Program-made: the position numbers and the translations under genes
Shown: positions 1 to 64,000 of the stretch, one piece after another
How positions within the stretch are numbered: position 1 is the stretch's first letter
Layout: each line of letters opens with the position of its first letter
The notes under the pieces: model-generated
Seen by the model: only the letters and a program-made list of their open reading frames with translations
What the model was told of the DNA's origin: nothing
The model's database searches: none
NCBI RefSeq assembly: GCF_056712565.1
Contig: NZ_CM160072.1
Length of the DNA: 64,000 nt
Reading direction: 5' to 3' (one strand)

Positions 1-13811: not shown

Positions 13812-14675
13812 ATGATCCGCAGTATGACCGCCTACGCCCGGCGTGAAATCAAGGGTGAATGGGGGAGCGCAACCTGGGAAATGCGCTCGGTAAACCAGCG
13901 TTATCTGGAAACTTACTTTCGTCTGCCGGAGCAGTTCCGTAGCCTTGAACCTGTCGTTCGCGAGCGTATTCGTTCTCGCCTGACGCGCGGTAAAGTGGAA
14001 TGTACCCTGCGCTATGAGCCAGATGTTAGCGCGCAAGGTGAGCTGATCCTCAACGAAAAACTGGCTAAACAGCTGGTAACTGCCGCGAACTGGGTAAAAA
14101 TGCAGAGCGACGAAGGAGAAATCAACCCGGTTGATATTCTACGCTGGCCGGGCGTGATGGCAGCCCAGGAGCAAGATCTCGACGCGATTGCAGCTGAAAT
14201 TCTCGCGGCGTTGGATGGCACCCTGGATGACTTTATCATCGCGCGCGAAACCGAAGGTCAGGCGCTGAAAGTGTTGATTGAGCAGCGTCTGGAAGGCGTC
14301 ACCGCCGAAGTGGTCAAAGTCCGCGCCCATATGCCGGAAATCCTGCAATGGCAGCGTGAGCGTCTGGTAGCGAAGCTGGAAGATGCTCAGGTGCAACTGG
14401 AAAACAACCGTCTGGAGCAGGAGTTGGTTCTGCTGGCACAACGAATTGACGTTGCCGAAGAACTGGACCGCCTCGAAGCGCATGTCAAAGAGACCTACAA
14501 CATTCTGAAGAAAAAAGAAGCGGTTGGCCGTCGTCTGGACTTTATGATGCAGGAGTTCAACCGCGAGTCGAACACTCTTGCTTCGAAATCTATCAATGCC
14601 GAAGTGACGAATTCTGCCATCGAGCTGAAAGTGTTGATTGAGCAGATGCGCGAGCAGATCCAGAATATCGAATAA
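13812..14675 (+). CDS. yicC: YicC-family protein (UPF0701; YicC/YloC-type endoribonuclease family)
   Basis: 287-aa ORF MIRSMTAYARREIKGEWGSATWEMRSVNQRYLETYFRLPEQFR..., recognised as YicC. Confidence 0.85.
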   Translation: MIRSMTAYARREIKGEWGSATWEMRSVNQRYLETYFRLPEQFRSLEPVVRERIRSRLTRGKVECTLRYEPDVSAQGELILNEKLAKQLVTAANWVKMQSDEGEINPVDILRWPGVMAAQEQDLDAIAAEILAALDGTLDDFIIARETEGQALKVLIEQRLEGVTAEVVKVRAHMPEILQWQRERLVAKLEDAQVQLENNRLEQELVLLAQRIDVAEELDRLEAHVKETYNILKKKEAVGRRLDFMMQEFNRESNTLASKSINAEVTNSAIELKVLIEQMREQIQNIE

Positions 14676-14712
14676 GCTATCAGCAAAAATCACCAAGCAG
14701 CAAAAAACCATA

Positions 14713-14740
14713 AAGCCCGCGAAATGTCGGGCTTTTTTGT
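14713..14740 (+). terminator. rho-independent terminator of yicC
   Basis: aagcccgcgaaatgtcgggcttttttgt: 7-bp GC-rich stem, 7-nt loop, T-run. Confidence 0.75.
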
Positions 14741-14782
14741 TATCATGAGCTATCATAACGACGCAACAAAGCGCACAATATG

Positions 14783-14806
14783 CGTGTACATAGAGGTGTA
14801 CATAAT
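14783..14806. repeat. left boundary repeat of integrative element (putative attL or integrase arm-type sites): cgtgtacatagaggtgtacataat
   Basis: Matches 34696..34719 at 22 of 24 positions in direct orientation; contains two 12-bp units with a TGTACA palindromic core; additional degenerate copies at 14814..14836. Confidence 0.6.
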
Positions 14807-14863
14807 GACTTTCATGTACATTGCTTTATGTACACACCCATATTCGATATTCAGGTATTCGCA

Positions 14864-16132
14864 ATGCCAAAACTCACAGATATGCAGATCCGCGCATGGA
14901 TAAAGGCGGGAGACAGATTTGATGGCAAGGCAGACGGCAACGGCCTTTATATTTGCTACCCCAAAAACTACACAGTCCCGTTCTGGCGATTCCGATATAA
15001 GCTCGCAGGAAAACAGCGGGCTATGGTTATCGGCTCTTACTCCGAACTGTCACTATCAAAAGCCAGAGAAATAGCAAAAGAGCTGTCAGCCAGAGTTGCT
15101 CTTGGCTATGACGTAGCAGCAGAAAAACAGGAACGAAAAGCTGAAGCACTGGCAAAAATGGAGGCTGAGAAAAACGCCATGCGCGTTTCAGATCTGGCCG
15201 CCGAATACTTCGAGCGACAGATACTTCCGAGATGGAAACATCCCGATATCCTTCGCCGGAGAATTGATAAGGATATTAACCCCTGCATTGGGCATATGAA
15301 GGTAGAGGACGTTAAGCCACGCCACATTGACGACATGTTGAAAGGTATCGTTGACCGAGGAGCACCAACGATAGCAACAGATGTATTACGCTGGACACGC
15401 CGTATCTTTGACTATGGGATAAAACGCCACGCTCTGGAGATAAACCCTTGTTCAGCGTTTGAAGTATCTGATGCTGGTGGTAAAGAGGTTTCCCGCGACC
15501 GTTGGCTAACTCGCGATGAGCTTATCAGGCTATTCGAGGCTATGCGCACCGCAAAAGGATTCAGCCGCCAGAACGAACTGACATTTAAGCTATTGCTGGC
15601 ACTATGCGTTCGTAAGATGGAGTTATGCGCCGCACGATGGGAAGAGTTTGATTTAGATGGTGCGGTATGGCATTTGCCGGAAGAACGCAGCAAAAACGGA
15701 GACCCTATTGATATACCTCTACCTTCTCCTGCCGTTGAATGGTTGAGAGAGCTACACACCTTTTCATGTAATAGCGCATGGGTGCTTCCAGCCAGGAAGA
15801 TGCAAAACAGAATGATCCCACATATTCAGGAAAGCACTTTACCCGTAGCACTGGCTAAGGTTCGCGCCGAAATGCCGGATGTGCCTAATTTCACGATTCA
15901 CGACTTCCGGCGTACCGCACGTACTCATTTAGCAGCATTGGGTGTTGATCCTGTCGTAGCGGAACGATGCCTCAATCATCGCATTAAGGGTGTGGAGGGG
16001 ATTTATAACCGCCATCAGTATTTTGATGAGCGTAAAGCTGCGCTGGCACAGTGGGCTGATCTGCTGGTGGCACTGGAAAGCGGGAAAGACTACAACGTAA
16101 CGCCATTCGATAAAGCCCGGAGGCAAATGTGA
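14864..16132 (+). CDS. int: tyrosine site-specific integrase, P4-type (N-terminal arm-binding domain plus catalytic domain)
   Basis: 422 aa from ATG 14864 (MPKLTDMQIRAWIKAGDRFDGKADGNGLYIC...WRFRYKLAGKQR); C-terminal R..HDFRRT...Y catalytic signature (HDFRRTARTHL, IYNRHQY). Confidence 0.85.
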   Translation: MPKLTDMQIRAWIKAGDRFDGKADGNGLYICYPKNYTVPFWRFRYKLAGKQRAMVIGSYSELSLSKAREIAKELSARVALGYDVAAEKQERKAEALAKMEAEKNAMRVSDLAAEYFERQILPRWKHPDILRRRIDKDINPCIGHMKVEDVKPRHIDDMLKGIVDRGAPTIATDVLRWTRRIFDYGIKRHALEINPCSAFEVSDAGGKEVSRDRWLTRDELIRLFEAMRTAKGFSRQNELTFKLLLALCVRKMELCAARWEEFDLDGAVWHLPEERSKNGDPIDIPLPSPAVEWLRELHTFSCNSAWVLPARKMQNRMIPHIQESTLPVALAKVRAEMPDVPNFTIHDFRRTARTHLAALGVDPVVAERCLNHRIKGVEGIYNRHQYFDERKAALAQWADLLVALESGKDYNVTPFDKARRQM

Positions 16133-16779
16133 ACAACATCTTGAGAAAATCGCCAATCGAACGGCTTTGTTCATCTGTATCGATTACCCCTCATGAAATG
16201 GCTGTGGCCTTGGCTGGCCTAAACCCATCTATGCGCATTAGCGATGTGCCTGAGGAAAATTTCGAATATGTCGATTTTGTCAGAACTCATCTTGCCAGAG
16301 CTATCAAGGTGTACAGAGGTGAAAAAACTAGTAAAGACGAGCCTTGCCATGCCCTTGATATTTTCTTAGCTTCTTACCCATTTATTGACACAAATACACC
16401 AGAAATAATTGTTCAGAAAATATCAGAAGCGATTGATGATTTGCGTGGCACCAAGGGCTGGGAAGAAAAAGCCCGAAACCTTGGAGGACTCCAGTTAGTA
16501 AACTACATCAAAGAAACCAACCGCAGCGGACGTGGGCAGCATAGAAAGCAGGATGAGGAAAACGGGACAATGAAAATGATGGGGTTGATAGTACATCTGC
16601 TGATAAAAAAATCAGGCTCATCTTCCTACATCCAAAATGGGAAACCTAATCGCACAGCTATATACCGTGACATAGAAACCTTAATCAAGGATGAAGGGAT
16701 ATCCCATAAAGGAATAGCAAAAGCCACATTCCTAGAAAAAATCTCACGGGCTTTATTAGCTGTCCACGATCTCGACTAA
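16129..16779 (+). CDS. hypothetical protein, translationally coupled to int (GTG start overlapping int stop)
   Basis: 216-aa ORF starting inside the ATGTGA at the int stop; no family recognised. Confidence 0.5.
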   Translation: MNNILRKSPIERLCSSVSITPHEMAVALAGLNPSMRISDVPEENFEYVDFVRTHLARAIKVYRGEKTSKDEPCHALDIFLASYPFIDTNTPEIIVQKISEAIDDLRGTKGWEEKARNLGGLQLVNYIKETNRSGRGQHRKQDEENGTMKMMGLIVHLLIKKSGSSSYIQNGKPNRTAIYRDIETLIKDEGISHKGIAKATFLEKISRALLAVHDLD

Positions 16780-17250
16780 TCACTTTTCACGCCCCTCCAA
16801 AGCAATGGCGGGGCATTACCTGTTTACCCATCTCCACCAGCATAGATAATTCTATGCCTAGCCATTGCTATATCTGTTCGGCTTAGTTCATCTGTAATCA
16901 CCCCATCTCTAAAAGATACGCCAGCTATCATTAGCCATTTTAAGCCATCATGAGCCATTATAAACCGACTCAACCAATTGAATAATAAAAGATAAAAGGA
17001 AATGTAAAAACATGATGAATGACGATGAAAGATATAACTCTTTGATAAAACAATGATTTTTTAAACTGGTAACTAATTGAAAATAAAGAAAATAATTATC
17101 CCACCTGCATTTGCAATCTTTCAGTGGATCGGTATTTTTTCAATAGATTTATAATTTCTTTCAATAGATTCTAGTCTTAATAGAAATACTGTATGGGCAA
17201 CCACTAAACTTTAAGTAACTTCATGAGCTATCAGAGAGGTTACTAGAGAT

Positions 17251-17469
17251 ATGACAGCACACAAGCCAGCATCATCAGCTATCCCAACAACTGGATACAT
17301 CCGTCGCTTTCGCATGCCGGAATTGCTAGGTGTTTCACTGCCTACTATTGATAGATGGGTTAAAAATGGCACTCTTCCACGCCCAGTGAAGCTAACAGAT
17401 AACGTGACTGCGTTTGATGCGGTGGAAATTAATAACTGGCTGGCAGAACGCCGAAACACATCAGCCTGA
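17251..17469 (+). CDS. alpA: AlpA-family phage regulatory protein / excisionase-like HTH protein
   Basis: 72-aa ORF; RFRMPELLGVSLPTIDRWVKNGTLPRPVKL is the typical AlpA/Xis-type HTH signature. Confidence 0.8.
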   Translation: MTAHKPASSAIPTTGYIRRFRMPELLGVSLPTIDRWVKNGTLPRPVKLTDNVTAFDAVEINNWLAERRNTSA

Positions 17470-17543
17470 TTAAATGACTACGGGGGATGACGTTCAACCC
17501 CACCAGCAAACAAAAGTAACTTAATTTAATAGCAGGTGTTTTT

Positions 17544-18242
17544 ATGAAACTGCGAAAAACGCCCGTACAGGGGCAGGGCTTCGTTCGGCCTGAAACCAGC
17601 ATGAGCGATATTCTGGTTCGCCACAAAGCGGAGTCGCGCATTGATTCCCGCTTATTTGCTGAGCGTATTGGCATAAAGCACAAAAACCTTTATTCGCTCA
17701 TTCAGAAGCACAAAACCGGATTGCGTGAACTGGGCATCCTTCCGTTTCAAACGGAGCGATTAAAAACCCGTCAAAACGGGGAGCGTGAACATAAGTTTGC
17801 CCTCCTGAATAGCGATCAGTTTGATTACATGTGTCGCATTGTGCGCGGTCGTGATGATGAACGCATGAACCGCTTCAAGCTGGATGTTACGAAGGCATTC
17901 GCAAAACATCGCGCTACCGAGCCTGTACGCCGTGAATATCTGCCAGGCTATCACGAAAGCCGTGACGGGCTTAAAGCACTGGGCGCAGAACGTCACCATT
18001 ACATCAATCTGGCACGCGCAGAGAACCGTGTTACAGGTCTGGTAACTGGCGAACGAGGCACAGCCAGCGAGCAGCAGTTAGGCTTGCTGATTGTCATGCA
18101 GAAAATCGAACAGGCCGCATTTGAGGAGGCGATACAGAACGGCATGACACCTACCGAAGCAGTGCGGGAGGTTGCCCGACGCATGGAGACATTCGCCAGC
18201 CTGATGACATCTGAGCCGTATCTGGGGGTAAATCATGCTTAA
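17544..18242 (+). CDS. phage regulatory protein, Rha-like
   Basis: 232-aa ORF; N-terminal DSRLFAERIGIKHKNLYSLIQKH resembles the Rha family signature. Confidence 0.5.
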   Translation: MKLRKTPVQGQGFVRPETSMSDILVRHKAESRIDSRLFAERIGIKHKNLYSLIQKHKTGLRELGILPFQTERLKTRQNGEREHKFALLNSDQFDYMCRIVRGRDDERMNRFKLDVTKAFAKHRATEPVRREYLPGYHESRDGLKALGAERHHYINLARAENRVTGLVTGERGTASEQQLGLLIVMQKIEQAAFEEAIQNGMTPTEAVREVARRMETFASLMTSEPYLGVNHA

Positions 18243-18978
18243 GGATTTCGCCGCACTTATTCCGGTATCACCTGGCATTATTGGCGGACATGAAACAGCC
18301 ATTGTCAGCGCCAGAGCGTTACATAAGGCGCTTGGTGTGAAGCGTGATTTCACTACATGGATTAAAGGGCGTATTGATCAGTACGGATTTAAAAATGGCG
18401 TGGATTTTGAGTTTGTAGAAAATTTGACCTCCCCCAATCCGGTGAGCGCAAAATCTCGCCAACGTGTAGAGCACGACTACCTGAGTACCATCAACATGGC
18501 GAAAGAACTTGCGATGGTCGAGCGTACCGAACAGGGCCGCGCTATTCGTCAGTACTTCATCAAATGCGAGGAGGAGCTACACAAAGTAGCGCCAGTGCGT
18601 TCCGCAGCGTTACGCCGTGAACTGAAAGCCCGTATCACCGTTGCCAGCTACTTTAAGCCGATGTGTGCCGCGCTGGAGGCGTACCGCGCTGAACTGGGTA
18701 AAAACACGCTCCAGCACCACTACACCACGGAAGCCAATATGCTGGCGCGTATCGTGCTGGGTGGCATGACTGCAAAACAGTGGGCGCAGGCGAACGGCAT
18801 CACAGGCGAACCACGCGACCACATGAGCACGCTGCAGCTTGAGCACCTTTCTTACCTTGAGCAGAGCAATATCACGCTGATTGAGTTAGGCCAGGACTAC
18901 CACCAGCGGAAAGCTGAATTAATTCGTCTTTCGCAACGCTGGTTAGCCCGCCGCATGGAGGTGAGCAGCCATGCGTAA
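18235..18978 (+). CDS. phage antirepressor, AntA/KilAC-type
   Basis: 247-aa ORF; ARALHKALGVKRDFTTWIKGRIDQYGFKNGVDFEF resembles the AntA N-domain; start overlaps the stop of the upstream gene. Confidence 0.55.
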   Translation: MLKDFAALIPVSPGIIGGHETAIVSARALHKALGVKRDFTTWIKGRIDQYGFKNGVDFEFVENLTSPNPVSAKSRQRVEHDYLSTINMAKELAMVERTEQGRAIRQYFIKCEEELHKVAPVRSAALRRELKARITVASYFKPMCAALEAYRAELGKNTLQHHYTTEANMLARIVLGGMTAKQWAQANGITGEPRDHMSTLQLEHLSYLEQSNITLIELGQDYHQRKAELIRLSQRWLARRMEVSSHA

Positions 18979-19528
18979 ACCTGTCTTTTATGCCGGGCGC
19001 ACTGAAATCTCTGTCATTAAATTCGATGACATTCAGGTGCGCATAGTGAGTATCAACGGCGAGCCGTGGTTTGTTGGCGCTGATGTGTGTGCTGCGCTGG
19101 AAATCAGCAATGTTACTGATGCTGTTTCAGTTCTGGATAACGACGAGGTAATGACCCTAGCTTTAACCGAGGGGCATTCCGGTAAGCGTGGTGGTGCCAG
19201 AAGCTGGAATGTTGTCTCTGAATCAGGTTTCTACAAACTGATCGCCCGCAGCCGTAAAGCTTCCACACCTGGCACATTTGCGCACCGTTTCAGTAACTGG
19301 GTATTCCGCGAGGTTATTCCTTCAATCCGCAAAACGGGGAGTTATGGTGTTCCGTTTGCCATGCTGAATGATTTCAGTAAACGCCAGGCTGCATATCAAC
19401 AGGAAGCCAGCAAACGCGGTTACAGGTTACAGCAATGCAAAGAGGCAAAAGATGCACTGGAACGAGAAGAGCGGGCGCTATGGCGTAAATATCAGCCTGA
19501 TTTTCTGGAGGGTGAAAGCAATGTGTAA
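18971..19528 (+). CDS. Bro-N domain protein (phage antirepressor-like)
   Basis: 185-aa ORF; FDDIQVRIVSINGEPWFVGADVCAALEISN is a Bro-N-like signature. Confidence 0.55.
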   Translation: MRKPVFYAGRTEISVIKFDDIQVRIVSINGEPWFVGADVCAALEISNVTDAVSVLDNDEVMTLALTEGHSGKRGGARSWNVVSESGFYKLIARSRKASTPGTFAHRFSNWVFREVIPSIRKTGSYGVPFAMLNDFSKRQAAYQQEASKRGYRLQQCKEAKDALEREERALWRKYQPDFLEGESNV

Positions 19529-19696
19529 CGATCCGAACGTTACAGAAAGAAAAAGCGCCCCGTTGCTGGATAACAGGCAAAACAAAGGCGACCGGGATAG
19601 GTCGCCAGTGGGAACAAAGGAAATCAAACGCATCGCCAACAATGCCAGATTTGCGGCTGGTGGGCAATGTGATCAGTGTGCTGGCTTGCTGGTGGG

Positions 19697-19894
19697 CTAT
19701 TCCTGCTCTTTAGCATCGCCATACTGCGATGTTTTCCAGGTATGCGATCCCATTTTTGTGCGCCTGTACTCTTTTAAGAACTTCTCAAGGACAAACGCAC
19801 ATGGCGCAAATCTTTCCTGTTCTTGTTCGCTTACCGCATTTTTGCGTTGTTTTTTCCTGGATGAGGATAATTTCTTTAATGATTTGTCAGTCAT
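19697..19894 (-). CDS. small hypothetical protein (65 aa), tandem paralog 1, C-terminal ...GDAKEQE
   Basis: Same length and C-terminal KEQE tail as neighbouring ORF; 3-prime DNA similarity (tcctgctcttt); leftward, divergent from the replication operon. Confidence 0.45.
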   Translation of the reverse strand: MTDKSLKKLSSSRKKQRKNAVSEQEQERFAPCAFVLEKFLKEYRRTKMGSHTWKTSQYGDAKEQE

Positions 19895-19951
19895 CGTAGA
19901 TACCTGTAACCCTGTGCGCCACAGTTCACCGCACCACGGCGCTGGTGATGG

Positions 19952-20149
19952 TTACTCCTGCTCTTTGGCCTTCCGGCGCTGTTCATATTTTAATTTGCGT
20001 CCACAGGCATCTAAGACCCATGCGGAAAAATTAGCACTAGGATTAGTTAATTTTTCTTGTTCAACACTGGCATCAATCCCATCTATAAGCTCGTGCGGGA
20101 ATCGAATATTTTTCTTTGCTGATTTGTTGTTTGTGTTTCCGCTAGACAT
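19952..20149 (-). CDS. small hypothetical protein (65 aa), tandem paralog 2, possible DNA-binding regulator
   Basis: MSSGNTNNKSAKKNIRFPHELIDGIDASVEQEK...; adjacent to palindromic operator-like sites at 20178..20257. Confidence 0.45.
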   Translation of the reverse strand: MSSGNTNNKSAKKNIRFPHELIDGIDASVEQEKLTNPSANFSAWVLDACGRKLKYEQRRKAKEQE

Positions 20150-20177
20150 TGGTACACCTCACTTAAATGGATTTGAT

Positions 20178-20257
20178 GGGCGCACACAATACAGCAAAAA
20201 AAGTGAGAAGTTAAGTATTGACATGTGCGCACACATGATTTTAATCTGTGCGCACAG
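20178..20257. promoter_or_regulatory. operator-like region: three copies of palindrome TGTGCGCACA (core 20224..20233; perfect 12-bp palindrome ctgtgcgcacag 20246..20257; half-site copy 20178..20188)
   Basis: Read directly; palindromes bracket a near-consensus promoter. Confidence 0.6.
20218..20245 (+). promoter_or_regulatory. candidate sigma70 promoter of the rightward replication operon (TTGACA, 16 bp, TTTAAT)
   Basis: Perfect -35 hexamer at 20218..20223; -10-like tttaat at 20240..20245; overlapped by operator palindromes. Confidence 0.45.
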
Positions 20258-20354
20258 TTTGGGTTGCATTGCTCAAATTAAGCAACGCCCCGCAGTGCTC
20301 GCAACACATGCAGGGCGTCTAACCACCAACGATAGAAAGCGTATCGAGGTAGCT

Positions 20355-20558
20355 ATGTTAAATCATACCACACACCCGCAAGGGCGGGACTCGCACAACC
20401 TGAATAAATACATCTGGCGTTTTATCGCCCTGAGCACCGCACAACCACGCGTAATACACATCGAGGCCGCCAGCGAACAGGAAGCCCGTCAGCAATCCCC
20501 GGCTGGCTGCGTGATGGTATTTACTGCCCGCATCCGTCAGGGGGAATACTATGCGTGA
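20355..20558 (+). CDS. possible small ORF (67 aa) downstream of switch promoter; stop overlaps start of next gene
   Basis: ATG at 20355 in the frame of a long, otherwise implausible ORF-track ORF; translational coupling (ATGCGTGATGA) to the 85-aa gene. Confidence 0.25.
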   Translation: MLNHTTHPQGRDSHNLNKYIWRFIALSTAQPRVIHIEAASEQEARQQSPAGCVMVFTARIRQGEYYA

Positions 20559-20808
20559 TGAACGATTTATTCTTCTGGAGCAAAAATTCAGTGAAGCGCC
20601 AAAAAATGAAATTGATGCTCTTTTGCATATCGCGAATATGCTAAAAGTAGCAACGTTCCTTATAGTTTCGAATCTGGAGCATGAAACGGCGTTAGATATA
20701 CTGAACAGTGCTGTCGATTATTCTGAATATATTGCCGAGGATAAATACAGGCAATTACCAGATTTGTTAGCCCATAAATATAAAGAAGAACCTCACACCG
20801 GGAAATAA
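20551..20808 (+). CDS. hypothetical protein (85 aa)
   Basis: ORF in operon context upstream of replication gene. Confidence 0.45.
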   Translation: MRDERFILLEQKFSEAPKNEIDALLHIANMLKVATFLIVSNLEHETALDILNSAVDYSEYIAEDKYRQLPDLLAHKYKEEPHTGK

Positions 20809-20810
20809 AC

Positions 20811-21113
20811 ATGAAGAAGATTAAATTTACTGGCTTAAATGCCAGCGGACAGACTCACCCGAAAATCAGGATCGGGGATATTTTCCGGGATAAATATGGT
20901 GACAGCGTGGTTATTAATTCCGTGTATGAACGGCACATTACATACCGCCGCGCAGGGTACGACTATGACTGTGTGATGCCCGTTCATCAGTTCCGGCGTG
21001 ATTTTTCACTGGTATGTGCAGTACCACGCAGTAAGCCCACCAGTAAAGAGAAAGCACGGGCAAATATTCAGGTAATAAAGAACATGATTAACGCATTCAG
21101 GGGCAAGAAATGA
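20811..21113 (+). CDS. hypothetical protein (100 aa)
   Basis: ORF tightly packed between 85-aa ORF and replication gene (overlap ATGA at 21110). Confidence 0.45.
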   Translation: MKKIKFTGLNASGQTHPKIRIGDIFRDKYGDSVVINSVYERHITYRRAGYDYDCVMPVHQFRRDFSLVCAVPRSKPTSKEKARANIQVIKNMINAFRGKK

Positions 21114-23236
21114 AACGCGCACCGAATTTAAAGCACCAGCCGAAAGACAAAATGACGGAGGTGATTATCTTTGCGGGTAGTGATGCCTGGGCACATGCGA
21201 AAGAGTGGAGCGAATGGGCCGGAAAGCATATTGCGGCAGATGATACACATCCAGTTATTCTTGGACCGGAACAACTGGCGAGTCTGGCAGACACGCAAAT
21301 CATCGACAAAGGGCGCTATTACGTGCGCGTTTATCGTGCTGGTGAAATATCAGAGCAGCACCTTACACAGATAGCGACACTGCTTGCAGTGGCGGGTGTG
21401 AAGGAGGCGCGTTGCTACCGCAGCTTTGTTGATCAGCAGCCGGAGGACTGGACACCGCGCATGGCTGGACTGAAGGATGATGCGGAACGCGGTAACAGTC
21501 TGGTGATCAACCTTCCGGCGAAGACAAATTTCACCGGAAATTATGATGACGAATTAAAGCCTCGTGTTGAAAGTCGCGTCGATGGTGTTTTCTGGGTAAC
21601 GCCCAAAGTGGACAAGCAGTCAGGCGAAATTATCCGGCCTGAGACGTGGTTATGTTCTCCGCTTGAACTACTGGGAACAGGAACAATCGGCAAAGAGCAT
21701 TACCGCGTGATGCGCTGGAAAAAACCAGCAAACCATGAGGTCATTACAATGGCGGTCCCGTGCGGAGGCATTGGTGACCGTGACGGCTGGCGGTTGCTGA
21801 AAGACCACGGCCTTAACGTGACGACCAACGGCAAATACAGGGCTATCCTGGCTGACTGGATGCAGTTAAGCGGAAACCATGAGGAATGGCAGTTAAGCAC
21901 AACAACGGGGTGGCATTTTGGTGCGTACATCATGCCGGATGGTTCGGTCATTGGTGAATCAGAGAAACCCATCCTGTTTACCGGAAAAACTGCCGCTGTT
22001 AATGGCTATTCCGTGGCGGGAACAGCGGAGGGCTGGCGCGATACCGTGGCACGGCTGGCTGGTGGTAATCCGTCCATGATGCTGGGTGTGGCGGTATCGC
22101 TATCCGCACCATTAATCGGGCTGGTGGGTGCTGACGGCTTCGGGGTTCATCTTTTTGAGCAATCATCAGCAGGTAAAACCACCACACAGAACATTGCATC
22201 AAGTTTATGGGGAGAGCCGGACGCGCAACGGCTGACCTGGTACGGAACGGCGTTAGGTATCGCCAACGAGGCCGAAGCACATAATGACGGGCTGTTACCC
22301 CTGGATGAAATAGGCCAGGCCGGAAACGCGCGGGAGGTGTCCACGTCAGCCTATACGCTGTTTAACGGTTCCGGGAAATTACAGGGGGCGAAGGACGGCG
22401 GCAACAGGGAGATAAAACACTGGCGCACGGTGGCAATCAGCACCGGAGAAATGGACGTTGAAACATTCCTCAAAACGGAAGGGATAAAAATTAAAGCGGG
22501 GCAGCTTGTCCGTCTGCTTAACGTGCCGATGGAAAAGGCATCGCAGTTTCACGAATACAGCACCGGAAAGGCGCACGCAGACGCGTTAAAAGATGCCTGG
22601 ACAGAAAATCACGGGGCGGCAGGTCGTGAGTGGGTTAAATGGCTGGCAGGTCACCAGCAGGAGGCAAAGGACGCGGTAAGGGCATGTCGCGAGCGGTGGC
22701 GCAACCTGATACCGGAGAGCTACGGCGAGCAGGTTCACCGTGTGGGGGAAAGATTCGCCGTACTGGAGGCCGCGCTTGTGCTTTCCGGTCATGTTACAGG
22801 CTGGGATGTTCAGGCGTGCCGTGATGCAGTTCAGCATAACTTTAATGCCTGGGTGAAGGAATTCGGCACGGGCAACAGGGAATTTAAACAGATGGTTGAA
22901 CAGGCTGAGGCGTTTTTGTCGTCGTTCGGGTTCAGTCGATACCTTCCCTATCCAAACAGCGACGAGCGTGATTTACCGATTAAAGACCTTGCCGGATACA
23001 GAAAGGGGAGTATCAGAAACGAAGATGACGAGTTCCGTTTTTACACGTTCCCGCATGTGTTTGAGGGTGAGATAGCACAGGGATTTAATCCGTCTCACTT
23101 TGCCCGCGCGTTGAGTGCTGCCGGAATGCTGGAAGCGGGAGGCGACCGCCGTTACAAGAAAAAGGCGCTCGGCAGGATTGGCGGGAAGCAGCATATTTTT
23201 TACGTGCTGATGTTCCAGCCTGAAGCAGAAGATTAA
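21110..23236 (+). CDS. putative replication initiator: primase/helicase-like protein with P-loop motif (possibly DUF927-type)
   Basis: 708-aa ORF; P-loop-like FEQSSAGKTTTQ; followed immediately by iteron-like repeats and ssb. Confidence 0.55.
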   Translation: MKRAPNLKHQPKDKMTEVIIFAGSDAWAHAKEWSEWAGKHIAADDTHPVILGPEQLASLADTQIIDKGRYYVRVYRAGEISEQHLTQIATLLAVAGVKEARCYRSFVDQQPEDWTPRMAGLKDDAERGNSLVINLPAKTNFTGNYDDELKPRVESRVDGVFWVTPKVDKQSGEIIRPETWLCSPLELLGTGTIGKEHYRVMRWKKPANHEVITMAVPCGGIGDRDGWRLLKDHGLNVTTNGKYRAILADWMQLSGNHEEWQLSTTTGWHFGAYIMPDGSVIGESEKPILFTGKTAAVNGYSVAGTAEGWRDTVARLAGGNPSMMLGVAVSLSAPLIGLVGADGFGVHLFEQSSAGKTTTQNIASSLWGEPDAQRLTWYGTALGIANEAEAHNDGLLPLDEIGQAGNAREVSTSAYTLFNGSGKLQGAKDGGNREIKHWRTVAISTGEMDVETFLKTEGIKIKAGQLVRLLNVPMEKASQFHEYSTGKAHADALKDAWTENHGAAGREWVKWLAGHQQEAKDAVRACRERWRNLIPESYGEQVHRVGERFAVLEAALVLSGHVTGWDVQACRDAVQHNFNAWVKEFGTGNREFKQMVEQAEAFLSSFGFSRYLPYPNSDERDLPIKDLAGYRKGSIRNEDDEFRFYTFPHVFEGEIAQGFNPSHFARALSAAGMLEAGGDRRYKKKALGRIGGKQHIFYVLMFQPEAED

Positions 23237-23260
23237 CTTCCCTGTGTGAGGTAAAAAGTT

Positions 23261-23383
23261 GCGGGTTATGCGGGTTATCCTGTGCATAAGTTAATTAACT
23301 GCATGATTAAAAAGGAAATCAATAACCCGCACGTAACCCGCAAAACGGCAGTTATAACCCGCAAATGTGCGATTGTAACCCGC
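23261..23383. repeat. iteron-like cluster 1: two direct GCGGGTTAT copies (23261..23278) plus four inverted (A/G)TAACCCGC copies (23322..23383); candidate origin
   Basis: Read directly from sequence; between the replication protein gene and ssb. Confidence 0.7.
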
Positions 23384-23446
23384 AAAATTTCACTGTAAGA
23401 GTGTAAACAAGCGTAACTATCACGTTAAAACCGGAGAACAAACAGC

Positions 23447-23869
23447 ATGACGGCGCAAATATCAGCTTACGGGCGGCTGGTGGCTGACCCGCAGTTAAAG
23501 ACCACCAGCAAGGGCACACAAATGGCGATGGCGAGTATGGCGGTCCCCCTTCCATGCAATCAGGCAGATGACGGAACGGCGACGATGTGGTTATCCGTCC
23601 TGGCGTTTGGCAGACAGGCCGACGCACTGGCAAAACACCACAAAGGCGAACTGGTGAGCGTGGCGGGTAACATGCAGGTAAGCCAGTGGACAGGCCAGAA
23701 CGGCGAAACGCGGCAGGGCTGGCAGGTTATCGCAGACAGCGTAATCAGTGCGAGAACGGCGCGACCGGGCGGCAAAAAAGGCCAGCAAGGGCAGGCTACT
23801 GACGCACTGAACAGGGCAAAACAACAGGCGGGTAACGACGATCCGTACGGGGACGGGATACCGTTTTAA
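23447..23869 (+). CDS. ssb: single-stranded DNA-binding protein (SSB)
   Basis: 140-aa ORF with OB-fold-like N-terminus, Gly/Gln-rich linker and acidic C-terminal tip ...DDPYGDGIPF typical of SSB. Confidence 0.75.
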   Translation: MTAQISAYGRLVADPQLKTTSKGTQMAMASMAVPLPCNQADDGTATMWLSVLAFGRQADALAKHHKGELVSVAGNMQVSQWTGQNGETRQGWQVIADSVISARTARPGGKKGQQGQATDALNRAKQQAGNDDPYGDGIPF

Positions 23870-23905
23870 TTCACAACAGCGAACAGAGTAATTACAGGGG
23901 AAGGC

Positions 23906-24403
23906 ATGACAAAGCTGACCATAAACAGAAAACCGAAGGGCATTTACGGCACGCCGCAGAAAACAGCACAGGCGGCGCAGCAGCAGAATAAAACCACATC
24001 GGCGCATAAAGTGATGCCAGATAACCAGAACACACAGCAGAAGCTCACAGGAGCAACACCGCGGCGGCGTATGACCAAACAGCAGCGTAAAAACCGCAGA
24101 CGCGTTAACCGTCTTATTGAGCTATGGCCTGAATTATTCAGCCCGGAATCACCTAAGCCGCTTAAGGTGGGGATATTTGACGACCTGATACAGGATATTG
24201 CCGCGAGAGGTATTTCACTCGGACAGGGAACACTACGCGCAACGCTGGCGCGTTATGTGCAGACTCCGCGCTATTACCGCGCCCTGGTAGCTGGTGGCGC
24301 GCGTTACGACCTGAAAGGCCAGCCGTGCGGCGAGGTAACACCACTACAACAGACGCACGCAGGAAAACTACTGGAGGAGATGAATGGAAATAGTAAGAAA
24401 TGA
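23906..24403 (+). CDS. FinO/ProQ-domain RNA-binding protein
   Basis: 165-aa ORF; [82 protein letters not shown] matches the FinO/ProQ N-terminal domain pattern (PLKIGI...LR.AL..YT.S..YL....GA.R.DL.G...G.V). Confidence 0.7.
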
Positions 24404-24800
24404 TCACGCACATGGTCGCCGTGCAGGTGATCACATTGTGGATGAAATGGCGGAAAAACAAAGAGTTGACATTATTGTCAGTGTCACAGTCGAGAGCGCG
24501 AAGCGCCAAAATAAGCGTATAAATGATCGTTCAGATGTACATGGTGTGATCACTCGTTTACGCCAGACTTTTGTAACTCGTGAAGAGATGATTGAAGCTA
24601 TTGACCAGCATACAGCATGTATCAGCGTCAGGGATATACCGGAGGTCATTGCTAACTACTTCATGATCACCAGACGCCTTTACCGGAGAAAAGACAAGAG
24701 CACGGTTAACCGTCTCCTGATGTCTGATATTCGCGAATACCTGCAAGAAAGGGGCTATGTGAATCCACCAGAACAGCGCTACGGAAGAGTCGGAGGCTAA
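24384..24800 (+). CDS. hypothetical protein (138 aa), start overlaps FinO-like gene
   Basis: ORF with 20-bp overlap with upstream gene; no family recognised. Confidence 0.4.
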
Positions 24801-25166
24801 CTAAAACCCTGTACCGAAGAGCGGCGGCGCGATGGGGTGAAGTAATGCAGTTGGGAAACTGATAAGGAACGGTATTACATATCAATGCGACGACTGGAAT
24901 GTTCCAGGAAGGCACAGAGGCCACCGAAGCAACCGGATAATTTAGAAGACCTGAAACGGTCGCTTAAACGCACTGAAAAAGAAATGGGGATAGATGGGAT
25001 CGGGAAATCAGTATGGCGTAACTACCAGAAGTAAGCACAGAGCCGGAGCAATCCGGCTTTTTTTGGGGCTGAAATCAATCAATCTGTTTTTGTGATAGAA
25101 ATATGTTTATCTACCACTTTTTCAGATCAATAATGTGCATAGTTTAGTCAGTAAGAGGAAATTGCT

Positions 25167-25373
25167 GTGAATTGTATTAACGACCTGAACACAGGCGATG
25201 TCAGAGGTGGTTCCGTTCATCTGGATGCACAGACCGTGATGCGCATTAAGCAGTACAGAATCGACCATGTGAACAATCACCCTGATCAGCCATTACCAGG
25301 CGTGGCGCAGATTGTCAGACATGCCGTAAACGCCTGGCTTAATCAGAATGGTTTTGCATCGGGGGGTGAGTAA
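25167..25373 (+). CDS. small hypothetical protein (68 aa) upstream of large-protein operon
   Basis: ORF only; GTG/ATG start ambiguous. Confidence 0.3.
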   Translation: MNCINDLNTGDVRGGSVHLDAQTVMRIKQYRIDHVNNHPDQPLPGVAQIVRHAVNAWLNQNGFASGGE

Positions 25374-25469
25374 TGAATCGCTGGTACAGCATCAAAGCAG
25401 AGGGACGCCAATGTTATCTAACTCAGGTTTTATGAATTCTGACTCCCGATTCAAAATAGGAGGTTACTA

Positions 25470-28001
25470 ATGCCAGTCGTACCAACAGTATCCGGACGTC
25501 AGGTTGAGAGCCGTGGAGTTCAGTCAGCAGGCTTGCAGACGTTTTCTCAGCCAGGTATTAGTGATGCTTTTGTTCGTGCAGGAGCAGAGGCAATTGATGT
25601 TCTGGGTCAGGCAAAACAGCGTGCCAATATTGCCTTGGTTCAGGAGGCATCCCTTAAACTCAGTCAGACAGGCAGTGATCTGCTGAATAATCCTGAAACA
25701 GGATTGCTTAACCTGAAAGGGAAAAATGCTATTGGAAAAGGCCATGAGTATACGCAGCAGTTTGATGCTCAGGTCGAACAACTGGCTATGTCGCTGCCGG
25801 ATGAACAGGCCCGTAATGCTTTCATGCAGCAGGCACAGCAGCAGCGCATTCAGTTCACTACGCAGGCCGGGCGGTACGAGATCGGGCAAATAAATGCCTA
25901 CGAAGAAGGCCAGTTTCAGGCTACGCTGCTGAACAATGGTAAAAATGCCGCAGCATTGTATGGCGACAACGCCGCATACGTATTGGCTAATAAGCAAACT
26001 TTCCAGCAAATTGAGGAGTACGGCATTGCGCATGGCTGGAGCGACGAGCAGATTCGGGCCAGGAAAATCGAGTTTAAAGAAGCAACAGCAAAAGCAACTG
26101 CTCAAAATGCTATTGGAGCAAACTATCTTCAGGTAAGACAGCAAAACGGCGAGTTAAGCGATACTGCTGCTGGAGCTCGCCGTGCTGTAGCAGATAGTGG
26201 ATCTTCCGATCGTACCCGCGGTATACGCAACAATAACCCCGGCAATCTTGAATACAGCAAAACTAATCCGTGGGTTGGGCAGACTGGTGATGATGGTCGC
26301 TTTGCTAAATTCGAAACACCTGAACACGGTATTCGTGCATTAGGGCGGAACCTGATGTCGTATCAGCGGCAGGGTATTGATACCGTCAGCGAGATAATTA
26401 ATCGCTGGGCACCGCCTACTGATAAAAATGACACTATGTCGTATATCAAAGCAGTGTGCGAACAACTTGGCGTTTCTGCTGATGATCCTATAGATGCATC
26501 TAATCCGGATACCCTGAAGGCGCTTTGTGCAGCCATTATCCATCATGAAAACGGTAGCCAGCCATACAGTGATCAGCAGTTAACTGCAGGTGTTAGTGCT
26601 GCGCTGGGGCTTTCTCAGCTACCGACAAAAAATAAACGTTATACCGGTGTAGCCTGGTTCGATGCTTTAAGTGAATCGGATCAGGCCAGCGTGTTGCGAC
26701 AGACTGATGCACTAGCCAGACAACAGCAGGCTGAATATAAAACGATGCTCGACAGCCAGGTTCGCGATGCGACAGCTGCGTATATGCGTGGCGTTGAATT
26801 TCCTAACCCACCAGGTGAGGCTGATTTTATTGCAGCTTATGGCGTCAGAGAAGGAAACCTGCGATATACCGAGTTCAGAAATACGCAGATCGCCGGACAG
26901 TATATAGGCTCTTTCCGCAACATGCCGACAAGCAGCATTACCGCATATGTTGAGCAATTGCGCCCGGATACTGGTGAAACAGGGGAGGGGTATGCGTCTC
27001 GTGCGAAGTTATTCGACCGGGTATCGGCGGCAGCCACGAAGGTAATAACCCAGAGGCAGAATAATCCGTTTAGTGCAGCGGTGGAAATCGGAGCCTATAA
27101 GCCGATCACCAGCAACAACCCTGACGACATCACTGCCGAGGTGGCTAACCGTTTCTCGTCGCAGGAAAGCTTACGCGCGTTGGGAATTAATGCCCCAATC
27201 CTCAACAGTGAAGAGGCGGCTGCGCTGGCACAGCAGGTGCGCGGCACTCAAAACGTTGACCAGACAATTAAACTGTTGCAGAGCATGGGGGAAAAGCTAC
27301 CTGCGCCAGCAATACGGCAGGTGGCATCTGTAATTGCTCCGAACAGTGCAGCAACAGCCTATTCTGCGCTGCTGCTGGGCACGCCGGATAATCAGTACGA
27401 TAACACCAGGCCGTCGATCCCATATAGTCAGTTCATCGGGTATAAGCCGACGATGAACAAGTACGACGTTGCAAAGGTTATTCTTTCCGGTGACCAACTA
27501 CTGAATCCGACGAAGGCTATGAAGAATGCGGGCATAACTCCGGTACAGTTGCCGAGCGAAGATAAAATGAAGCGCGCTTTCGACGAACAGGTTGGTAATG
27601 CATTTGCCCGTAACCCAGAGACGCGCCAGATCAGTTATAGCCTTTTCAAAGCCGCTTACGCAGGAATCGCTTATCAGTCTGGTAATGCGTCTATGACGAG
27701 CACAGATGCGGTTAACTCCGATGTGGCGGAGAAAGCTGCGCAGTACGCAACAGGCGGTGTATACAAGAGATTTAATGGTGGTGATGTTGTAATGCCTTTC
27801 GGCATGGATGAATCCACTTTCAAAGATCGCTATACCACATCAGCGAAACAAGCACTGAAAGATGCCGGACTTAACGTAAATGCAGTGTCAAACTTCACAC
27901 CAGTTAATATCGGCAATAACCGGTATCGGCTGGTAAATGGTAGCGGACGCTGGGCAACAGATCCCAGAACCAATGAAGCTATTGTCGTGAGGGTTGAATA
28001 A
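25470..28001 (+). CDS. large hypothetical protein A (843 aa), Q/A-rich, with conserved central segment GIRNNNPGNLEYSKTNPWVGQ...WAPPTDKNDT...HHENG
   Basis: Strong SD (aggagg) 8 nt upstream of ATG; stop overlaps next start (TAATG). Composition resembles phage internal virion / ejection or polyvalent proteins; no family confidently assigned. Confidence 0.6.
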   Translation: MPVVPTVSGRQVESRGVQSAGLQTFSQPGISDAFVRAGAEAIDVLGQAKQRANIALVQEASLKLSQTGSDLLNNPETGLLNLKGKNAIGKGHEYTQQFDAQVEQLAMSLPDEQARNAFMQQAQQQRIQFTTQAGRYEIGQINAYEEGQFQATLLNNGKNAAALYGDNAAYVLANKQTFQQIEEYGIAHGWSDEQIRARKIEFKEATAKATAQNAIGANYLQVRQQNGELSDTAAGARRAVADSGSSDRTRGIRNNNPGNLEYSKTNPWVGQTGDDGRFAKFETPEHGIRALGRNLMSYQRQGIDTVSEIINRWAPPTDKNDTMSYIKAVCEQLGVSADDPIDASNPDTLKALCAAIIHHENGSQPYSDQQLTAGVSAALGLSQLPTKNKRYTGVAWFDALSESDQASVLRQTDALARQQQAEYKTMLDSQVRDATAAYMRGVEFPNPPGEADFIAAYGVREGNLRYTEFRNTQIAGQYIGSFRNMPTSSITAYVEQLRPDTGETGEGYASRAKLFDRVSAAATKVITQRQNNPFSAAVEIGAYKPITSNNPDDITAEVANRFSSQESLRALGINAPILNSEEAAALAQQVRGTQNVDQTIKLLQSMGEKLPAPAIRQVASVIAPNSAATAYSALLLGTPDNQYDNTRPSIPYSQFIGYKPTMNKYDVAKVILSGDQLLNPTKAMKNAGITPVQLPSEDKMKRAFDEQVGNAFARNPETRQISYSLFKAAYAGIAYQSGNASMTSTDAVNSDVAEKAAQYATGGVYKRFNGGDVVMPFGMDESTFKDRYTTSAKQALKDAGLNVNAVSNFTPVNIGNNRYRLVNGSGRWATDPRTNEAIVVRVE

Positions 28002-30061
28002 TGTCTGATGTTTTTTCTTTGGCTCCAGAAGGTCAGGCATGGATTGACGACAAAACAGTTGCCAACCCAGCAAGGCCAGAAGACTACGATCCGACTCCCT
28101 TCCAGGGTTCAGGTACTGCACTTTTGAGCGGCGTGGCGGAGGGGGCTCTCGGTCTCGCGCAGTCTGCCGTCGGATTCAGCAAGCGCCTGATTAGCGATCC
28201 GGCATTTACCGCAGACGTGGCACCGACTGTTAATATTTTTCGGGAGATGTTCCCTGATGCTGACAAAACACTGAATGATACATACGACACGATCGGAAAA
28301 CAGTTACAGGATGCCCGCAGCTATGTGAAGCCTGATGCAGGCAGTCAGGGAATGGCGGCTGAGGTATTAAATGAGCTTGGTAAATTTGTTCCTGCAATCG
28401 GAACAACTATGTTTGGCGGTCCCCTCATCGGCGCTGCTACAGCTTTCAGTTCTACGTATGAGCAGTCCTATCAGGATTTTAAAGGGAAGGGAGTAGACGA
28501 GGCTACGGCGCGTAACCTGGCAACGCAGCAAAGCCTTTTCAATGCTGTGGGTATGGCCTTACCCGCTGCCGTCGGCACCACACTGGCAACGCGCATTGCC
28601 TCAGGTGTGGCAATCAACACCGGATTCGGTGGACTGAACCGTTACTCTGTCGGCGCAACACTGGAGGAAAAAGGCTACACGGAGATGGCAAAACAGTACC
28701 GGGTATTTGACGGTCAGGCGATGTTAGTCGATGCCGTTTTAGGCGGGGTCTTTGGTGGCGTTCATCACCTGACTACCCATAATAACCATGATGGTACAGA
28801 GTCGAACATTTCTGCAGAAGAAATAAAATCAACTTTTGGTGAACATTATCAGCAATCTCCTGATGGTAACATTGAGTCAATGGTTCGTGATTTATCTGAT
28901 TCAGGAGTAATAGAACTTATTAATGAACCAGCAATAAAAAATAGTGATGGAGAAATACTTCTGAATAAAGGTCATGTGACAGTAGCTTCTGGAAAAGAAC
29001 CAATAATAAGAATAAATATTAATGGATTAAAAGATCATGAAGAACTGTTAGAAACCCTTCATCACGAGGCGCTTCATCTTGAGCAGCGCCATTACCCTGA
29101 CTGGAAGGCCAGAAAGCTAGCTAATGCTGTACTTAAATCTGCAAACAAGCATTCTGACTATCCTGAATTTGCATATGGGATGTCACAATATTATGAATAT
29201 AAGAAAAGGGGTGAGTACCCTGAAACATATCCTGAGTGGTTGTACGCTGAAGAAGTTGCCGCACATGCAGTAAATCCATCTCTAAAGACAAGCGTTTCAT
29301 CATGGGAAAAAATTATTTCAGGTTTTAAAGCCTATATATTCAGATACAGTGGTATTCAGGTTGGAACCGTTACACCTGAGCAGTTACGGTTACTCGTAAG
29401 TATGCGTCTTCGCAATATGAAACTGGAAGCCGCAGTCGAAAAAGTTTTTGGTATCCGGGCAAGGGAAAGAATAAAACCAAGCGATATTGATGCAGCCCAC
29501 ATTTTGAATGAGGGGCTTCATTACGATATTGAATCGTCACCAGTGCTTCACACCAGCAATGAGAGCATCAACAGCCATGTTGACGCCATGGATGAAGCAT
29601 ACAGGCAACTTAATGATGGTCAGCCTGTAAATGTTGGGGGGATGGCGCGAGGGCTTGATGGTCCATTGCGATCAGATATATCTGATACTTACCAAGAGCA
29701 ATACCATGAAATACAAAAGGTTTTTGAAGAAAATGGTGTCAGATATGAAACATCATCAGAGCCAATTAGTGAATCGCCTGTCCCTCGTGCTGAAAGTGCT
29801 TTCTCATCGGCTGGTGAACACAGAGGGGACGTCAGCGTTGATCCAGATACAGGGCAGGTTCTCTCATCCAACAGCTATGACCTTATGGCTGCCAGAGACA
29901 TGGCTGTTGCCAATCCTGAGCTGACTATAGCTCACCCGGAAACCGGAAACCCGACAAAACTTTCTGATCTCCTGGCTGAGTTGGATGAACAGATTAAGAC
30001 AGTCCAGAACGAATCGAAGGTTTATTCTGTAGCGGCAGCGTGCTTCTTGAGGAACCCATAA
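28001..30061 (+). CDS. large hypothetical protein B (686 aa) with glycine-zipper-like hydrophobic N-terminal region and HExxH zinc-metallopeptidase motif (LHHEALHLEQRH)
   Basis: Translationally coupled on both sides; HEALH motif encoded within a conspicuously AT-rich segment (about 28790..29350). Confidence 0.6.
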   Translation: MSDVFSLAPEGQAWIDDKTVANPARPEDYDPTPFQGSGTALLSGVAEGALGLAQSAVGFSKRLISDPAFTADVAPTVNIFREMFPDADKTLNDTYDTIGKQLQDARSYVKPDAGSQGMAAEVLNELGKFVPAIGTTMFGGPLIGAATAFSSTYEQSYQDFKGKGVDEATARNLATQQSLFNAVGMALPAAVGTTLATRIASGVAINTGFGGLNRYSVGATLEEKGYTEMAKQYRVFDGQAMLVDAVLGGVFGGVHHLTTHNNHDGTESNISAEEIKSTFGEHYQQSPDGNIESMVRDLSDSGVIELINEPAIKNSDGEILLNKGHVTVASGKEPIIRININGLKDHEELLETLHHEALHLEQRHYPDWKARKLANAVLKSANKHSDYPEFAYGMSQYYEYKKRGEYPETYPEWLYAEEVAAHAVNPSLKTSVSSWEKIISGFKAYIFRYSGIQVGTVTPEQLRLLVSMRLRNMKLEAAVEKVFGIRARERIKPSDIDAAHILNEGLHYDIESSPVLHTSNESINSHVDAMDEAYRQLNDGQPVNVGGMARGLDGPLRSDISDTYQEQYHEIQKVFEENGVRYETSSEPISESPVPRAESAFSSAGEHRGDVSVDPDTGQVLSSNSYDLMAARDMAVANPELTIAHPETGNPTKLSDLLAELDEQIKTVQNESKVYSVAAACFLRNP

Positions 30062-32817
30062 TGAAACAGGCATGTGTTGAAGCTATTGCGCAGACACTTG
30101 GTCGCCAGCCAAAGGCTGATGAGCTGAAAAATATCGAAGATCGTATCAAAGAAGCAGTGCAACATGTGCACAGAAAGAATGCAAAAGAAGGCAAAAGTGG
30201 TATTCCTGATGCTCAAACATACATGGATGCTGCAGAACTGGTACGCCAGCGTGTGGTTCATGATGTGTACAAGAAAAGACAGCGTGTTGCCCAGAATGCG
30301 ATCGCCATCAGTAAAATTACTGACACTCTCGATGCTAACATCCCGCCTGATCAGCAGACACCTGTTAATTTGCAGCAGTTTATTTTTGCTGGCCGACGAT
30401 CGAGAGACAAAGCTGATATCTCCGTTGCTTCTGCTGAAGAGCTTGCAATTGGGGCATATCAGGACTGGTCCCGTCAGCTCAGTGCTGAACTTCTAAAAGC
30501 AGGTGATGACGTCCGCAAATTCTTCGAGCAGAGCAGGGCGCTTGGAGAGCAGCGGTTTCGGAGTGTATTCGACAGGCAGGCGGCAAAGTCTGCACAACTC
30601 CAGATCCTGAAAGAAATTTATGGCGAAGATACCGGGAATCCCCTGGCGAAGAAAATTGCACAGATTTGGAAGGATGTAACAGGCCGTGTTCGTCATGAGA
30701 TGAACGACAACGGCTTTGACATAGGCCTGCGAGAAGACTGGCATACGCCATATGTGGATGATGCTGACCTTATTCGCAATGCCGGGCGCGAAGAATGGCT
30801 GGCATCGTTACCAGTGGCAGAGCAAGCTACAGCACGTCTTTCAGGTCGCCAGCCACCGATTGAGTTTGCCCGCCAGAAATGGGTTGATGACGCTTACAAC
30901 ACGCAGGATCGCAGCAATTACGTTAATCCTGACGGCAGCATTATGAATGACGTCGAGTACCGTCAGGCACTGGAAGCGATCTTTGAAACGAAGGCCACTG
31001 ATGGGGCAAACAAAATTGAGCCCGGTACATTTATGGGAGCCGGAGGAATAAAGAGCCGTGGTTCTCAGCACAGGGTGATGGCGTTCAAGGATGCGCAGTC
31101 ACACTTCGCCTATATGGAGCGATACACTCAGCAGCCGCTGGTGGGGGTGATGATGTCGCACCTGCAATCATCATCCAGGGATTTGGGCGTCGTTAAAGCC
31201 TTTGGTCCGGACGCCGAAAGAAACTTTTCCCTGGTACTGGATCGCATCTATAAGCGCGCAGTAACAGGCGGGAAACGCAAAAAAGAAATGGAGGATGAGG
31301 CCAAATTAGTAGCCCGTATGTTCAACTCAATGGCTGGCCTAAATGGTGTCGCTTCATCGAGTGTGTTCTCTTCAGCTGTTGGTGGTCTGCGTAACCTGAT
31401 GACCAGCGCCATGCTTGGCACCAGCGTACTGACAGCAACCAGCGACCAGGCAATTATGCGGGCAAATGCGCAGGCGCTGGGCTTTACCCGTGGTGGAATG
31501 CGGCTTTCCGTTAACACTATCAAAAACCTGTTTAGTGGAGATGCCAAAAAGGCGAATGCTGAACTCGGTCTGCTGGTGGATTCACATGCTGCTGTGGTTT
31601 CGAAAATGGGCGGGTTTGACTTGTCTCGCGGCATAACTGGCTGGTTCGCAGAGAAGACACTGAAGTGGTCCGGGCTGATCGCTATGGACCGCGCAAACAA
31701 AGCGTCGTTTGGTCTCCTGATGTACAAAAACATTGGCGAGCTGACCAGAAAATTTAAGACGCTGGACGATATGAAAGGAACCGATAAAACCATTCTGGCT
31801 AACAAGGGATGGAGCAATGAGGACTGGGCCATCATGGCAGCGGCAGAACTCAGGCCGATGACTACTGCCGGGCATATGGGGATGACGCCAGACGCGATTT
31901 ACGCTGTGCCCGATAACGTAATCGCCGACATTATGGCAGACCGTATTACCCGGATTCGTGCCGGGAGTGAAAAGGCACTGGCAGCACTTGGAGATCTCCC
32001 TCCAGAACGCCTGAAACGGATGAAAGAAGCATTCGACGCTGAGGCTGAGCAGACCATCACGCGCATGATTCGTAATGCACGCGCTGAAGCAGCCCATAAA
32101 TTGCTGGGAATTACGCACGGTGAGATGACCAATGCTGTGACCACCGCTACGGGTATTGATACATATGCCCGTGATGATGCTGGCGAGTTAATGAAGAGCT
32201 TCATGCTCTTCAAAACAACCCCATTTGCTGGATTTCGGCAACTTGTTAACAGAACACGGGATTTGGACACCGTTCCGGCCATTAAATTTCTGGCCTCATA
32301 TATCGGGGGAACAACTCTTGCTGGTATGTTTGCGATCCAGATGAACAGTTTGTTAAATGGTAATGATCCGCTGGATATGACAAAACCAACCACATGGGTT
32401 CAGGCTTTACTGAAAGGTGGTTCGTTCGGTATCTACGGTGATTTTATTTTCCAGGACCATACGCAATATGGCTCCAGCATCGGTGCCACTATGGGTGGCC
32501 CTGTGTTGAGCTTTGCAGAGCAGTTAACAAAATTACTGATTACTAACCCACAGAAGGCTCTACAGGGTGAAGAAACATCATTCGGTGCCGATGCACTGAA
32601 AACAGCCCGCATGATCACCCCATTCGCAAACCTGTGGTATGCGAAAGCGATAACCAATCACCTGATATTGCAACAACTTCAGGAGATGGCAAACCCTGGT
32701 TACAATGATCGAGTAAGGGACCGCGCGCAACGGGAGTTCGACATAACGAGTTGGTGGGAACCGGGTGCTATTGCGCCACGTAGAGCACCGGATTTTGGAA
32801 AGGCGGTAGGGGAATGA
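30061..32817 (+). CDS. large hypothetical protein C (about 918 aa)
   Basis: ATG at 30061 overlaps stop of protein B (TAATG); ORF track offers an upstream GTG at 30040. Stop overlaps start of the next small ORF (ATGA). Confidence 0.6.
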   Translation: MKQACVEAIAQTLGRQPKADELKNIEDRIKEAVQHVHRKNAKEGKSGIPDAQTYMDAAELVRQRVVHDVYKKRQRVAQNAIAISKITDTLDANIPPDQQTPVNLQQFIFAGRRSRDKADISVASAEELAIGAYQDWSRQLSAELLKAGDDVRKFFEQSRALGEQRFRSVFDRQAAKSAQLQILKEIYGEDTGNPLAKKIAQIWKDVTGRVRHEMNDNGFDIGLREDWHTPYVDDADLIRNAGREEWLASLPVAEQATARLSGRQPPIEFARQKWVDDAYNTQDRSNYVNPDGSIMNDVEYRQALEAIFETKATDGANKIEPGTFMGAGGIKSRGSQHRVMAFKDAQSHFAYMERYTQQPLVGVMMSHLQSSSRDLGVVKAFGPDAERNFSLVLDRIYKRAVTGGKRKKEMEDEAKLVARMFNSMAGLNGVASSSVFSSAVGGLRNLMTSAMLGTSVLTATSDQAIMRANAQALGFTRGGMRLSVNTIKNLFSGDAKKANAELGLLVDSHAAVVSKMGGFDLSRGITGWFAEKTLKWSGLIAMDRANKASFGLLMYKNIGELTRKFKTLDDMKGTDKTILANKGWSNEDWAIMAAAELRPMTTAGHMGMTPDAIYAVPDNVIADIMADRITRIRAGSEKALAALGDLPPERLKRMKEAFDAEAEQTITRMIRNARAEAAHKLLGITHGEMTNAVTTATGIDTYARDDAGELMKSFMLFKTTPFAGFRQLVNRTRDLDTVPAIKFLASYIGGTTLAGMFAIQMNSLLNGNDPLDMTKPTTWVQALLKGGSFGIYGDFIFQDHTQYGSSIGATMGGPVLSFAEQLTKLLITNPQKALQGEETSFGADALKTARMITPFANLWYAKAITNHLILQQLQEMANPGYNDRVRDRAQREFDITSWWEPGAIAPRRAPDFGKAVGE

Positions 32818-33155
32818 AAAAGTTAAATACACCAACCAAAAGAGTTGGGGGGCTTCTGATTGTCATTGGAATTATATTTATACTTGCATCTATAATAGAA
32901 ATATCAAGTAATGAGTTTGCTATTTCTGATAGTCCATATTATCGATCGCTAAATGCATATGATATTATTTTTATGTATTTAGAGCGAATTACAGATACTT
33001 TCATCATGACTCTAACATTTCAAACATGGAGTAGCCGTTTCAGTATATTAATGTTAGTAGGGTTTTGTTTATTTATTGTTGGTGTTCTTATTTCATATTT
33101 TTACGATGCTGGAATTGGCAGGGTTGTTAAGTGGATAAGAACGGGTAATTGGTGA
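32814..33155 (+). CDS. small hydrophobic protein (113 aa, two predicted TM segments), AT-rich gene
   Basis: Start ATG overlaps stop of protein C; hydrophobic stretches GLLIVIGIIFILASII and FSILMLVGFCLFIVGVLISYF; markedly lower GC than flanks. Confidence 0.5.
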   Translation: MKKLNTPTKRVGGLLIVIGIIFILASIIEISSNEFAISDSPYYRSLNAYDIIFMYLERITDTFIMTLTFQTWSSRFSILMLVGFCLFIVGVLISYFYDAGIGRVVKWIRTGNW

Positions 33156-33237
33156 TTATAAGCAAGCTATTGGTTTCATTGTTTATATCGTTGTCGGAAC
33201 TTTTTCAACTGACAGCAATCATAGCCGGGCTTGAATC

Positions 33238-33528
33238 GTGGTGGGGATTGCACTGGATAATTGCAGCCCCATTGCTTTCATCGTGAGCTATATTCCATTT
33301 GTTGGAGCGATTGTTGGTATGGTTGGCGCTATGGATGTATGGTGTTGGGAGTGGTGGCAGGCTGGCCTTCTATTCTTTGGTGGATCATCTTTGCTATTGT
33401 CAGCGGTGGAATGTCATCATTTTTCGAATGGCTATCATTCAGAAAAAGAGCGTGACATGTCACAGGCCGCTTTCGCGGCCTTGTTTTTAACGAATGCCAC
33501 CGCCGCCCGGGCGGGAATCCGCAGATAA
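33238..33528 (+). CDS. possible small membrane protein (96 aa); reading frame uncertain (three overlapping ORFs)
   Basis: Hydrophobic segments; alternative frames 33261..33455 and 33299..33490 also open. Confidence 0.3.
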   Translation: MVGIALDNCSPIAFIVSYIPFVGAIVGMVGAMDVWCWEWWQAGLLFFGGSSLLLSAVECHHFSNGYHSEKERDMSQAAFAALFLTNATAARAGIRR

Positions 33529-34156
33529 AAAAGCCCGCTGCACGGTTTTATTAATACTTATACCATTAGGATTGATCCTTCAATGGACAATCCTTCCATC
33601 GTGTGGCCAGCCATTCATATTCTTTGTCTTTTCTTCAGTACCGGCTTTGCATCTTCTACACCCTGAAAGATGTCGTTTTATGGTGTATCTGATGATTTAT
33701 TCCCTAACAATAGATATTCGAAAAATTAATCAGTTAAAACAATTATTTGGATAATTTCAGGTAAAAACTATCTTAATCTTCTGGTGGATCTCAATGCGCC
33801 GTGACGGTATCGGGATTAAGGGCGTGGATATTCGCGATATATGCCGCTACACCCCTCAACAGTAATAGATATGCGCTTTTCACGCTCTCCTTTCACTGCT
33901 GAGAACGGCAACAACGTGCCACAGGAACGCGCTGTAATCGATTCTGACGCACTTAATTGCGTTGGGTAATGGTTTGCCAGCCTGTGGGGGTAACTCTGTT
34001 TTATGAGGCTTTGGCTATAGTGCAAAAATGCACTTTGTCTTGCCTCTCAATTTGATGAGACTGGAACGACAACAGGACAGACCACCAGCAACAGTTACCG
34101 TATTCAGCCGTTCTGTGGCACCAGTGGAACTATCCACCCCTGCTTTCAGCAATGTG

Positions 34157-34311
34157 TTTGCGGGTTATTTTGGGGCGTTTGCGGGTTATTTGGGATGTTT
34201 TGCGGGTTATGCGATGCTTGAATAATGAACAGTGCATTTTGCAACATATTGATACTAAAGAACAAAAAATAGTTAGCACACTAAGATAACCCGGTAACCC
34301 GCATAACCCGC
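34157..34311. repeat. iteron-like cluster 2: three direct TTTGCGGGTTAT copies at 21-bp spacing (34157..34210) plus three contiguous inverted TAACCCG(C/G) copies (34286..34311)
   Basis: Read directly; same 9-mer as cluster 1, about 11 kb away near the right end of the element. Confidence 0.7.
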
Positions 34312-34695
34312 ACTGTTTTGTATATATATACGAAAAATTGCATTCAGGAGGGGGGATCGAAATCCCTACAACCCATTGCTTATGGGACCGCCGCCTCGTC
34401 AAATTTTTACACCCGCGAAATAAAAAATACTTCACGCTGGTGGGCATGATGCTGATATGAGAGGCTTCCATAACGCCACCATTCGAAACTATGCAAATCT
34501 GCATAGAAAAGGGGATGCCTGATACAATACCCTCGCCCGATAAAATCACACCGATAAACTCATCTGCCACGAGTAGAAAGAGCGAACGAACCCGATACGC
34601 AGTAATGCTGGTCGGGTCCAGCTTTTTAAGGCGGCTGTAGATATCAGGCCATCCGTGATCATCCACCAGCGTAATTGCTGAACGCTTTAAAAAAA

Positions 34696-34719
34696 CGTGT
34701 ACATAAGGGTGTACATAAT
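34696..34719. repeat. right boundary repeat of integrative element (putative attR or arm-type sites): cgtgtacataagggtgtacataat
   Basis: 22 of 24 identity with 14783..14806, direct orientation. Confidence 0.6.
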
Positions 34720-34960
34720 CAAAAACCGCATTAGAAAGAAACCAGATACAATGCGGCATTGAAGCCAACACTCTACAAACAGATCCAGAACATTGAATAA
34801 CTCGTAACGCCAATTCTTCCTTTTCAGCCTTCACAAATGCCGCCCACTCAAACAGAGCGGCATTTTTCCTCCCCGCAACATTCAATTCTGTTTTGCGTGC
34901 CTGCTCCAGATTTTGCGATGTTTTTTTGCCCAGCGCAGTGAGAACGTGAGATACTCACAA

Positions 34961-34976
34961 CTGTATATAAACACAG
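34961..34976 (+). promoter_or_regulatory. LexA (SOS) box of dinD: CTGTATATAAACACAG
   Basis: Matches CTGT-N8-ACAG consensus, 46 bp upstream of dinD start. Confidence 0.8.
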
Positions 34977-35021
34977 TTGTAAACTTACTTTCCTTGCAAT
35001 CGATATCATATGGAGTGGGCA

Positions 35022-35846
35022 ATGAACGAACATCATCAACCTTTTGAAGAAATACGGCATTATGGCACTGAAGGGCAAGAATTTTGGTCAGCGAGAGAAT
35101 TGGCACCGTTACTGGATTATCGGGACTGGCGCAATTTTCAAAAGGTACTGGCCCGCGCGACTCAAGCGTGCGAAGCCAGCAATCAAGCTGCATCTGACCA
35201 TTTCGTTGAAACCACCAAAATGGTTGTATTAGGTTCAGGGGCTCAACGAGAACTTGAAGATGTTCATCTCTCCCGCTATGCCTGTTACCTGGTAGTACAA
35301 AACGGCGACCCTGCGAAACCGGTTATTGCGGCAGGGCAAACTTATTTTGCTATCCAGACCCGACGGCAGGAGCTGGCTGACGATGAAGCTTTCAGGCAAC
35401 TTCGTGAAGACGAAAAGCGTCTTTTTCTGAGAAATGAGTTGAAAGAACATAACAAACAATTAGTTGAGGCAGCGCAGCAAGCTGGGGTAGCGACAGCTAT
35501 CGATTTCGCCATATTTCAGAATCATGGTTACCGGGGACTGTATGGTGGATTAGATCAGAAAGCCATCCATCAGCGGAAGGGGCTGAAAAAGAGTCAGAAG
35601 ATCCTGGATCATATGGGTTCAACAGAACTGGCGGCTAATCTCTTTCGAGCTACCCAAACAGAAGAAAAACTCAAGCGGGATGGCGTGAATTCAAAACAGC
35701 AAGCTAATACCACACACTTTGACGTGGGTCGCAAGGTGAGGCAAACCATTCAGGAACTTGGCGGAACCATGCCTGAGGAGTTGCCGACCCCGCAGGTCAG
35801 CATCAAGCAGTTGGAAAACAGTGTAAAAATTACAGAGAAGAAATAG
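35022..35846 (+). CDS. dinD: DNA damage-inducible protein D
   Basis: MNEHHQPFEEIRHYGTEGQEFWSARELAPLLDYRDWRNFQKVL... (274 aa), recognised as DinD; LexA box upstream. Confidence 0.85.
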   Translation: MNEHHQPFEEIRHYGTEGQEFWSARELAPLLDYRDWRNFQKVLARATQACEASNQAASDHFVETTKMVVLGSGAQRELEDVHLSRYACYLVVQNGDPAKPVIAAGQTYFAIQTRRQELADDEAFRQLREDEKRLFLRNELKEHNKQLVEAAQQAGVATAIDFAIFQNHGYRGLYGGLDQKAIHQRKGLKKSQKILDHMGSTELAANLFRATQTEEKLKRDGVNSKQQANTTHFDVGRKVRQTIQELGGTMPEELPTPQVSIKQLENSVKITEKK

Positions 35847-36137
35847 CAGAAAATAAAAACTCTTTTTGTTGATTGAGATACCCGATGCGTAAGCCAAAGT
35901 CCAGGTGCGGTGAACACAATGGCTAAACATTGCACCTTTCTTTTCCACCCCTCAATTTTAACCTATTTTTTCTTATGCATTTTCTCAGACAAGAAGTCAG
36001 AAGAATGCATCTACGCTACAGAAAATAGCGATTTCACATAACTACAAGTTATCAATTTCCTCTCACCTTAAAAAATCTCAATCGTGACAATACGCACAAA
36101 TCGCTACCCTGCCAGACAGATTTTTAGGGAGAGAACC

Positions 36138-38475
<2,338 letters not shown>

Positions 38476-38476
38476 G

Positions 38477-38526
<50 letters not shown>

Positions 38527-38581
38527 GAATCGTCTTTATTGCAGTGAATCACAGGCAAATGCGGAAGCAGCTACGCAAAAT

Positions 38582-39315
<734 letters not shown>

Positions 39316-39369
39316 ACCTGATTTCAGTATCATGCCCAGTCATTTCTTCACCTGTGGAGCTTTTTAAGT

Positions 39370-39645
39370 ATGGCACGCGTAACTGTTCAGGACGCTGTAG
39401 AGAAAATTGGTAACCGTTTTGACCTGGTACTGGTCGCCGCGCGTCGCGCTCGTCAGATGCAGGTAGGCGGAAAGGATCCGCTGGTACCGGAAGAAAACGA
39501 TAAAACCACTGTAATCGCGCTGCGCGAAATCGAAGAAGGTCTGATCAACAACCAGATCCTCGACGTTCGCGAACGCCAGGAACAGCAAGAGCAGGAAGCC
39601 GCTGAATTACAAGCCGTTACCGCTATTGCTGAAGGTCGTCGTTAA
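39370..39645 (+). CDS. rpoZ: RNA polymerase omega subunit
   Basis: 91-aa [48 protein letters not shown]... Confidence 0.9.
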
Positions 39646-39663
39646 TCACAAAGCGGGTCGCCC

Positions 39664-41772
39664 TTGTATCTGTTTGAAAGCCTGAATCAGCTGATTCAAA
39701 ACTACCTGCCGGAAGACCAAATCAAGCGTCTGCGGCAGGCGTATCTCGTTGCACGTGATGCTCACGAGGGGCAAACACGTTCAAGCGGTGAACCCTATAT
39801 CACGCACCCGGTGGCGGTTGCCTGCATTCTGGCCGAGATGAAACTCGACTATGAAACGCTGATGGCGGCGCTGCTGCATGATGTGATTGAAGATACACCC
39901 GCCACCTACCAGGACATGGAACAGCTTTTTGGTAAAAGCGTCGCCGAGCTGGTAGAGGGGGTGTCGAAACTTGATAAACTCAAGTTCCGCGATAAGAAAG
40001 AGGCGCAGGCCGAAAACTTTCGCAAGATGATTATGGCGATGGTGCAGGATATCCGCGTCATTCTCATCAAACTTGCCGACCGTACCCACAACATGCGCAC
40101 GCTGGGCTCACTTCGCCCGGACAAACGTCGCCGCATCGCCCGTGAAACTCTCGAAATATACAGCCCGCTGGCGCACCGTTTAGGTATCCACCACATTAAA
40201 ACCGAACTCGAGGAGCTGGGTTTTGAGGCGCTGTATCCCAACCGTTATCGCGTAATCAAAGAAGTGGTGAAAGCCGCGCGCGGCAACCGTAAAGAGATGA
40301 TCCAGAAGATTCTTTCTGAAATCGAAGGGCGTTTGCAGGAAGCGGGAATACCGTGCCGCGTCAGTGGTCGCGAAAAACATCTTTATTCGATTTACTGCAA
40401 AATGGTGCTCAAAGAGCAGCGTTTTCACTCAATCATGGACATCTACGCTTTCCGCGTGATCGTCAATGATTCTGACACCTGTTATCGCGTGCTGGGCCAG
40501 ATGCACAGCCTGTACAAGCCGCGTCCGGGCCGCGTGAAAGACTATATCGCCATTCCAAAAGCGAACGGCTATCAGTCTTTGCACACCTCGATGATTGGCC
40601 CGCACGGCGTGCCGGTTGAGGTCCAGATCCGTACCGAAGATATGGATCAGATGGCGGAGATGGGTGTTGCCGCGCACTGGGCTTATAAAGAGCACGGCGA
40701 AACCAGCACTACCGCGCAAATACGCGCCCAGCGCTGGATGCAAAGCCTGCTGGAGCTGCAACAGAGTGCCGGTAGCTCGTTTGAATTTATCGAGAGCGTT
40801 AAATCCGATCTCTTCCCGGATGAGATTTACGTTTTCACACCAGAAGGGCGCATTGTCGAACTGCCTGCCGGTGCAACGCCCGTCGACTTCGCTTATGCGG
40901 TGCATACCGATATCGGCCATGCCTGCGTGGGCGCACGCGTCGACCGCCAGCCTTACCCGCTGTCGCAGCCGCTTACTAGCGGTCAAACCGTTGAAATCAT
41001 TACCGCACCGGGTGCTCGCCCGAATGCCGCGTGGCTGAACTTTGTCGTCAGCTCGAAAGCGCGCGCCAAAATTCGTCAGTTGCTGAAAAACCTCAAGCGT
41101 GATGATTCTGTAAGCCTGGGCCGTCGTCTGCTCAACCATGCGTTGGGTGGTAGCCGTAAGCTCAATGAAATCCCGCAGGAAAATATTCAGCGCGAGCTGG
41201 ACCGCATGAAGCTGGCAACGCTTGACGATCTGCTGGCAGAAATCGGCCTTGGTAACGCAATGAGCGTGGTGGTCGCGAAAAATCTGCAACATGGGGACGC
41301 CTCCATTCCACCGGCAACCCAAAGTCACGGACATCTGCCCATTAAAGGTGCCGATGGCGTGCTGATCACCTTTGCGAAATGCTGCCGCCCAATTCCTGGC
41401 GACCCGATTATCGCCCACGTCAGCCCCGGTAAAGGTCTGGTGATCCACCATGAATCCTGCCGTAACATCCGTGGCTACCAGAAAGAGCCAGAGAAGTTTA
41501 TGGCTGTTGAATGGGATAAAGAGACGGCGCAGGAATTCATCACCGAAATCAAGGTGGAGATGTTCAATCATCAGGGCGCGCTGGCAAACCTGACGGCGGC
41601 AATTAACACCACGACCTCGAATATTCAAAGTTTGAATACGGAAGAGAAAGATGGTCGCGTCTATAGCGCCTTTATTCGTCTGACCGCCCGTGACCGTGTG
41701 CATCTGGCGAATATCATGCGCAAAATCCGCGTGATGCCAGACGTGATTAAAGTCACCCGAAACCGAAATTAA
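39664..41772 (+). CDS. spoT: bifunctional (p)ppGpp synthetase/hydrolase SpoT (TTG start)
   Basis: 702 aa; HD domain (HDVIEDT), RelA/SpoT synthetase and TGS/ACT regions; TTG start at 39664 as in E. coli spoT. Confidence 0.9.
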   Translation: MYLFESLNQLIQNYLPEDQIKRLRQAYLVARDAHEGQTRSSGEPYITHPVAVACILAEMKLDYETLMAALLHDVIEDTPATYQDMEQLFGKSVAELVEGVSKLDKLKFRDKKEAQAENFRKMIMAMVQDIRVILIKLADRTHNMRTLGSLRPDKRRRIARETLEIYSPLAHRLGIHHIKTELEELGFEALYPNRYRVIKEVVKAARGNRKEMIQKILSEIEGRLQEAGIPCRVSGREKHLYSIYCKMVLKEQRFHSIMDIYAFRVIVNDSDTCYRVLGQMHSLYKPRPGRVKDYIAIPKANGYQSLHTSMIGPHGVPVEVQIRTEDMDQMAEMGVAAHWAYKEHGETSTTAQIRAQRWMQSLLELQQSAGSSFEFIESVKSDLFPDEIYVFTPEGRIVELPAGATPVDFAYAVHTDIGHACVGARVDRQPYPLSQPLTSGQTVEIITAPGARPNAAWLNFVVSSKARAKIRQLLKNLKRDDSVSLGRRLLNHALGGSRKLNEIPQENIQRELDRMKLATLDDLLAEIGLGNAMSVVVAKNLQHGDASIPPATQSHGHLPIKGADGVLITFAKCCRPIPGDPIIAHVSPGKGLVIHHESCRNIRGYQKEPEKFMAVEWDKETAQEFITEIKVEMFNHQGALANLTAAINTTTSNIQSLNTEEKDGRVYSAFIRLTARDRVHLANIMRKIRVMPDVIKVTRNRN

Positions 41773-41778
41773 TGTTTT

Positions 41779-42468
41779 ATGAACCCAACACGTTATGCAC
41801 GCATCTGCGAAATGCTCGCCAGGCGGCAGCCTGATCTGACCGTCTGCATGGAGCAGGTCCACAAACCTCATAACGTTTCTGCGATTATTCGTACCGCAGA
41901 TGCCGTTGGCGTACATGAAGTTCATGCTGTCTGGCCTGGCAGCCGGATGCGCACCATGGCTTCGGCAGCTGCGGGTAGTAACAGCTGGGTACAGGTGAAA
42001 ACGCACCGCACCATTGGCGATGCCGTCGCTCATCTGAAAGGCCAGGGCATGCAGATTCTGGCAACCCATCTTTCTGATAACGCTGTTGATTTCCGCGAAA
42101 TTGATTACACTCGCCCGACCTGTATTTTGATGGGACAGGAGAAAACGGGCATCACGCAGGAAGCGTTGGCCCTGGCGGATCAGGATATCATCATTCCGAT
42201 GATCGGCATGGTGCAGTCGCTGAATGTTTCCGTTGCCTCAGCCCTCATTCTTTACGAAGCCCAGCGCCAGCGGCAAAATGCGGGCATGTACCTGCGTGAA
42301 AACAGCATGTTGCCGGAAGCCGAGCAACAACGCCTGCTGTTTGAAGGCGGCTATCCGGTGCTGGCGAAAGTCGCAAAACGCAAAGGTCTGCCCTACCCCC
42401 ACGTTAATCAGCAAGGCGAGATTGAAGCCGATGCTGACTGGTGGTCCACCATGCAGGCCGCAGGGTAA
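41779..42468 (+). CDS. trmH: tRNA (Gm18) 2-prime-O-methyltransferase TrmH (SpoU)
   Basis: 229-aa ORF MNPTRYARICEMLARRQPDLTVCMEQVHKPHNVSAIIRTADAVGV... Confidence 0.9.
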   Translation: MNPTRYARICEMLARRQPDLTVCMEQVHKPHNVSAIIRTADAVGVHEVHAVWPGSRMRTMASAAAGSNSWVQVKTHRTIGDAVAHLKGQGMQILATHLSDNAVDFREIDYTRPTCILMGQEKTGITQEALALADQDIIIPMIGMVQSLNVSVASALILYEAQRQRQNAGMYLRENSMLPEAEQQRLLFEGGYPVLAKVAKRKGLPYPHVNQQGEIEADADWWSTMQAAG

Positions 42469-42473
42469 GCGCG

Positions 42474-44555
42474 ATGAAAGGTCGCCTGTTAGATGCTGTC
42501 CCGCTCAGTTCCCTAACGGGCGTTGGCGCAGCGCTTAGTAACAAGCTGGCGAAAATCAACCTGCATACCGTACAGGATTTGCTCTTACACCTTCCTCTGC
42601 GCTACGAAGATCGCACACATCTCTACCCCATCGGTGAACTACTGCCGGGTGTTTATGCCACGGTGGAAGGCGAAGTGCTGAACTGCAATATCTCCTTCGG
42701 CGGTCGGCGGATGATGACCTGCCAGATCAGCGACGGTTCCGGCATTCTCACTATGCGCTTTTTCAACTTCAATGCGGCAATGAAAAATAGCCTGGCGACA
42801 GGCCGCCGCGTGCTGGCCTATGGCGAAGCAAAGCGCGGCAAATATGGTGCGGAGATGATCCACCCGGAATACCGCGTACAGGGCGATCTCAGCACGCCAG
42901 AGTTACAGGAAACGCTCACGCCGGTTTACCCAACTACGGAAGGCGTAAAGCAGGCTACGCTGCGTAAATTAACCGACCAGGCGCTGGATCTGCTCGACAC
43001 ATGCGCCATTGAAGAACTCCTGCCGCCGGAACTGTCACAAGGAATGATGACGCTACCGGAAGCGTTGCGCACTTTGCACCGCCCGCCGCCGACGCTACAG
43101 CTTAGCGATCTCGAAACCGGGCAGCATCCGGCACAACGCCGGCTGATTCTGGAAGAGTTGCTGGCGCACAACCTCAGCATGTTGGCGTTACGTGCCGGTG
43201 CACAACGTTTTCATGCTCAGCCGCTGAGCGCCAATGACGCGCTGAAAAATAAACTCCTCGCCGCCTTACCGTTCAAGCCAACGGGCGCACAGGCACGCGT
43301 AGTGGCGGAGATCGAGCGCGATATGGCGCTGGATGTGCCGATGATGCGTCTGGTGCAGGGCGATGTAGGTTCCGGTAAAACGCTGGTCGCTGCCCTCGCC
43401 GCGTTGCGTGCGGTTGCCCACGGCAAACAGGTGGCCCTGATGGCACCAACCGAATTACTCGCCGAGCAGCACGCCAATAACTTTCGTAACTGGTTTGCAC
43501 CGCTCGGTATCGAAGTAGGCTGGCTCGCCGGAAAACAGAAAGGTAAAGCACGACTGGCTCAGCAAGAAGCCATCGCCAGCGGTCAGGTGCAGATGATTGT
43601 TGGTACGCACGCCATTTTCCAGGAACAGGTGCAGTTTAACGGCCTGGCGCTGGTGATTATCGACGAACAGCATCGTTTTGGCGTACATCAGCGTCTGGCG
43701 TTATGGGAGAAAGGCCAGCAGCAGGGCTTCCATCCGCATCAGTTGATCATGACCGCCACGCCCATCCCCCGCACGCTGGCGATGACTGCGTATGCCGATC
43801 TCGATACCTCGGTGATAGATGAGCTGCCACCAGGCCGCACGCCAGTGACTACGGTCGCTATTCCTGATACCCGCCGTACCGATATCATTGACCGCGTGCG
43901 CCACGCCTGTATGACTGAAGGGCGTCAGGCGTACTGGGTTTGTACGTTGATTGAAGAGTCGGAATTACTGGAAGCGCAGGCGGCGGAAGCGACCTGGGAA
44001 GAGTTGAAACTGGCGCTACCAGAGTTGAATGTTGGCCTGGTACACGGACGGATGAAACCCGCCGAGAAACAGGCGGTGATGGCGTCGTTTAAACAAGGTG
44101 AACTACACCTGCTGGTTGCCACTACTGTCATTGAAGTCGGTGTTGATGTACCCAATGCCAGTCTGATGATTATCGAAAACCCGGAGCGTCTGGGTCTGGC
44201 GCAGTTACACCAGTTACGTGGCCGCGTGGGTCGTGGCGCGGTGGCCTCTCACTGCGTGCTGCTCTACAAAACGCCGCTCTCCAAAACCGCGCAAATCCGC
44301 CTGCAGGTACTACGCGACAGCAACGATGGTTTTGTGATTGCACAGAAAGATCTGGAGATTCGCGGCCCTGGCGAATTGTTAGGTACACGTCAGACGGGGA
44401 ATGCTGAATTTAAAGTGGCGGATTTACTGCGCGATCAGGCGATGATCCCGGAAGTTCAGCGCCTGGCGCGACATATTCACGAACGTTACCCACAACAGGC
44501 AAAAGCCCTGATAGAACGCTGGATGCCAGAAACAGAACGTTACTCGAATGCGTAA
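42474..44555 (+). CDS. recG: ATP-dependent DNA helicase RecG
   Basis: Start at ATG 42474 (MKGRLLDAVPLSSLTGVGAALSNKLAKI...), 693 aa; Walker A GDVGSGKT, DEQH box. Confidence 0.9.
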   Translation: MKGRLLDAVPLSSLTGVGAALSNKLAKINLHTVQDLLLHLPLRYEDRTHLYPIGELLPGVYATVEGEVLNCNISFGGRRMMTCQISDGSGILTMRFFNFNAAMKNSLATGRRVLAYGEAKRGKYGAEMIHPEYRVQGDLSTPELQETLTPVYPTTEGVKQATLRKLTDQALDLLDTCAIEELLPPELSQGMMTLPEALRTLHRPPPTLQLSDLETGQHPAQRRLILEELLAHNLSMLALRAGAQRFHAQPLSANDALKNKLLAALPFKPTGAQARVVAEIERDMALDVPMMRLVQGDVGSGKTLVAALAALRAVAHGKQVALMAPTELLAEQHANNFRNWFAPLGIEVGWLAGKQKGKARLAQQEAIASGQVQMIVGTHAIFQEQVQFNGLALVIIDEQHRFGVHQRLALWEKGQQQGFHPHQLIMTATPIPRTLAMTAYADLDTSVIDELPPGRTPVTTVAIPDTRRTDIIDRVRHACMTEGRQAYWVCTLIEESELLEAQAAEATWEELKLALPELNVGLVHGRMKPAEKQAVMASFKQGELHLLVATTVIEVGVDVPNASLMIIENPERLGLAQLHQLRGRVGRGAVASHCVLLYKTPLSKTAQIRLQVLRDSNDGFVIAQKDLEIRGPGELLGTRQTGNAEFKVADLLRDQAMIPEVQRLARHIHERYPQQAKALIERWMPETERYSNA

Positions 44556-44557
44556 AA

Positions 44558-44582
44558 AGCGGCGGTGAGAAGACCGCCGCTT
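44558..44582. terminator. hairpin between convergent recG and gltS (bidirectional terminator candidate)
   Basis: aagcggcggt gagaaga ccgccgctt, perfect 9-10 bp stem. Confidence 0.6.
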
Positions 44583-44588
44583 CATCGG

Positions 44589-45794
44589 TTAACCGGCAAA
44601 AATCGGCAACATCAAATACAGCTTAATCACCAGCGCATTGACGATATCGATAAAGAACGCACCGACCATCGGCACGACCAGGAACGCCATGTGCGACGGG
44701 CCAAAGCGTTCAGTGATCGCCTGCATGTTAGCGATTGCCGTTGGTGTCGCACCAAGGCCAAAGCCACAGTGACCCGCAGCCAGCACTGCCGCATCGTAGT
44801 TTTTGCCCATCATGCGCCAGGTAACGAAGATGGCATACAACGCCATGAAGATGGTCTGTACCACCAGAATCGCCAGCATCGGCAACGCCAGCGAAGCCAG
44901 CTCCCACAGTTTCAGCCCCATCAGCGCCATCGCCAGGAACAACGACAGGCTTACGTTACCCAGCACGGATACCGCTCGCTCAAAGACGCGGTAAAAGCCC
45001 ATCATTGACAGACCGTTGCTCAGAATCACGCCAACAAATAGTACACAGACAAAGGTCGGTAGTTCAAAAGCAGTACCAGCCAAAAGTTGCGCAACAATTT
45101 TCCCCACCGTCAGGCAGATAGCAATCAGCGCGATAGTTTCAATCAGCACCAGCGAGGTGATCATGCGGCCCACATCCGGCTTCTCGAACGCAGTCGGAAC
45201 TTCCTGATCATCCGGAATACCGTTCGGTGTGGTGGAGTGTTTCACCAGATAACGCGCCACCGGGCCACCGATCAGCCCGCCCAGCACCAAACCGAACGTT
45301 GCACAGGCCATCGCCACTTCTGTCGCATTGGTGAAGCCATAACGTTCAATGAACAATTTACTCCATGCAGCACCCGTACCGTGACCGCCCGAAAGCGTAA
45401 TAGAACCGGCCAGCAGCCCCATCAGCGGATCAAGCCCTAACAGGCTAGCCATACCAATGCCAATGGCATTTTGCATCACCAACAGGCCAACAACCACAAT
45501 CAGGAAAACCCCCACCACACGCCCACCAGCTCGCAGACTGGCAAGGTTGGCGTTCAGGCCAATGGTGGCGAAGAAAGCCAGCATCAACGGATCGCGCAGG
45601 GACATATCAAAGTTGACTTCCCAGCCCATGCTTTTTTTCAGTATCAGCAGCGCCAGCGCCACTAATAAACCACCCGCAACAGGTTCCGGTATGGTGTATT
45701 TTTTCAAAAAGGAGACGGAATGGACCAACTTGCGCCCGAGCAGCAACGTCAGCGTTGCGGCAACAAGCGTTGCTAAAGTATCGAGATGAAACAT
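44589..45794 (-). CDS. gltS: sodium/glutamate symporter GltS
   Basis: 401-aa ORF MFHLDTLATLVAATLTLLLGRKLVHSVSFLKKYTIPEPVAGG... Confidence 0.9.
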   Translation of the reverse strand: MFHLDTLATLVAATLTLLLGRKLVHSVSFLKKYTIPEPVAGGLLVALALLILKKSMGWEVNFDMSLRDPLMLAFFATIGLNANLASLRAGGRVVGVFLIVVVGLLVMQNAIGIGMASLLGLDPLMGLLAGSITLSGGHGTGAAWSKLFIERYGFTNATEVAMACATFGLVLGGLIGGPVARYLVKHSTTPNGIPDDQEVPTAFEKPDVGRMITSLVLIETIALIAICLTVGKIVAQLLAGTAFELPTFVCVLFVGVILSNGLSMMGFYRVFERAVSVLGNVSLSLFLAMALMGLKLWELASLALPMLAILVVQTIFMALYAIFVTWRMMGKNYDAAVLAAGHCGFGLGATPTAIANMQAITERFGPSHMAFLVVPMVGAFFIDIVNALVIKLYLMLPIFAG

Positions 45795-46073
45795 AGTTAC
45801 TCCTTTGTGTCCGCATCACTCTTTCATACTCGTCATACTTCATCGCGCATTTGCAGTAAGGCGAAATATGACGAGTATCGAGTCATGCTTTCCTGGTTCG
45901 AATTCTTAGCTGAAACTAGAAAAATGGCATGGATTTTAAGCAGAAAACAACTAAAAGTTATATAAAAAAGTACATTTATCTCATTTAAATATTTAGATGA
46001 GGATGTGGCAAACGTTTGCTTTTCTCTTTCGGTCAGCTAAAATGCCCGCTTTGCTACCACGGGATTGTTTTCG

Positions 46074-47465
46074 ATGTCTGTTTCCACCCTCGAGTCAGAA
46101 AATGCGCAACCGGTTGCGCAGACTCAAAACAGCGAACTGATTTACCGTCTTGAAGATCGTCCGCCGCTTCCTCAAACCCTGTTTGCCGCCTGTCAGCATT
46201 TGCTGGCGATGTTCGTTGCGGTGATCACGCCAGCGCTATTAATCTGCCAGGCGCTGGGTTTACCGGCACAAGACACGCAACACATTATTAGTATGTCGCT
46301 GTTTGCCTCCGGTGTGGCATCGATTATTCAAATTAAGGCCTGGGGTCCGGTTGGCTCCGGGTTGTTGTCTATTCAGGGCACCAGCTTCAACTTTGTTGCT
46401 CCGCTGATTATGGGCGGCACAGCGCTGAAGACCGGTGGTGCTGATGTTCCTACCATGATGGCAGCTTTGTTCGGCACGTTGATGCTGGCAAGTTGTACCG
46501 AGATGGTGATCTCCCGCGTTCTGCATCTGGCGCGCCGCATTATTACGCCGCTGGTTTCTGGCGTTGTGGTGATGATTATCGGCCTGTCGCTAATTCAGGT
46601 TGGGCTGACCTCCATTGGCGGCGGTTACGCAGCCATGAGCGATAACACCTTCGGCGCACCGAAAAATCTGCTGCTGGCAGGCGTGGTCTTAGCCTTAATT
46701 ATCCTGCTTAACCGTCAACGTAACCCTTACTTACGCGTGGCCTCACTGGTGATTGCGATGGCGGCCGGATATGCGCTGGCGTGGTTTATGGGCATGTTGC
46801 CAGAAAGCAACGAACCGATGACACAAGAACTGATTATGGTGCCAACGCCGCTCTATTACGGTCTTGGCATTGAATGGAGTCTGCTGCTGCCGCTGATGCT
46901 GGTCTTTATGATCACTTCGCTGGAAACCATTGGCGATATCACGGCGACCTCTGACGTTTCCGAACAGCCAGTGTCCGGTCCGCTGTACATGAAACGCCTG
47001 AAAGGCGGCGTACTGGCAAACGGCCTGAACTCGTTTGTCTCGGCGGTATTTAATACCTTCCCGAACTCCTGCTTCGGGCAGAACAACGGGGTGATCCAGT
47101 TAACCGGTGTTGCCAGCCGCTATGTCGGTTTTGTCGTCGCGCTGATGTTGATCGTGCTGGGTCTGTTCCCGGCAGTGAGCGGTTTTGTACAACACATTCC
47201 AGAACCGGTTCTGGGCGGCGCAACGCTTGTAATGTTTGGCACCATCGCCGCCTCCGGTGTGCGTATCGTTTCTCGTGAGCCGCTGAACCGCCGGGCGATT
47301 CTGATTATCGCGCTGTCGCTGGCGGTCGGTCTGGGCGTGTCTCAGCAGCCGCTGATTTTGCAGTTTGCCCCTGAATGGCTGAAAAACCTACTCTCCTCCG
47401 GGATTGCCGCGGGCGGTATTACTGCCATCGTGCTGAATCTGATTTTCCCACCAGAAAAACAGTAA
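46074..47465 (+). CDS. xanP: xanthine permease XanP (YicE), NCS2 family
   Basis: Start at ATG 46074 ([31 protein letters not shown]...), 463 aa. Confidence 0.9.
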
Positions 47466-47472
47466 TTCACTG

Positions 47473-47497
47473 GCGGCGGTAAGATAATTACCGCCGC
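47473..47497 (+). terminator. stem-loop downstream of xanP (terminator or REP-like hairpin)
   Basis: ggcggcggtaagataattaccgccgc inverted repeat; no strong T-run. Confidence 0.4.
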
Positions 47498-47585
47498 AGT
47501 CTCACCTCTTTCACCATTCCCGCCTTGAGGATTGCGCGTAAATCGTGCATAACTCCCTTATGTGCATTTCACGGGATGGAAGACC

Positions 47586-49295
47586 ATGAAATTTATTGGG
47601 AAGCTGCTTCTCTACATTCTCATCGCTCTGTTAGTGGTGATCGCTGGCCTCTATTTTCTTCTGCAAACTCGCTGGGGAGCAGAACATATCAGCGCATGGG
47701 TTTCCGAGAATAGCGACTATCATCTGGCCTTCGGGGCGATGGATCACCGTTTTTCCGCGCCATCTCATATCGTGCTGGAGAACGTCACGTTTGGCCGTGA
47801 TGGCCAGCCCGCGCCCCTGGTGGCAAAAAGTGTCGACATTGCGCTAAGCAGTCGGCAACTGACCGAACCACGCCATGTCGATACCATCCTGCTGGAAAAC
47901 GGGACGCTGAATCTCACCGACCAGACCGCGCCGCTACCGTTTAAAGCCGATCGTCTGCAACTGCGTGATATGGCGTTTAATAGCCCGAATAGCGAATGGA
48001 AACTGAGCGCGCAGCGGGTAAATGGCGGCGTGGTTCCGTGGTCACCAGAAGCCGGTAAAGTGCTGGGTACGAAGGCACAGATTCAGTTTAGTGCCGGATC
48101 GCTTTCGCTCAATGATGTTCCTGCCACCAATGTACTGATTGAAGGCAGTATTGATAACGATCGCGTTACGCTGACTAACCTGGGTGCCGACATCGCCCGC
48201 GGGACATTAACCGGAAACGCGCAGCGTAACGCTGACGGCAGCTGGCAAGTGGAAAACCTGCGCATGGCGGATATCCGTCTACAAAGCGAAAAATCGCTAA
48301 CCGACTTCTTTGCACCATTACGCTCTGTCCCGTCGTTGCAGATTGGTCGCCAGGAAGTCATCGACGCTCGTTTGCAAGGTCCGGACTGGGCGGTGGCCGA
48401 CCTCGATCTCAGCTTGCGCAACATGACCTTCAGTAAAGATGACTGGCAGACACAGGAAGGTAAACTGTCGATGAACGCCAGCGAGTTTATTTATGGCTCG
48501 CTGCATTTATTTGATCCGATTATAAACGCGGAATTTTCCCCGCAGGGCGTAGCACTGCGCCAGTTCACCAGCCGCTGGGAAGGGGGTATGGTCAGAACGT
48601 CAGGAAACTGGCAACGCGACGGGAAAACGCTGATCCTCGATGATGCGGCAATTGCCGGACTGGAATATACCTTGCCCAAAAACTGGCAACAGTTGTGGAT
48701 GGAAACGACACCCGGTTGGTTAAACAGCCTGCAACTGAAGAGATTTAGCGCCAGCCGCAATCTGATCATTGATATCGACCCTGACTTCCCGTGGCAGCTC
48801 ACCGCGCTCGATGGTTACGGTGCCAATCTGACGCTGGTTACCGATCATAAATGGGGCGTCTGGAGTGGCTCGGCGAATCTGAATGCCGCCGCCGCAACGT
48901 TTAATCGTGTTGATGTCCGTCGTCCGTCGCTGGCGCTAACTGCCAACAGCAGCACGGTGAATATCAGCGAACTGAGTGCATTTACTGAAAAAGGCATTCT
49001 GGAAGCCACCGCCAGTGTTTCACAAACGCCACAACGTCAGACCCATATCAGCCTGAATGGACGCGGTGTGCCGGTGAATATTTTGCAACATTGGGGATGG
49101 CCTGAATTACCGTTGACTGGCGACGGCAATATTCAGCTTACCGCCAGTGGCGATATTCAGGTCAATGTCCCGCTGAAACCTACGGTTAGCGGGCAATTGC
49201 ATGCCGTGAATGCCGCAAAGCAGCAAGTGACTCAAACCATGAATGCGGGCGTAGTTTCCAGTGGTGAAGTTACGTCGACGGAGCCGGTGCAGTAA
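47586..49295 (+). CDS. yicH: AsmA-family protein YicH
   Basis: Start at ATG 47586 (MKFIGKLLLYILIALLVVIAGLYFLLQTRWGAEHISAW...), 569 aa. Confidence 0.85.
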   Translation: MKFIGKLLLYILIALLVVIAGLYFLLQTRWGAEHISAWVSENSDYHLAFGAMDHRFSAPSHIVLENVTFGRDGQPAPLVAKSVDIALSSRQLTEPRHVDTILLENGTLNLTDQTAPLPFKADRLQLRDMAFNSPNSEWKLSAQRVNGGVVPWSPEAGKVLGTKAQIQFSAGSLSLNDVPATNVLIEGSIDNDRVTLTNLGADIARGTLTGNAQRNADGSWQVENLRMADIRLQSEKSLTDFFAPLRSVPSLQIGRQEVIDARLQGPDWAVADLDLSLRNMTFSKDDWQTQEGKLSMNASEFIYGSLHLFDPIINAEFSPQGVALRQFTSRWEGGMVRTSGNWQRDGKTLILDDAAIAGLEYTLPKNWQQLWMETTPGWLNSLQLKRFSASRNLIIDIDPDFPWQLTALDGYGANLTLVTDHKWGVWSGSANLNAAAATFNRVDVRRPSLALTANSSTVNISELSAFTEKGILEATASVSQTPQRQTHISLNGRGVPVNILQHWGWPELPLTGDGNIQLTASGDIQVNVPLKPTVSGQLHAVNAAKQQVTQTMNAGVVSSGEVTSTEPVQ

Positions 49296-49303
49296 AAATA
49301 AGG

Positions 49304-49330
49304 ACGCTAGCGGATATCAGCGCTAGCGTT
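49304..49330. terminator. hairpin between convergent yicH and cupin gene
   Basis: gacgctagcg gatatca gcgctagcgtt, 9-bp stem. Confidence 0.5.
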
Positions 49331-49338
49331 CCCCGTTA

Positions 49339-50019
49339 TTAGCGCAAAATTCCATACTCACCGCACAATAACCATTTCACCGGTTCATCTTCTTCTATCG
49401 CCGGAAAACGTCCTCCCGGCTCAAGAAAATAATTATCGTGTTGGTCATCATTTACCATCGAGATTTCCCAGCCGAGAACAAACGCTTTTTCCGCCCAGAA
49501 GCGATGATACAGACGCGGCGGCAGGCAAATGCCCTGCCCCGGCTTTAGCACCAGCGTTTCACCAGGTTTCATGGTACGCCGCTGACCATCAACACTCACG
49601 GTAATGACTCGTTGATCATCACAGAGATTGGCTTCGTTGGCCCAGGCCAACCGCATGCATAAGTCTCCACCGCCCCGATTGAGGATATCTTCCATTTTGT
49701 GGGTGTGAAAATGCCAGGGAGTCTGCTGATCTTGTTGGATCTGCAACATTTTCTCAGCATACGGTTTTGGATATGCCGCCGACCCCAGCGCGCCGTTGCG
49801 CATCGTTAGCAGTGTTAGTCCCGTTTGGTTGAAATCACCACGACCAAAATCGGTGATATCCCAACCGAGCTGTAAGTCGACCACTTCTTGCCAGTTATCC
49901 CGTTCCCGCTGCAGCCAGTCATCCACCGTAAAATAGGCGAACTCTGGCAAACAAACGCGGAAGGTCTGCGCAATGGCATGTGCTTTATCAATAACATAAT
50001 TAATTTGTGAACGTTTCAT
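49339..50019 (-). CDS. cupin-superfamily sugar isomerase-like protein (D-lyxose/mannose isomerase-like); last gene of PTS/aldolase operon
   Basis: ORF with cupin-like His/Glu-containing core; start trimmed to MKRSQINY...; 20-bp overlap with upstream kinase gene. Confidence 0.55.
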   Translation of the reverse strand: MKRSQINYVIDKAHAIAQTFRVCLPEFAYFTVDDWLQRERDNWQEVVDLQLGWDITDFGRGDFNQTGLTLLTMRNGALGSAAYPKPYAEKMLQIQQDQQTPWHFHTHKMEDILNRGGGDLCMRLAWANEANLCDDQRVITVSVDGQRRTMKPGETLVLKPGQGICLPPRLYHRFWAEKAFVLGWEISMVNDDQHDNYFLEPGGRFPAIEEDEPVKWLLCGEYGILR

Positions 50020-50932
50020 TGGCTTCTCCGTTGCGCATAGCAAGCCAGGCAGCGCCACGCATTCCGCTACTGTCGCCGTGCTGTGCTTTTACAATGGGAG
50101 TGGTGAATTGATCGGTGAAAACCAGTGGAGCGACTTCTGCGTTCAGATCGGTGATAAGCAGTTCCACATTCGAAAGCCCGCCGCCGATCACAATCACGCC
50201 AGGGTCAACAACATTAACGATGGTTGCCAGCGTGCGGGCAAGCTGTTGGCGAAAACGTGCCACCTGCTGCATGGCACAAGCATCACCACGTTGTGCCAGG
50301 GTGACAATCGCCGCAGGAGTGAGCAAGTTACCAGTCATCTGTTGATAGCGTTCACTAAAACCGCTGCCGGAAACAAACGACTCCACGCAGTTGTGTTTGC
50401 CGCAATAGCAACTGACTGATGGACCATCTTCCTGCTCCGTATAGCCTGGCAACGTGATATGACCGCATTCGGCAGCATTTCCCCAGGCCCCTATAAACGG
50501 TCGTTGCTTGATGGCAATGCCACCGCCGCAGCCCGTACCAAGCGTAATACCAAATACCACGTCATAATCTTGCCCGGCACCGTCGCAAGCTTCTGATAGC
50601 GCGAAACAGTTACCATCATTGGCTATCACCACCGGTTGCCCAAGCAATTGCTGCAAATCAGCCTGTAACGCATGACCGTTAATCACCTGAATATTCGCGT
50701 TTTTAATCAGGCCAGTGAGTGGCGAGATACTGCCGGGTAAGGCGATCCCTGTCAGCATCGGTCGTTGAACGTCCCGCCTAATCTGCTCGATAAGCGCCAC
50801 AACGCATGAGACAAATTGTTGATATGTCGACTTTTGCGTCGGGCAGCGGTAACGGCGAATCTCCCAGCCATGCGCATCCATGACAACGGCGGCGATTTTG
50901 GTCCCACCAATATCCAACCCCAGATAGTGCAT
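50000..50932 (-). CDS. ROK-family sugar kinase
   Basis: Start MHYLGLDIGGTKIAAVVMD (ROK ATP-binding N-terminus); Cys-rich zinc motif CGHITLPG...CYCGKHNC. Confidence 0.8.
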   Translation of the reverse strand: MHYLGLDIGGTKIAAVVMDAHGWEIRRYRCPTQKSTYQQFVSCVVALIEQIRRDVQRPMLTGIALPGSISPLTGLIKNANIQVINGHALQADLQQLLGQPVVIANDGNCFALSEACDGAGQDYDVVFGITLGTGCGGGIAIKQRPFIGAWGNAAECGHITLPGYTEQEDGPSVSCYCGKHNCVESFVSGSGFSERYQQMTGNLLTPAAIVTLAQRGDACAMQQVARFRQQLARTLATIVNVVDPGVIVIGGGLSNVELLITDLNAEVAPLVFTDQFTTPIVKAQHGDSSGMRGAAWLAMRNGEANETFTN

Positions 50933-50979
50933 ATCTCGTTCCTTGTTGCGTAAAAGGCGGGTCACCCCGCCCTTCTGGC

Positions 50980-51840
50980 TTAGTACAGTGATGCTTTACC
51001 GAGCGAACCGAACAGTTTCATTTTGTGGCGAATGACTTCCCGCGCCGCGTTAATCGCATCCGGATAGATGACGTTCGGGTCCCACCAGCTCTCTTTAGCG
51101 AGAATTTCACGCACTTTCTGGAAATAGGCGTATTTCATATCGCTGGAGATATTGATTTTGCCGACGCCGAGCGTAACTGATTCAGCAATCTCCGCGTCCG
51201 GGTTTGCCGAACCACCGTGTAGCACCAGCGGAATATCAATACGTCCGGCAATGTCGCGCAAAATGTCCATTTGCAGCTTCGGCTGCATCCCTTTTGGATA
51301 GATGCCATGCGCTGTACCAATCGCCACAGCCAGTGTGTCGGCACCTGTACGAGCAATAAAATCGGCGGCCTGCGCCGGATCTGTGTAGGTCACTTGTGAA
51401 ACACCACCTTCTACCGACGTTCCTGTTTGTCCGATGGTTCCCAGTTCACCCTCAACCGACACGCCAACCGCGTGAGCGAGGCGAACCACTTCTGCGGTCA
51501 GCGCCACGTTTTCTTCATACGGCAGCAGCGAACCGTCGATCATTACTGAGGTAAATCCGCAGCGAATCGCACGCAAAACATGCTCTACAGAGGCACCATG
51601 ATCGAGGTGCAGTACAAACGGGACCGGACTACGCTGGGTAATTTCGCGAACGTGAGCGAAAAAGGCATCGCCCACAAAATCATGTTCGCTGGGATGGATG
51701 GCAATAATCGCCGGAGTATTTGTCGCTTCTGCTTCATCCACGACTGCGCGAAGGAAACAGTTATCCGCCACATTAAATGCGCCAATGGCAAAGCCGTGCT
51801 GGCGGGTAGGTTGCAGTAATTCTTTCATCGAAACTAACAT
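50980..51840 (-). CDS. class II ketose-bisphosphate aldolase (tagatose/fructose-1,6-bisphosphate aldolase family)
   Basis: 286-aa ORF with class II aldolase motifs (HLDHG, GTAHG, LVLHGGS). Confidence 0.8.
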   Translation of the reverse strand: MLVSMKELLQPTRQHGFAIGAFNVADNCFLRAVVDEAEATNTPAIIAIHPSEHDFVGDAFFAHVREITQRSPVPFVLHLDHGASVEHVLRAIRCGFTSVMIDGSLLPYEENVALTAEVVRLAHAVGVSVEGELGTIGQTGTSVEGGVSQVTYTDPAQAADFIARTGADTLAVAIGTAHGIYPKGMQPKLQMDILRDIAGRIDIPLVLHGGSANPDAEIAESVTLGVGKINISSDMKYAYFQKVREILAKESWWDPNVIYPDAINAAREVIRHKMKLFGSLGKASLY

Positions 51841-51920
51841 GTTAAATCTCCAGTTTCAGCGTGTAGTCCGCCCTGCCGGTGCGTTATTGCACTGGCATAA
51901 AGGCCATGACAGAAAATGAA

Positions 51921-52772
51921 TCAGGCTTTGCCGATAGAGCCGCTCGCCTGTAAATACGGTGTAATCGCTTCTTCGAAGGCCAGTTCCATAGCTTTCAGCG
52001 CGTCCACCAGTTCAATGGATATATCGTGACAGAGGGTATGCAGGAGCGCGGATTTCCCCCGTTCAAAAATGGCCGCCCCCACGTTGATTTTTGCTACCCC
52101 CAGCGTCGTACAGAGCTGGAGCTGATCGAACGGCGTACCGCTACCGCCATGTAATGCCAGAGGCACGCTCGAGCAGCGCGAAATCTCCGCCAGACGCTGA
52201 AAATCAATAGCAGGTACAACGCCAGGCGCGTACATGCCGTGCGCCGTGCCTACCGAGACGGCCAGTAGATCAATGCCTGTCTGCGCGATAAACGGTTCCA
52301 CATCAGTGGGTTGCGTCATCAGGTCTGCATTGGCGGCCTGGTCGTAACGCGGCGCATCTGCCAGATGGCCCAGTTCGCCTTCCACGCAGAGCTGCGCGCT
52401 GGCGGCGAGTTCCACCACCGCCCTGGTCTGGCGCACGTTTTCCTCCAGGGGAAAAGCAGAAGCATCAATCATTAATCCGCTGAAACCAGCACGAAACGCC
52501 TGACGAATACAGTCCGGATTTTTGCCATGATCAAGCGCCAGAGCGACCGGTACTGAGGCAGATTCCGCGAGCGTTTTAACCACTGCCGCCGCGACGGGTG
52601 CAGGAAAATGCGCCAGATGCCCCTGATAGAGATTGAGAATGATCGGAGCGCGATTCTTCTCCGCCACGCGGATAGCTGCGTGAGCACTTTCCAGATTCAT
52701 ACAGTTGATCGCCAGCAAGGCGTAATGTTCATGCCAGGCTTTCATCACCATACTTTTCATATCGGCAAACAT
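51921..52772 (-). CDS. class II ketose-bisphosphate aldolase, second paralog
   Basis: 283-aa ORF with ALDHG, GTAHGMY, LALHGGSG motifs. Confidence 0.8.
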   Translation of the reverse strand: MFADMKSMVMKAWHEHYALLAINCMNLESAHAAIRVAEKNRAPIILNLYQGHLAHFPAPVAAAVVKTLAESASVPVALALDHGKNPDCIRQAFRAGFSGLMIDASAFPLEENVRQTRAVVELAASAQLCVEGELGHLADAPRYDQAANADLMTQPTDVEPFIAQTGIDLLAVSVGTAHGMYAPGVVPAIDFQRLAEISRCSSVPLALHGGSGTPFDQLQLCTTLGVAKINVGAAIFERGKSALLHTLCHDISIELVDALKAMELAFEEAITPYLQASGSIGKA

Positions 52773-52783
52773 AGGGCCTCCGG

Positions 52784-53875
52784 TTATTCGAGGGTGAAAG
52801 TGATCTCTTCATCTTTCAGCTTTTGATCGCTCAGTTCGTCAAACTCTTCGTCGCGTTCCGTTACCGGTTTCTTCCAGAGTGAAAGCATCACGCCACAAAT
52901 CACCGTGCCTATACCCAGCGCCAGGCAAAACAGCAGAGGATGGGTGAACAGAGGCACAACAAACATGCCGCCATGCGGAACCGGACTCTCCACGCCCCAC
53001 ACCATGATTAAGCCGCCCGCGACCGCCGATGCCACCACACAAGATCCCACTACTCGCAGCAGGTCACGCGCGGCGATCGGAATGACTCCTTCAGTGATCA
53101 TGCAGATCCCCATCGGAAACGCGGCTTTCAGCGCCTCGCGCTCCGCACGGGTGTATTTATGGCGTGTCAGTAAGAACGAAAGTGTGATGCCAAACGGAGG
53201 GATGATTGAGCCGACAAATTTCACGGCTTCTGGTCCGTAGACGCCACTGACCAGCAAGCCATCGGAAAACAGCGACATGGTTTTGTTGACCGGACCACCG
53301 AAATCGAAGGTTGCCATCGCGCCAAGTATGGCCCCCATCAGGAAGCGCGATCCGCCCTGCATCGACTCGAGCAAATGAATCAGTGCTTCTTGTAACCAGG
53401 CGATGGGTTTACCAATCAGCGTCATCATTAACAGCCCACCGATAATGGTGCTTAATACCGGCAACACCATGATTGGCATGAGTCCTTGCATCGACTGCGG
53501 CAGGCGGATATAGCGTTTAAGTAGCAAAATGGTGTAGCCCACCAGGAAACCACCCAACATACCGCCAATAAATCCGGTATGGATTTGCCCACAGAGAAAG
53601 CCGACAATCAGGCCCGGGGCAAATCCGGGACGATCGGCAATAGAATAGGCAATTGCCGCGCTAATCAGCGGCACAATCAGCCCCATTCCCCAGCCGCCAA
53701 TCTGATTAAGCATCCACGGGATTGTTCCTGTTTTTTCACCAACATCTGTACCGCCAAGAACTTGCCCCAACGCAATACATATCCCGGCGGCCACAATAAG
53801 GGGTATCATCCACGAGATGCCGGTTAATAAATGTTTTTTAATTTCCTGTGAAACCGGAATTTTATTTTCTTTCAT
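52784..53875 (-). CDS. PTS fructose-family EIIC permease
   Basis: 363-aa polytopic membrane protein in operon with EIIB and EIIA. Confidence 0.75.
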   Translation of the reverse strand: MKENKIPVSQEIKKHLLTGISWMIPLIVAAGICIALGQVLGGTDVGEKTGTIPWMLNQIGGWGMGLIVPLISAAIAYSIADRPGFAPGLIVGFLCGQIHTGFIGGMLGGFLVGYTILLLKRYIRLPQSMQGLMPIMVLPVLSTIIGGLLMMTLIGKPIAWLQEALIHLLESMQGGSRFLMGAILGAMATFDFGGPVNKTMSLFSDGLLVSGVYGPEAVKFVGSIIPPFGITLSFLLTRHKYTRAEREALKAAFPMGICMITEGVIPIAARDLLRVVGSCVVASAVAGGLIMVWGVESPVPHGGMFVVPLFTHPLLFCLALGIGTVICGVMLSLWKKPVTERDEEFDELSDQKLKDEEITFTLE

Positions 53876-53899
53876 ATTAAGATCCCTCCAGTATAAGGA

Positions 53900-54214
53900 T
53901 CATTTGTTTCCCAGTGATTTTTCGACCTTTTCAAGAAATTGAACGGGCGATTTAATGACGATCTCTGTCTTTACTCGCACAATACGTTTATTGGTGAAGC
54001 GTTCTTCTCCTTTTATTTTCACATCTACAGCAAGAATCACGACGTCAGCAGCAGAGATATCTGCCGCCTGTAATTCATTTTCTGTACCAATGGTTCCCTG
54101 GGTTTCAACTTTAATGGTATGGCCCAGAGCTTTTGCTCCTTTGATTAACTTTTCACGAGCAATATAGGTATGAGCAATACCCGCCGTACAGGCGGCAACA
54201 CAGACAATATTCAT
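53900..54214 (-). CDS. PTS fructose-family EIIB
   Basis: 104-aa ORF MNIVCVAACTAGIAHTYIAREKL... with phospho-cysteine motif (CVAACTAGIAHT). Confidence 0.8.
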   Translation of the reverse strand: MNIVCVAACTAGIAHTYIAREKLIKGAKALGHTIKVETQGTIGTENELQAADISAADVVILAVDVKIKGEERFTNKRIVRVKTEIVIKSPVQFLEKVEKSLGNK

Positions 54215-54231
54215 GACATACTCCCTGTTAT

Positions 54232-54702
54232 TTAGAAGACATCGGATTGTGCATACTGACTAAAGAGATCAATGATTTTTTGCGGACTCGTCTCAACTAA
54301 CAATTGTTCTATGATGTCATCATCCGCCAGCGCGCCCGCGACCTGGGAAAGTAAACGGATATGGGTGGTATTTTGATCTTCAAGACGTACCGCAAATAAA
54401 ATAATACAGCGCACGCTACTGCCATCCAGCGTTTCCCAGGGAATATCCTGGCGGGTACGGCCAATTGCCAGCGTAGTATTAATCACAGCTGAAGATTTAC
54501 CATGCGGGATCGCAATATGATTTTCAAAACCAGTCGAGCCTTCCGCTTCGCGCTGCCAGACATCTTTAATAAAGGTTTCCCGACAATCGATCGCACCATC
54601 TTTTTTGAGAAGATTAGTTAATTCTTCAATCGCCTCCGCTTTATTCGTCGCTTGCATATCTAAAATAACGCGATTCGTATTCAGGATTTTTGTTATGTCC
54701 AT
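54232..54702 (-). CDS. PTS fructose/mannitol-family EIIA
   Basis: 156-aa ORF with conserved His region (IAIPHGKS). Confidence 0.8.
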   Translation of the reverse strand: MDITKILNTNRVILDMQATNKAEAIEELTNLLKKDGAIDCRETFIKDVWQREAEGSTGFENHIAIPHGKSSAVINTTLAIGRTRQDIPWETLDGSSVRCIILFAVRLEDQNTTHIRLLSQVAGALADDDIIEQLLVETSPQKIIDLFSQYAQSDVF

Positions 54703-54728
54703 TCGTCATACCTCATAAAATTCTGACA

Positions 54729-56282
54729 TTAAATTTCAACGACCCGAGACGTCGCATGATGTAATTTTTCCGTAATCACCATTTCAGTGACCCGCTTAAT
54801 ATCGGCATCATTAAAAAAAGCGGTAACATAAGCGACCGGCATAGTGACTGTAGGCAAATTAATGGTCGAAATAATCAGTTCGATATTGTCAGGCAAAACC
54901 TGTGATAAATTCGCTGCTGAAATAACATCAACAATCGTCCATTCAGGAAATGCTCGCAGAATACGGCTTTTCAGTAGATGCGAAGTTCCGATTCCGGTTG
55001 AACAGACCAGTAATACACGTTTACGGGCAATTTGCCGCTCCATCGCAGCCTGAAAATGAACGGTCAGGTAACCCACTTCATCCTCGCTCACTGCATTCTC
55101 ACCCCAGGTTTTAAATACCTGATTCACCACATATTGCGTCAACCGCCAGACATCCGCTAATTCTGCTTTAATATCTTCCAGCAATGGATTACGGATATGA
55201 ATGCGATAATTTAGACGGTTAATCAGCGGCTTAATATGCACCAATAAGCCATCATATAATGCGCTGTCTTCACTAAAATCGCAGTCCACGATGTCACTGA
55301 ATACCGTAATTAAACGCCAGGTAATCAGACGCGCTTCATTGCTGGCCTGCATATGTGAAATAATGCTAACATCTTTTTGTCCATCAATCGCCACACCTGA
55401 TGAAATGATATATTGATAAATAAACCAGACTTCATCATCGGGCAATGTATGTGCAATTCGTTGTTCTATCTTATGAATCATCTGACTGGCAACATTAAAG
55501 ATATTTTCATCATATTGTCTGGTTTGATCTTCTTCTCTTGATAACGCATTCCCGTGCGTGTTGCGATACATCATAATAAGGATGTGAGTAAAAATGTTAA
55601 CGTAATAAGGTTCTCCCAAAGACCAACTTAATTCATTTTCCATATCCAGTAACAATGACTGGACAAATAACACCTCTTCTTCTCCAAAATAATGGACTAA
55701 TGCTTTATAGCTTCCGGGATCCAGACGTGAATACACGACACCTTGCGGCTCATTATGGTTAATAATGCCGTTAATCAGTAATGCCATTGCCTGTCGGACT
55801 TGCCCTTCACTACCTTCAATATGCGTACCACTTGGACTGCGGATCAACGATAACCCCAACGGCGCAAGCCAGGACTCAATTACTCTCAGGTCATTAACAA
55901 TAGAGGCTCCGCTGATAAAGTAGCGTTCTGACAATTTACTGATCGACGTTTCATTCGGTGTTTCACTTAATAACTGCGACGCTATTTTAACGCGCCTGGC
56001 ATTATTCATTACACCATCAATCTCTTCACATTCTGCCACCAACAAATGATCAAGATGCAGCAAATCAGCAATATTCTCCGCACTTAACATCACACCCGCG
56101 CCAGCACGCTTCTCAACATTTATTCTCCATTGTCCCAGCCATTGCTCAAGTAAACGTAAATCACGTTGAATGGTTTTTTCCGAAACATTTAAATAGCCGG
56201 CAATCGTAACAATAGTCGTATATTCCCTTCGAGGTAAAAGGAATCGTAATAATCTGTTTTGTCGCGAGGTAATCATTTGCAT
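54729..56282 (-). CDS. PTS-operon transcriptional activator (Mga/MtlR-like HTH, probable PRD-containing)
   Basis: 517-aa ORF; N-terminal HTH (TIVTIAGYLNVSEKTIQRDLRLLEQ); size and position typical of PRD-type regulators. Confidence 0.65.
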   Translation of the reverse strand: MQMITSRQNRLLRFLLPRREYTTIVTIAGYLNVSEKTIQRDLRLLEQWLGQWRINVEKRAGAGVMLSAENIADLLHLDHLLVAECEEIDGVMNNARRVKIASQLLSETPNETSISKLSERYFISGASIVNDLRVIESWLAPLGLSLIRSPSGTHIEGSEGQVRQAMALLINGIINHNEPQGVVYSRLDPGSYKALVHYFGEEEVLFVQSLLLDMENELSWSLGEPYYVNIFTHILIMMYRNTHGNALSREEDQTRQYDENIFNVASQMIHKIEQRIAHTLPDDEVWFIYQYIISSGVAIDGQKDVSIISHMQASNEARLITWRLITVFSDIVDCDFSEDSALYDGLLVHIKPLINRLNYRIHIRNPLLEDIKAELADVWRLTQYVVNQVFKTWGENAVSEDEVGYLTVHFQAAMERQIARKRVLLVCSTGIGTSHLLKSRILRAFPEWTIVDVISAANLSQVLPDNIELIISTINLPTVTMPVAYVTAFFNDADIKRVTEMVITEKLHHATSRVVEI

Positions 56283-56576
56283 TTTTTACCCTTATCACAG
56301 ATTAAGAAGCCCCATATGGAAGAGCTTCAGTTGCCATCTCTGAGGGTAAATATAAAGCAGAATAATTTCACAACAATACTAAAATCTGTCCGTAATCCGG
56401 ACAGTGATAAAACAAAGCAAGGCGGTTAAGGGATATTTTTCAACACAGATCACATTTTCGTGATGAATAATCGTGATCATGCTCGCAAATACGATGGAAG
56501 AAATATTTATTACCAGATGTGAGATTATTTACCGGATACGACACAAAACCATTCGTATCCGGCATTCTTCAATAGA

Positions 56577-64000: not shown

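Follow-up and report, generated by a model that had tools for sequence, protein, structure and literature searches.

A probable zincin-like peptidase cassette within a gp16-type ejection protein encoded on a satellite-like Escherichia coli island

An AT-rich cassette replaces the central region of protein B, a 686-aa homologue of gp16 from Salmonella phage epsilon15 that is encoded in the 64-kb stretch of E. coli chromosome analysed here (the window). With a probability that we put at roughly 70%, the segment was acquired horizontally and stands in place of the dispensable, variable central linker of a gp16-type ejection protein, and the domain that it encodes is zincin-like and injected. The best reading of protein B is that of an ejection protein that probably carries a zincin-type peptidase as an injected passenger. 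The features are listed in Table 1.

Homology of protein B to epsilon15 gp16, and to its counterparts in Enterobacter phage BUCT554 and a Klebsiella phage, was established by tblastn and alignment. The N- and C-terminal parts share ~80–85% amino acid identity with epsilon15 gp16 (~76–79% DNA identity at the gene ends), and the gene lies between homologues of gp15 and gp17, so that both homologous termini and synteny place it among the gp16-type proteins. The N-terminal part, which is common to gp16-type proteins of many podophages, contains 4–5 moderately hydrophobic segments in a hydropathy scan. Epsilon15 gp16 is itself annotated in RefSeq only as 'hypothetical protein', and a literature search found nothing on its function, virion presence or ejection. 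Of 5,426 complete E. coli genomes, 36 have an intact protein B gene with no less than 99% identity; an annotated copy in E. coli ExPEC XM is 100% identical.

Table 1. Coordinates of the island, the protein B gene and its parts in the 64-kb window
Feature	Position	Strand	Remarks
Integrated island with protein B gene, 19.9 kb	14783..34719	.	24-nt direct repeat at 14783-14806 and 34696-34719
Epsilon15 gp15 homologue, upstream neighbour	25470..28001	+	843 aa; lytic-transglycosylase region; 80% aa identity full length; phrog_992, phrog_1044
Protein B gene	28001..30061	+	686 aa; RefSeq WP_021543042.1 'hypothetical protein'; epsilon15 gp16 homologue with probably foreign central cassette
N-terminal part of protein B, aa 1-257	28001..28770	+	conserved, Gly/Ala-rich; phrog_1145, E = 1.9e-136
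AT-rich, probably foreign cassette, aa 258-490 (233 codons)	28771..29470	+	short linker, then zincin-like domain; no counterpart in epsilon15-type gp16
Core of predicted zincin-like metallopeptidase domain, aa 288-478	28862..29434	+	
HExxH motif H355-E356-A-L-H359	29063..29077	+	from translation; H, E and H in 82/82 sequences; model helix 62-80
Glu pair E417-E418 (EExxA), candidate third metal ligand	29249..29254	+	invariant in 82/82; model helix 128-143
C-terminal domain motif G451-x-Q-x-G-x-V-T-P-x-Q-L-R463	29351..29389	+	Q453, G455 and P459 in 82/82; other positions at least 88%
C-terminal part of gp16-type protein, aa 491-686	29471..30061	+	conserved; from alignment; blastn to epsilon15 resumes at 29470
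Epsilon15 gp17 homologue, downstream neighbour	30061..32817	+	918 aa; 89% aa identity full length

An earlier note on this DNA had described a 560-bp AT-rich stretch (28790–29350) in a gene of otherwise high GC. The AT-rich run that it quoted lies at 28781–28833, and the quoted peptide ...INGLKDHEELLETLHHEALHLEQRHYPDWKARKL... is in frame within the 686-aa ORF. The stretch is real: in 200-bp windows, GC falls from 0.52–0.57 at 28400–28800 to 0.335–0.41 at 28800–29500. With the segment limits taken from homology, GC and GC3 are 0.532 and 0.51 in the N-terminal part (28001–28771), 0.382 and 0.258 in the cassette (28772–29470), and 0.467 and 0.413 in the C-terminal part (29471–30061). Cassette and flanks differ both in GC over all positions (p = 1.3e-7, Fisher's exact test) and in GC3 (0.258 vs 0.468, p = 7.5e-8, Fisher's exact test on third codon positions), and equally AT-rich 699-bp windows amount to just 2.3% in the island and 4.1% in the whole window. 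To call the rest of the gene high in GC was an overstatement; its ~47–53% is ordinary for E. coli phage DNA. The left edge of the cassette is sharp, with the CUSUM maximum at 28778; aligned to epsilon15 DNA, the gene loses its match after CATCACCT, and blastn of the gene against epsilon15 ends at 28770 and restarts at 29470. The limits given earlier enclosed the HExxH motif and the Glu pair and missed the C-terminal motif, the true span being ~700 bp (~28771–29470). An overlapping gene was considered and rejected, as the main ORF is the only one of at least 80 aa over the cassette in any frame or on either strand.

What occupies this central position varies among gp16 homologues, which fall into length classes of 521, ~630 and 686–690 aa. 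In epsilon15, Klebsiella phage ST11-OXA245phi3.2 and complete E. coli Uetakevirus prophages, it is a Pro/Ala-rich cassette of ~181 aa (the ~630-aa class), unrelated to the peptidase cassette and normal in GC (0.56–0.57), while BUCT554 and most database homologues (521 aa) have a mere 68-aa linker. Aberrant composition is limited to the peptidase cassette among these types. The peptidase cassette is absent from the epsilon15, Klebsiella and BUCT554 proteins and present in a second carrier, P0008 (690 aa), which is 71% identical to protein B overall and has the cassette at 60% amino acid identity with all motifs. Comparison of the two cassettes gave pN = 0.25, pS = 0.74 and dN/dS of ~0.09 (a rough value, dS being saturated), a pattern that points to purifying selection. 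Since so distant a carrier keeps the motifs at this dN/dS, the insertion is old and under selection. The earlier proposal of a domain acquired by recombination into a carrier therefore holds for the separate origin of the piece, but the event was not recent. Searches for a closer donor or further carriers by IMG/VR peptide scans gave copies at 97–100% only; a degenerate DNA pattern for YPDWKARKLANAV had no match in GTDB representative genomes, and its metagenome matches were all to the E. coli allele, at no less than 99% identity.

The cassette domain, of ~190 aa, is predicted to have a zincin-like fold with HExxH and a later-helix EExxA in the gluzincin arrangement. In the AlphaFold model (pLDDT 88.7, pTM 0.83), a helix, a beta-sheet, the HExxH helix, inserted helices and the Glu helix follow one another; the zincin core fold (N-terminal helix, mixed beta-sheet, active-site helix) is thus present, HExxH lies on an alpha-helix, and E417-E418 stand 58 residues past it on a later helix. 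A structure search with this confident model retrieved mostly zincin peptidases. H355, E356, H359, E417, E418, A421, Q453, G455 and P459 are invariant in 82 of 82 aligned sequences, a conservation that is partly ascertained, since 80 IMG/VR sequences were fetched by HExxH or EExxAY patterns and their domains anchored on HE..[HQ]; the tblastn-derived homologue set is free of this ascertainment. Two distant relatives deviate from HExxH (HEVGIH in MW202426 and HEAFQ in the fragment P0003). The model and the retained motif residues both support the metallopeptidase-like module suggested earlier, which would be expected to bind metal and to cleave a substrate.

Domain libraries returned no family for it: Pfam had no match for the segment, whole protein B, the DarB-like fragment of Ochrobactrum phage POI1126 across the domain or any of the 32 members of alignment A6, an NCBIfam search with protein B gave noise only, and PDB sequence searches (profiles A3 and A6, full protein) gave nothing meaningful. 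No second enzymatic domain was detected in protein B with Pfam, PHROG or NCBIfam. When the cassette was run exhaustively with phmmer against 1.84 billion representative proteins, the sole match was a 74-aa fragment of protein B itself; a word-indexed protein search gave no match with the cassette alone and just four fragments with profile A2. The zincin-like family of which the domain is a divergent member has no Pfam model.

The earlier comparison to polyvalent phage proteins proved apt, as the only detectable homologues lie inside giant virion-borne DarB-like polyvalent proteins. The cassette matched phrog_10089 ('DarB-like antirestriction') at profile positions 3417–3613 of 4647 (E = 1.9e-4), and pairwise tblastn and blastp against DarB-like domains gave E = 8e-9 to 4e-7 as single comparisons. 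The whole ~190-aa domain is alignable with them (A2, A3, A6 and the 82-sequence alignment), sharing HExxH, W, EExxA(Y/H), W, K and GxQxGxVTPxQLRxL. On sequence grounds, the cassette and the polyvalent-protein domain are homologous, and apart from one other gp16 homologue, the family was found only as a module of giant DarB-like proteins of Bcep22-like podophages; in POI1126 it lies between Pfam LPD3 and LPD39. Because identity is only 18–26%, the DarB-like proteins are not the direct donor. Among the tblastn matches is JC1 gp69, of which 51 unique peptides have been detected in purified virions (PMC9144972).

The alternative that survives best, though we consider it unlikely, is that the cassette is an inert spacer, a folded linker, suitably long, that joins the two gp16 halves as does the Pro/Ala-rich cassette in epsilon15, with HExxH as an inherited relic. 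A spacer needs neither HExxH nor the Glu residues, and the invariance of H355, E356, H359 and E417/E418 across 82 sequences at 18–26% overall identity therefore speaks against it, as does the retention of these residues in both gp16 carriers despite a 40% difference in cassette residues and a dN/dS of ~0.09.

The protein B gene is on a small satellite-like E. coli island, not in a complete phage. The island lies between yicC and dinD (RefSeq annotation of an identical region) and encodes an integrase, HTH/Rha/Ant/BRO regulators, an Icd-like protein, a DUF927 primase, SSB and a ProQ-like protein, followed by gp15–gp17 alone (RefSeq, PHROG). Its similarity to the whole epsilon15 genome starts and stops exactly at gp15 and gp17, and that comparison found no gp13, gp14, capsid, portal, terminase or tail genes; the ORF at 24384–24800 has a partial terminase-like match, and the island shows no recognisable gene for capsid-size redirection or for a small terminase. 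By blastn, the 36 island-bearing complete genomes have no second epsilon15-type gp16 copy, each matching in one place.

Satellites commonly encode helper-interfering proteins, and it is conceivable, if distinctly improbable, that the island's gp15–gp17, including the peptidase gp16, enter helper virions and poison or re-programme the particles or the ejection machinery in favour of the island. The absence of capsid and packaging genes from the satellite-like island would suit this, as would the 80–89% amino acid identity of gp15 and gp17 to phage proteins, close enough for co-assembly with helper parts. Against it, none of gp15, gp16 and gp17 is truncated and their conservation is that of functional virion proteins, PADLOC found no defence-model match for protein B and seven island neighbours, and on contig L021 a divergent copy of the cassette lies downstream of gp13 and gp14 homologues, as in a phage structural operon.

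There is very little room for the view that the AT-richness is no mark of foreign origin but a product of local amino acid composition, or of selective pressure (towards weakly structured mRNA or H-NS binding, for instance), in an ancestral segment lost elsewhere. The many Glu, Lys, Ile, Asn and Tyr residues of the cassette do bring GC1 and GC2 down, and the L021 copy keeps the AT bias (GC 0.445 vs flanks of 0.505 and 0.514) though synonymous sites are saturated; however, the biggest fall is at synonymous third positions, the junctions are sharp, hundreds of gp16 homologues have no peptidase cassette, and its homologues are found not among gp16 relatives but within giant, unrelated proteins from other groups of phages. 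Nor does a decaying prophage remnant with protein B as a non-functional leftover carry much credit: most phage genes are absent and RefSeq flags the island's PerC gene as frameshifted, but gp15, gp16 and gp17 are all intact in the 36 genomes, with identity of at least 99%, the cassette is under purifying selection, copies of the island occupy two attachment sites and differ in integrase and in swapped accessory genes, and the phage collection compared contains nothing similar to its non-structural half.

If protein B is indeed an ejected peptidase, the chimeric gp16 would enter a helper capsid alongside gp15 and gp17, its partners, and leave it with the DNA on infection, after which the peptidase domain would act in the recipient envelope or cytoplasm, either by cis-processing of gp16 or of the partner ejection proteins, or by cleaving, at an early stage of infection, a protein of the host or of a competitor. 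More tentatively, the island may represent a new kind of satellite of epsilon15-like (Uetakevirus) podophages, one that uses the helper's capsid, portal, tail and packaging and brings its own gp15–gp17 ejection trio, gp16 carrying an injected zincin protease against a host or helper target at entry; this target would be, for example, a defence protein, or a repressor as for ImmA/IrrE/CapP-type peptidases. Were this so, it would be a new satellite–helper strategy and the first known case of a satellite refitting helper particles with delivery and effector proteins that it encodes itself, and it would give a handle on the contacts of the gp16 central region inside the infected cell. Phage-injected proteins are the first weapons of a phage or satellite, and few are characterised. 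Here, a compact structural ejection protein appears to serve as chassis for an effector-type domain seen otherwise only in giant polyvalent virion proteins, which defines a zincin-like family absent from domain libraries. The case is tractable, with an E. coli host, a 686-aa carrier, and natural 'no cassette' and 'other cassette' alleles as controls.

Several known systems bear comparison. The gp16 position between gp15 and gp17 is that of the epsilon15 gp13–gp17 internal/ejection block (Uetakevirus), in a protein class for which domain swapping is a recognised theme (review by Swanson, Hou & Cingolani 2022, PMC8954989); epsilon15 gp16 has a central Pro/Ala-rich cassette of 181 aa, whereas that of protein B is peptidase-like and 233 aa long. 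Like PICI and P4-like satellites, the island has an integrase, HTH/antirepressor regulators, an Icd-like protein, a primase-helicase, flanking direct repeats, a size of ~20 kb and several attachment sites, and it has no capsid, terminase or tail genes. It differs in its gp15–gp17 ejection genes: the literature searched yielded no description of a satellite carrying its helper's ejection-protein genes.

Polymorphic toxins, to which the earlier note had also likened the gene, similarly join a conserved carrier to a swappable, compositionally distinct cassette. Their variable part is C-terminal, whereas that of protein B is central (aa 258–490 of 686), neither a secretion or trafficking domain nor a neighbouring immunity gene was identified, the next gene being the gp17 homologue, and delivery would be by the phage particle; this assignment was rejected.

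The modelled topology fits the description of polyvalent-protein MPTase domains (Pfam PF18818, MPTase-PolyVal), whose archetypes are the ArdC C-terminal domain, P1 DdrB and N4 vRNAP (Iyer, Burroughs, Anand, de Souza & Aravind 2017, PMC5512222). PF18818 itself matched neither protein B, the POI1126 fragment nor the 32 A6 members, and the cassette family has a signature of its own in the W after HExxH, EExxA(Y/H) and GxQxGxVTPxQLRxL. PolyVal MPTases are strung among enzymatic domains, whereas the cassette domain sits in the middle of a structural ejection protein. Polyvalent proteins in the sense of Iyer et al. 2017 have at least two disparate biochemical domains and are encoded among virion or DNA-transfer genes; protein B has one predicted enzymatic domain joined to structural/membrane-active ejection parts, and its gene lies among the virion genes gp15 and gp17. 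The DarB-like or 'PLxRFG' giant virion proteins, from 55–65-kb phages that are mostly GC-rich, are multi-enzyme proteins of 3,000–4,600 aa (methylase, helicase, transglycosylase), in contrast to the 686 aa of protein B with no other enzymatic domain. They are virion-associated (PMC9144972), and those of Bcep22 (gp75), JC1 (gp69), Ralstonia GP4, Klebsiella LASTA/ZX1, Serratia Parlo and Ochrobactrum POI1126 have the same invariant residues as the cassette.

The DNA run quoted in the earlier note maps to 28781-28833, with the quoted peptide in frame. GC measured in 200-bp windows drops from 0.52-0.57 to 0.335-0.41 over ~28800-29500, and with part limits set by homology the cassette differs from its flanks at third codon positions (Fisher's exact test, p = 7.5e-8). 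Only 2.3% of windows of equal length within the surrounding island are equally AT-rich. The sliding-window check thus showed a drop rather than uniform GC, and GC windows, GC3 and the exact test confirm an AT-rich segment inside the protein B gene. The span first proposed, 28790-29350 (~560 bp), is real but too narrow (see the table), and the gene is not one of otherwise high GC, its remainder being ~50% GC.

Features of the window and of the domain model (window coordinates unless marked)
Feature	Position	Details
N-terminal part of protein B gene		GC 0.532; GC3 0.51
Cassette	28772-29470	GC 0.382; GC3 0.258
C-terminal part of protein B gene		GC 0.467; GC3 0.413
Region matching small PHROG families	aa 328-411 (~28982-29233)	phrog_10499 (E = 5.5e-4), phrog_16532, phrog_16003; 138-158-position profiles; weak matches that centre on the HExxH region
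Model helix	7-16 (model)	
Model strands	20-23, 40-43, 51-55 (model)	
Model helix with HExxH	62-80 (model)	followed by two inserted helices
Model helix with Glu pair	128-143 (model)	followed by two further helices
Island	14783-34719	between yicC and dinD; 24-nt direct repeat at 14783-14806 and 34696-34719
216-aa ORF	16129-16779	unknown function (phrog_30524); adjoins integrase; most AT-rich island part, GC ~0.36
14-nt exact repeat copy	23259-23272	just past primase gene; TTGCGGGTTATGCG
138-aa ORF	24384-24800	just upstream of gp15-gp17
113-aa ORF	32814-33155	hydrophobic segments; immediately after gp17
Three tandem 21-nt repeats	34156-34213	near island right end; GTTTGCGGGTTAT...
AT-rich chromosomal kilobases	1-2000, 62001-63000	off island; GC 0.34-0.35

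The stretch 28001-30061 is 100% identical to the chromosomes of several E. coli strains, such as ExPEC XM (NZ_CP025328), whose annotation gives a 686-aa 'hypothetical protein' (WP_021543042.1) at this place. A tblastn search against phage genomes revealed protein B to be a homologue of gp16 of Salmonella phage epsilon15 (genus Uetakevirus), matched in two pieces that jointly cover only 66% of the query. The epsilon15 gene lies downstream of gp13 and gp14, named 'internal virion proteins', and is flanked by gp15 (842 aa, lytic-transglycosylase-like) and gp17 (918 aa); the window neighbours of protein B are full-length homologues of gp15 (80% amino acid identity) and gp17 (89%).

Orthologous proteins were compared for presence of the segment. 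In the protein alignment, aa 1-257 and aa 491-686 are near-identical among protein B, epsilon15, Enterobacter phage BUCT554 and Klebsiella phage ST11-OXA245phi3.2, while aa 258-490 have no aligning counterpart in these three phages. The same slot holds an unrelated Pro/Ala-rich cassette of 181-183 aa in epsilon15 and the Klebsiella phage and just 68 residues in BUCT554, all with normal GC (0.56-0.59). The DNA alignment with epsilon15 ends directly past the HHL codons, and a blastn comparison of the island with the full epsilon15 genome loses the match at 28770 and regains it at 29470; replacement with such sharp breakpoints supports the proposal of a domain acquired into a carrier protein. Nearly all of 420 database gp16 homologues are either 521 aa or ~629-636 aa long, with just two clusters in a 686-690 aa class. 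Absent, alternative and peptidase-like fillers, together with these length classes, indicate that the central region of gp16 is a dispensable, swappable slot, in which the protein B allele is, from its sequence, a third kind of filler.

Neither protein B nor its cassette matched Pfam or NCBIfam, a word-indexed protein search with the cassette returned nothing, and a search of 1.84 billion representative proteins returned only a fragment of protein B itself. Weak matches were obtained to PHROG 10089, 'DarB-like antirestriction' (profile positions 3417-3613 of 4647, E = 1.9e-4), and, by tblastn, to giant podophage proteins (phages of Ralstonia, Klebsiella, Serratia and Ochrobactrum). When the matched giant-protein regions were translated, the relationship was found to span the full domain length, each region having HExxH ~60 residues upstream of the part that had matched; common positions comprise D-G, DG-I, HExxH, W, EExxA, W, K and GxQxGxVTPxQLRxL. 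Pfam LPD3 and LPD39 flank the domain in Ochrobactrum phage POI1126; no Pfam model covers the domain itself, nor did any of 32 individually searched domain members match Pfam. With the POI1126 domain as tblastn query, 56 phage records were found to carry it, all but one of them Bcep22-like podophages of ~60 kb (Bcep22 gp75, BcepIL02, DC1, JC1, Ralstonia GP4-like phages, Klebsiella Lastavirus, Serratia Parlo, Pseudomonas Itty13 and Skulduggery among the carriers) and one a distant match in a 49.5-kb uncultured phage, MW202426. An IMG/VR scan added 80 loci, the majority on 55-65-kb contigs. Mass spectrometry has placed the 4,515-aa DarB-like protein of JC1 in the virion (PMC9144972). The HExxH region also weakly matches three small PHROG families that have no assigned function; judging from these sequences, stand-alone small phage proteins may share a zincin-like family with the cassette.

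The cassette is only 18-26% identical to the aligned domain sequences, yet H355, E356, H359, E417, E418, A421, Q453, G455 and P459 are invariant in the 82-sequence alignment, and W368, K443 and G451 are at least 98% conserved. This conservation is partly ascertained, since IMG/VR loci were picked by patterns holding one or other motif and domains were anchored on HE..[HQ]; the tblastn-derived sequences, free of pattern bias, agree. Two distant relatives deviate, with HEAFQ in a metagenomic fragment and HEVGIH (HExxxH) in the MW202426 giant protein (MW202426.1, 17719-24108), the latter a variant described for some polyvalent-protein MPTases (Iyer et al., PMC5512222). Upstream, the MW202426 protein carries an additional and distinct HExxH region (LLHEIQHNIQ...EGFARGG).

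The AlphaFold model improved from pLDDT 65 with 11 sequences to pLDDT 88.7 (pTM 0.83) with 32. Its topology has the same arrangement as the MPTases of polyvalent proteins, in which an N-terminal helix flanks a beta-sheet and is followed by a helix bearing HExxH, variable inserts and a helix bearing the Glu (Iyer et al., PMC5512222). Structure matches included CapP (5.4), PprI/IrrE (5.2), the predicted zincin 3e11 (5.2), EcxA (5.1), the Certhrax lethal-factor-like domain (5.0), lugdulysin (5.0) and ArdC (4.7); TTHA0227, ADAM17, ADAM8, lethal factor, PPEP-2, PPEP-3, Wss1, Spartan and projannalysin ranked lower. We read the modelled domain as a zincin-like fold remote from every solved family, and infer that it would bind metal and be catalytic. 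The suggested HExxH module thus holds, both as a helix in the model and in the invariance of its H, E and H across the 82 aligned sequences.

The sole other carrier found, P0008 (690 aa, on the 11,049-bp Logan contig L021, SRR29202206), is 71% identical to protein B overall and 60% across the cassette, and keeps HHEALHLEQR, EEVAAHAV and G-Q-G-TPEQLR. Between the two, pS is 0.74 (saturated) and pN 0.25, giving a rough dN/dS of ~0.09, and the L021 cassette is also AT-shifted (GC 0.445 versus 0.505 and 0.514 in the flanks). This divergence, the dN/dS and the residual AT shift show that the insertion is old, maintained by selection and incompletely ameliorated. No closer donor was found in the 1.84 billion representative proteins, IMG/VR, GTDB representative genomes or metagenomes; the GC-rich Bcep22-like phages carry related domains but did not supply this one. 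Of 5,426 complete E. coli genomes, 36 hold the exact allele, taken as at least 99% identity. The cluster formed at 90% comprises 339 members, whose names are E. coli or E. albertii, and an identical protein is on record for E. marmotae. In a further seventeen E. coli genomes, epsilon15-type gp16 lacks the cassette; in strain ET358, the one of these looked at more closely, it belongs to a complete Uetakevirus prophage that includes genes for terminase, portal, capsid and tail.

The gene with the cassette was examined in three genomes; in each it lies outside any prophage, in a ~19.9-kb island about half the length of the epsilon15 genome. On the island are genes for a tyrosine integrase, regulators of the HTH, Rha, Ant and BRO types, a DUF927 primase, SSB and proteins resembling Icd and ProQ, along with a PerC pseudogene; gp15-gp17 complete the set. 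By blastn, its similarity to epsilon15 is limited to the gp15-gp17 block, so that gp13, gp14, capsid, portal, terminase and tailspike are missing; the remaining half has no phage match at the DNA level save 150 bp. Comparison with copies in NZ_CP051738 (975161-1011221) and NZ_AP038810 revealed two insertion sites, yicC/dinD and a tRNA-Gly gene adjoining actS, with a different integrase at each, and variable accessory genes: in one yicC/dinD copy a GIY-YIG nuclease gene replaces the AntA/B gene, and a different small gene lies past gp17. These sites, integrases and swapped genes point to a mobile, mosaic family. The gene content fits a putative phage satellite bearing its helper's ejection-protein genes, for which no description was found in the literature searched.

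On L021, which may be a phage or another satellite, homologues of gp13, gp14, gp15, gp16 and gp17 stand in that order and are followed by genes for a 112-aa membrane protein, DUF4760, BRO-N and a Rha-like product; no tailspike gene lies within 2.4 kb. The membrane protein is 51% identical to the 113-aa product encoded after gp17 in the island, nothing resembling which follows gp17 in epsilon15; the 113-aa product may work together with the gp16 that bears the putative peptidase. The 138-aa ORF partially matches phrog_1711 (terminase family) and an antirepressor family, has ~150 bp of DNA 83% identical to the 'Pac1' feature of Escherichia phage vB_EcoM-673R5, and may be related to island packaging. 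The 21-nt repeats look iteron-like, a candidate origin or binding site, and the 216-aa ORF, without a PADLOC match, looks like a separately acquired cargo gene.

Most likely, by analogy, gp16 serves as a chassis that would carry a zincin-type peptidase into the capsid, the peptidase then being taken into the recipient cell upon ejection. Less likely rivals are an inert spacer, against which the invariant residues and the low dN/dS count; interference with a helper by the island's gp15-gp17 set; a non-horizontal origin of the AT bias, against which the sharp breakpoints count; and a decaying remnant, against which the two insertion sites and swapped genes count. Delivery of a peptidase on a gp16 chassis follows the logic of Iyer et al. 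(PMC5512222), who proposed self-processing or attack on host proteins for the MPTase domains of polyvalent proteins; with domain homologues in DarB-like giant proteins, the suggested analogy to polyvalent phage proteins is well founded. The main draw is the satellite context, together with tractability in E. coli. Zincin MPTase domains in proteins co-delivered with DNA, and mosaic ejection proteins, are already known; the variants seen here are the unmodelled domain family, its insertion in the gp16 central slot and its carriage on a satellite-like island.

Follow-up and report, generated by a model that had tools for sequence, protein, structure and literature searches.

The window analysed here, a stretch of 64,000 nt from an E. 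coli chromosome (contig NZ_CM160072.1, assembly GCF_056712565.1), contains an integrase island of ~20 kb (roughly 14.7-34.8 kb) flanked by yicC and dinD. The right boundary of the island was set by comparison with island-free genomes; no att repeats longer than 12 nt were found at the island, and it carries neither lysis genes nor an endolysin gene. An intact ejection-protein gene set of the epsilon15 type, gp15-gp16-gp17, is present, and its last member (internal virion protein D/ejection protein) spans positions 30061..32817 on the plus strand. The 918/925-aa ORF ending at 32817 shares 88.9% amino acid identity with epsilon15 gp17 over 918 aa (tblastn) and matches phrog_684 with an E-value of 5.5e-295. 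Giant proteins of the gp15/16/17 type are internal virion or ejection proteins, IVP-C/IVP-D (PMC4819975). They are conserved across podoviruses as structural ejection proteins, and the first giant protein contains a lytic transglycosylase domain. By homology, the giant proteins of the window can be assigned as virion ejection proteins and not as toxins or effectors. In epsilon15-like phages (Uetakevirus), the ejection operon ends with an accessory slot of one or two small membrane-protein genes, followed by a terminator. The operon of the window is closed by an intrinsic terminator at 33464..33490 on the plus strand (AGGCCGCTTTCGCGGCCT then TGTTTTT; -16.5 kcal/mol, z -2.8), which is kept in phiV10-like phages and annotated there as a terminator. 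Homology to phage DNA stops at 33496..33525 (minus strand) with a stub of approximately the last 10 codons of an antisense gene for a small secreted protein (phiv142-3 Orf11), a gene that follows the terminator in phages. No RNA gene was detected beneath the small ORFs, as all Rfam matches scored far below the gathering scores, and a literature search returned no paper on epsilon15 gp18, the accession numbers or this type of island.

Positions 32814..33155 of the plus strand (PGAP WP_023151891) encode a 113-aa protein that is predicted, based on homologs, selection, motifs and hydropathy, to be an inner-membrane protein with two transmembrane (TM) helices. The first-pass annotation had described an AT-rich, two-TM ORF that starts on the stop codon of the third giant protein, and this description holds. 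The ATG overlaps the TGA of the gp17 homolog as ATGA (GGGGAATGAAAAAG), the GC content is 0.307-0.313 (~31%) compared with ~0.50-0.53 in the upstream gene, and hydropathy analysis of the topology placed two strongly hydrophobic stretches at residues 12-30 and 76-94 (means of 2.67 and 2.72 on the Kyte-Doolittle scale over 19 residues) together with basic N- and C-terminal tails. An AlphaFold model presents helices at residues 7-34, 48-67 and 78-110 (pLDDT 82.7). The two TM helices and the positive-inside rule predict an inner-membrane location, and the predicted arrangement is an N-in/C-in hairpin with an acidic periplasmic loop of ~45 residues. Translation of the gene is predicted to be coupled to that of gp17 via the ATGA overlap.

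Homologs with 99, 53 and 39% identity are found in the identical slot with the identical overlap. The 53%-identical homolog, which fills this slot in a complete epsilon15-like prophage (L011), yields a dN/dS of 0.12 with saturated dS, and the dN/dS of 0.47 obtained against a 93-aa allele reflects loop replacement. As homologs are under purifying selection, the ORF is more than a chance occurrence and 32814-33155 is very probably a real gene. A consensus scan of the window identified no promoter belonging to this gene: a -10-like element ~110 nt upstream is weak and non-conserved, as are the promoter matches within gp17. Lacking a convincing promoter of its own, the gene may depend on the late/ejection operon for its expression, which would suit a role in the virion or late in infection as much as one in exclusion.

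The adjoining region (33149-33528) contains overlapping ORFs in all three plus-strand frames (33149-33286, 33238-33528, 33261-33455 and 33299-33490). Three overlapping small ORFs had been proposed here as separate candidates; the ORFs are present, but they are fragments of one broken gene. Three ORFs match consecutive stretches (positions 13-38, 36-80 and 72-97 of 98) of phrog_3075 with E-values of 1.6e-8, 3.7e-21 and 1.2e-5, and all 98 codons are restored by reading frame 1 (33160-33198), frame 2 (33200-33270), frame 1 (33271-33383) and frame 0 (33384-33455). In a frame-corrected alignment, positions 33160..33455 on the plus strand are homologous over the full length to this conserved 98-aa three-TM Uetakevirus protein, which is encoded by phiv142-3, HEMP4, YDC107_2, Klebsiella phage BUCT711 and many Enterobacterales prophages in the same place, between the last ejection-protein gene and the same conserved terminator. 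The intact gene is strongly constrained in phages (dN/dS 0.02), whereas the copy in the window lacks a start codon and carries three frameshifts.

Four lesions account for the state of the window copy, all on the plus strand. Alignment places the first at the start codon (33160..33162), where ATG is changed to AAG (TACATG to TATAAG) in all island copies examined (window, L009, L010, L012-15) compared with the phages L003 and L005-7. The second, found in the window allele only, is a +1 frameshift at 33198..33199 with AA in place of one base (GGAACT vs GG-ACT / GG-TCT), and it is followed by two -1 frameshifts at 33267..33270 (a C4 run vs C5 in intact alleles) and 33382..33383 (GG vs GGG in intact alleles). 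In the sister islands, loss of the start codon is accompanied by a TAG at codon 26 (L010, L012-15) or by nothing further (L009). The 98-aa gene therefore appears to have lost its start codon in every island copy and then to have decayed differently by lineage. Sequencing error was rejected as the source of the lesions because five independent complete genomes carry exactly the allele of the window. Programmed frameshifting was also discarded, given the missing start codon, the need for three shifts of mixed sign and the nonsense codon in sister copies. A match of the 98-aa protein to the Pfam family Phage_holin_5_2 (E = 0.027) is not significant.

Region 33160-33455 is thus almost certainly a pseudogene of a single 98-aa gene, and its three frameshifts in the window create the illusion of three overlapping ORFs, which are explained without ribosome profiling. 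For the interval 33238-33528, in which the first-pass annotation had expected a real frame to be fixed, there is none to assign within the pseudogene. The 95-aa CDS annotated in RefSeq at 33241..33528 on the plus strand (PGAP WP_244442414), equivalent to the ORF 33238-33528, is an artefact and does not represent a gene: the first half corresponds to the central part of the 98-aa pseudogene, the second half runs out of frame through the pseudogene 3' end and the terminator hairpin, and conservation of this frame does not extend to Klebsiella phage BUCT711. The family phrog_25977 was considered as a second real gene (33391-33528) and rejected, since this frame runs through the terminator hairpin and a 10-nt indel interrupts it in the Klebsiella phage; phrog_25977 is probably an artefact too.

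The contents of the accessory slot vary behind a conserved gp17 and include the 64-aa gp18, the 46-aa p21, a 57-aa gene together with the 98-aa gene, the 113/93-aa genes and a 104-aa gene. The exact positional equivalents of the 113-aa gene in epsilon15 (gp18), phiV10 (p21) and Salmonella phage 66FD (a 'putative integral membrane protein') are small two-TM ORFs between gp17 and the terminator, and gp18 displays the same ATGA overlap, but these proteins are unrelated in sequence to the 113-aa protein and much shorter (64, 46 and 55 aa, respectively). Among 36 E. coli genomes with near-identical gp17, the slot is occupied by the 113-aa gene in 7/36 and by the unrelated 104-aa gene in 29/36. Island copies of gp17 are separated by a dS of 0.04 (99% at the C-terminus) while their slot genes differ at dN 0.49, and slot alleles have been swapped among the 113-, 93- and 104-aa genes. 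No small gene was found in the slot of the Pseudomonas, Ralstonia and Vibrio phages that have the gp15-17 module. The slot gene thus swaps independently of gp17. Because of this independence, and of its absence from distant phages with gp15-17, the 113-aa protein is not an obligate anchoring partner of the giant proteins, and the membrane-anchoring arrangement suggested earlier is not supported. The proposed link between the small genes and the giants is nevertheless borne out at the level of gene order, as the 113-aa and 98-aa families are each found repeatedly right behind the third giant gene's homologs in numerous independent prophages.

A profile search recovered 91 family representatives of the 113-aa protein at E<=1e-3, 11 of them at E<=1e-10, which share two motifs: LNTPxKRxG before TM1 and S[YF]xYDxxxGR[IV]xxWIxxG after TM2. 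Both are present in the window protein, flanking the two TM helices. Residues R10, G12, G19, G83, G90, S94, Y97, W107 and G111 are invariant or nearly so in the family alignment; the cytoplasmic motifs are conserved, variability is concentrated in the hypervariable periplasmic loop between them, and some members carry additional domains fused to the N- or C-terminus. PADLOC, NCBIfam and Pfam returned no matches for any small ORF in the window or for nine distant family members, and the only PHROG match to the 113-aa family, phrog_23438 (E = 0.0075), is insignificant. Furthermore, tblastn searches with the 113-aa protein and with its relative P0071 against 50,697 phage records were without a match, a Foldseek search of the AlphaFold model against PDB and BFVD yielded nothing below an E-value of 0.6, and a locus scan with a 3-sequence alignment recovered only one identical locus. 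Judged by these Pfam, PHROG, NCBIfam and PADLOC searches, the 113-aa protein belongs to an undescribed family.

The gene context was sampled for ten family members. Seven of the ten are located directly after the last ejection-protein gene, the gp17 homolog. The remaining three (P0071, P0069 and P0077) have no ejection-protein genes nearby and lie 2-11 nt downstream of a CI-type S24 repressor gene, co-oriented with it and opposite cro/cII. In phage lambda, rexAB is located directly after cI. The three relatives share this position and should therefore be made in lysogens. The 113-aa gene of the window differs from rexAB in that it does not follow CI, is a single small gene without a RexA-like partner and shows no sequence similarity.

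In phage P22, sieA lies after the ejection genes 7-20-16 and before the antirepressor region and the tailspike gene. The gene order in the phages related to the island (gp17, slot gene, terminator, antisense Bro-N antirepressor and tailspike) resembles this neighbourhood. P22 SieA is a three-TM inner-membrane protein that prevents the injection of DNA, and phages escape it through mutations in the ejection proteins gp16 and gp20 (PMC10461980). By analogy, the 113-aa protein is tentatively interpreted as an inner-membrane protein of the superinfection-exclusion type that blocks DNA entry of incoming phages, a reading that falls somewhat short of an even chance. Such a protein would be accessory and protect its carrier by interfering with incoming phage DNA at the inner membrane; the variable periplasmic loop would set specificity, and the conserved cytoplasmic motifs may mediate assembly or host contact. 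The three family members located after a CI repressor, in the rexAB position, support a lysogen-protective role. Like the 113-aa protein as predicted here, SieA is a small helical inner-membrane protein of a temperate podovirus. However, SieA is longer (162-164 aa), has three predicted TM helices and is expressed from its own promoter, PsieA, and no sequence, profile or fold similarity between the two was detectable. The PHROG, Pfam, PADLOC and Foldseek searches likewise revealed no similarity to any other known exclusion or defence protein.

The seven members placed behind gp17 homologs, together with the ATGA coupling and the lack of a clear promoter, would also be expected of an accessory of the ejection apparatus, either a membrane chaperone or docking factor that attends to the membrane-active ejection proteins inside the phage-producing cell, or a protein that is itself injected in minor amounts. 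The 98-aa family, which is fixed after the ejection genes across divergent ejection-protein sets, adds to this argument. Such an accessory would, however, have to be exchangeable for unrelated genes while gp17 stays nearly identical, and dispensable in distant phages with the same module; the three relatives in operons with CI repressors are remote from ejection genes, and the island tolerates loss of the neighbouring 98-aa gene. An ejection accessory is therefore considered unlikely, although it keeps a noticeable share of the probability.

The post-CI position of relatives, which fits expression in lysogens, is compatible with lysogenic conversion as well, in which the 113-aa protein would inhibit a host inner-membrane enzyme (e.g. 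an O-antigen polymerase or modification enzyme) and alter the cell surface instead of DNA entry. Epsilon15 encodes a 66-aa two-TM protein annotated as 'alpha polymerase inhibitor' for serotype conversion, and Uetakevirus prophages carry O-antigen modification genes (GtrA, glycosyltransferases, Acyl_transf_3) near this region. Nevertheless, the 113-aa gene is not adjacent to conversion genes, similarity to known inhibitors was not detected in PHROG and family-library searches, and the hypervariable periplasmic loop is more in keeping with a phage target that evolves quickly than with a conserved enzyme of the host, which renders a conversion factor rather unlikely. An abortive-infection effector similar to RexB, i.e. 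a small pore or ion-leak protein triggered on infection, is improbable: three relatives do occupy the rex position and the extra terminal domains of some members could serve as sensors, yet no partner sensor gene is conserved alongside, the 113-aa protein has two TM helices only and no PADLOC model was matched.

The first-pass annotation had also raised a holin-like function. In size, N-in/C-in two-TM topology and charged C-tail, the 113-aa protein resembles class II holins and pinholins, and its top viral Foldseek matches are holins, although not at significant levels (E 0.6-1, TM about 0.3). A role as holin, antiholin or pinholin in lysis is nonetheless very improbable, as the gene lacks a lysis-cassette context, its protein has no significant holin family match, and related prophages contain complete, separate lysis cassettes several kb away (Phage_holin_8 and Phage_holin_3_7, GH19 or lysozyme, spanin). 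In addition, the island contains no endolysin, and co-transcription of a holin with the CI repressor, to which relatives of the 113-aa gene are linked, would be lethal in lysogens. Least of all can the 113-aa protein be taken for an immunity protein paired with the giants as toxins or effectors, as had been inferred from the tight gene coupling. The HExxH motif reported for the middle giant and the lytic transglycosylase domain in the first would fit such a pair, but the giants are homologs of the structural ejection proteins gp15/16/17, and the slot gene varies independently of them and is absent in many phages that encode them. In a looser sense of 'immunity', exclusion of an incoming phage that uses such ejection proteins is our best functional guess.

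Taken as a whole, an accessory slot behind the ejection genes with a live 113-aa gene of the exclusion type and a dead 98-aa gene is given about an even chance. A more far-reaching possibility, which we regard as distinctly unlikely, is that the two-TM family constitutes a new, widespread class of phage-entry blockers whose loop recognises the trans-envelope ejection channel of podoviruses. In the island, the 113-aa protein would then be paired with the island ejection genes, and a capsid-less, satellite-like "ejection plus exclusion" module would supply its own DNA-injection proteins and decide which virions inject. Unless this satellite-linked reading holds, the effect on the wider field is incremental. 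The present analysis provides a lead on a family of small membrane proteins found in two classic accessory positions of prophages, at the end of the ejection operon and directly after CI. Should the 113-aa family turn out to block DNA entry, it would represent a compact and easily tested exclusion family requiring a single gene, and would offer a handle on how ejection proteins of the epsilon15 type cross the inner membrane.

The small ORFs are located close to the right end of an integrase island that, according to the RefSeq annotation, is inserted between yicC and dinD. In the window the island extends from ~14700 to ~34780, its right boundary being placed by comparison with island-free genomes. 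Its gene order is integrase, HTH regulator, Rha, AntA/B, BRO-N, Icd-like, DUF4222, DUF927 primase, SSB, ProQ/FinO and a frameshifted PerC, followed by three large genes (25470-28001, 28001-30061 and 30061-32817) and the small ORFs. Genes for capsid, portal, terminase, tailspike and lysis were not found in this interval, the epsilon15-type ejection-protein genes gp15-17 are intact, and the island looks like a satellite-like element that brings its own DNA-ejection proteins; literature searches returned no description of such an element. Over the 1.5 kb tested, the window is 100% identical to five complete genomes, one of them the E. coli ExPEC XM chromosome; the gp17 allele of the island is found in 36-40 complete E. 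coli genomes, and a second insertion site of the same element adjoins yqeG (loci L009 and L010). The PerC-family transcriptional regulator (~24809-25034), located just upstream of the gp15 homolog and marked as frameshifted by PGAP, is a second decayed gene of the island. Island-specific DNA (33530-34780) separates the phage-derived module from the chromosome; at least 80% of a wider query that takes in conserved chromosome (33530-35010) is present in only 21 genomes. A 251-aa minus-strand ORF (34130-34885; PGAP hypothetical WP_170991934) has no match among PHROG, PADLOC or NCBIfam families. Farther along the window, the tRNA-Sec gene selC (60580-60674) has the ORF 60598-61764 immediately after it; since selC is a classic integration site of islands, this may be the start of a second mobile element.

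The three giant proteins match phrog_992, phrog_1145 and phrog_684, all head or virion structural families, in a PHROG search. Full-length identity of the third to gp17 of Salmonella phage epsilon15 is 88.9%, and the epsilon15 record has the same order of gp15 (lytic transglycosylase), gp16 and gp17. Proteins of the T7 IVP-C and IVP-D type are ejected and build a DNA conduit. Hardies et al. (PMC4819975) place epsilon15 gp15 and gp16 with internal virion protein C (IVP-C) of T7, and gp17 with IVP-D. A role of the giants as toxins was rejected, as they are virion ejection proteins. Within the gp16 homolog, GC content falls to 0.36 at 28900-29200 (the "HExxH segment" of the first-pass annotation), and the length of 686 aa versus 634 aa in epsilon15 suggests a mosaic insertion.

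Three overlapping small ORFs had been noted behind the 113-aa gene. They are present in three frames, but instead of separate genes they are fragments of one dead 98-aa gene: the 98-position family phrog_3075 is matched at positions 13-38 by the ORF at 33149, at 36-80 by the ORF at 33241 and at 72-97 by the ORF at 33261. Intact 98-codon alleles occur in phiv142-3, HEMP4, YDC107_2 and Klebsiella phage BUCT711, and the same terminator hairpin comes after the gene in all four. Nucleotide alignment of the window with these alleles reveals four lesions: the start codon ATG is AAG (33160-33162), one A too many is present at 33198/33199, C4 replaces C5 (33267-33270) and GG replaces GGG (33382-33383). 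Reading frames 1, 2, 1 and 0 in succession recovers all 98 codons up to the TGA at 33453-33455, and the terminator (33464-33490) lies 8 nt past it. Loss of the start codon is common to all island copies examined, a further TAG at codon 26 is found in L010 and L012-15, and L009 has no lesion beyond the lost start codon; the later lesions, acquired independently on top of a shared first one, mean that the gene is decaying neutrally in the islands. In phages it is under strong constraint (dN/dS = 0.022 between E. coli and Klebsiella phage alleles), and in prophages of Cronobacter, Salmonella and Yersinia it likewise comes directly after the last ejection-protein gene. The PGAP CDS 33241-33528 is a chimera of the middle of the pseudogene and an out-of-frame read across the terminator, a mis-annotation in which an ordinary pseudogene was entered as a CDS. 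Its C-terminus matches phrog_25977, which reflects the calling of the same alternative frame in phage genomes. This family of 69 positions appears to derive from an alternative-frame ORF that spans the 98-aa gene's 3' end and continues through the terminator hairpin (33391-33528; L003:4159-4461 in phiv142-3). Since the frame is broken and not conserved in BUCT711, phrog_25977 is probably artefactual. No Rfam family was found at the pseudogene region.

The slot behind gp17 is accessory. It holds genes for 64 aa in epsilon15 (gp18), 46 aa in phiV10 (p21), 55 aa in 66FD, 104 aa in strain GF4 and 113 or 93 aa in the present island copies; in Pseudomonas, Ralstonia and Vibrio phages that share the gp15-17 module, there is no space for a slot gene. 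In phiv142-3, gp17 and the 98-aa gene are separated by an unannotated 57-aa two-TM ORF (L003:3833-4006). The "spacer" of phiv142-3-type phages is thus probably a gene, which would give the same layout as in the window (gp17, two-TM gene, three-TM gene, terminator). The 113-aa allele occurs in 7, and an unrelated 104-aa allele in 29, of the 36 complete E. coli genomes with gp17 of at least 95% identity. Between two island copies whose gp17 dS is 0.04, the slot genes have a dN of 0.49 and only their last 22 codons in common. These comparisons show that the slot gene is exchanged independently of gp17. The 104-aa protein (WP_000196352; L008:3318-3632 in GF4 and 28 other complete genomes) is charged at its ends, contains two weakly hydrophobic segments and has no PHROGs or PADLOC match, and islands with this allele retain no remnant of the 98-aa gene. 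In related prophages, other accessory cargo behind the slot includes a HicA/DUF1902 (HicB-like) toxin-antitoxin pair directly behind the 98-aa gene in Cronobacter (L021:7362-7820) and a Tad2-like anti-defence gene behind tail genes (L033:14649-14924), which fits an accessory-gene hotspot.

The 113-aa ORF (32814-33155) is a genuine gene of a previously undescribed family of small prophage membrane proteins. As first described, it is AT-rich (GC 0.31) and its ATG overlaps the gp17 TGA. Residues 12-30 and 76-94 of the protein form two hydrophobic segments, its tails are basic, and its AlphaFold model (pLDDT 82.7) contains helices at 7-34, 48-67 and 78-110. A 53%-identical 112-aa homolog occupies the same slot, with the same gp17 overlap, in L011, a complete epsilon15-like prophage with tailspike, holins, GH19 endolysin and spanin (dN/dS = 0.12 between the two genes); other island copies (L012-15) carry a 93-aa variant. 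The allele is rare, with 7 carriers among 5,426 complete E. coli genomes. A word-indexed search through 5.8 billion proteins returned only three clusters, which include the L011 homolog and the 93-aa variant. When 1.84 billion representatives were searched with a profile, 91 proteins were returned at E<=1e-3, 11 of them at E<=1e-10. Members share the motifs LNTPxKRxG ahead of TM1 and S[YF]xYDxxxGR[IV]xxWIxxG behind TM2, the loop differs in length and sequence, and some carry extra fused domains. Searches of Pfam, PHROGs, PADLOC and NCBIfam, of the deposited phage genomes and of solved and predicted viral structures gave no match to the family.

Ten gene contexts of the family were sampled. Three members (P0071, P0069 and P0077) directly follow a CI-type S24 repressor, at a distance of 2-11 nt and opposite cro/cII, which is the position that rexAB has in lambda; being operonic with the repressor, they should be made in lysogens without dependence on ejection-protein genes. 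For the window gene, a promoter of its own could not be demonstrated, and homology to any known exclusion protein was not detected. The sequence features reported in the first-pass annotation stand, and its interpretation is supported in part. A toxin-immunity pairing with the giants is disfavoured, as these are ejection proteins and the slot gene swaps without gp17; a holin or an obligate ejection partner accords less well with an accessory slot and repressor-linked relatives. On this comparative evidence, we favour carrier-protecting exclusion over these roles. Superinfection exclusion is thus a plausible putative function of the 113-aa protein, and its gene is a candidate open to ready testing.

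Follow-up and report, generated by a model that had tools for sequence, protein, structure and literature searches.

A gene-free block in an Escherichia coli PICI-family satellite is probably recombination-joint debris and spacer

What is a gene-free stretch of about 600 bp doing inside a satellite that has no terminase of its own? The question is raised by positions 33529-34156 (the block) of the window, by which we mean the whole 64,000-nt stretch of DNA analysed. An earlier note had argued that such a satellite must carry a helper-recognised cos or pac site or encode a regulatory RNA, and had seen in the block a place for either. Our analysis leads to a different answer. We consider it probable that the block is debris from a recombination joint together with dispensable spacer, lying in the variable region of the satellite, and that it holds no dedicated cos, pac or RNA locus.

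The window is the E. coli chromosome around rph-yicC-dinD-yicG-ligB, with 99.9% identity to the complete genome of ExPEC XM. The genes yicC and dinD are adjacent in K-12, and comparison with K-12 reveals that they are split here by an insertion of ~20.1 kb, on either side of which stands a repeat of the yicC 3' end, 21 bp long. Repeats of GTGTACAT lie within ~110 bp of the att cores at both ends of the island. They are probable arm-type binding sites of the integrase, and there is no copy within 33529-34156. The ends are arranged as follows.

14655-14675: attL core, 21-bp repeat of the yicC 3' end
14784-14835: stretch with GTGTACAT repeats at 14784 and 14796
34697-34717: stretch with GTGTACAT repeats at 34697 and 34709
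34780-34800: attR core, 21-bp repeat of the yicC 3' end, partner of attL

Between these ends the island encodes a tyrosine integrase, HTH, Rha, AntA/B and BRO-N regulators, and Icd-like and DUF4222 proteins. The replication genes comprise a DUF927 primase-helicase (21110-23236), an ori and SSB, accompanied by ProQ/FinO and PerC, and three large and two small proteins are also encoded. There is no capsid, terminase, tail or lysis gene in the island, and no portal or HNH gene either. The replication module has 88% DNA identity to that of an O157 capsid-forming PICI (cf-PICI). Because of this relationship, together with the gene content lacking capsid and terminase, the island is classed from its sequence as a PICI-family satellite, as the earlier note had assumed. 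With cf-PICIs (EcCIEDL933; bioRxiv 10.1101/2022.09.08.507074) it has in common the DUF4222-DUF927-ori-SSB-PerC module, iterons of sequence GCGGGTTA and the phrog_1561 gene, which follows terL in the cf-PICIs. Unlike them, it lacks genes for capsid, portal, HNH and terminase proteins, and its cos resembles the phage version.

Copies of the island carrying both the cargo and the block, with 96-97% identity, are also found at a second att site, next to yqeG, in E. coli 2022E04-002 and FDAARGOS_1298 (L012 and L013). In these copies the homology to the window stops at 34671, and as judged from the alignments this position marks the boundary, or swap point, between the backbone and integrase-specific arm and att DNA. 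In ExPEC XM, as in each of the two yqeG-site copies, the annotation gives the PerC-family regulator gene (window ~24809-25034) a frameshift. A 145-bp insertion, 34461-34603, sets the window apart from all related right ends, and 34558-34628, which overlaps it, has 83% identity to part of rlfB/rapB of phage P1/P7. Elsewhere, a 10.8-kb circular 'non-mobilizable plasmid' (L018, the whole record NZ_CP148328.1) is a complete classical PICI, with genes for int, alpA, an icd-like protein, DUF4222, primase, a protease-capsid fusion, DUF1441 and phrog_1561; the assembly has probably captured a satellite after its excision.

The lack of genes in the block is real. It had been described as about 600 bp without a credible open reading frame and as the largest unexplained non-coding block of the island, and this account of its gene content is borne out. 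PGAP annotates nothing between 33528 and 34130 in ExPEC XM, no CDS gap in the 41-kb locus is larger than these ~600 bp, and in most other genomes the annotation under the region is 'none'. Iteron cluster 2 does lie beside the block, at 34157-34312. A run of 600 bp without an open reading frame is not improbable as sequence, and only the gene density of the genome makes it notable. PGAP also calls a 'hypothetical protein' of 251 aa with a TTG start at 34130-34885 on the minus strand, crossing the iterons, cos and attR into the core chromosome. The members of its cluster range from 168 to 251 aa, varying with the att context. This call is very likely spurious, and the gene-free right end therefore reaches attR, extending from ~33456/33529 to 34800, or ~1.27 kb.

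When we searched 5,426 complete E. coli genomes with the block, its pieces proved to have different histories. At full length it is present in 44 of the 5,426, while ~690 genomes match parts of a 33880-34480 query, which spans block D, the iterons and cos. From left to right, the features of the block and its surroundings are these.

33464-33481, plus strand: intrinsic terminator hairpin at the end of the cargo operon, found in the terminator scan, just left of the block
33487-33525, minus strand: final 13 codons of the gene for a small secreted protein
33527-33625, minus strand: final 24 codons of a phage DUF4760 gene, interrupted by an in-frame stop, and the bases downstream of it
33626-33793: orphan AT-rich stretch, 168 bp, 32% GC
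33794-33865, plus strand: remnant of phrog_1561, a 94-aa PICI/cf-PICI gene
33877-33912, minus strand: candidate inverted scrap of the 94-aa phrog_1561 gene
33917-33987: block D
34081-34156: block E, the lead-in to iteron cluster 2
34157-34312: iteron cluster 2, an ori-type unit outside the block
34347-34432, plus strand: phiP27/SfV-type cos region

The left edge is of phage origin. The 76 bp at 33450-33525 have 97-100% identity to phiV10/TL-2011b-like podophages, in which they are annotated as 'terminator'. The tail of the small secreted-protein gene was found by tblastn, with 13 of 13 residues identical (SADSRPGGGGIR followed by the stop codon). Four relatives (L004, L012, L013 and L016) carry this gene intact together with an extra 195 bp, and relative to these the window has a 195-bp deletion at 33525/33527. 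Directly across the deletion point, 33527-33625 has 87% DNA identity to the 3' end of a prophage DUF4760 gene (L004 5999-6097). The translated match (tblastn E=7e-12) reads KEYEWLATRWKDCPLKDQS, an in-frame stop, and then WYKY. Variation among the three sequenced island copies is concentrated here, with 13 of the 32 variable sites lying in 33539-33579.

The AT-rich stretch that follows has no partial match in E. coli genomes, phages or plasmids outside its own island lineage, and no translated similarity to homologues of the neighbouring genes. The possibility that it is the rest of the DUF4760 gene was rejected, as there is no collinear similarity. Beyond it lies a 23-codon stub, MRRDGIGIKGVDIRDICRYTPQQ and a stop, of which 16 residues can be aligned with phrog_1561. 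This remnant has 84-88% DNA identity to two relatives (L005 4001-4051 and L007 932-982; tblastn E ~4e-5). In related islands phrog_1561 stands after terL in cf-PICIs or after the DUF1441 gene in classical PICIs, and no further gene separates it from the non-coding right end, as for example in the circular 10.8-kb PICI. A further segment, 33877-33912, is possibly an inverted scrap of the same gene, on the weak evidence of a 36-nt match to L008 1983-1948, inverted and 81% identical (E=6e-4). Altogether, ~210 of the 628 bp of the block are pseudogene remnants with significant similarity to intact genes elsewhere. Searched by blastn against phages and plasmids, the block gives matches at the gene remnants only, and motifs that it shares with the rest of the island (k >= 11) are at chance level.

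The nature of the neighbouring cargo suggests how these pieces may have come together. At 25470-32817 lie three large proteins of 843, 686 and 918 aa, which match phrog_992, phrog_1145 and phrog_684, that is, virion or ejection-type proteins of epsilon15/phiV10-like podophages. The three proteins thus indicate that phage-derived cargo sits at the position of the morphogenesis and packaging genes of relatives. Virion-type cargo is unusual in a satellite without capsid genes.

We infer the following order of events at the joint. A cargo module from an epsilon15/phiV10-like podophage, consisting of the three virion/ejection-type proteins, two small membrane proteins and one terminator, would have been spliced into the satellite, and would now occupy the place held in relatives by morphogenesis or packaging genes. 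The splice would have brought with it the tails of two phage genes, those of the small secreted protein and DUF4760, and would have cut short the last gene of the satellite, the 94-aa phrog_1561. The dead fragments and the orphan AT-rich filler would then constitute 33529-33870, while 33871-34156 would be a poorly conserved backbone spacer leading into a putative functional right-end cassette. That cassette would comprise the second Rep-iteron unit (34157-34312), the phiP27/SfV-type cos (34347-34432), the integrase arm sites and attR. On such a scheme the block should be functionally dispensable. A mosaic joint of gene remnants and spacer is of a kind already well known in prophages and satellites, and in this respect the stretch is ordinary.

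The main challenge to this interpretation comes from the right half of the block, which leads into the iterons. The island has two iteron units built on the same iteron.

23261-23383: iteron cluster 1, just after the DUF927 gene, iteron GCGGGTTA
34157-34312: iteron cluster 2, with the same iteron

In cluster 2, TTTGCGGGTTAT is repeated three times in direct orientation, every 21 bp, and beyond an AT-rich spacer come three inverted copies. The two units are 11 kb apart, one beside rep and the other beside cos. A PICI/SaPI-type origin was sought in the block, and no iterons were found in 33529-34156; the structure is present at 34157-34312 and at 23261-23383. In the small islands of L006 type the C-terminus of Rep diverges and both clusters switch together from GCGGGTTA to TGTCCCA, which argues that cluster 2 is very probably bound by the island's own Rep. 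The units in L006 are as follows.

L006 1915-2055: iteron unit of TGTCCCA type
L006 4205-4330: iteron unit of TGTCCCA type

In the O157 cf-PICI (L011 2323-2640) two units stand in tandem directly after DUF927. The L006-type small islands contain, besides the two TGTCCCA clusters, a third iteron-AT-iteron structure just upstream of block D (L006 3700-3960, and also in L010 and L017), in which AAATGATCCCCC occurs twice and is followed by GGATCATTT twice. Phage P4 has two separated clusters, ori and crr, of the same repeats that bind its alpha protein. The two clusters of a single iteron in the island, 11 kb apart with one beside the primase-helicase gene, resemble this arrangement. The island protein is of the DUF927 type and not alpha, and a requirement for both sites could be proposed for the island by analogy with P4; unlike P4, the O157 cf-PICI has its two iteron units adjacent.

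Could the right half of the block (~33871-34156, with blocks D and E) then be a cis-acting accessory of the iterons and cos? It could, for instance, be a platform for a host or satellite protein that aids origin firing or couples replication to packaging. Several observations are in keeping with this. Small islands related to ours, found at narP/yejO and in E. albertii, have block D at their right ends with 82-84% identity. D contains a 19-nt invariant core, CGCGCTGTAATCGATTCTG, that includes the palindrome AATCGATT, and a small hairpin. Block E has 77-83% identity, with indels, to the satellites L007 and L008, so that elements of the right half are patchily kept (~80-84%) in satellites that otherwise diverge, where they lie about as far from the iterons. 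Moreover 34092-34121 is an imperfect inverted copy of 33917-33946, forming a 30-nt inverted repeat between D and E that brackets ~145 bp, and this pairing is seen both in folds and in translated matches. The z scores of the fold that this repeat produces, and a compensatory change in the hairpin of D (both given below), likewise fit some cis-acting role. Finally, 33877-34134 is free of substitutions among the three sequenced island copies, whereas other parts have ~2 per 100 bp.

The distribution among relatives nevertheless makes an accessory site unlikely. No relative has both elements, the L006-type islands having D alone and L007 and L008 having E alone. In L009 neither is present, and conservation is confined to ~20 nt before the iterons; the terL of this cf-PICI ends ~80 bp upstream of the first iteron. 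The O157 cf-PICI has its iteron unit directly behind unit 1, with no such lead-in. The lead-in regions of the relatives are mutually mosaic, and no recurring motif connects the block with other parts of the island; additional copies of the D half-site GCCACAGGAACG are no more numerous than expected by chance. The idea that the lead-in is the decayed 3' end of a duplicated rep gene was also tried and rejected, as tblastn with three DUF927 proteins gave no significant match.

A broader form of the same proposal is that D and E, the second Rep-iteron unit and the phage-type cos together make a portable cis-acting cassette that says 'replicate here, cut here'. This is decidedly unlikely. If it were true, satellites lacking a terminase would present freshly replicated cos DNA to the HNH, P27-family TerS and TerL proteins of a phiP27/SfV-like helper, and the block would be not debris but an indispensable accessory site for some protein or RNA.

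We regard it as very unlikely that the block encodes a small regulatory RNA, the second of the roles proposed for it. The candidate would be a plus-strand transcript running from the AT-rich stretch through block D to a hairpin at 34019-34034. The AT-rich segment has weak promoter-like hexamers upstream and the hairpin at 34019-34034 is terminator-like, yet a scan for promoters and terminators gave counts no higher than those in shuffled sequence, and both this hairpin and the AT-rich stretch are missing from all relatives. Within D there is a 9-bp hairpin in which pairing is kept through one compensatory change, and whose G-U pairs form on the plus strand only. However, its local z score of -1.4 to -1.9 is non-significant, and the covariation comes from the only two independent lineages available. 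When viral_contigs and 100k species genomes were scanned for exact 19-mers of block D, only the two known types and one unrelated high-GC chance match came up, so the scans provided no extra diversity for covariation. The 287-nt stretch that includes the D/E repeat folds with z scores of -2.8 (plus strand) and -3.9 (minus strand), and this long-range fold is absent from relatives. An Rfam 15 scan of 32500-35500 found no family; the best matches (E=0.5-9) were to CRISPR-repeat and Trp-leader models, far below gathering.

The premise that a satellite without a terminase needs a cos or pac site recognised by its helper holds to the extent that a cos-like sequence is indeed present in the non-coding right end of the island. 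Its proposed location does not hold, since the sequence is outside 33529-34156. It lies at 34347-34432, 190-275 bp past the block and beyond iteron cluster 2.

The right end was searched by blastn against 50,697 phage records, and the cos match covers 34347-34428. The region has 86% identity to the annotated cos region of phiP27, an Stx2e phage in which a 10-nt cos (CGCCCGCCCC) is annotated between the genes for an HNH endonuclease and a P27-family terS. The predicted equivalent of the cleavage site in the island is CGCCGCCTC at 34389-34397, which is one base shorter than that of phiP27 and has one substitution. It is followed by a terS-proximal flank of 25 nt, GTCAAATTTTTACACCCGCGAAAT, identical to that of phiP27. 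For SfI, a related phage, experiments have shown 10-nt ends, TGCCCGCCCC (PMC3636060). A G+C-rich motif of ~10 nt, NGCCCGCCCC, which was determined experimentally for SfI (PMC3636060), together with the conserved terS-proximal flank is encountered only outside the block, and the phiP27-type motif occurs only at 34389-34403. We conclude that 34347-34432 is the probable packaging site of the island, of phiP27/SfV-like type by sequence. Unlike phiP27, SfV and SfI, the island has no HNH, terS or terL gene.

It is extremely unlikely that the block itself holds the cos or pac site. The case for it was that the island has no terminase and needs helper packaging, and that no other unannotated stretch is as large as the block. 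Against this, the 50,697 phage records match the block at its gene remnants only, with no cos match, and the one phiP27-type motif and the cos homology lie at the positions given above. Other types of end were also sought. The sequence GGGCGGCGACCT, which we take to be the lambda-type cosN, has no match in the island beyond chance with up to 2 mismatches, and the same is true with up to 3 mismatches for GGCGAGGCGGGGAAAGCAC, presumably the 19-nt end of P2/P4.

Which phages, then, might package the island? The cf-PICIs have a cos of their own, between an HNH/small-ORF pair and terS, in which the terS side is GTGCACGGGA, as against ACACCCGCGA in the island. The terS-side flank of the island is therefore phage-like and unlike that of a cf-PICI, indicating phiP27/SfV-like helpers rather than a cf-PICI terminase. 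The notion that the island is a hyper-parasite using a cf-PICI terminase is weakened by this difference. We also considered a resident helper with the same cos. In the near-identical genome of ExPEC XM there is no second copy of the cos/iteron region, a single place matching 33880-34480. In another strain, ETEC4090 (L009 2436-3688), a cf-PICI terL is followed by an iteron unit and a degenerate cos-like sequence, and then by a 5'-truncated prophage terL, a portal gene and a gene for an HK97-type protease. This satellite seems to abut, or to lie within, the packaging module of a prophage.

The overall plan is that of the E. coli PICIs of EcCICFT073 type. In common with these, the island has its integrase first, a pri/rep gene, an iteron-AT-iteron ori, a cos in gene-free DNA near attR and a dependence on a helper terminase, and PICIs of this kind have as their last gene phrog_1561, of which the block holds a fragment. 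The EcCICFT073-type islands carry cos1 and cos2, with a lambda-like cosQ and cosN and a PICI-specific cosB (Fillol-Salom 2018, PMC6092414; 2019, PMC6739421), whereas the cos of our island is of phiP27/SfV type and not lambda-type. The island further differs in having no DUF1441-family protein and no capsid-redirecting genes, and its three large proteins of the PHROG 'head and packaging' class are phage-derived cargo. In contrast to the right end of EcCICFT073, the block studied here is probably debris beside cos, and not cos.

There remain four short open reading frames in or overlapping the block.

33494-33754, plus strand: 86 aa
33816-34025, minus strand: 69 aa
34028-34225, plus strand: 65 aa
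33841-33969, plus strand: 42 aa

Gene callers sometimes call ORFs of the block, the 65-aa one on 262 contigs, but almost certainly none of the four is a real small-protein gene, given that Pfam and PHROG searches with the 86-, 69- and 65-aa ORFs found no match, that the 86-aa ORF lies antisense over two gene remnants, that the 65-aa ORF crosses the iterons while its counterpart in L008 ends before them and the middle parts are frame-shifted, that there is no third-position bias (substitutions in block D fall ~3:3:4 over codon positions, evenly in all six frames, with no signature of purifying selection), and that all cluster members are E. coli 'hypothetical' proteins. Exact copies of the ORFs of the block are found only as 'hypothetical' gene calls in E. 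coli or in MAGs. A MAG in GenBank, 'Podoviridae sp. ctQuf7', holds ORFs identical to these spurious ones, so an island of this kind was apparently binned there as a podovirus.

The probable reading of the block as joint debris and spacer shifts attention to its neighbours. The second iteron unit, which covaries with the C-terminus of Rep and adjoins cos, is a better target for follow-up than the block. With cos placed and typed, the class of helper can be named, namely phages with an HNH protein and a P27-family TerS. The block itself illustrates how dead gene ends accumulate in the variable regions of satellites when cargo modules are swapped, and it carries the caution that a gene-free gap in a mobile element need not be a functional site.

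Follow-up and report, generated by a model that had tools for sequence, protein, structure and literature searches.

The segment at positions 34696–35021 of the 64,000-nt stretch of DNA analyzed here (hereafter, the window) is best read as the right attachment junction (attR) of a ~20-kb, PICI-like, integrase-bearing island inserted in the last 21 bp of yicC, followed by an unaltered yicC–dinD intergenic region; we give this reading a probability of about 0.85. The window is part of an E. coli chromosome: positions 33500–36000 match the avian pathogenic (APEC) strain E18055 over their full length with 100.0% reported identity, and the gene order (from the ORF list and PGAP annotation) is rph, yicC, the island, dinD, yicG, and ligB. 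In K-12, yicC and dinD are adjacent genes spaced 220 bp apart; the island amounts to ~20.1 kb, and about 20 sequenced genomes share its exact right end. Because published PICIs and Vibrio MGIs also target yicC, the junction is an ordinary, already known kind of feature at a known site. The features on which the analysis draws are as follows:

13812–14675, + strand: yicC coding sequence (ORF list, PGAP annotation of the matching genome, and alignments with K-12 and ESM2.2)
14655–14675, + strand: attL core CAGATCCAGAATATCGAATAA, the last 7 yicC codons including the stop; K-12/ESM2.2 homology ends exactly at 14675
14712–14741, + strand: predicted island-supplied intrinsic terminator, an 8-bp stem followed by a T-run (terminator scan)
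14784–14835: P′-arm cluster of GTGTACATA sites, direct at 14784–14792 and 14796–14804 and inverted at 14827–14835, plus a 7/9 copy at 14814–14822
14864–16132, + strand: tyrosine integrase, 422 aa (Pfam Arm-DNA-bind_3 [1e-19], Phage_int_M, and Phage_integrase; PGAP)
17251–17469, + strand: AlpA-family HTH protein, candidate excision/regulatory factor (Pfam Phage_AlpA, 26.4 bits versus a cutoff of 21)
34689–34779, + strand: conserved P arm, common to islands with unrelated cargo; in attP, it directly adjoins the core, which the P′ arm follows
34697–34705 and 34709–34717, + strand: two tandem GTGTACATA sites in the P arm, previously taken for a boundary repeat
34780–34800, + strand: attR core CAGATCCAGAACATTGAATAA, the true right junction; it has the yicC 3′ end in its chromosomal version and is identical to the ESM2.2 attB
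34835–34870, + strand: native yicC intrinsic terminator (stem at 34835–34865), between attR and the dinD promoter
34961–34976: dinD LexA (SOS) box CTGTATATAAACACAG, orthologous to the K-12 box CTGTATATAAATACAG
35022–35846, + strand: dinD coding sequence, 274 aa

The boundaries of the island are directly visible in alignments. Homology of the window to K-12 and to ESM2.2 (an island-free strain of the same lineage) stops at the yicC stop codon and restarts only at 34780. Likewise, when 5,426 complete E. coli genomes were surveyed, matches of the attR query in island-free genomes start at query position 201, which corresponds to 34780, and the uninterrupted yicC/intergenic junction is present in 4,192 of the 5,426. 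The original prediction had the element end with a boundary repeat at 34719. That repeat (CGTGTACATAAGGGTGTACATAAT, 34696–34719) is real, and a repeat search recovers a 22/24 copy of it at 14783–14806; but since homology restarts at 34780 and not at 34720, the repeat lies 60 bp inside the element. The accompanying estimate of an insertion ~300 bp upstream of the SOS box also fails, in that 34719 to 34961 leaves only 241 bp (~300 bp being the distance from 34719 to the dinD ATG at 35022). From the end of the attR core, the LexA box is 160 bp away, compared to 159 bp from the yicC stop codon in K-12, the window having a 1-bp insertion. The broader statement that the integrated element abuts the dinD upstream region is correct: island DNA begins 182 bp upstream of the LexA box.

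The same 21-bp core is found at both junctions and, as the last 21 bp of yicC, in the empty sites of ESM2.2 and K-12. Its attL and attR copies are identical at 19 of 21 positions (repeat search). Both differences are synonymous, and the YicC C terminus (…QIQNIE*) is unchanged despite the two island-type bases in the last 21 nt of the gene. Given that the island-type bases are at attL and the chromosome-type bases at attR, crossover must have occurred somewhere in the first 11 bp of the core. Under the 21-bp-core model, the attP and attB junctions are predicted at CAGATYCAGAAYATYGAATAA.

Using as a query the P arm, core, and P′ arm of the window joined in silico, we found a contiguous 300-nt attP in three records (100% of the query, 96 to 97% identity). 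The first is a circular “plasmid” of 12,152 bp (pZ1323CEC0013_1-4, NZ_CP148430.1), which is a relative of the island that encodes the integrase, an AlpA-like HTH protein, AntA/B, a DUF927 primase, and PerC. The second is “phage_14408_2” of strain NRZ14408 (NZ_LT599831.1), deposited on its own as a linear record of 19,226 bp, and the third is the joint of a head-to-tail tandem pair of islands at yicC in strain HB37 (NZ_CP053080.1). In these relatives, attP reads …CTCTACAAA-CAGATTCAGAATATCGAATAA-GCTATCAG…, that is, P arm, 21-bp core, and P′ arm, and its occurrence in circular and tandem forms therefore fixes the ends of the element at the 21-bp core. Relatives of the island thus excise, which is an observation on those relatives and not on the window's own strain, and they are probably maintained as episomes. 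With a shared core, an intact attP, and, adjoining one island end, an integrase that has both catalytic and arm-binding domains, the island fits a tyrosine-recombinase-integrated element with a lambda-type att site.

What had been taken for the boundary, then, belongs to the arms of this att site. Exact copies of GTGTACATA number five in the 64 kb of the window, versus an expectation of ~0.5 for a 9-mer with both strands counted, and every one is situated at the ends of the element, no farther than about 160 bp from the cores. Two are in the P arm, and the remaining three form the P′ cluster, which ends 28 bp before the int ATG. The P arm is present in 245 of 5,426 E. coli genomes and the P′ arm in 279, and the tandem GTGTACATA pair is invariant in an alignment of eight out of eight islands with different cargo. 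The 2 + 3 layout around the core, the arm-binding domain of the integrase, and the tendency of the motif to travel with integrases together suggest that the repeats are probably integrase arm-type sites. Most likely, the five sites (two in P and three in P′) would be bound by the N-terminal arm-binding domain to form the integration/excision complex, with strand exchange having taken place at the 21-bp core at 34780–34800; the P′ sites, which lie upstream of int, probably also serve in autoregulation of that gene.

The motif extends well beyond this island. Scanning one genome per species for GTGTACATANNNGTGTACATA, which has 18 specified bases, returned 107 stretches versus ~9 expected. In 25 of the 107, the tandem motif is positioned 2 to 114 bp upstream of, and is co-oriented with, a related integrase, and where identity to the window integrase was detected, it ranges from 22 to 80%; yicC-linked cases of motif plus integrase occur in E. 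albertii and Chromobacterium. In another 44, the tandem GTGTACATA-N3-GTGTACATA arrangement is found ~13 bp upstream of the start codon of prfC, in taxa that include Acinetobacter, Burkholderiales, and Neisseriaceae, and several of these contigs also carry an integrase-linked copy with which the prfC-linked one is paired. The prfC-linked motif might be an arm of islands that target the 5′ end of prfC or might be a native prfC element, the latter being possible in some taxa. The wide spread of the tandem motif with related integrases could help to map islands of this integrase clade.

Alternatively, the GTGTACATA repeats could be operators for an island regulator or excision factor, such as the AlpA-like protein, which would control int expression or directionality without the integrase binding them. 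The left copies are directly upstream of int, where its promoter must sit, and in KplE1 both the integrase and the directionality factor bind the attL/int-promoter region (PMC2951348). We nevertheless consider this unlikely: the sites are located in both arms flanking the core, 2 + 3, as in a classical attP; the motif accompanies integrases of only 22 to 80% identity in elements otherwise unrelated in content; and the integrase possesses a dedicated domain for binding such arms. Arm-type sites remain the preferred reading, and comparable systems bear on it in two ways. A core flanked by arm-type repeats, in combination with an integrase that has a separate arm-binding domain, is the arrangement of lambda-type attP sites, and the overlap of attL with the region where the int promoter must lie is shared with KplE1, of the KplE1/HK620 recombination module. 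In KplE1, attL overlaps the int promoter, and the integrase represses its own gene (PMC2951348). The window differs from all of these in its arm motif (GTGTACATA) and in its target, and the binding and autoregulation that we propose for it are inferred.

On the chromosomal side of the junction, the dinD promoter is intact. The LexA box predicted at 34961–34976 is indeed there, and CTGTATATAAACACAG is the sole CTGT-N8-ACAG with an A/T-rich center in the window. In its 20-nt form, AACTGTATATAAACACAGTT, the site matches the LexA consensus TACTGTATATATATACAGTA at 16 of 20 positions, is a CTG-N10-CAG palindrome with 9 of 10 central positions A/T, and is the best site in the 64 kb. It aligns base for base with the upstream region of dinD in K-12, where the promoter (AACTGTATATAAA[T/C]ACAGTT) has its box at the orthologous position and at the same 45 bp from the ATG. 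The K-12 box differs from that of the window by one T-to-C change in the A/T-rich center; as the C variant is also present in island-free ESM2.2, it is a lineage polymorphism. The entire interval from 34780 to 35030 is 100% identical to ESM2.2, C-variant box included, from which it follows that the insertion left the 242 bp preceding the dinD start codon unchanged and that the LexA-regulated promoter was preserved, as originally claimed. This promoter belongs to a classical LexA-dependent SOS gene (heterology index of 2.2, 9.8-fold induction, and 12-fold LexA dependence; PMC11228462). With everything downstream of the core as in island-free strains, the island would be expected neither to change the regulation of dinD nor to be coupled to it.

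The original prediction went further, proposing that an element ending at 34719, so near an SOS-induced promoter, would permit read-in or read-out during the SOS response and thereby couple island expression to the induction of helper prophages. Several observations lend this some appeal: the LexA box is real and strong, island DNA comes within 182 bp of it, and the PGAP annotation includes a junction-crossing ORF on the minus strand. The anatomy of the region, however, offers the idea no support, and we regard it as highly improbable. The boundary is at 34780–34800. Because dinD is a + strand gene whose transcription leads away from the island, its promoter has no means of reading in, and no minus-strand promoter-like site was found in 34000–35200. 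Read-out from the island must pass a + strand terminator-like hairpin at 34607–34622 and then the native yicC terminator, whose 9-bp stem (−12.4 kcal/mol by RNA folding) is followed by a U-run and takes the same fold in K-12; the latter terminator would have insulated dinD from yicC even before the insertion. Nor did a consensus scan of the window detect a LexA box within the island (a look-alike at 34316–34335, the sole match of a looser scan, lacks the CTG/CAG ends and was rejected). Finally, the adjacency to dinD arises because the integrase targets the 3′ end of yicC, a target also used by related islands and by Vibrio MGIs. Transcriptional coupling between the island and dinD is therefore predicted to be absent.

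The crossing ORF (251 aa, 34130–34885) has its start codon in core DNA; from there it passes antisense across the yicC terminator and attR to a stop within iteron-like repeats. Were it real, its transcript would enter the island from the dinD side. We do not accept it as a gene: its start codon is TTG and lacks a Shine-Dalgarno sequence, it has no Pfam or PHROG match, its 3′ part consists of translated iteron repeats, and close relatives have additional in-frame stops. The inverted repeat CCGCATT-N17-AATGCGG in the P arm (34726–34756) was similarly discarded as a minus-strand terminator, its left half not being conserved among islands. A search of Rfam with positions 14400–35200 (E ≤ 1) produced no match, hence there is no known RNA at the junction. 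Within the otherwise noncoding stretch at 34519–34631 (+ strand), a promoter-like CTGATA-16-TAAAAT is followed ~60 nt later by the hairpin at 34607–34622 and a T-run, and this stretch could specify a small transcript.

At the left end, attP brings a synonymous yicC 3′ end together with its own terminator, such that YicC is restored at attL. Hairpins homologous to that at 14712–14741 are present in the attL of the PICIs CfCIP10159 and EcCIRM13514, and this terminator is predicted now to end the yicC transcript and to shield int. With the boundaries corrected, the island appears as an element that repairs its target gene, supplies the terminator, and leaves the SOS promoter of dinD as it is in island-free strains; accordingly, there are no grounds to expect that SOS regulation is altered or that the SOS response drives transcription of the island.

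The right junction is not uniform among relatives. At seven other loci, including the HB37 tandem, the attR core is shorter by 2, 4, 9, or 11 bp immediately after CAGATYCA, and the reference PICIs also have a 2-bp gap at attR. Because attL and attP of the gapped relatives are full length, the attR gaps look like secondary lesions and may represent recurrent damage at the cleavage site. Offset integration was rejected as their source: the attL of CU532-9 lacks a compensating duplication, and attP has the full 21-mer. It is conceivable, though very improbable, that the LexA box acts in cis on recombination rather than on transcription, in which case LexA occupancy, or its release during the SOS response, could alter assembly of the attR intasome and tie excision to DNA damage. 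A related and equally remote idea is that the attR gaps are integrase-made scars that immobilize islands next to dinD.

There is virtually no chance that the 24-nt GTGTACATA repeat is itself the recombination core and the 21-mer at 34780–34800 the relic of an older event: although no direct repeat flanking the island is longer and PHAST assigned the same motif (TGTGTACATAATTGTGTACATA) to Moraxella prophages as their “att site” (PMC4619438), both the repeat and the 60 bp between it and 34780 are absent from island-free genomes, and in attP the two repeat clusters flank the 21-bp core with ~170 bp between them, such that the comparisons with attB and attP refute it. We read the PHAST call in Moraxella as the same confusion of repeat and att site that produced the boundary at 34719. 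The main value of the present analysis lies in this correction, namely, that an island's att site need not be the longest of its flanking direct repeats. In the present case, that repeat is an arm motif inside the element, and the actual core, 21 bp long, mimics the end of the target gene.

As judged from its genes and att arms, the island appears to be a PICI-like phage satellite. It has the PICI layout of int, alpA, and a DUF927 primase (the module order being int, AlpA-like HTH, and then DUF927/TOPRIM primase), with iteron-like repeats downstream of the primase, a size of ~20.1 kb, and a specific att site. No helper-packaging genes (small terminase, Rpp/Ppi, or capsid remodeling) were recognized in the subset of ORFs scanned. 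The closest described systems are the Gram-negative PICIs EcCIRM13514 and CfCIP10159, which have been remapped to yicC in a preprint from the Williams laboratory that also noted att “drift” at this site (bioRxiv 10.1101/2022.07.18.500453). These PICIs and the window island have in common the last codons of yicC as a target, the order of integrase, AlpA-like HTH, and DUF927/TOPRIM primase genes, and a homologous attL arm with its terminator hairpin and its replacement for the 3′ end of yicC. They are distinguished by three large homologues of virion/ejection proteins in the window island, which are not among the modules listed for the reference PICIs, and the P arm of EcCIRM13514 differs from that of the window. 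The Vibrio MGIs MGIVchUSA1, MGIVflInd1, and MGIVmi1 also integrate at the 3′ end of yicC (PMC5704250) and likewise have a tyrosine integrase directed at that site; however, they are mobilized by SXT/R391 conjugative elements, whereas the window island has phage-type genes along with a primase, and neither an oriT nor a mobilization function was identified in it. Literature searches on yicC, dinD, and integrase in combination, and on EcCIRM13514, turned up nothing further.

The three large cargo proteins are encoded codirectionally (ORFs at 25470–28001, 28001–30061, and 30040–32817) and have no match in Pfam or PADLOC. Two of them match PHROGs over their full length, to phrog_992 (“head protein”) and phrog_684 (“virion structural protein”), with the former match also being similar to injection transglycosylase families; the middle protein has its match, mostly N-terminal, in phrog_1145 (unknown function). 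After these virion/ejection-protein matches, the possibility that the cargo is an unknown defense operon was dropped. Relatives of the island have P22-type “DNA ejection/injection” proteins in the same slot as these ORFs. Based on such homologies, the satellite family seems to carry swappable modules of virion ejection proteins.

Iteron-like repeats (GTTTGCGGGTTAT…, with inverted copies GTAACCCGCAAAAC) are concentrated in two places, at 23265–23388, just downstream of the DUF927 primase, and at 34156–34307, near the right end of the island, and they may correspond to an origin and a second iteron cluster. Genes for the island SSB (~23447–23869) and a PerC-family protein (~24800–25030) are annotated as frameshifted in the E18055 RefSeq genome. 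The neighborhood of the right end also varies among strains: in E. coli UTAK-6, dinD at the same island end has an internal stop in the annotation and is listed as a pseudogene, and in E. coli U15A (NZ_CP035720.1), the conserved P arm plus CAGATCCA is followed by unrelated DNA and then yicG, with dinD and its promoter absent beside the island.

Follow-up and report, generated by a model that had tools for sequence, protein, structure and literature searches.

The operon frz was reportedly defined by Rouquet et al. 2009 (J Bacteriol 191:4427) in BEN2908, an ExPEC/APEC strain of Escherichia coli. Two described sugar routes resemble what its gene content suggests: in Klebsiella oxytoca and Bacillus licheniformis, tagatose passes through a fructose-family PTS, a tagatose-1-P kinase and a GatY/GatZ-type aldolase, and in E. 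coli galactitol passes through GatABC, GatD, Pfk and GatYZ. Like the scheme that we propose below for Frz, both lead from a PTS by way of a ketose phosphate and a bisphosphate to a class II aldolase and triose phosphates, and both have a two-protein aldolase component. Among regulators, MtlR, LicR and ManR of Firmicutes, together with the Mga/AtxA virulence regulators, carry HTH, Mga-HTH, PRD1, PRD2 and EIIB-like domains in that order; the phosphorylation residues of MtlR are numbered His342 and Cys419.

In their passages on frz, PMC8777976, PMC6727828 and PMC12928451 credit the operon, after Rouquet 2009, with fitness in serum and the gut, in late stationary phase and when oxygen is restricted, and with biasing the type 1 fimbrial switch to ON; those passages name no substrate. 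One of its genes, orf4, described as PTS fructose transporter subunit IIC, serves as an APEC diagnostic marker (PMC8896058).

Gene content and boundaries

In the window, the whole 64,000-nucleotide stretch of DNA that was analysed, eight consecutive minus-strand ORFs fill positions 49339-56282 exactly (49339-50058, 50000-50965, 50980-51840, 51921-52772, 52784-53875, 53900-54214, 54232-54702 and 54729-56282), the RefSeq annotation of identical sequence placing the starts of the cupin and ROK kinase genes at 50019 and 50932 rather than at the longer ORF starts of 50058 and 50965. In order of transcription they encode a PRD-type activator, PTS components EIIA, EIIB and EIIC, two aldolases, a ROK kinase and a cupin sugar isomerase; NCBIfam and Pfam support every one of these families, as they were named in the original prediction. 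The locus and its flanks comprise:

47586..49295, plus strand: yicH (AsmA-family protein), left flanking core gene, as annotated on the identical sequence of BEN2908 and N54
49304..49329, minus strand: terminator-like hairpin, a 9-bp stem with 6 G-C pairs followed by CCTTATTTTT, from a terminator scan and direct reading
49339..50019, minus strand: gene 8, cupin sugar isomerase of the D-lyxose/D-mannose isomerase family, 226 aa (NF051472, PDB)
50000..50932, minus strand: gene 7, ROK-family sugar kinase, 310 aa (NF007108 fructokinase, 318.7 bits, below the cutoff of 443)
50980..51840, minus strand: gene 6, class II (zinc) ketose-bisphosphate aldolase, PRK08185 subfamily, 286 aa (NF006042, 526 bits versus 405)
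51921..52772, minus strand: gene 5, second class II aldolase paralogue, 283 aa (PF01116-type; full-length match to solved FBP/TBP aldolases)
52784..53875, minus strand: gene 4 (frz orf4), PTS EIIC, fructose family, 363 aa (TIGR01427, 311.5 bits versus 157.55)
53900..54214, minus strand: gene 3, PTS EIIB, fructose family, 104 aa (TIGR00829, 100 bits versus a cutoff of 76.85)
54232..54702, minus strand: gene 2, PTS EIIA, fructose/mannitol family, 156 aa (TIGR00848, 127 bits versus a cutoff of 103.5)
54729..56282, minus strand: frzR, PRD-containing transcriptional activator, 517 aa (Pfam)
56532..56562, minus strand: terminator hairpin of yicI, whose homologue is the only hairpin in the K-12 yicH-yicI spacer, from comparison of junction sequences
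56577..58895, minus strand: yicI (alpha-xylosidase), right flanking core gene, from annotations

Gaps between neighbouring genes measure 11-80 nt, apart from one 20-nt overlap between the cupin start and the end of the ROK gene, and the terminator scan found one strong terminator only, after the last gene; such tight spacing with one end terminator is consistent with a single transcription unit. The hairpin at 49304..49329, which lies 10 nt past the cupin stop codon and between the converging yicH and frz genes, is likely the terminator of the frz transcript.

In K-12 yicH directly adjoins yicI, as the original prediction held when it placed eight additional minus-strand genes between them here. 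Homology to K-12 runs 1 nt past the yicH stop codon, stops at window position 49296 and resumes at 56554 (blastn), the 7257 bp of this strain replacing 27 bp of the K-12 spacer; the right edge of the extra DNA is marked by the yicI terminator hairpin. There is no integrase or transposase ORF at the locus, no tRNA or att target was found there, and a search for flanking direct or inverted repeats returned nothing beyond short matches at chance level, in keeping with the earlier statement that mobility genes and obvious flanking repeats are missing.

Positions 49297-56553 (7257 bp) match the frz locus of APEC BEN2908 at every base (100% identity), and over 12.5 kb including the flanks the identity is 99.984%. 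In that strain frz maps to NZ_LR740776 3991960-3999186, between yicH and yicI (PMC12928451, GR27): the site, the eight genes, their order and their sequence are the same, with no difference within the locus. Exact matches to the published frz primers lie at 55858-55877 (minus strand) and 55035-55054 (plus strand), both inside frzR, and in-silico PCR with this pair gives an 843-bp product, the published amplicon size. This block of eight genes is frz, the operon for sugar uptake and breakdown already known from ExPEC. The match to frz had first been drawn from gene content; it is confirmed by the primer product and by comparison with the published locus, which gave full, not low, identity. Being already published, and base-for-base identical to the defining strain, the locus is in itself an ordinary finding.

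Transport and catabolic enzymes

The translations of EIIA and EIIB retain the phosphorylatable His67 (motif AIPHG) and Cys9 (motif AACTAGIAHT), respectively. A relay from EIIA (His67) through EIIB (Cys9) to EIIC would take up and phosphorylate a monosaccharide, for which a ketohexose of the fructose, tagatose, psicose or sorbose series is the likeliest candidate.

The two aldolase paralogues are 34% identical and have DH, GTAHG and LHGGS motifs in common; gene 6 matches class II FBP/TBP aldolases in the PDB at ~200 bits. Both carry D80, H81, H178 and H208, an Asp-His pair with two further histidines, a set that we take to contain the zinc ligands of the class II family. The ROK kinase is closest to Mak-type fructokinase and NagK (PDB NagK at 190 bits). 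The cupin scores 270.4 bits against NF051472, below the equivalog cutoff of 350, and 218 bits against D-lyxose isomerase in the PDB (3KMH/3MPB), with H103, H105, E110 and H172 aligned to identical residues. It resembles Z5688 of E. coli O157:H7, the protein of those structures, in fold, full-length match and His-x-His/Glu/His metal motif, and differs in falling below the NCBIfam equivalog cutoff and in its operon context; as far as sequence comparison goes, it is a relative of the D-lyxose/D-mannose isomerase family, not a demonstrated equivalog. Because the kinase and the cupin both lie below their NCBIfam equivalog cutoffs, the exact substrates of the two cannot be read off.

Family membership nevertheless suggests roles for the kinase, the two aldolases and the cupin. 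The ROK kinase, or housekeeping Pfk/FruK, would convert the sugar phosphate to a 1,6-bisphosphate, which the zinc aldolase pair would cleave to DHAP and glyceraldehyde-3-phosphate, while the cupin isomerase and ROK kinase may form an accessory branch through which a matching free aldose, of mannose, lyxose or talose configuration, enters the same route. Compared with the tagatose and galactitol routes, Frz has a ROK kinase rather than a PfkB kinase, a PRD activator as its regulator and a cupin isomerase in addition; and whereas one partner in GatYZ is a non-catalytic GatZ-type subunit, both Frz aldolases are PF01116 proteins with their presumed zinc ligands intact.

The regulator and its upstream region

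Pfam divides FrzR into HTH_11, Mga-HTH, PRD1, PRD2 and EIIB-like domains (the last at residues 422-498 of 517), the same order as in MtlR, LicR, ManR and Mga/AtxA; the structures of AtxA, AcpB and LicT give weak sequence matches. MtlR, LicR and ManR carry a C-terminal EIIA-like domain, whereas Pfam found no EIIA(Mtl/Fru)-like domain at the C terminus of FrzR, which ends past its EIIB-like domain and so has an architecture of the Mga/AtxA-size type—yet its gene opens the PTS operon to which it belongs, and the host is a Gram-negative bacterium. All 8 orthologues compared, from Enterobacterales to Firmicutes, have H233, H349 and C427 unchanged, the PRD2 histidine and EIIB-like cysteine standing at positions like those of His342 and Cys419 in MtlR. 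By analogy with Bacillus subtilis MtlR and LicR, we propose that FrzR is a DNA-binding PRD activator that would be switched on when HPr phosphorylates PRD2 (His349). FrzR would stay on only as long as transport drained phosphate from the Frz EIIA/EIIB pair, so that the pair no longer phosphorylated the EIIB-like Cys427 and/or PRD1 His233.

Upstream of frzR we recognize the following elements:

56283..56531, minus strand: putative frz regulatory region, with blocks conserved in E. coli and two Citrobacter species
56349-56354, minus strand: putative -10-like TATATT
56371-56376, minus strand: putative -35-like TTGTTG
56386-56404, minus strand: dyad TGTCCG-N5-CGGACA, also terminator-like in the terminator scan
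56447-56457, minus strand: putative CRP-like half-site AAATGTGATCT, within the inverted repeat GATCAC-N19-GTGATC (56448-56478)

The conserved blocks are kept in the two Citrobacter species despite coding DNA that is only ~73-84% identical; the functions of all elements in the region are predictions from their motifs.

Distribution

Of 5426 complete E. coli genomes, 1605 (~30%) contain the frz core, which is missing from K-12; it sits at the yicH-yicI site in every E. coli carrier examined, and six further carriers have the full set of eight genes intact. Since carriers include, besides ST95 and ST131 strains, the probiotic Nissle 1917, IAI39 (which we take to belong to phylogroup F) and faecal isolates from pig, sheep and chicken, frz marks lineage rather than pathotype, and alone it does not diagnose ExPEC. 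The suggestion, made from the operon, that this strain is ExPEC or B2-like stands for the strain but not for frz as its sole sign. Colinear parts of the window are 99.97-99.99% identical to BEN2908 (ST95, B2, APEC), and the window is ~99.98% identical to ExPEC XM, a duck colibacillosis isolate that is fully colinear with it over the two stretches compared; it is this near-identity to both strains that upholds the inference. Elsewhere in the window the host differs from BEN2908 in a 20-kb phage-like element at yicC and in other content after selC. In strain N54 an IS1 with its own 9-bp duplication adjoins frzR, which is a secondary event.

Beyond E. coli, the operon also lies between yicI and yicH in Citrobacter sp. 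FP75 and C. werkmanii. Against Citrobacter, the proportion of synonymous sites with a difference is 0.58-0.73 for the frz genes and 0.64-0.70 for the flanks, values so near saturation that they allow only a coarse comparison of age; dN/dS is <0.1 for all eight genes. Between E. coli carriers, divergence is 0.6-1.8% in frz and 1.5-3.4% in the flanks. In G+C content frzR, EIIA and EIIB (41-44%) lie below both the five remaining frz genes (50-56%) and the flanking genes (51-54%), and the first three genes are also low in G+C in Citrobacter, Mangrovibacter and Pectobacterium. No true plasmid or phage copies of the operon were found.

Among the matches listed, the order regulator-EIIA-EIIB-EIIC-aldolase-aldolase recurs in Citrobacter, Mangrovibacter, Pectobacterium, Brenneria, Acerihabitans and Marinilactibacillus, and gut Clostridia and Anaerostipes hadrus, again among the matches listed, show the same order for their three PTS and two aldolase genes, with a gene for a PRD-type regulator (A. 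hadrus and one Clostridia locus) and/or Enzyme I upstream of this core. As in frz, A. hadrus and Facklamia have a ROK kinase gene downstream of the aldolase genes, and no glycosidase was seen beside the PTS/two-aldolase module at the loci among these matches. We infer that frz is a self-contained monosaccharide module.

Discussion

We are highly confident in the account as a whole: the locus is the frz operon of BEN2908, its gene families point to sugar catabolism, and it is probably an old resident locus lost in K-12-like lineages. The original prediction had the operon inserted between yicH and yicI. A recent islet, brought into that spacer of an ExPEC/B2 lineage by horizontal transfer, would explain why frz is missing from K-12 and ~70% of complete genomes, and why frzR, EIIA and EIIB are lower in G+C than the rest of the operon and its flanks; however, since the same three genes are low in G+C in Citrobacter, Mangrovibacter and Pectobacterium, this is a property of the genes rather than a sign of recent import. 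An islet would also have to be reconciled with the lack of integrase, transposase, tRNA target or flanking repeat at the locus, with an operon found on neither plasmids nor phages, and with E. coli carriers whose frz sequences differ by as much as 1.8%, in parallel with their flanks. Two Citrobacter species, moreover, hold frz at the same site with synonymous divergence equal, on that coarse scale, to that of the flanks. We consider such a transfer unlikely, and the word 'inserted' probably wrong: given the Citrobacter synteny, the flank-equal divergence and the lack of mobility genes and repeats, ancestral presence followed by K-12-like loss fits better. Some lineages (B2, F and others) would then have kept frz at yicH-yicI while K-12-like lineages lost it. 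Somewhat more probable than its negation, in our judgement, is a fuller version of this history, in which an ancient, self-contained ketose module of PRD activator, fructose-family PTS and aldolase pair, common to plant-associated Pectobacteriaceae and gut Firmicutes such as Anaerostipes hadrus and represented in enterobacteria by frz, lay at yicH-yicI in the Escherichia-Citrobacter ancestor and was deleted towards K-12-like E. coli rather than acquired by ExPEC, its link to virulence reflecting phylogenetic hitch-hiking together with a gut-fitness effect.

As to function, the fitness and fimbrial phenotypes may be downstream effects of Frz metabolism or signalling. E. coli already has FruBKA, ManXYZ, Mak and FbaA. 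The best family matches of the Frz proteins—fructose PTS, Mak-type fructokinase, D-mannose/D-lyxose isomerase, FBP aldolase—would suit a redundant fructose/mannose system, with fructose imported by the PTS, mannose converted to fructose by the cupin, the ROK protein as fructokinase and the aldolases cleaving FBP; but with those enzymes in place the conservation of a dedicated two-aldolase module across phyla becomes hard to explain, none of the four catabolic proteins reaches the equivalog cutoff of the matching enzyme (only the model of the PRK08185 'hypothetical' aldolase subfamily was passed in NCBIfam), and the divergence of the aldolases, at 34% identity, suggests a stereochemistry other than plain FBP. 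Redundancy of this kind seems to us distinctly improbable. Doubtful, though deserving a hearing, is the view that Frz is mainly a sensory or regulatory PTS of low carbon flux that signals nutritional state to loci such as the fim switch: the phenotypes given in the passages on frz in PMC8777976, PMC6727828 and PMC12928451 are stress fitness and an ON bias of fimS, not growth on a sugar, and a substrate goes unnamed there. Against it stand a complete catabolic enzyme set whose metal or catalytic residues are intact, encoded in the same operon under strong purifying selection, and the conservation of the PTS and two-aldolase core in organisms without a fim system. Sensory and catabolic roles of Frz can coexist and are not mutually exclusive.

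For the locus itself little is new, frz having been published since 2009 and its orf4 being in use as an APEC diagnostic marker. As a virulence marker, frz confounds phylogeny with pathogenicity, and both synteny and divergence speak for a loss in K-12-like strains rather than a gain in ExPEC. The core of PTS and two aldolases that recurs across phyla provides a well-delimited panel of proteins for screening against rare ketoses.

Identity of the eight-gene block

The ORF listing of the window holds eight successive minus-strand ORFs at 49339-56282, whose families were assigned with NCBIfam and Pfam; with their flanks, and in order of transcription for frz itself, they are:

47586-49295, plus strand: yicH, flanking frz
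56577-58895, minus strand: yicI, flanking frz
frz gene 1, minus strand: frzR, a 517-aa PRD-containing regulator (NCBIfam/Pfam)
frz genes 2-4, minus strand: PTS EIIA, EIIB and EIIC of the fructose family, all three above the curated cutoff
frz genes 5-6, minus strand: two class II aldolases, one of the PRK08185 subfamily (526 bits against a cutoff of 405)
frz gene 7, minus strand: ROK kinase, nearest to the Mak-type fructokinase family
frz gene 8, minus strand: cupin, a relative of D-lyxose/D-mannose isomerase

The original prediction had gene content, span and strand correct in every detail. It also rightly held that yicH directly adjoins yicI in K-12: homology to K-12 ends at 49296, one base past the yicH stop codon, and restarts at 56554, so that 7,257 bp in the window stand against 27 bp in K-12. 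Equally sound was its statement that mobility genes and obvious repeats are absent, as the ORF listing of the locus includes no integrase or transposase and a search for repeats flanking frz gave only short, chance-level matches. Rfam detected no structured RNA within the locus. A defence-system reading of frz was discarded, its only PADLOC match being a trivial HTH match to FrzR.

The block is the already known frz operon, as had been proposed from its gene content. It is 100% identical over 7,257 bp to the same interval of the APEC strain BEN2908 (NZ_LR740776), the strain that served to define frz, with 2 base differences in the surrounding 12.5 kb; the BEN2908 genome paper lists this region, GR27, with yicH and yicI as its limits, as the "frz operon" at 3991960..3999186, with reference to Rouquet et al. 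2009 (PMC12928451), and RefSeq annotates eight genes in that interval. The published frz PCR primers, which yield an 843-bp product (PMC6238794), match the window with zero mismatches at 55858-55877 and 55035-55054, for a predicted amplicon of 843 bp. The APEC diagnostic marker "frz orf4" is the EIIC gene (PMC8896058). According to later papers, Rouquet et al. (2009) showed that frz is one operon, that it helps cells to survive late stationary phase when oxygen is restricted and to grow in serum and intestine, that it aids adhesion to and internalisation by eukaryotic cells, and that it biases the type 1 fimbrial switch towards the ON orientation.

Insertion or retention

While the original prediction described the operon as inserted between yicH and yicI, the evidence favours retention, with loss in K-12-like lineages. 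Using the PRK08185 aldolase as query, we scanned a single genome of each species and screened the listed loci with all eight Frz proteins; the matches listed include no E. coli representative, and other Escherichia species and Salmonella lie outside the scan's scope. Among these matches, Citrobacter sp. FP75 has the complete eight-gene set, its order unchanged, between yicI and yicH, at 76-97% amino-acid identity. Citrobacter werkmanii (L007) has the same yicI/yicH arrangement without the ROK gene, its cupin directly following the aldolase at about 9860-9911; in Mangrovibacter the operon adjoins yicI and lacks the cupin, and the listed Pectobacteriaceae operons lack both, which marks kinase and isomerase as dispensable add-ons to a core of PTS and two aldolases.

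Between E. coli and Citrobacter, differing synonymous sites, near saturation here, amount to 0.58-0.73 in frz genes against 0.64-0.70 in yicI and yicH, and dN/dS is below 0.1 in every gene. Compared with other E. coli carriers, the window differs by 0.6-1.8% in frz and by 1.5-3.4% in the flanks. The low G+C of frzR, EIIA and EIIB (41-44%) might speak for a mosaic origin, a reading that we rejected because the same pattern recurs in the distant orthologous operons of Citrobacter, Mangrovibacter and Pectobacterium; low G+C is a property of these genes, not a signature of recent import. Plasmid and phage collections yielded no genuine frz copy. The Citrobacter synteny, the flank-like divergence, the G+C of the orthologues and this lack of plasmid or phage copies together lead us to favour an old resident locus, lost in K-12-like lineages, with the qualification that synonymous sites are near saturation and other Escherichia species outside the scan.

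Three plasmid-labelled records deserve mention. A 4.9-Mb E. coli 'plasmid' in PLSDB (H103, NZ_CP134663.1) carries frz and is evidently a mislabelled chromosome, and a 93-kb plasmid (H104, NZ_MN335640.1) holds a 607-bp frzR fragment at 99.3% identity, corresponding to query 5859-6465, or window 55155-55761. The third, from the E. coli genome collection, is H90, a 122-kb record classed there as a plasmid, which carries 67% of the frz core.

Distribution in E. coli

Of 5,426 complete E. coli genomes, 1,605 carry the frz core at no less than 98.6% identity, and the site is empty in K-12 and the remaining ~70%; frz in K-12-like strains, which would have told against the original prediction, was accordingly not seen. 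Both junctions were matched by the query in 9/9 carriers of a spread sample, and in six more carriers the full set of eight genes is intact at this position. Among the carriers are the type strain ATCC 11775, ST131 strains, many human and avian clinical isolates, one O78:H4 APEC strain, the probiotic Nissle 1917, faecal isolates from pig, sheep and chicken, and IAI39, which we take to belong to phylogroup F. Flank identities of sampled carriers gave no clean phylogroup assignment. By itself, frz is a marker of lineage, not of pathotype.

The suggestion that the strain is ExPEC or B2-like nevertheless holds for this window independently of frz: wherever colinear, it is 99.97-99.99% identical to BEN2908, an ST95 strain of phylogroup B2 (PMC12928451), and it is colinear with the duck colibacillosis isolate ExPEC XM over both stretches compared, a rare 20-kb element included.

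Two carriers show local peculiarities. ETEC6335, from pig faeces, has exactly the yicJ protein of K-12, a yicI only 96.6% identical to K-12's, and after selC an rhuM remnant and setC, as in the frz-negative strain IPCEC31; its frz surroundings suggest a recombination mosaic. The CSF isolate N54 (L001), otherwise 99.98-100% identical to the window over the frz region, has an IS1A copy upstream of frzR at 10435-11132, accompanied by a 9-bp target duplication, at a site equivalent to about 56410-56418, just upstream of a conserved dyad and promoter-like elements, where it may change frz regulation.

Other elements of the window

The rare element, 20.1 kb at 14676-34779, lies right after yicC and before dinD, is flanked by a 21-bp duplication and is absent from BEN2908. 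It encodes a tyrosine integrase, Rha, AntA/AntB and BRO regulators, an Icd-like protein, a DUF927 primase, SSB and ProQ/FinO, along with three large proteins assigned by their matches to phage virion or internal-protein families (phrog_992, 1145 and 684); neither a capsid or terminase gene nor a PADLOC match was seen within it. At least 80% of it occurs in only 17 of 5,426 complete genomes, with best matches in ExPEC XM and the swine strain PU-1, and it resembles a defective prophage or satellite-like element.

Downstream of tRNA-Sec (selC, 60580-60670), the window (60580-64000) diverges from BEN2908, whose selC site has an integrase-led island, and matches ExPEC XM (a RhuM-family gene, a hypothetical gene, then yicL), so that the BEN2908-type island is absent. 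The waa lipopolysaccharide-core gene region contains a JUMPstart RNA element (RF01707, 55 bits) at 5312-5350, minus strand; among the proteins annotated for this region in BEN2908 are a UDP-galactose:(galactosyl) LPS alpha-1,2-galactosyltransferase and an O-antigen ligase-family protein.

A core module shared across phyla

The frz core is a self-contained module. Among the matches listed, the order regulator-EIIA-EIIB-EIIC-aldolase-aldolase recurs in Pectobacterium, Brenneria, Acerihabitans and Marinilactibacillus, and gut Clostridia and Anaerostipes hadrus keep this order for the five PTS/aldolase genes, with a PRD-type regulator and/or Enzyme I gene ahead of them; in the Clostridia the module comes with an Enzyme I of its own. 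As in frz, the aldolases of A. hadrus and Facklamia are followed by a ROK kinase. No glycosidase adjoins the module among the loci examined; in Firmicutes, where other substrate clues were also sought, its only neighbours are the dedicated Enzyme I, an aldose epimerase, ROK kinases and housekeeping genes.

Proposed regulation and substrate

A terminator hairpin of yicI (56532-56562) is separated from frzR by 249 bp, which contain the following blocks, all conserved with Citrobacter:

56447-56457: AAATGTGATCT
56386-56404: dyad TGTCCG-N5-CGGACA
56371-56376: -35-like TTGTTG
56349-56354: -10-like TATATT, 16 nt from the -35-like element

We propose the dyad as a putative FrzR operator and AAATGTGATCT, identical to one half of the CRP consensus, as a putative CRP site. 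The dyad also scores as terminator-like in the terminator scan and could instead shield frz from yicJI read-through. The same scan places a strong hairpin terminator, complete with T-run, after the last frz gene.

FrzR comprises HTH_11, Mga-HTH, two PRDs and an EIIB-like domain, with no EIIA-like domain detected by Pfam; His233 (PRD1), His349 (PRD2) and Cys427 (EIIB-like) do not vary among eight orthologues that range from E. coli to Streptococcus. By analogy with MtlR-type activators, FrzR would be activated by HPr phosphorylation of PRD2 and silenced by idle Frz EIIA/EIIB phosphorylating Cys427 or PRD1, so that frz expression would need both the absence of preferred PTS sugars and the presence of the Frz substrate.

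EIIA has His67 within AIPHG and EIIB Cys9 within AACTAGIAHT. Both aldolases, only 34% identical to each other, retain an Asp-His pair and two further His in motifs that we take to supply zinc ligands in the class II family, and the cupin aligns full length with the solved D-lyxose isomerase 3KMH, its metal motif conserved. The Frz PTS would phosphorylate a monosaccharide ketose, the ROK kinase or housekeeping Pfk/FruK would complete the bisphosphate, and the aldolase pair would yield DHAP and glyceraldehyde-3-phosphate, with cupin and ROK kinase salvaging the matching aldose. The literature searched, in which later summaries represent Rouquet et al. 2009, names neither a Frz substrate nor a renamed orthologue. 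Judging from sequence, we rank rare ketohexoses (tagatose, psicose, sorbose) above plain fructose as the probable sugar, because two diverged aldolases are conserved and because kinase and isomerase score below the NCBIfam equivalog cutoffs of fructose/mannose enzymes.

The operon found here is already known and is ordinary for B2/ST95-type E. coli; our analysis adds only its lineage-wide count, the argument that it was retained, not inserted, the conserved phosphorylation residues of FrzR and the core module shared across phyla.
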